17,537 nucleotides of DNA, from the NCBI GenBank assembly GCA_043821645.1, contig JBDRCO010000100.1, positions 1-17,537 of the forward strand, written 5' to 3'. Below are positions 1 to 17,537 of the stretch, in pieces (position 1 is the first letter of the stretch; each line of letters starts with the position of its first letter). Origin of the DNA: Pseudomonadota bacterium (GTDB lineage: Bacteria > Myxococcota > JACRCW01 > JAFGSX01). A program made the translations under genes and the position numbers. The notes under the pieces were generated by a model. The model was not told the DNA's origin and made no database searches. It was given only the letters and a program-made list of their open reading frames with translations.

Positions 1-729
1 CACGCGGCCCGGGCTGCGGGCGACGTAGGCCATGAGCTGCGCCGGCATCTCCGCCGGGGGCAGCACGTAGTCGACCAGGCCGGTGGCCATGGCGCTGCGC
101 GGCATGCCGTCGTGTTCGGTGGACGCAGGATTCTGCGCCATCACCATGCCGCCCTCGCCCTTGATCGCGCGCACGCCCAGGGTGCCGTCGCTGCCGGTGC
201 CGGACAGCACGACGGCGATGGCCTGCTCGTGCTGGTCCTGCGCCAGCGAGCGAAAGAAGAAGTCGATGGGCAGGCGCTGGCCGTGCGGCGCGCCCGGCTC
301 GAACAGCTGCAGGGTGCCGTTGACAAAGGCCATGTCGCGGCCCGGCGGGATGATGTAGGCGCAGTTGGGCTGCACCCGCACGCCGTCCTCGACCTCGCGC
401 ACCTGCATGCGGGTGTGGCGCTGTATCAGGTCGGCCAGCAGGCTCTTGTGATCGGGCGCCAGGTGCTGCACCAGCACGAAGGCCATGCCGGGCTCGCGGT
501 CCACGGGCATGGCCGCGAAGAAGGCCTCGAAGGCGGCCAGGCCCCCGGCCGAGGCGCCGATGCCGACCACGGGAAAGCTCGCGCTGGGGCTGCTCGCGGC
601 AGCGGGTTCGGCGGGGTCCTTTTCGCTGGCGGCAGGCTCCACGGGGTCGGGCGCGCCGGCAGCAGGCCTGCGCGGGGTGCGTGCAGTCTTCGTGGGCTTC
701 GCGGTCCTGGCGGATTTTTTAGGGCTCAT
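1..729 (-). CDS. CheB-type methylesterase domain protein, likely N-terminus of a CheB/CheR(-PAS) fusion; 3' end runs off the window
   Basis: My translation from ATG at 729 (GAGG 4 nt upstream) stays open to base 1: MSPKKSARTAKPTK...FPVVGIGASAGGLAAFEAFF...AFVLVQHLAPDHKSLL...RLPIDFFFRSLA...VVLSGTGSDGTLG...DGMPRSAMATGLVDYVLPP. The Ser/His/Asp triad motifs are intact and there is no N-terminal receiver domain, a pattern typical of CheB-CheR fusions. Absent from the ORF track because it has no stop in the window. Confidence 0.9.
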   Translation of the reverse strand, partial: MSPKKSARTAKPTKTARTPRRPAAGAPDPVEPAASEKDPAEPAAASSPSASFPVVGIGASAGGLAAFEAFFAAMPVDREPGMAFVLVQHLAPDHKSLLADLIQRHTRMQVREVEDGVRVQPNCAYIIPPGRDMAFVNGTLQLFEPGAPHGQRLPIDFFFRSLAQDQHEQAIAVVLSGTGSDGTLGVRAIKGEGGMVMAQNPASTEHDGMPRSAMATGLVDYVLPPAEMPAQLMAYVARSPGRV

Positions 730-921
730 GCTGCCTCGTGAGTGGCAGGGTACGCCCCTTGGCAGTGGATCGGAAGCGCCGGCAGGGGCGAGAAGAGAAC
801 GGCGAGGGCCAGCAGAGCCTTGCAGCCAGGCCGGGAATAAGCGCGCTTGTTCCTGGGACGTCCCTGCGCTACCCATACGCCCTCACCTGCAAGGAAACGT
901 GATCCAAAGGGCCGAGGCGTC

Positions 922-2151
922 ATGCCGACCACCGTCACCCTGGTTCTGGTCGTGGTCTTCTCCGTGCTGGCCAGCGCGGCGCTGGCGCGCTACGCCGGGC
1001 ACCGCGTGGTGCTCTCCGGCGCCGAGTACCTGGTCGTCGGCATGCTGCTGGGGCCGCTGGGCCTGCAGCTCCTCGACGACAGGGTGATGGAGCTGCTGCA
1101 ACCCTTCGTCTCCGTCATCCTGGGCGTGGTGGGCTTCTCCCTGGGCCTGGCCCTGCGCCACCGCCTGCAGAGCGGCTCCGCCCTGGGCGCGGGCTTGCTC
1201 GGGACAGGCATGGTCGCCTTCCTGGTGGCCGGGGGCTGCGGCCAGCTGTTCCGGGTGGCGCCCCTGCAGGGCCTGATCCCGGGCGACGGCTTCTGGCTCG
1301 CCATCGTGCTCGGGGCCACGGCCGCCGCGGTCTCCATGCACTTCATCGAGTCCAGCGCCCTGGCCTACCGCGCGGCCGGCCCCACCACCGAGCTGCTGCG
1401 CTCCTTTGCCCTGGGCGGCAGCGTGTTCGCGGTGGTGGCCTCGGGCACGGCCATTGCCATCAGCCGCGCCGGCCAGGCCTCCAACACCTACGGCCTGACC
1501 CCCACCGAGTGGCTGGTGGCGCTGGCGGTGCTGGGCGTGGCCTGCGGCCTGCTCTTCGCCATGTTCATGGGCCGCGCCCGCGAAGAGGACGACAGGCTGT
1601 TTCTGGCCGCGGTGGGCATCATCGCCTTTGGCAGCGGCGTGGGCCTGGCCGCGGGCATGTCGCCGCTGCTGCTCAACGCGCTGTCGGGCCTGATCATCTC
1701 GCTGGTCTCCGGCGACGCCACGGACCTGCACCGCAAGCTCACCCGCCTCGAAAGGCCGGCCACGGTGACGCTGATGATCCTGGCCGGAGCGCTGTGGCAA
1801 CCCACGGTCGGCCTGCTGTGGTTGCTGCCGCCGCTGTACCTGGTGCTGCGCGTGGTGCTGCTGCAGGGGGCCACCTCGCTGGCCCTGCGCGCCTTCACGG
1901 AGCTGCCGCGCATCCCGCGCCTGGGCTCGGGCCTGATCGCCCAGGGCAGCGTGGCGGTGGCGGTGGCGGTCAACTACGCGCAGGTCTTTCCCGAGCAGTC
2001 CGCCGTGATGTTGAGCACGGTGCTGGGCGCCGTGGTCGCCGGCGATCTGATGAGCAGCGGCTACCAGCGCGCGCTGCTGGCCGACGTGGGCGAGCTGGAC
2101 CGCGCCGTGGGGGACCCCGCGGGCGAGCCGGGCCGCGAGGAGGTCGCGTGA
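922..2151 (+). CDS. Cation:proton antiporter (CPA/Na_H_Exchanger fold)-like membrane protein, ~409 aa
   Basis: ATG at 922 with GAGG upstream is preferred over the TTG at 847. About 12 hydrophobic segments, with YLVVGMLLGP, GFSLGL and LIAQGSVAVAVAVNY paralleling YILGGVALGP, AGLELD and YLPQAGVTLGL in the CPA domain at 4974. The stop overlaps the trkA start (GTGA). Confidence 0.75.
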   Translation: MPTTVTLVLVVVFSVLASAALARYAGHRVVLSGAEYLVVGMLLGPLGLQLLDDRVMELLQPFVSVILGVVGFSLGLALRHRLQSGSALGAGLLGTGMVAFLVAGGCGQLFRVAPLQGLIPGDGFWLAIVLGATAAAVSMHFIESSALAYRAAGPTTELLRSFALGGSVFAVVASGTAIAISRAGQASNTYGLTPTEWLVALAVLGVACGLLFAMFMGRAREEDDRLFLAAVGIIAFGSGVGLAAGMSPLLLNALSGLIISLVSGDATDLHRKLTRLERPATVTLMILAGALWQPTVGLLWLLPPLYLVLRVVLLQGATSLALRAFTELPRIPRLGSGLIAQGSVAVAVAVNYAQVFPEQSAVMLSTVLGAVVAGDLMSSGYQRALLADVGELDRAVGDPAGEPGREEVA

Positions 2152-3509
2152 GGGTGGTGGTCGCCGGAGCGGGCGAGACGGGCCTGGCCATCGCGGTCAA
2201 CTTCACCAGCGGTGGTCACGACGTGATCCTGCTCGATCACAGCGTCGAGGCGCTGCGCCTGGCCGAGGAGTCGCTCGACGTCATGACCCTGGAGGGCGAC
2301 GTCACCCACCGCGACGTGCTGCACCGGGTCGAGGCCGGCAGCGCCGATGCGTTCGTCGCGGTGACGGCGTCCGACACCGACAACATCGTCGGCGCGGGCC
2401 TGGCCAAGCAGTGGGGTGCCCGCGTCGCCATCGCGCGCGCGGACGACCCGCGCTTTTATCCCTCGAGCGTCGGTGTCGAGCGCGGCCTGCTGGGCATCGA
2501 TGCGGTGTTCTGCGCCACCCGCCTGGCCGCGGCCGAGCTGGTCGGCCAGCTCGTCGGCATCCACCTGCGCCAGATCGGCAGCTTCGCCAGCTACAGCCTG
2601 CGCGCGGCCCTGGTGACCGTGGGCCAGGCCGAGGGCCTGACCGGCAAGCCGCCGCTGACCATCGCGCGCGTTCCCGGCGTGCGCCTGTGCGGGGTGGTCC
2701 GCGACGGCTTCGTGCGGCCGCCGGTCGACATCCCGCGCCTGGAGGCCGAGGACCAGCTGCTGCTGGTCGGAGATGCCGAGGCCTTTCTGGACGCCTGGGT
2801 CACGCTGCTGCCCGAGGTGGCGCGGCAGCGCATCCTCGTCGTCGGCGGCGGCGACGTGGGCGCGCTGCTGGCCCAGAGCCTGGCGCGGCGCTTTCACCGG
2901 GTCGAGCTGATCGAGCGCGATCGCGTGCGCGCGCAGGAGCTGAGCGAGGACCTCCCCGGCGTCACGGTGGTGCACGGCGACGCGCGCCAGGCCGCCTTTC
3001 TCAAGGACCTGCAGATCGATGCCGTCGGCTACCTGCTGGCGGTCACCCCCGACGACGAGATCAACCTGCTGGTGTCGCTGCTGGCGCGGCGCCTGGGCGT
3101 GCCGCACGTGCTGGCCCTGCTCAAGCAACCCGGTCACGCCGAGCTGTTCCGCGAGCTGGGTGTGCAGGGTGCCGCCGGCGCCTTCGAGGTGCTGGCGCGG
3201 GCGGTGCAGGACGAGGCCGTGCTCGCCGGCGCGGTGCGCGAGGTGGACATCCCCGGCACCGCCTACATGCTGCTGGAGTGGCGCCTGCCCGCGGGGCTGG
3301 TGGTCGAGGGCGAGCCCCCTCGCCTGGGTCAGCTGCCCCTGACCGCCGGGGCCTCGGTGGTCGCCATCGCCCGCGGCGCCCTGACCCCGGCGCCGACCCC
3401 GGAGCAGACGCTCGAGGGTGGCGTGTCCCTGGTGCTGAGCCTGCCGCGCCAGGAGCGCGATGAGCTGACGCGCCGCCTGACCCGGCTGCCCAAGGAGTGG
3501 CGCACGTGA
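2148..3509 (+). CDS. trkA: Trk potassium uptake system NAD(H)/nucleotide-binding regulatory subunit, ~453 aa
   Basis: GTG at 2148 after GAGGAGG, in the frame of ORF 1509..3509. Two RCK_N Rossmann motifs (VVVAGAGETG, ILVVGGGDVG), plus AVTASDTDN and AVTPDDEINL, and two RCK_C-like segments. Directly upstream of trkH. Confidence 0.92.
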   Translation: MRVVVAGAGETGLAIAVNFTSGGHDVILLDHSVEALRLAEESLDVMTLEGDVTHRDVLHRVEAGSADAFVAVTASDTDNIVGAGLAKQWGARVAIARADDPRFYPSSVGVERGLLGIDAVFCATRLAAAELVGQLVGIHLRQIGSFASYSLRAALVTVGQAEGLTGKPPLTIARVPGVRLCGVVRDGFVRPPVDIPRLEAEDQLLLVGDAEAFLDAWVTLLPEVARQRILVVGGGDVGALLAQSLARRFHRVELIERDRVRAQELSEDLPGVTVVHGDARQAAFLKDLQIDAVGYLLAVTPDDEINLLVSLLARRLGVPHVLALLKQPGHAELFRELGVQGAAGAFEVLARAVQDEAVLAGAVREVDIPGTAYMLLEWRLPAGLVVEGEPPRLGQLPLTAGASVVAIARGALTPAPTPEQTLEGGVSLVLSLPRQERDELTRRLTRLPKEWRT

Positions 3510-4954
3510 ACCGCCGCCGCGTGCTGGCGCTGACCGGGCGGCTGTTGCTGGTCGAGGCCCTGTTCTTGCTGGCGCCCCTGGGCCTGGCCGTGGTCGACGG
3601 CGAGCAGCGGGTGTGGGCCGCGTACCTGGCCGCCGCGGCCATCACCACCGCCTGTGCCATGCTCTTCATCTTCGTGGGCCGCCATACCCGGAACGACGAC
3701 CTGCACCGCAAGGACGCCTTTGGCACCGTCGCCCTGACCTGGCTCTGCCTCGGGGTGTTCGGCGGCCTGCCCTTCGTGCTCGACGGCTCCATCCCCGATC
3801 CTGCCGGCGCGCTGTTCGAGGCCTTCTCGGGCTTCACCACCACCGGCGCCACCGTGGTCGCCGACGTGGGCGCGCTCAACCGCGCCACCAACCTGTGGCG
3901 CTGCCTCATGCACTGGCTCGGCGGCATGGGTGTGGTGGTGCTGTTCGTCGCGGTGTTCCCGCAGGTCGGCATCGGCGCCAAGCAGCTGTTCCGCACCGAG
4001 GTGCCGGGCCCGTCGAGCGAGGGCCTCAAGCCGCGCATCAAGCAGACCGCGCTCACCCTGTGGTGGCTGTACGCCGCCCTCACCGCGCTGTGCGTGCTGG
4101 CCTTGTGGGCGCTGGACATGCCGCTGTACGACGCCGTGGTGCACGCCTTCTCGACCCTGGGCACCGGCGGCTTTTCGAACCGCAGCGCCAGCATCGGCCA
4201 CTACCAGTCCGCCGGCGTCGACTGGGTCACCTCGCTGTTCATGCTGCTCGCCGGGCTCAACTTCGGGCTGTACTACGGCGCGGTGCGCGGGCGCTGGCGC
4301 GAGCTGCTGTCCAACAGCGAGCTGCGTTTTTACCTGCTGGCCAACGCGGTGCTGGTGGCGGTGGTCAGCGCGACCATCTGGACGCGCCACGACGGGCTGC
4401 TCGACACCCTGCGCTATTCCGTGTTCCAGGTGCTGGCGGTGACCACCACCACCGGCTTCATGACCGAGGACTTCGACACCTACTCCGATCTCGCGCGGCT
4501 GATGCTGTTCTTCGCCATGTTCATGGGCGGCTGCGCCGGCTCCACCGCCGGTGGGCTCAAGGCCATCCGGGTGCTGCTGCTGCTCAGGCTGGCCGGGCGC
4601 GAGATCCTGAGCGCCGTGCAGCCCCAGGCCGTGCGCGCGCTGCGCCTGGGCGATCACGTGGTGCCCGAGGCCGTGCTGTCGGGGGTGCTGGTGTTCACCA
4701 GCACCTACCTGCTGCTGTTCAGCGCTGGAGCCGTGACCATGGTAGCCCTGGGCCAGGACCTGGTCACCGGCGCCAGCGCCACCATCGCCTGCCTGTCCAG
4801 CATCGGGCCTGGCCTGGCCGGGGTGGGGCCGGCGCAGAACTTCGGCGACATCCCGGCGGTGGGCAAGCTGGTGCTGAGCTTCTGCATGCTGGCTGGCAGG
4901 CTCGAGCTGTTCGCCCTGTTCGCGGTGTTCTCGCCGGCCTGCTGGCGACGTTAA
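3506..4954 (+). CDS. trkH: Trk potassium uptake membrane subunit, ~482 aa
   Basis: GTG at 3506 lies 8 nt after AAGGAG and overlaps the trkA stop (GTG at 3497 is an alternative start). Four pore-loop motifs SGFTTTGAT, STLGTGGFS, VTTTTGF and CLSSIGPG, plus WLGGMG, the intramembrane loop GGCAGSTAGGLK and the conserved GRLE. Confidence 0.95.
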   Translation: MNRRRVLALTGRLLLVEALFLLAPLGLAVVDGEQRVWAAYLAAAAITTACAMLFIFVGRHTRNDDLHRKDAFGTVALTWLCLGVFGGLPFVLDGSIPDPAGALFEAFSGFTTTGATVVADVGALNRATNLWRCLMHWLGGMGVVVLFVAVFPQVGIGAKQLFRTEVPGPSSEGLKPRIKQTALTLWWLYAALTALCVLALWALDMPLYDAVVHAFSTLGTGGFSNRSASIGHYQSAGVDWVTSLFMLLAGLNFGLYYGAVRGRWRELLSNSELRFYLLANAVLVAVVSATIWTRHDGLLDTLRYSVFQVLAVTTTTGFMTEDFDTYSDLARLMLFFAMFMGGCAGSTAGGLKAIRVLLLLRLAGREILSAVQPQAVRALRLGDHVVPEAVLSGVLVFTSTYLLLFSAGAVTMVALGQDLVTGASATIACLSSIGPGLAGVGPAQNFGDIPAVGKLVLSFCMLAGRLELFALFAVFSPACWRR

Positions 4955-4973
4955 AAAGGAGGGATCCCAAGCG

Positions 4974-7900
4974 ATGCGGCGCGTGCTGGTACTCATGGGT
5001 TTGCTCGGCCTGATGCTGAGCCTGCACGCCCTGCGCGTCGAGGGCAGCGACAGCGCTGTCGATCCTTTGACCCTGGCGGCCATCGGCTTCGTGGTGCTGG
5101 CCGCCTTCACCGTGGGCGAGCTGGCCACCCTGATCCGGCTGCCCCGGATCACCGGCTACATCCTGGGCGGCGTGGCCCTGGGGCCGCAGATCTCCGACGT
5201 GCTGTCGGTACGGGTGGTGGGCGAGATGAGCGTGTTCAACACGCTGGCGCTGGGCCTCATCGCCACCACCGCGGGCCTCGAGCTCGACCTCAAGGCGGTG
5301 CGCCGGGTGTGGCGTACCCTCGCCGCCACCCTGACCTTGAAGATCCCGCTGCTGCTGCTGTTCGTGGGCGGCACCTTCTTCGCCCTCGAGCACAACCTGC
5401 CCAGCCTCGGCATCGGCGATCCGCGCAGCTTGCTCGCGCTTGGCCTGATCCTCGCGACCCTGGGCATCGGCACCTCGCCGGCCATCGCCCTGGCGGTGAT
5501 CAACGAATCCGGTGCCCGGGGCCGTCTGTCCGACCTGACCCTGGCCATCGCCGTGGTCAAGGACCTGGTCGTCGTCCTGGCCCTGGCCGTGGCCCTGACC
5601 GCGGTGCGCGTGCTGATCACGCCCGAGGCCAGCTTCGGTTCCGAGGCGCTGCTCAAGGTGGCCGAAGAGGTGGGCGGCTCCTTGCTCATCGGCGGCGCCC
5701 TGGGCGGCTTGCTCATCCTGTACCTGCGCTTCGTCCACCGCTCGATGCTGCTCGCCGTCGTGGTGGCGGTGCTGCTCACCGCCGAGCTGACCGCGGCCCT
5801 GCACCTGGAGCTGCTGCTGGTGTTCATCACCGCGGGCTTCGTGGTGCGCAACTTCTCGAAGCACGAGCACGATCTGCTGCGGCCCCTGCGCCAGGTGTCG
5901 CTGCCCGTGTTCGTGGTCTTCTTCACCACCGCCGGCGCCGGGGTCGACCTGCTGGGGACCCTGCGCATCCTGCCCCTCGCCGTGGCCCTGACCCTGGGCC
6001 GCATGCTCGCCTTTGCTGTGGCCGGCCGCCTGGGTGCGCGGCTTGGCGGCGAGAAGCCCGTCGTGGGACACAACGCGTGGCTGGCCTACTTGCCCCAGGC
6101 GGGTGTCACCCTGGGCCTGGTGTTTTTGGCCGCCGCGGCCTTGCCCGACCTGGCCGATCCCATCCGCCAGACCGGCATGGCGCTGGTGGCGATCAACCTG
6201 CTGCTGGGCCCCATCGCCCTGGGCGTGGCGCTCAGGCGTGCGGGCGAGGTTCCCGGCAGCGAGCCCGCGACCGAGACCGCCGAGCCGGCCACGGCACCTC
6301 CTGCTGCCACCGAGCGCCTCGTCGACGCGGCCTCGACGCCGGCTGGGGACGCGTCCGCGCCGGCACCTCGCCCGCCCGCCCTCGAGAGGGAGCCGGTGCT
6401 GGCCCAGACCTGCGACGACCTCGCCGCCCGCCTCGACGCCATCTGCGGGCAGCTGGCCGACGAGGTGGTGGAGCCCTTGCTGCAGCAGGGGCTGCGGGTC
6501 ACCACCCGCCTGTTTGCCGACCTGGAGCGCAAGCACGGCGTGGCAGGAGCCCTGCAGTCGGCGCTGGCCTCGGCGCACCCGGACCTCGCCGAGGGACTGG
6601 AAGCCGAGCTGCGCCGTCGCTTTGTCGACGCCCGCGCCCTTCTCGACGCACTGCCGCGCGAGCTGGCGGTGCCGATGCGAGAAGAGCTCCTCGTCATCCA
6701 GGCGCGAGACAGCCTGACCACCCGCTGGCACAAGCGCCTGGGGCGGCTGGGTCGACGTCTGCGCAGGCGGCCGCAGATCCGTCAGGTCCCGCTGCGCATC
6801 GCCGCCTTCGTGGCCTACGAGCGGCGCCTGGCCGAGGTACTGGAGGCCCAGCGGGACGCCTGGTTCAGGACCCACCTGGCCATGCTGGCGCAGGTCCAGA
6901 TGCTGCTTCATGGCGGCCAGGACGCCGACAGCTGCCGTGCCGAGATCGGCCGCATCACCCAGCGGCACCTCGAGGTGTCGCGCAGCGATCTGGGCGGCGT
7001 GGTGCGCCGCGGCCACGACCAGCTCAGCCGGCGCCTCGAACGCCTCGCCGCGCCCGGGGATCCCGCCTCGTCGCTGCGCCTGTCGGAGACCGCGACCGAG
7101 ACCGCGGCGGCGCTGCGCCGGCTCGACGGGCGCGCGGCCGCCTGGCGCAGGCTGATCGACGACGCCGCCGCCAGGCTGCGCGCGTCGGCCGAGCTGGCCG
7201 TGGTCTCCACGACCATGCGCGAGCTCCTCGACGCCAGGGCGGGGCGCCCCCTGGGCGTGGTCGAGGACGACATCCTGCCGCTCGCCGAGGCGCTGCTGAC
7301 GCGACTCGACGCGCTGGTCAGCAGCATCGATCAGGCGACAGACCCGGCGGCGCGACGCGAGGTCAGCGAGCGCGTGCAGGCCCTGTTCACCCGCCACGAT
7401 CGAAATCGCCTGCGCGGGTTCAAGGCCAAGTACCGCCACGCCGCGCAGGTCGGCGAGCTGCGGCAAGAGCTGGCCCAGGCCCTGGAGAATGTCCCCGAGC
7501 GGCTGGAGATCCTGCGCGAGGACCTCGCCAGCCTCAGCGTCGTCGATCCCGGCGCCCTGACGCCGGACGAGGTGAAGCTGGCCCGCGCCTGCGAGGTCAT
7601 CCTGCTCGAGGGGCTGACCCCGCGCATCGCCGAGGTGCTGTCGACGATCTCGGAGCTGGTGGTGCTGGGCGAAGAAAGGCTCGAGGATGCGGCCGACTCG
7701 GTGGCCTACGGCCTGGACAACAAGGCAGAGGACGCCTCGGCCGAGGACTGGCCGGAGACCGCGCGCGAGGTCCTGAGCCGCGCCCGCGAGCGCATCGCCA
7801 GCCACCGCGACGAGCTGCAGGCCGCGCACGAGGCCGCGCGCGAGGGCTTGCTGCAGGTCGCCAACCGCGCCGAGGAGAGCCTGCGCGCCATCACCGACGA

Positions 7901-9191
7901 CCGCAGCGCCGGCGACAGGGTGCGCGCCTCCGCCCGCCAGACCACGCGCCTGGTGAGCCGCTGGTTGGAGGTGGGGCGCAAGGCCGCGCGACGGTCCTAT
8001 CGCCGCGCCACCGGCGTGGCCCTGCGCGCCACCCGCCGCCGCGGCGTGCGCGACTGGCTGATCCGCTCCGGCCAGACCCGCCTCGACGCCCTGGACATGG
8101 CCGGCTACCTGCGCCGCTTCTTCGCCGCCCCGGAGAGCTTTGACCTGCCGCGCCTGTACCTGCGCGCCTTCGAGCTGTCGCCGGTCGAGGACCCGCGGCT
8201 GATGGTGGCCTATCGCCAGGAAGCCGAGGATCTGGTGCGGGCACTGCTGCCCAGCGGGTCGGCGACGGCGAGCAACGCCCTGGTGGTCGGGGCCCACGGC
8301 AGCGGCCGCAGCTCGCTGCTCAACCTGGCCGAGCTGCGCCTGGCCCGCCAGCGCGCGGTGCGGCTGGACGCCCGCTACCACCGCCGCCGCGATGGCGTGG
8401 TGGGCGCCCTGGCGGCCGAGCTGGGGGTGGCCGCTTCGCTGCGCTCCATCGTGCAGCTGCTGCAGCGTCGCGATCACGTGATCCTCATCGACGACCTGGA
8501 GCACTACGTGCTGCCCACGCCCGAGGGCGTGGCCGAGCTGGAGCGCTTTGTCGAGCTGGTCGTCGCCACCAGTGAACGCACCCGCTGGGTGGTCTCCATC
8601 GAGGCCCAGACCCTGGCCCTGCTGCAGCCCCTGCTGCCCCTGGGTGCGGCCTTCGGGCGCCGCGTCCTGCTGCGCGCCCTGAGCTGGCACGAGATCCGCG
8701 AGCTGGTCGAGACCCGGCTGCGCCTGACCGGCTTCGAGCTGCGCTTCGAAAGCCGGCAGGTGCTGGGGCGAACCCTGACCCGCTGGCTGCAGCCCGGGCG
8801 CGACGACTACTACAAGGCCCTGTCCCGGGCGGCCGGCGGCAACCTGCGCGCGGCCATCCTCGGCCACCTGCGGCACCTGCAGCCCGTGTCCGAAAAGGCC
8901 CTGTCGACGCGCATGCCGGCGGTCACCCGCATCCCCTTCGTCGACCAGATCCCCCCCGAGGCCCAGGTGGTGCTGTCGCTGCTGCTGCGCTTCGGTCCGC
9001 TGCGGCGAGACGAGCTGGGCGCGGCGCTGTGTCGCCGGGCCGACGAGGTGGACGCGGCCCTGCTGCCGCTGCGCGACGCCGGGCTGGTGAGCAGCGACGG
9101 CGCCGACGAGGCCGTGCTGGTGCCCGGCCACCTCGAGAACGCGGTGGCGCATGCGCTGATGGTCCACGGCTCCTCGCAGGAGGTTCTCTGA
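4974..9191 (+). CDS. Cation:proton antiporter domain fused to a long helical region and a C-terminal P-loop NTPase/winged-helix module, 1405 aa
   Basis: AGGAGG at 4957-4962. aa 1-~425 are polytopic membrane with LPRITGYILGGVALGP, GTSPA, AVVKD, VFVVFFTTAGA and LPQAGV. A P/A/T/E-rich linker follows, then ~600 aa of L/E/R/A-rich helical sequence. Walker A-like LVVGAHGSGRSS (G at 8289), Walker B-like VILIDDLE (DD at 8490-8495), AGGNLR, and a terminal wHTH-like LLRFGPLRRDELGAAL...LRDAGLV. Confidence 0.85.
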   Translation: MRRVLVLMGLLGLMLSLHALRVEGSDSAVDPLTLAAIGFVVLAAFTVGELATLIRLPRITGYILGGVALGPQISDVLSVRVVGEMSVFNTLALGLIATTAGLELDLKAVRRVWRTLAATLTLKIPLLLLFVGGTFFALEHNLPSLGIGDPRSLLALGLILATLGIGTSPAIALAVINESGARGRLSDLTLAIAVVKDLVVVLALAVALTAVRVLITPEASFGSEALLKVAEEVGGSLLIGGALGGLLILYLRFVHRSMLLAVVVAVLLTAELTAALHLELLLVFITAGFVVRNFSKHEHDLLRPLRQVSLPVFVVFFTTAGAGVDLLGTLRILPLAVALTLGRMLAFAVAGRLGARLGGEKPVVGHNAWLAYLPQAGVTLGLVFLAAAALPDLADPIRQTGMALVAINLLLGPIALGVALRRAGEVPGSEPATETAEPATAPPAATERLVDAASTPAGDASAPAPRPPALEREPVLAQTCDDLAARLDAICGQLADEVVEPLLQQGLRVTTRLFADLERKHGVAGALQSALASAHPDLAEGLEAELRRRFVDARALLDALPRELAVPMREELLVIQARDSLTTRWHKRLGRLGRRLRRRPQIRQVPLRIAAFVAYERRLAEVLEAQRDAWFRTHLAMLAQVQMLLHGGQDADSCRAEIGRITQRHLEVSRSDLGGVVRRGHDQLSRRLERLAAPGDPASSLRLSETATETAAALRRLDGRAAAWRRLIDDAAARLRASAELAVVSTTMRELLDARAGRPLGVVEDDILPLAEALLTRLDALVSSIDQATDPAARREVSERVQALFTRHDRNRLRGFKAKYRHAAQVGELRQELAQALENVPERLEILREDLASLSVVDPGALTPDEVKLARACEVILLEGLTPRIAEVLSTISELVVLGEERLEDAADSVAYGLDNKAEDASAEDWPETAREVLSRARERIASHRDELQAAHEAAREGLLQVANRAEESLRAITDDRSAGDRVRASARQTTRLVSRWLEVGRKAARRSYRRATGVALRATRRRGVRDWLIRSGQTRLDALDMAGYLRRFFAAPESFDLPRLYLRAFELSPVEDPRLMVAYRQEAEDLVRALLPSGSATASNALVVGAHGSGRSSLLNLAELRLARQRAVRLDARYHRRRDGVVGALAAELGVAASLRSIVQLLQRRDHVILIDDLEHYVLPTPEGVAELERFVELVVATSERTRWVVSIEAQTLALLQPLLPLGAAFGRRVLLRALSWHEIRELVETRLRLTGFELRFESRQVLGRTLTRWLQPGRDDYYKALSRAAGGNLRAAILGHLRHLQPVSEKALSTRMPAVTRIPFVDQIPPEAQVVLSLLLRFGPLRRDELGAALCRRADEVDAALLPLRDAGLVSSDGADEAVLVPGHLENAVAHALMVHGSSQEVL

Positions 9192-9192
9192 C

Positions 9193-10107
9193 ATGCGCGG
9201 ACGGCGACCTGTGGTCGGGGTGATGGGCGGCGTGCTGGCACTGCTGGCGACGGGGCCCGGGCACGCCCAGGAACTCACCAGCGTCGCCCCCGCGGCCGAC
9301 GCCACGAGCCCCGTGGCCGAACACCTGGCCCTCGAGGCCGAACACCTGGTCACCGCGCTGCTGGGCAGCTCGGCCATTGGCCTGGTGCTGGTGCTGGTCC
9401 TGCTGTGGGGGCTCGCCTTCGCCCTGCGCTACACCATCCGGCGCCAGCGCTGGACCTCGCCCTCGACGCGACCCCTGCTGCTGCTCGGCAGCGGCGTGCT
9501 GGCGCTGCTGCTGACCCTGTCGCTGGTGGCGCGCCACGTCTACAGCGCGGCGCCCTGGATCGCGACCCTGCTGCTCATTGCCGGCTTCTCGGGGCTGGTG
9601 TTCGGCCTGGCCGCGCGCCTGCGCAGCTGGCTCGGTGGTCTGGTGATGCTGATGGCGGGCCGCGTGCGGCAGGGCGATGTGCTCGAGATCCAGGGCCGCG
9701 CTGGCACCATCGAGGCCCTGGGCCTGTTCTGGCTCACGCTGCGCGGCGAGGCCGGGGACGCGCGCTACCTGCCGGTGGCGGAGCTGGCAGACTCTCCGCT
9801 CTCCGTCTCCACCCCGCGCCGCGCCTATCCCGTCGAGGTTCAGCTGCGCCTCGGCGGCGCACCGCGCGAGGGGCACCTGAAGCGACTTCGCGCCCTGGCC
9901 ACGCTCTGTCCGTACCGGGATCCGCGCAGCGAGGTGCTGCTGCAACTCGACGCCGAGCCCGAAGGCAGCGTGCGGGTGCACTTCAGAGCCTGGTCCAGCG
10001 ACGCCGCCCGGCACGCGGCGCTGTACCTGCACCGGGGTCTGGAGCAGGCCGCGCAGACCTCGATAGCTGGACGGGAGCCGGAGGGATCCGAGATCGCGTC
10101 GGGGTGA
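9193..10107 (+). CDS. Divergent MscS-family mechanosensitive channel protein with a possible signal peptide, 304 aa
   Basis: Starts 1 nt after the previous stop, with AGGAGG at 9178-9183. N-terminus MRGRR-hydrophobic-GHA/QE resembles a signal peptide. Three TM segments, then LRSWLGGLVMLMAGRVRQGDVLEIQGRAGTIEALGLFWLTLRGEAGDARYLP, which matches the MscS beta-domain pattern. Confidence 0.75.
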   Translation: MRGRRPVVGVMGGVLALLATGPGHAQELTSVAPAADATSPVAEHLALEAEHLVTALLGSSAIGLVLVLVLLWGLAFALRYTIRRQRWTSPSTRPLLLLGSGVLALLLTLSLVARHVYSAAPWIATLLLIAGFSGLVFGLAARLRSWLGGLVMLMAGRVRQGDVLEIQGRAGTIEALGLFWLTLRGEAGDARYLPVAELADSPLSVSTPRRAYPVEVQLRLGGAPREGHLKRLRALATLCPYRDPRSEVLLQLDAEPEGSVRVHFRAWSSDAARHAALYLHRGLEQAAQTSIAGREPEGSEIASG

Positions 10108-10116
10108 GGAGATGAC

Positions 10117-10992
10117 ATGAGCGCTTTCGGGCATTCGCTGTGGGGCCTGCTCAACGTCGATCAGCTGGCGCAGTGGGTGGTGCAGCTGGTGCCCAGGCTG
10201 CTCAGCGCCGCGCTCATCCTGTTGCTGTTCTGGGTGCTGTGGCGCGTTGCGCGCGGGGCGATCCAGGCCCTGGGGCGCCGCGCCACCATCGACGCCACGG
10301 CGACGCGCTTTGTCGAGACCGTGGTGCGGGTGACGCTGCTGACCATCGGCGGGGTCACCGCCCTGGGCAAGCTGGGCATCAACACCGCGTCCATCCTCAC
10401 CAGCATGGGCGTCGCCGGCCTGACCATTGGCTTCGCCGCCAAGGACGCCCTGTCCAACATGATCTCGGGCCTGTTCATCTTCTGGGACAGACCCTTCGTC
10501 ATCGGCGACCTGGTCGAGATCGACGGCAAGTACGGCCGCGTCGACAACATCACCATGCGCTCGACACGGGTGGTCACGCCGGACGGCAAGATGCTGGCCG
10601 TGCCCAACAGCGTCGTCGTCAACTCGACGGTGGTCTCGTACACGAACTTCCCGCACCTGCGGCTGGACATCCCCGTCACCGTCAACGTGAACACGCACCT
10701 GGCGGCTGCGCGGCGCGCGCTGCTCGCGCTGTGCGCGGCGCAGGACTGGCTGATGAAGGACCCCGCGCCCGCGGTGCTGGTCACGGCACTCAACGACTAC
10801 AACGTCGAGCTCACCCTGCAGGCCTGGATAGAGGATGAGGCGCAGCACATCGTGCTCAGGGCGCGCCTGCGCGAGGCGGTGTTCGGCGCCCTCAACGCGG
10901 CGGGGGTCGACATGCCCTTCGAGACCCTGCGCATCGAGGCCGTGGCGCCAGCGGCCCCCGCGGTCGGCGCCGTCCAGGCCGCGCCATCCTGA
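10117..10992 (+). CDS. mscS: Small-conductance mechanosensitive channel (MscS family), 291 aa
   Basis: GAGGAG RBS. Canonical GVAGLTIGFAAKDALSNMISGLFIFWDRPFVIGDLVEIDGKYGRVDNITMRSTRVVTPDGKMLAVPNS and C-terminal AGVDMPF. Confidence 0.93.
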   Translation: MSAFGHSLWGLLNVDQLAQWVVQLVPRLLSAALILLLFWVLWRVARGAIQALGRRATIDATATRFVETVVRVTLLTIGGVTALGKLGINTASILTSMGVAGLTIGFAAKDALSNMISGLFIFWDRPFVIGDLVEIDGKYGRVDNITMRSTRVVTPDGKMLAVPNSVVVNSTVVSYTNFPHLRLDIPVTVNVNTHLAAARRALLALCAAQDWLMKDPAPAVLVTALNDYNVELTLQAWIEDEAQHIVLRARLREAVFGALNAAGVDMPFETLRIEAVAPAAPAVGAVQAAPS

Positions 10993-11005
10993 GGGCGCAG
11001 ATCGC

Positions 11006-11850
11006 TCAGCCCGGTGACGCCGTGAGCACGGGCTCGACGCTGGCCACGGTGCCGGCGGGGATGTCGACCCCGGCCTCGGCCGCGGCCAGGGGCAGCAGCG
11101 GCGCGTCGTCGTCGTCGGCCACCACCACCGCCGGATGGCGGCGGTCGCGGCGCAGCACGGTGAGGCTGAACAGCGCCTGCTCGTCGGGCAGGTGGCGGGT
11201 CAGTGCGAAGCCGACCCGGGACCAGCTCAGCAGCAGGCCGTACAGGGCGTTGCGCGCGCGCTTGACCTGGGCGCCGGGCAGCAGCTGTTCGCGCTTGCGG
11301 GTCTCCTGGCCTATCTCCGCCGCGGTCAGCTCCGCGATGGCGGTCTTGACCTCGGCCCGCAGCTCCTCGACCACGGCCGGTGCCCCCAGCTTGTCGCCGT
11401 GCCTGTCGAGCAGGCTGTAAAAGACCCGCGCCGGGGTCAGCACGTTGCTGGCCTCGCCCTGGCCGAAGTTGACGCTGAACAAGCGCGGGTCGGTGCCGGC
11501 GTTGCGCGCCAGCCGCACGCACACGTCGCGCGCCGTGATCAGCGCCTTGCGCTTGAGCACCTGCAGCTCGGTGAACGCGACCTGCTCCGAAACCAGGGTC
11601 TGCCGCTCGGCCGAGAAGTAGCCGCCCAGCTCGAGCAGGCGGTGGCCGGCGACCAGGTCCGCACTCGGTCGCCAAAGCCCTTGGCCTTGAACAGCGCGCG
11701 GTGGCGCCACACCACGGGCAAGGTGGCGAAGAACTGGTGCCCCAGGTCGTTGACCAGGTAGGTGTTGCCGGGCTCGGCGTACGTGCCTTGCTCGAGCAGG
11801 GCCTTGACCTGGTCCAGGGTGGGCTCGGTGCTGTCCTTGATCTCTATCAT
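11006..11850 (-). pseudogene. Hypothetical, mostly helical protein (~281 aa if intact) split by one frameshift near 11660-11667; true pseudogene or sequence error
   Basis: ATG at 11850 with GGAGG 5 nt upstream. ORF 11539..11850 looks protein-like up to ...LFKAKGFGD, and ORF 11006..11710 looks protein-like from ADLVAGHRLLELGG. The two are joined by 8 nt (cgagtgcg on the minus strand). The total span of 845 nt is one base short of a codon multiple. Confidence 0.7.
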
Positions 11851-11964
11851 CCTGTCCTCCCTTGGCCGGGCGCGGTGGGTCGGCCCGCCCCGGCCTGTGT
11901 TGTGATCATGGCCCTGACCTGCTCAGCGGCGACCCCGAGCCTGTCCCGGACCGACAGACAACAT

Positions 11965-12132
11965 CTAAGAGTGTGCTCACGAGAGCTAAGAGTGTTTTCA
12001 CGGTGACTCAGATCACAGTCACGCGTGGCCTGAGACACCTGATCCTGGGCCTGAGACAGCTGATCTCTGCCCTGGGGCCGCTGATCCTGCCCTGACTGCT
12101 GCTGATCCTGCGCGGGTGGCGGCTGATCCGAC
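11965..12132. repeat. Degenerate tandem array of eight 21-nt units
   Basis: Units: ctaagagtgtgctcacgagag / ctaagagtgttttcacggtga / ctcagatcacagtcacgcgtg / gcctgagacacctgatcctgg / gcctgagacagctgatctctg / ccctggggccgctgatcctgc / cctgactgctgctgatcctgc / gcgggtggcggctgatccgac. TCACG occurs at 11977, 11998 and 12019; CTGATC occurs at 12039, 12060, 12081, 12102 and 12123. Confidence 0.85.
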
Positions 12133-12264
12133 CGCGGCCGGCGGCGCGCTGCCACGAGCTGGCAGCGGCGTCGAACGCCGCATGAAATGAACGCGCCGAG
12201 CAGCACCTGGTGATCCCCCCGCGCAACAGGGGAGTTTGTAGCCCAGGCCGACCGCTCGCCTCTA

Positions 12265-12293
12265 TGGGGGATCTCCCTCAAAAAATGTCGCGA
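12265..12293 (+). repeat. Copy 1 of a hairpin plus 19-bp direct repeat (CCCTCAAAAAATGTCGCGA at 12275-12293)
   Basis: TGGGGG-ATCT-CCCTCA stem-loop followed by AAAAATGTCGCGA. The 19-mer is identical to 14900-14918 and overlaps the 12-bp palindrome ATGTCGCGACAT (12285-12296). Confidence 0.85.
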
Positions 12294-12670
12294 CATGGAC
12301 AGCGCACAGCCTGGCCCACGCAGCTGCGGGACCCGGGGCCAGGACCTGGTGGGTCAAGGGGCACCCTCCCGGCCGGTCGCCAGCGACCACAGCGGAGCTG
12401 TGCCGGGATCCGCGCGACCACGCGGTCAGCGCGCGATCACGCTCCCCGGCAGCCCGGGCCACCAGGTCATCCATATGAAATCTGGTGCTTTTTATGCCGT
12501 GCCCGAACACCCTGGGGACACCACTGGCCGCAGCGCGGGGCCACGTGGCCGGTTCACGTCCACGCCCAGGACCCGGGGCATGACACGTGCAACCTCAGCG
12601 GGTGGAGCAACCAGCAGGGGGCCTGCGCGGAGGCCCGAGAGTCGCCTTCGCCACGAGGTCAAGCCAGGAC

Positions 12671-14872
12671 ATGTCACAACAGCCAGGGATGGACGGGTCC
12701 GCGGGGACATGGACGCAGGCAGCCATCGACCAGGTGGCCCTGAACGAGGGCCTGCGCCGGCTGCTGGTCGGGCTCACAGTCCTGTTCGTGGTGTTTCCGG
12801 TGCTCGACGGCGTGACCCTGAGCGGCACCGCGGCGCTGGTGGTGTGCACCCTGGACGTCACACTGGCCATCGTGTTCGGCGCGGGCTTGCTGTGGCTCAG
12901 GCGACGACGCAGCCCTGTTCAACACCCCCATCCCTGGCTGGCCGCCTGCGCGCTGCTGACCGCCGCGAGCTCGCTGCTGACCTACACCATGGCGCCCGAC
13001 ATCTACCTCACCGGCTACCTGCTCATGATCGTCGTCGCCACGGGCAGCTTCATGCTGTCCTGGCGCTGGACCCTGGCCACCATCGCCCTGGTGCTGGGCG
13101 CGGGCTGGGGCGTCATCGGCCGCACCCTCGGTCCCCAGGACACCGCGCAGTGGGGTTTCTTGATGCTGGCGGCGCTGGCCATGGCGCTGTCCATCCTGCT
13201 GGCGCGGCGGGGTGTGCTGCGGCGCGTGGCCCTGCTGTCGCGGGAGGTCGAGGCGCGCGTGCGCAGTCAGGAGGCGACCCTGCAGCAGCTCGAGGCCGAG
13301 CTGACCGAGCGCCGCATCGCCGAGGAGAAGCTGCAGGCCGAGCGCGACGCGGCCGAGCAGATGGTGGAGACCGCGCCGGCCGTGGTGCTGCTGCTGGGGC
13401 TCGACGGCCGCCTGCTGCGCGCCAATTCGCGCCTGGGCCAGCTCACGGGGGTGCCCGTGGAGCAGGTGCTGGGACAGAACTTCTTTGGCCGCTTCATGCC
13501 CGGGTCGCCGCCGGCGCTGGGCGCCGACTGGTGTGGCCACATGCACACGGAGCACGGGGACAGGCCGGCGGTGGCGCCGGTGACCTGCGCCGACGGTGCG
13601 CAGCGCCAGGTCGAGTGGCACTGCTCGGATCTGCGCACGCGCTCGGGCGAGCGCACGGGGGTGCTGGCCGTGGGCCAGGACATCACGGCGCGCCTGCAAG
13701 CCGAGCGCGCCGCCGAGGACGCGCGCGAGCAGATGCTGCAGGCGCAGAAGATGGAGGCCGTGGGCCAGCTCGCGGGCGGGGTGGCCCACGACTTCAACAA
13801 CCTGCTGTGCGTGATGCTCAGCGCCACCGGCTTCGCCCTGGACGCGCTGCCCGCGGATCACCCGGTGCGGCAGGACCTGCGCGACGTGATGCACGCCAGC
13901 CAGCACGCGGCCAGCCTGACCCGGCAGCTGCTGGCCTTCAGCCGGCGCCAGATCTTGCAGCCCGCGGTGCTGGACCTCAACGACCTGGTGCGCAACCTGA
14001 GCAAGATGCTCGGCCGGCTGCTGGGTGAAAACATCGCCATCGAGCTGCAGCTGGGATCGGAGCTCGGCGCCATCAGCGCGGACCCGGGTCAGCTCGAGCA
14101 GGTGCTGCTGAACCTGTCGGTCAACGCCCGCGACGCCATGCCCGCCGGTGGCACCCTGACCATCGAGACCCACGCGGTCGAGCTGGACCCCGAGCAGGCG
14201 GCCAGGTTCCCGGGCATGAAGCCTGGCCGCTACGTGCGGCTGTGCGTCCGCGACAGCGGCTGCGGCATGGACCTGGCCACCCAGCGGCGGCTGTTCGAGC
14301 CCTTCTTCACCACCAAGCCGCCGGGCAAGGGCACGGGCCTCGGCCTGTCCACGGTCTTCGGCATCGTCAAGCAAAGCAACGGCCACATCCGGGTGCACAG
14401 CGAGCCGGGCCGGGGCACGGGCTTCGAGATCGACCTGCCGGCGGTCGACGGGGCACCCCTGCAGCACGGTGCGTCACCGTCGGAGGGTGGCCAGGGTGGC
14501 AACGCCACCGTGCTGCTGGTCGAGGACGATCCCCAGCTCAGGCGCATGGCCGAGCGCATCCTGAAGAAGGCGGGCTACCTCGTGCTCAGCGCCGCCGACG
14601 GCAGCGCGGCGCTGCAGCTGTACCAGAGCCAGGCGCCGAGCATCGATCTGATGCTGACCGACGTGGTCATGCCCGGCATGAGCGGCAAGCAGCTGGCCGA
14701 TCAGCTGCTGGCCCTGCACCCGGGGTTCAGGGTCCTGTTCATGTCGGGCTACACGGGCGACGCGATCGCCCACCACGGGATCCTGGAGCCGGGCATCCGC
14801 TTCCTCCCCAAGCCCTTTTCCGGGGAGCAGCTGCTGCGCGCGGTGCGCGAGGCGCTGGACGCGCCGGCCTGA
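12671..14872 (+). CDS. Membrane-bound PAS hybrid sensor histidine kinase/receiver (CckA-like), ~733 aa
   Basis: About 5-6 N-terminal TM helices, a coiled coil, PAS/PAC (ANSRLGQLTG...VLGQNF...GVLAVGQDIT), H-box QKMEAVGQLAGGVAHDFNNLL, N-box NLSVNARDAM, DSGCGM, FEPFFTTK, GTGLGL, and receiver motifs LLVEDD / LMLTDVVMPGMSG / FMSGY / FLPKPF. The start is uncertain (12587 GTG, 12671 ATG or 12689 ATG). Confidence 0.93.
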   Translation: MSQQPGMDGSAGTWTQAAIDQVALNEGLRRLLVGLTVLFVVFPVLDGVTLSGTAALVVCTLDVTLAIVFGAGLLWLRRRRSPVQHPHPWLAACALLTAASSLLTYTMAPDIYLTGYLLMIVVATGSFMLSWRWTLATIALVLGAGWGVIGRTLGPQDTAQWGFLMLAALAMALSILLARRGVLRRVALLSREVEARVRSQEATLQQLEAELTERRIAEEKLQAERDAAEQMVETAPAVVLLLGLDGRLLRANSRLGQLTGVPVEQVLGQNFFGRFMPGSPPALGADWCGHMHTEHGDRPAVAPVTCADGAQRQVEWHCSDLRTRSGERTGVLAVGQDITARLQAERAAEDAREQMLQAQKMEAVGQLAGGVAHDFNNLLCVMLSATGFALDALPADHPVRQDLRDVMHASQHAASLTRQLLAFSRRQILQPAVLDLNDLVRNLSKMLGRLLGENIAIELQLGSELGAISADPGQLEQVLLNLSVNARDAMPAGGTLTIETHAVELDPEQAARFPGMKPGRYVRLCVRDSGCGMDLATQRRLFEPFFTTKPPGKGTGLGLSTVFGIVKQSNGHIRVHSEPGRGTGFEIDLPAVDGAPLQHGASPSEGGQGGNATVLLVEDDPQLRRMAERILKKAGYLVLSAADGSAALQLYQSQAPSIDLMLTDVVMPGMSGKQLADQLLALHPGFRVLFMSGYTGDAIAHHGILEPGIRFLPKPFSGEQLLRAVREALDAPA

Positions 14873-14888
14873 GGGTGGCGCTCTGGCC

Positions 14889-14918
14889 TGAGGGTCGCAC
14901 CCTCAAAAAATGTCGCGA
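14889..14918 (+). repeat. Copy 2 of the hairpin plus 19-bp direct repeat (CCCTCAAAAAATGTCGCGA at 14900-14918)
   Basis: TGAGGGT-CGC-ACCCTCA is a perfect 7-bp stem, followed by AAAAATGTCGCGA. It lies in the short gap between convergent genes. Confidence 0.85.
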
Positions 14919-14944
14919 GGTGGGCACGAGGGGAGCGGGCGGCC

Positions 14945-15595
14945 CTACACGATGTCGGGCACCAGCCCGTGGCGCACCGCGAAGCGCGTCAGCTCGGCCG
15001 CCGTGCGCAGCCCGAGCTTGCTCACCAGGCTGCTGCGGTGGCGCTCGATGGTCTTGATGCTGCACCCCATCTCGGTCGCAGCCTCGCCGTTGCTGCGCCC
15101 CAGCGCCAGCAGGCGCAGCAGCTCGCCCTCGCGCGCGGTCAGCAGGCCCAGGCCGTGCACGCCGTTCTGGGCAAAGGCCACGAACTCGGCGAACACGAAG
15201 GGCAGCAGGGGCTCGCTGAAGTGGTGCTGGCCGCTGGCCACCAGGCGTATGGCCGTGGCCAGCTCGTCCATGCTGGCGCCCTTGAGCACGTAGCCGTCGG
15301 CGCCGGCGTGCACCGCCGCGCGGATGCGCCGCGGCGAGCTGTCGCCGGACACCACCACCACCCTGAGCTCGCGCCAGCGCCGCGAGATCGCCTGGATGAG
15401 GGAGACACCGTCACCCCGGGGCAGGGACAGATCGACCAGGGCCACGTCGGCCCGGGTCGCCTCGAGCAAGGCCAGGGCCTCGACCTCGTCGGCGGCCGCG
15501 GCCACCACCTCGAACTCGCCCTGCTGCGGCAGGGTGCGACTCCAGATGCGGCGCAGCGGCGCATCGTCCTCGACCAGCAACAGACGGATCGCCAT
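14945..15595 (-). CDS. NarL/FixJ-family response regulator (REC + LuxR HTH), 216 aa
   Basis: GGAGG upstream. LLLVEDD, VALVDLSLPRGDG, VVVSG, GADGYVLK, and HTH LTAREGELLRLLALGRSNGEAATEMGCSIKTIERHRSSLVSKLG. Confidence 0.95.
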   Translation of the reverse strand: MAIRLLLVEDDAPLRRIWSRTLPQQGEFEVVAAAADEVEALALLEATRADVALVDLSLPRGDGVSLIQAISRRWRELRVVVVSGDSSPRRIRAAVHAGADGYVLKGASMDELATAIRLVASGQHHFSEPLLPFVFAEFVAFAQNGVHGLGLLTAREGELLRLLALGRSNGEAATEMGCSIKTIERHRSSLVSKLGLRTAAELTRFAVRHGLVPDIV

Positions 15596-15853
15596 GGTCA
15601 GCCCTCCCCGAGCACGCCAGCCCAGCCCTGTGTTAGCAGCACTGCGGGTGCCGGATCAAGCCAGCCCGTGAACGCGGCCGCGGGCGGGAGCACGGCGACG
15701 GCGCCACGGGGTGAATACCAACCGCGATCCCGGCCAGCTTTCGTGGCAGCGGCAGCACCGCGGGGTATCCTTTTATCGATAGTCAGAATGTAGAAAGCGA
15801 CGGGGTGGCCTGGATAGGGACAGTCAGGGCCGAATTGCCCGGCGAGGTGAGCG
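15596..15853. promoter_or_regulatory. Divergent intergenic region between the response regulator and the V4R-like kinase; probably holds both promoters
   Basis: 258-bp gap between divergent starts, with a locally AT-rich patch tatccttttatcgatagtcagaatgtagaaag (~15767-15798). No specific promoter boxes assigned. Confidence 0.45.
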
Positions 15854-17536
15854 GTGGCAGAACGCGAACCCCGGGGGGACTACAACCTGCGCGTGCTCGG
15901 CGCCCTGGCCCACGGGGTCGAGCAGCGCTTCGGTGAGCTGGGGCTGCAGCGCATGGCGACGGCGGCCGGGCTGCCCCTCGAGGAGCTGCGCGCCGGGCGC
16001 GCGTGGGTCTCGCTGGCCCAGCTCGAGGCGGCCCTGCAGCAGGCCGCGGACCTGCTCGGTGGCGACGAGAGCGCCTTCCTCGAGACCTGCATTCAGGGCA
16101 TGCCGCAGTCCTACGGCGCCCTCAAGTACGTGCTGTGGGCCACCACCCCCGAGCGGGTGTTCAACCTGGCCATGAGCACCGCCCACCTGATGACGACGAT
16201 CAGCCGCTGGCAGCGCGTCGAGCAGGGCGCCAACCGCATGCGCGCGCGCTACCTCAGCGACCAGCCGGAGAGCCGCTGGCTGTGCCTGGTGCGCCAGGCC
16301 AACATCGCGGGCCTGCCCACCTTGTGGGGGCTGCCCCGGCCGCACTTCGTCGAGCACAGCTGCATGGCGCGCGGCGACGCCTGCTGCGAGTACGAGGGCT
16401 GGTGGCCCGCTCGCCGCGGCTGGCTGTGGCCCCTGCTGGCGGCGCTGGTGGGCGGCGGTCTGGGGCTGAGCCTCGGCGTGTCCGGCGTCGCGCCGTGGGT
16501 GCTGGCGCCCCTGCTGGCGCTGCTCGGCGGCGGCGGCGCCGGCTACCTCGATCTGCTGCGCACCCAGCGCCAGAACCAAAACGTGGCGCAGCGCTCGGTC
16601 GAGGCGGTGCGGCAGCTCGCCGAGGACGAGAGGCGGGCCAGGCTGCAGGTGCTCGAGCTCAACGCGCGGCAGCGGCAGTTCGTGCACAAGCTCGACGGCC
16701 AGGTCGCGCAGCGGACCCAGGCGCTGGAGCGCACCCTCGAGCGCATGCAGCACATGCAGCAGGCACAGAGCGAGCTGGTGCAGGGCCGGGCGCACGACCT
16801 GCGCAACCCGCTGGCCAACATCGACGGCAACGCGCAGCTGCTGATCGAGATCGCCGACCAGCTCCCGGCGTCCTACCGCGACGTCGGACATGAGATCCTC
16901 GACGCGGCCAGGCGCCTGCGGCAACAGGCCGACGCGCTGACCCGCTCGCTGCTGGCGCAGATGCAGCCCGAGAAGCTCTGTCTGGAACCGCTGGTGGTGC
17001 CCATGCTGGCGCAGGAGCTGCGCAAGCGCCTGACCGCCATGTCGGTCAAGCCCGAGCTCGCCATCAGCGTCTTTAGCACCCGCGAGGCGCCGGAGCTGAT
17101 CGACGTCGACACCCTGCGCCTGGACCGGGTGCTCGACAACCTGCTGACCAACGCCCTGAAGTACACCGAGCGCGGCAGCATCATCGTCGAGCTGGAGGGC
17201 ACGCCGGACAGCCTGGTGATCAAGATCTCGGACTCGGGCCGCGGCATCACCGAGGACGAGTTCGCCCACGTGTTCAGGCCCGGCGGCAGCCGCGTCGACA
17301 CCCGCGCCCCCAGCAGCCACGGCCTGGGCCTGTCGGTGGTGGTGCGCCTGCTGGCCGAGATGGGGGGCCGGCTCGAGGTGCTGTCGCGGCCGGGCAAGGG
17401 CACCACCTTCTGGATCTACCTGCCCCGCGAGGCCCCGGTGCAACAGGAGGCCGAGGCCGCACCACGGCCCATCGAGACCGACGACGCGCTGCTGGCGCGC
17501 GTGGTCACCATACGCCGCGTGGCCAGCGGGGACTGA
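15854..17536 (+). CDS. Sensor histidine kinase with an N-terminal V4R/HNOB-fold-like domain, TM hairpin, coiled coil, HisKA and HATPase, 560 aa
   Basis: GTG after GAGGTG. WLCLVR...EHSCMARGDACCEY resembles the V4R motif. Two hydrophobic segments, H-box AHDLRNPL, N-box NLLTNALKYT, DSGRGI, VFRPG and HGLGL. Confidence 0.9.
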   Translation: MAEREPRGDYNLRVLGALAHGVEQRFGELGLQRMATAAGLPLEELRAGRAWVSLAQLEAALQQAADLLGGDESAFLETCIQGMPQSYGALKYVLWATTPERVFNLAMSTAHLMTTISRWQRVEQGANRMRARYLSDQPESRWLCLVRQANIAGLPTLWGLPRPHFVEHSCMARGDACCEYEGWWPARRGWLWPLLAALVGGGLGLSLGVSGVAPWVLAPLLALLGGGGAGYLDLLRTQRQNQNVAQRSVEAVRQLAEDERRARLQVLELNARQRQFVHKLDGQVAQRTQALERTLERMQHMQQAQSELVQGRAHDLRNPLANIDGNAQLLIEIADQLPASYRDVGHEILDAARRLRQQADALTRSLLAQMQPEKLCLEPLVVPMLAQELRKRLTAMSVKPELAISVFSTREAPELIDVDTLRLDRVLDNLLTNALKYTERGSIIVELEGTPDSLVIKISDSGRGITEDEFAHVFRPGGSRVDTRAPSSHGLGLSVVVRLLAEMGGRLEVLSRPGKGTTFWIYLPREAPVQQEAEAAPRPIETDDALLARVVTIRRVASGD

Positions 17537-17537
17537 G

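Follow-up and report, generated by a model that had tools for sequence, protein, structure and literature searches.

A conserved gene cluster joining an AAA+-tailed CPA-fold protein to an MscS-type channel: a candidate ion-homeostasis module of Myxococcota and Bdellovibrionota

The described systems closest to the locus reported here are the glutathione-gated K+/H+ exchangers KefC and KefB (CPA2) with their partners KefF and KefG; in these, likewise, a CPA-fold membrane domain is joined to a regulatory tail that binds nucleotide in the cytosol, and an ancillary subunit is present. Plant SOS1 and sperm SLC9C1 are also comparable, in that they are among the best Foldseek matches of the membrane domain of the 1405-aa protein encoded here (g4; SOS1 at E 1.1e-9) and, according to the titles of their structure entries ('auto-inhibited state', cAMP-bound states), a large cytosolic C-terminus controls the exchanger. 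The other parts of the cluster recall the AAA+ proteins of the Orc1/Cdc6 initiator clade (also RuvB, RFC, BrxC, TnsC and MuB), whose base, lid and winged helix are predicted in the g4 tail; the MscS family including MscK/MscM (KefA), whose pore helix and beta domain are found in g5; and TrkAH, with which trkA (tandem RCK) and trkH of the cluster agree in domains and order.

The cluster lies in a contig of a myxococcotal genome, and the whole 17,537-nt stretch that was analysed is referred to here as the window (Table 1). The ORF listing and the junction sequences bear out the preliminary description of six co-directional genes over 922-10992, with GTGA overlaps between g1 and trkA (2148-2151, the GTG start of trkA overlapping the g1 stop) and between trkA and trkH (3506-3509), gaps of 19 nt (4955-4973), 1 nt (9192) and 9 nt (10108-10116) at the trkH-g4, g4-g5 and g5-g6 junctions, and Shine-Dalgarno-like purine-rich runs (GAGGAGG, AAGGAG, AAGGAGG, GGAGG and GAGGAG) 5' of the starts. 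This spacing suggests that the genes are co-transcribed; a consensus scan found no sigma-70-like promoter and gave 6 terminator-like sites against 2.8 +/- 1.9 expected, a difference that carries no information. The arrangement can be taken to exceed chance because it is kept in other genomes, and not from the window alone.

Table 1. Features of the cluster and its immediate neighbours in the window
Feature	Coordinates	Strand	Product or description	Basis
CheB gene	1-876	-	Divergent upstream neighbour	
g1	922-2151	+	409-aa multi-pass membrane protein	ORF listing
trkA	2148-3509	+	453-aa tandem-RCK regulatory subunit of Trk K+ uptake	ORF listing; PF02254
trkH	3506-4954	+	482-aa K+ translocating subunit	ORF listing; PF02386
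g4	4974-9191	+	1405 aa	ORF listing
g4 N-terminal domain	4974-6290	+	Residues 1-439, predicted 13-helix CPA exchanger fold	
g4 linker and helical stalk	6291-8138	+	Residues ~440-1055	Structure model
g4 C-terminal module	8139-9191	+	Residues ~1056-1399, predicted AAA+ with base, lid and winged helix	
g5	9193-10107	+	304-aa divergent MscS-family channel	ORF listing; PF00924
g6	10117-10992	+	291-aa canonical MscS	ORF listing; four MscS Pfam domains
234-aa ORF	11006-11710	-	Convergent downstream neighbour	

The N-terminal domain of g4 was modelled with a pLDDT of 89.6 and a pTM of 0.86, and the model shows helices broken at 164-168 and 372-376; its Foldseek matches include NapA (TMt 0.74-0.76), NHA2, SOS1 and KefC (8bxg_A, TMq 0.66), and PF00999 (E 3.5e-17) emerges only from a scan restricted to the N-terminus. 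The motifs are G-T-S-P in TM4 and K196-D197 in TM5 (nt 5559-5564), with T167 and S168 present in 64/64 sequences and K196 and D197 each in 63/64, while R343 is invariant in alignments of 20 and of 43 rows. In the CPA motif definitions of PMC6181914, D, N or Q usually stands beside the essential Asp; by these definitions the g4 motif is atypical, having Lys at that position and no Asp in TM4, so that any exchange activity or ion specificity ascribed to the domain is a guess. The small Ser/Thr residues that replace Asp in TM4 compare with the Kef-like L-S-S-T motif given in the same source. A disordered, Pro/Ala-rich linker precedes the ~600-aa stalk, which is modelled with helices of 39-67 residues (pLDDT mostly >85) and for which there was no Pfam family below E 0.05, no structural match other than designed helical bundles, and no usable match in a protein atlas.

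The tail beyond the stalk appears from its model to be an AAA+ module of the Orc1/Cdc6 type that includes a winged helix. VIA-align matched it to Cdc6 (7jgr_G; Z 17.2, rmsd 3.6, 241 aligned) and to Orc1/Cdc6 (2qby_A; Z 16.7, 291 aligned, winged helix included), and Foldseek to RuvB and ORC at E ~1e-5, with a sequence identity to solved proteins of only 9-18%; Pfam matches are weak (nSTAND1 at 26.9 bits, just under its cutoff of 27.1, AAA_22 and AAA_16). The module has a Walker B of the form hhhhDD (ILIDD) and, at R1248, an invariant Arg. In the Walker A, GAHGSGRSS (nt 8289-8315), Arg replaces Lys, and in the g4 family this position is K in 32 sequences, R in 31 and M in 1 (n=64), so that perhaps no single nucleotide mechanism serves them all.

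The product of g1, whose ATG start at 922 is backed by 42 homologues that align with M1 and the first residues, has no Pfam match even at E<10, and its likeness to CPA proteins is visible only by profile-profile comparison, in which it matches the g4 N-terminal profile over 388 columns (hhalign probability 99.5%, E 4.9e-23). It thus seems to be a paralogue of the g4 N-terminus that shares the CPA fold but has diverged. The column aligned to D197 of g4 holds Q in 25 sequences, E in 7, N in 6, S in 3, and D and G in 1 each (n=43), an acidic residue in 8/43. Two CPA proteins had been proposed for the operon; the fold of g1 is upheld, but its role as a second exchanger is doubtful because most g1 sequences are without the essential transport aspartate, and the protein is therefore unlikely to work alone. 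It is probably a non-transporting partner subunit. A predicted complex of g1 with g4 residues 1-439 was rated 'weak support' (ipSAE 0.45; best of three controls 0.00), passing a mark that is also passed by 116/157 solved complexes and 2/215 mismatched pairs, with passing scores of 0.60 or below being found for only 18/157 solved complexes plus both of the mismatches that passed. The prediction runs share at least 87% of contacts, with a partner pLDDT of 71 or more. Since CPA exchangers are known to form dimers, resemblance to solved dimers may be all that this pass reflects.

Conservation was assessed in a census covering 80 loci in other species (one-genome-per-species contigs), which are related species and not independent samples. 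The g1 gene lies upstream of g4 in all 67 loci that have at least 4300 nt upstream of g4, the order being g1-trkA-trkH-g4 in 39 and g1-g4 in 28, with no exceptions. A g5 profile search placed g5 directly 3' of g4 in all 68 loci whose sequence continues beyond the g4 stop (the remaining 12 break off within g4 or 1 nt after it), and the two genes overlap by 4 nt at the g4 stop in 25/50 loci with a called g5 ORF. The order persists at 24-27% g4 identity in Bdellovibrionota, and the cluster is conserved in both Myxococcota and Bdellovibrionota. Flanking genes differ between loci, and the borders of the module are therefore sharp; the flanking genes scanned are mostly metabolic and regulatory.

The membership of trkAH stands only in part, given the 28 loci without it and at least eight changes in its presence on the g4 tree. 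It is a recurrent but dispensable insert, and K+ uptake is not obligatory to the module. Both genes are recognized readily (trkA: PF02254 TrkA_N, E 3e-40 in two stretches, and NCBIfam NF007039, E 4.3e-73 over residues 1-445, at 246.6 bits below the cutoff of 293; trkH: PF02386, E 7e-58, and NCBIfam TrkH models, E 7e-101 and 5.6e-93, both below cutoffs). The TrkH is 54-63% identical to the module TrkH of Myxococcota-type loci and 46% identical to a second copy in the same genome, which adjoins a trkA on contig C52; since an ordinary trkA-trkH pair is thus present elsewhere, the module copy is an extra one.

The g5 product has a signal-like N-terminus, three TM segments, a beta domain and a C-terminal domain in which an LCPYR motif is conserved. 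Its match to PF00924 has an E of 1.4e-5 (25.6 bits; cutoff 20.2), and 42/43 homologues also match this family. Members of the g5 subfamily are 13-34% identical to one another, and the g5 profile finds E. coli MscS (E 6e-15) and, less strongly, MscK/MscM (~1e-8 to 1e-9). The sixth gene fares differently. It is readily assigned to MscS (PF00924, E 7.3e-19; NCBIfam MscS models, E 6.4e-38) and had been included in the proposed system, but tblastn found a homologue within 3.5 kb downstream of g4 in only 4/65 loci, and Pfam found no MscS match among 117 flank proteins (the nearest upstream and two nearest downstream genes at 39 loci). With its 9-nt gap g6 is probably co-transcribed at this locus, and it appears to be a local addition to the operon, outside a conserved module of five of the six genes (g1, trkA, trkH, g4 and g5). 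The expectation that homologues of the 1405-aa protein would be accompanied by trkAH, a second CPA gene and mscS is thus realized for g1 and g5 throughout, for trkAH in part, and not for a canonical mscS.

Tails related to that of g4 also occur on other membrane proteins. In the same genome (contig C136) an MscS gene comes after the gene for a 1202-aa protein with a periplasmic coiled coil, TM segments and a related tail, a pair that we take to resemble a split MscK layout. Ten further tail-bearing loci in relatives have an MscS-type gene directly downstream in eight (tblastn; one weak); a ninth, L122, encodes TrkH, a 1055-aa tail protein and an MscS-like protein (Pfam), and L119 has a weak MscS match only. 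At G039:C80, trkA-trkH, a 1485-aa CPA-AAA+ protein and an MscS-like gene are present without g1. At L074 the reading frame of the g4 tail continues into the part of g5 that comprises TM2, TM3 and the beta domain, and the membrane topology stays consistent; this fusion is in a single MAG contig, in which an assembly or frameshift error is possible. The pairing and the fusion point to an AAA+-tailed membrane protein with its own MscS-type channel as the invariant core. The suggestion in the preliminary description that the NTPase is a hub gains indirect backing from these arrangements, although the prediction for g1 with g4 adds little to it.

On balance, we favour, as somewhat more probable than not, a reading in which the locus is one copy of an ion-homeostasis module providing nucleotide-controlled K+/cation and turgor control. 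The AAA+ of g4, with its winged helix, would be carried on the ~600-residue stalk beneath a CPA-fold exchanger domain, which most likely forms an asymmetric dimer with g1, and g5 would be a dedicated MscS-type channel translationally coupled to g4; in more than half of lineages a dedicated TrkAH would add K+ uptake between g1 and g4. The tail would read nucleotide state; in copies with a Walker A Arg, as here, it is probably a switch that responds to binding and not a motor. Acting through the stalk, it would determine how active the exchanger domain (probably K+/H+) and the MscS-like release valve are. Osmotic or ionic shifts could in this way be answered by co-ordinated uptake of K+, exchange of cations for H+ and release of solutes. 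If true, this would be an undescribed way to control cell salt and turgor. Literature searches found no description of the system, and databases name the members of at least 216 clusters of full-length ~1400-aa g4 homologues only 'cation:proton antiporter' or KefB.

The genes could instead be independent ion transporters, syntenic and co-located for co-regulation under osmotic stress, with no complex and no control of the channel by the tail. We regard this as unlikely: the family of each recognizable part does work alone elsewhere, trkAH comes and goes and the g1/g4 prediction is weak, but g1 and g5 are never absent while the flanks vary, the g4 stop and g5 start overlap in half of the loci with a called ORF, the tail is paired with MscS again behind unrelated N-terminal domains and once in an in-frame fusion, and a g1 mostly without its aspartate would hardly act by itself. 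It is quite unlikely that g4 is a membrane-tethered regulator, its CPA-like domains serving as an ion-sensing 'transceptor' and its tail binding DNA to control ion-homeostasis genes. Orc1/Cdc6 and MarR-type winged helices bind DNA, the tail shares the former architecture and some homologues match MarR-type HTH models (PF12802); the winged helix may have DNA and not protein as its target, g1 looks transport-dead and the TM5 motif of g4 is atypical. However, g4 retains the essential Asp, the unwound-helix motifs and the invariant TM Arg, which argues for real ion binding or transport, and a DNA-binding regulator does not predict strict pairing with a channel gene, or a fusion to it. Anti-phage defence or abortive infection, in which a STAND/AAA+ sensor NTPase would trigger channel and exchanger and collapse ion gradients, is very improbable, for although an NTPase with a membrane effector is a common defence layout, nSTAND1 falls just short of threshold and the many AAA+ proteins that the tail resembles in structure include BrxC (Z 14.7) and an AVAST5 filament (Z 12.6), Orc1/Cdc6 outrank the defence ATPases, PADLOC models give no match to g1, g4 or g5 at E<=0.01, the scanned flanks are mostly metabolic and regulatory, and the module is tied to TrkAH.

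The ion-homeostasis module that we favour departs from each of its relatives. In Kef the regulatory tail is a KTN/RCK domain, whereas that of g4, in which Pfam finds no TrkA_N match, is predicted to be an Orc1/Cdc6-like AAA+ on a stalk; TM5 has K-D where Kef has Q-D, and a CPA pseudo-paralogue and an MscS-type channel take the place of a KefF/G-type partner, for which the window ORFs scanned with Pfam gave no match. The tails of SOS1 and SLC9C1 are autoinhibitory, cyclic-nucleotide-binding or voltage-sensor in nature and not AAA+ ATPases, and these proteins have neither a dedicated channel partner nor a degenerate paralogue subunit; the resemblance is an analogy of layout and not shared ancestry of the tail. 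Unlike the Orc1/Cdc6 clade, the g4 module is tethered to the membrane and forms one polypeptide with a secondary transporter, and has Arg for the Walker A Lys here and in 31/64 relatives. Among MscS channels g5 forms a divergent subfamily with its own C-terminal LCPYR motif, always behind an AAA+-tailed protein; we know of no MscS-family channel coupled to an ATPase, and literature searches found none. Finally, the TrkAH of the module differs from the ordinary system in being a second, dedicated copy between g1 and g4, below the NCBIfam equivalog cutoffs, with a TrkH that is nearer to the module copies of other Myxococcota-type loci than to the other copy in its own genome.

The six-gene run of the window opens with g1, whose product resembles an exchanger membrane domain, and continues through trkA and trkH to g4, which encodes a 1405-residue protein with an exchanger domain, a helical stalk and an AAA+ tail, and to two MscS-type genes, g5 and g6. 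Full-length homologues of g4 (about 1400 residues) fall into at least 216 clusters, all of them named simply 'cation:proton antiporter' or KefB. Scanning a single genome per species gave 110 relatives, and the 80 loci that were kept were scored by tblastn with the window proteins together with a profile of g5; they derive from Polyangiaceae, Nannocystaceae (including Plesiocystis pacifica SIR-1, three strains of Enhygromyxa salina and Paraliomyxa miuraensis, three species that provide cultured carriers), Kofleriaceae, MAGs of Bdellovibrionota (24-27 % identity) and a few further MAGs that carry other labels from their submitters. Wherever 4300 nt or more of upstream sequence is available (67 loci) g1 is present, in the order g1-trkA-trkH-g4 in 39 and g1-g4 in 28, and g5 lies immediately 3' of g4 in each of the 68 loci that reach past the g4 stop codon, the remaining 12 of the 80 ending inside g4 or 1 nt beyond it. 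Among the 50 loci at which a g5 ORF was called, it overlaps the g4 stop codon by 4 nt in half (25), and 4 of 65 loci have a g6-type MscS gene no more than 3.5 kb away. The genes flanking the unit are variable in content in the 39 loci scanned, and the 117 flank ORFs searched there against Pfam (the nearest upstream and two nearest downstream genes at each locus, out of 156 ORFs listed) gave no MscS match; they were called with a GC3-based gene caller that missed trkA in the window, and the census may therefore skip some genes.

The counts for g1 and g5, the rarity of g6 and the variable flanks show, at the level of gene order, that g1-(trkA-trkH)-g4-g5 is the conserved unit, with sharp borders and with g6 as a local addition. 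The preliminary description had taken all six genes as one co-regulated system and had set conservation of gene order as its test; that order stands for g1 and g5 and in part for trkAH, but does not extend to the canonical MscS g6. The census genomes are kin and the counts overstate their independence; the order nonetheless persists to about 25 % identity. In a FastTree phylogeny built from 64 g4 proteins, trkAH switches between present and absent no fewer than eight times, and the window is the sole trkAH-bearing row of a well-supported clade of 12. Seven of the 39 scanned loci (L045, L047, L054, L070, L097, L106 and L110) have an Asparaginase_2 (Ntn-hydrolase) gene directly 5' of g1 and in the same orientation, which is probably synteny inside one clade.

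The window is a complete 17.5-kb contig from a 7.07-Mb MAG with a G+C content of about 72 %, and the features of this contig and of the related loci are collected in the table. The tight junctions reported in the preliminary description are confirmed by the junction sequences: there are two GTGA overlaps (2148-2151 and 3506-3509) followed by gaps of 19, 1 and 9 nt, with a Shine-Dalgarno-like run 5' of every start. A search of sequencing runs for transcripts of the contig listed no RNA dataset that contains it, two metatranscriptomes from a single study sharing almost none of its sequence words. The start of the CheB gene is just 45 nt from that of g1, leaving scant space for two divergent promoters, and a receiver-domain search of its first 100 or so residues was empty at E<=0.001. 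The 234-aa ORF at the other border is likely to be coding because its third-position G+C is 0.93, and it has zero Pfam or PADLOC matches. Hybrid kinases are also close to the module in L062 and L071, as are a kinase and a response regulator in L106.

Features of the window, of a second contig of its genome (C136) and of related loci in other genomes
Feature	Location	Coordinates	Strand	Remarks
CheB methylesterase gene	window	1-876	-	divergent from g1; left border; runs off contig
Six-gene run (g1, trkA, trkH, g4, g5, g6)	window	922-10992	+	from ORF listing
234-aa ORF	window	11006-11710	-	convergent on g6; right border; stop codons 13 nt apart
PAS hybrid histidine kinase	window	12587-14872	+	two-component cluster 3' of module
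LuxR-type response regulator	window	14945-15595	-	two-component cluster 3' of module
Second histidine kinase	window	15854 to contig end	+	two-component cluster, 12587-17536
1202-aa tail protein	L117, contig C136	2669-6274	-	signal peptide, coiled coil of about 570 aa, TM segments, related AAA+ tail
319-aa MscS-family gene	L117, contig C136	1701-2657	-	directly after the gene for the 1202-aa protein
TrkH, tail protein and MscS-like genes	L122 (G032)	1985-8291	-	TrkH; 1055-aa tail protein without recognisable N-terminal family; 499-aa MscS-like protein
CPA-AAA+ locus without g1	L025 (G039:C80)	4757-14482	-	AI-2E transporter, trkA, trkH, 1485-aa CPA-AAA+ protein, 395-aa MscS-like protein
Apparent g4-g5 fusion	L074	10001-14548	+	g4 frame runs stop-free into TM2-TM3-beta-domain part of g5; first g5 TM missing

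The exchanger domain of g4 is recognized in a scan of residues 1-439, where PF00999 (Na_H_Exchanger; cutoff 26.2 bits) matches residues 42-389 with 62.8 bits (E 3.5e-17). The model of residues 1-439 (pLDDT 89.6) has a 13-TM NapA/NhaP-type CPA fold with two broken crossing helices (164-168 and 372-376), its closest structures being NapA (TMt 0.74-0.76), NHA2 (0.68), SOS1, SLC9C1 and KefC; phmmer finds 0 matches to whole g4 among PDB sequences, and only a profile of the N-terminal part reaches NHE6/NHE9 (E about 6e-6). Masrati et al. (2018; PMC6181914) describe the CPA motif as eight positions, with the TM5 aspartate at position 7 present in 94 % of CPAs and the pair at positions 6 and 7 being N-D (CPA1), D-D (CPA2) or Q-D. 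Motif counts over 64 full-length g4 homologues give the essential TM5 aspartate (D197, aligned with the aspartate in the 'ND' motif of NHE) in 63, a lysine at position 6 (K196) likewise in 63, and an unwound TM4 of the form G-T-S-P in which T167 and S168 occur in all 64, the serine standing where NHE Na+ exchangers carry aspartate. The g4 domain has neither the classical ND/DD pair nor the aspartate of the TM4 A-T-D motif, and TM5 thus keeps its essential aspartate beside an unusual lysine. R343 is invariant in the alignments and, from the order of helices in the model, would sit in TM10.

While g1 has no Pfam match at all, and pairwise BLASTP against the g4 N-terminus is not significant (E 0.058), hhalign aligns it to the g4 N-terminal profile over 388 columns with a probability of 99.5 % (E 4.9e-23). 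This profile homology upholds the earlier description of the first gene as CPA-like and identifies g1, by its sequence, as paralogous to the membrane domain of g4. The g1 column aligned to D197 is acidic in 8 of 43 sequences (Q 25, E 7, N 6, S 3, D 1 and G 1), and g1 on its own probably does not act as a transporter. In L028, L031, L032, L033 and L034 a g1-like gene adjoins a g4N-like one, each encoding about 400-530 aa (estimated from longest ORFs) and no stalk or ATPase tail. Because several relatives carry such short tail-less pairs, with proteins of about 400-450 aa, we suggest that the pairing of CPA paralogues predates fusion to the tail, the tail-less pairs perhaps being the ancestral form.

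Residues of about 460-1055 of g4 are confidently predicted as a domain of very long helices, for which there is no Pfam family and no usable protein atlas match, and for which structure searching yields designed helical bundles only; an internal duplication is not confirmed by sequence for the one split compared (model residues 30-300 against 301-545; hhalign probability 3.4 %, E 0.013). The model of the tail (about 1056-1399) comprises an AAA+ base, a lid and a winged helix, and its best structural match is Cdc6 (7jgr_G; Z 17.2, rmsd 3.6, 241 aligned), with the archaeal Orc1/Cdc6 2qby_A aligning over all three subdomains (Z 16.7, 291 aligned, model residues 620-960) and with RuvB, RFC, BrxC, MuB and TnsC ranking lower; Foldseek matches of the tail are at E about 2e-5. 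The isolated tail scores 26.9 bits against Pfam nSTAND1, for which the cutoff is 27.1. The Walker A motif of the window copy, GAHGSGRSS, has arginine at the catalytic lysine position of GxxGxGK[ST], where the 64 homologues have K in 32, R in 31 and M in 1; on these sequences arginine is not a family-wide trait and belongs to about half of the copies, and we see no link between which of the two residues a copy has and whether trkAH is present. A Walker B motif of the hhhhD[DE] type is present (ILIDD), with D1173 in 63 of 64 and D 42, N 17, G 4 and E 1 at the second position, and R1248 is invariant in the same set.

When the tail alone is the query, 1316 cluster representatives are recovered at E<=1e-3, and 442 pass E<=1e-10. 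Many of these proteins are 900-1200 aa long, with the tail at the C-terminus and no recognisable N-terminal family. One is encoded in the window's own genome, where the 1202-aa protein of C136 has a GKS Walker A of the normal kind and its gene is preceded by an Lgt gene. At 10 further tail-bearing loci in relatives, tblastn detects an MscS-type gene directly 3' and on the same strand in eight (one of them weakly); at a ninth, L122, the MscS-like gene was seen by Pfam, and L119 gives a weak match only. In L074 the winged helix is followed by two TM helices and then by the MscS beta domain, a number of membrane passes that leaves both ends cytoplasmic; this apparent fusion of g4 and g5, on a single MAG contig, is either natural or the product of an assembly frameshift, and could be an error.

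The g5 product (304 aa) matches PF00924 (MS_channel) at 25.6 bits against a cutoff of 20.2, the model is hit by 42 of 43 homologues too, and the g5 profile aligns with residues 28-170 of E. coli MscS (E 6e-15), which marks g5 on sequence grounds as a divergent yet genuine member of the MscS family. The products of trkA, trkH and g6 are all ordinary members of their families, g6 having four MscS Pfam domains, trkA two stretches of PF02254 (tandem RCK) and the adjacent trkH PF02386; TrkA and TrkH align full-length to the NCBIfam models, with scores under the equivalog cutoffs. A second, ordinary trkA-trkH pair is present on another contig of the genome, and its TrkH is 46 % identical to that of the module, which is itself 54-63 % identical to module TrkH proteins of Myxococcota-type loci.

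We read the module as a regulated ion-homeostasis system assembled from known families. As to how it works, we hold with slightly more confidence than doubt that g1 and the membrane domain of g4 would form an asymmetric CPA dimer, that the AAA+ tail would serve as a nucleotide-state switch acting through the stalk both on the exchanger domain and on the MscS-like channel that is its partner, and that a dedicated TrkAH, where present, would supply the matching K+ influx. Changes of the Walker A lysine to arginine generally permit nucleotide binding without efficient hydrolysis, and by analogy the Arg-type copies, including that of the window, probably behave in this way. That the ion carried is K+ is a guess from the Kef-like small residues of TM4 and the association with TrkAH. 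The multimer prediction proposed in the preliminary description was run for g1 and g4 1-439, and separates this pair from its controls (ipSAE 0.45; best of three controls 0.00) but is graded as weak support; among 157 solved complexes 116 pass the support mark, against 2 among 215 mismatched pairs, and within ipSAE <=0.60 only 18 of the 157 pass, as do both of those mismatches. Agreement between runs covers 87 % or more of the contacts, with partner pLDDT of at least 71. Since CPA proteins are dimers, this score may reflect only a likeness to known CPA dimers.

We think it rather improbable that these are independent transporters, merely co-regulated, a reading that sits easily with the ordinary TrkA and TrkH and with the grade of the g1/g4 prediction, and less so with the fixed company that g1 and g5 keep with g4. 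A membrane-tethered DNA-binding sensor is distinctly improbable. A defence system is hardly credible, with g1, trkH, g4, g5 and g6 hitting 0 families of PADLOC-DB 2.0 at E<=0.01 and trkA giving weak Rossmann-type matches only. Returning to the nucleotide-switched exchanger and channel, an elaborated form in which g4 tails would build a ring or arc under the cytoplasmic cage of a g5 heptamer, making a nucleotide-gated release valve within one supercomplex with an asymmetric g1/g4 exchanger (and TrkAH where present) that sets K+ and turgor by energy state, strikes us as unlikely; if true, it would provide the first case of an MscS-family channel under ATPase control and of a secondary transporter regulated by an AAA+ module.

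Control of K+ and turgor in bacteria is currently understood in terms of separately regulated Trk, Kdp and Kup uptake, KTN-gated Kef efflux and tension-gated MscS and MscL valves. The module gathers uptake, exchange and release genes in one conserved, translationally coupled unit, and has at its centre an Orc1/Cdc6-type AAA+ domain on an exchanger that invariably comes with an MscS-type channel of its own. Control of the exchanger or of the channel by the tail, if true, would add a new principle to the regulation of secondary transporters and of mechanosensitive channels, and would offer insight into how predatory and social bacteria of soil or sea cope with ionic shifts. Full-text searches of the literature, at abstract level, found no description of a CPA-AAA+ fusion, of such an operon or of an ATPase-coupled MscS, and to our knowledge no MscS of the last kind is known. 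The layout resembles that of regulated CPA exchangers such as KefC, which has a KTN domain and KefF as its partner, and SOS1 and SLC9C1, with their long regulatory tails. A Kef-type system is nevertheless rejected, since g4, scanned whole and in three pieces, differs from KefB and KefC in having no KTN/RCK (TrkA_N) match and in having a tail that is AAA+. The g4 tail shares the architecture of Orc1/Cdc6, but the window copy has no Walker A lysine, and a role on DNA is not known. The module g4 departs from the classical CPA1 and CPA2 exchangers in its lack of the ND/DD motif, and g5 belongs to the MscS family and is here paired with an AAA+-tailed protein.
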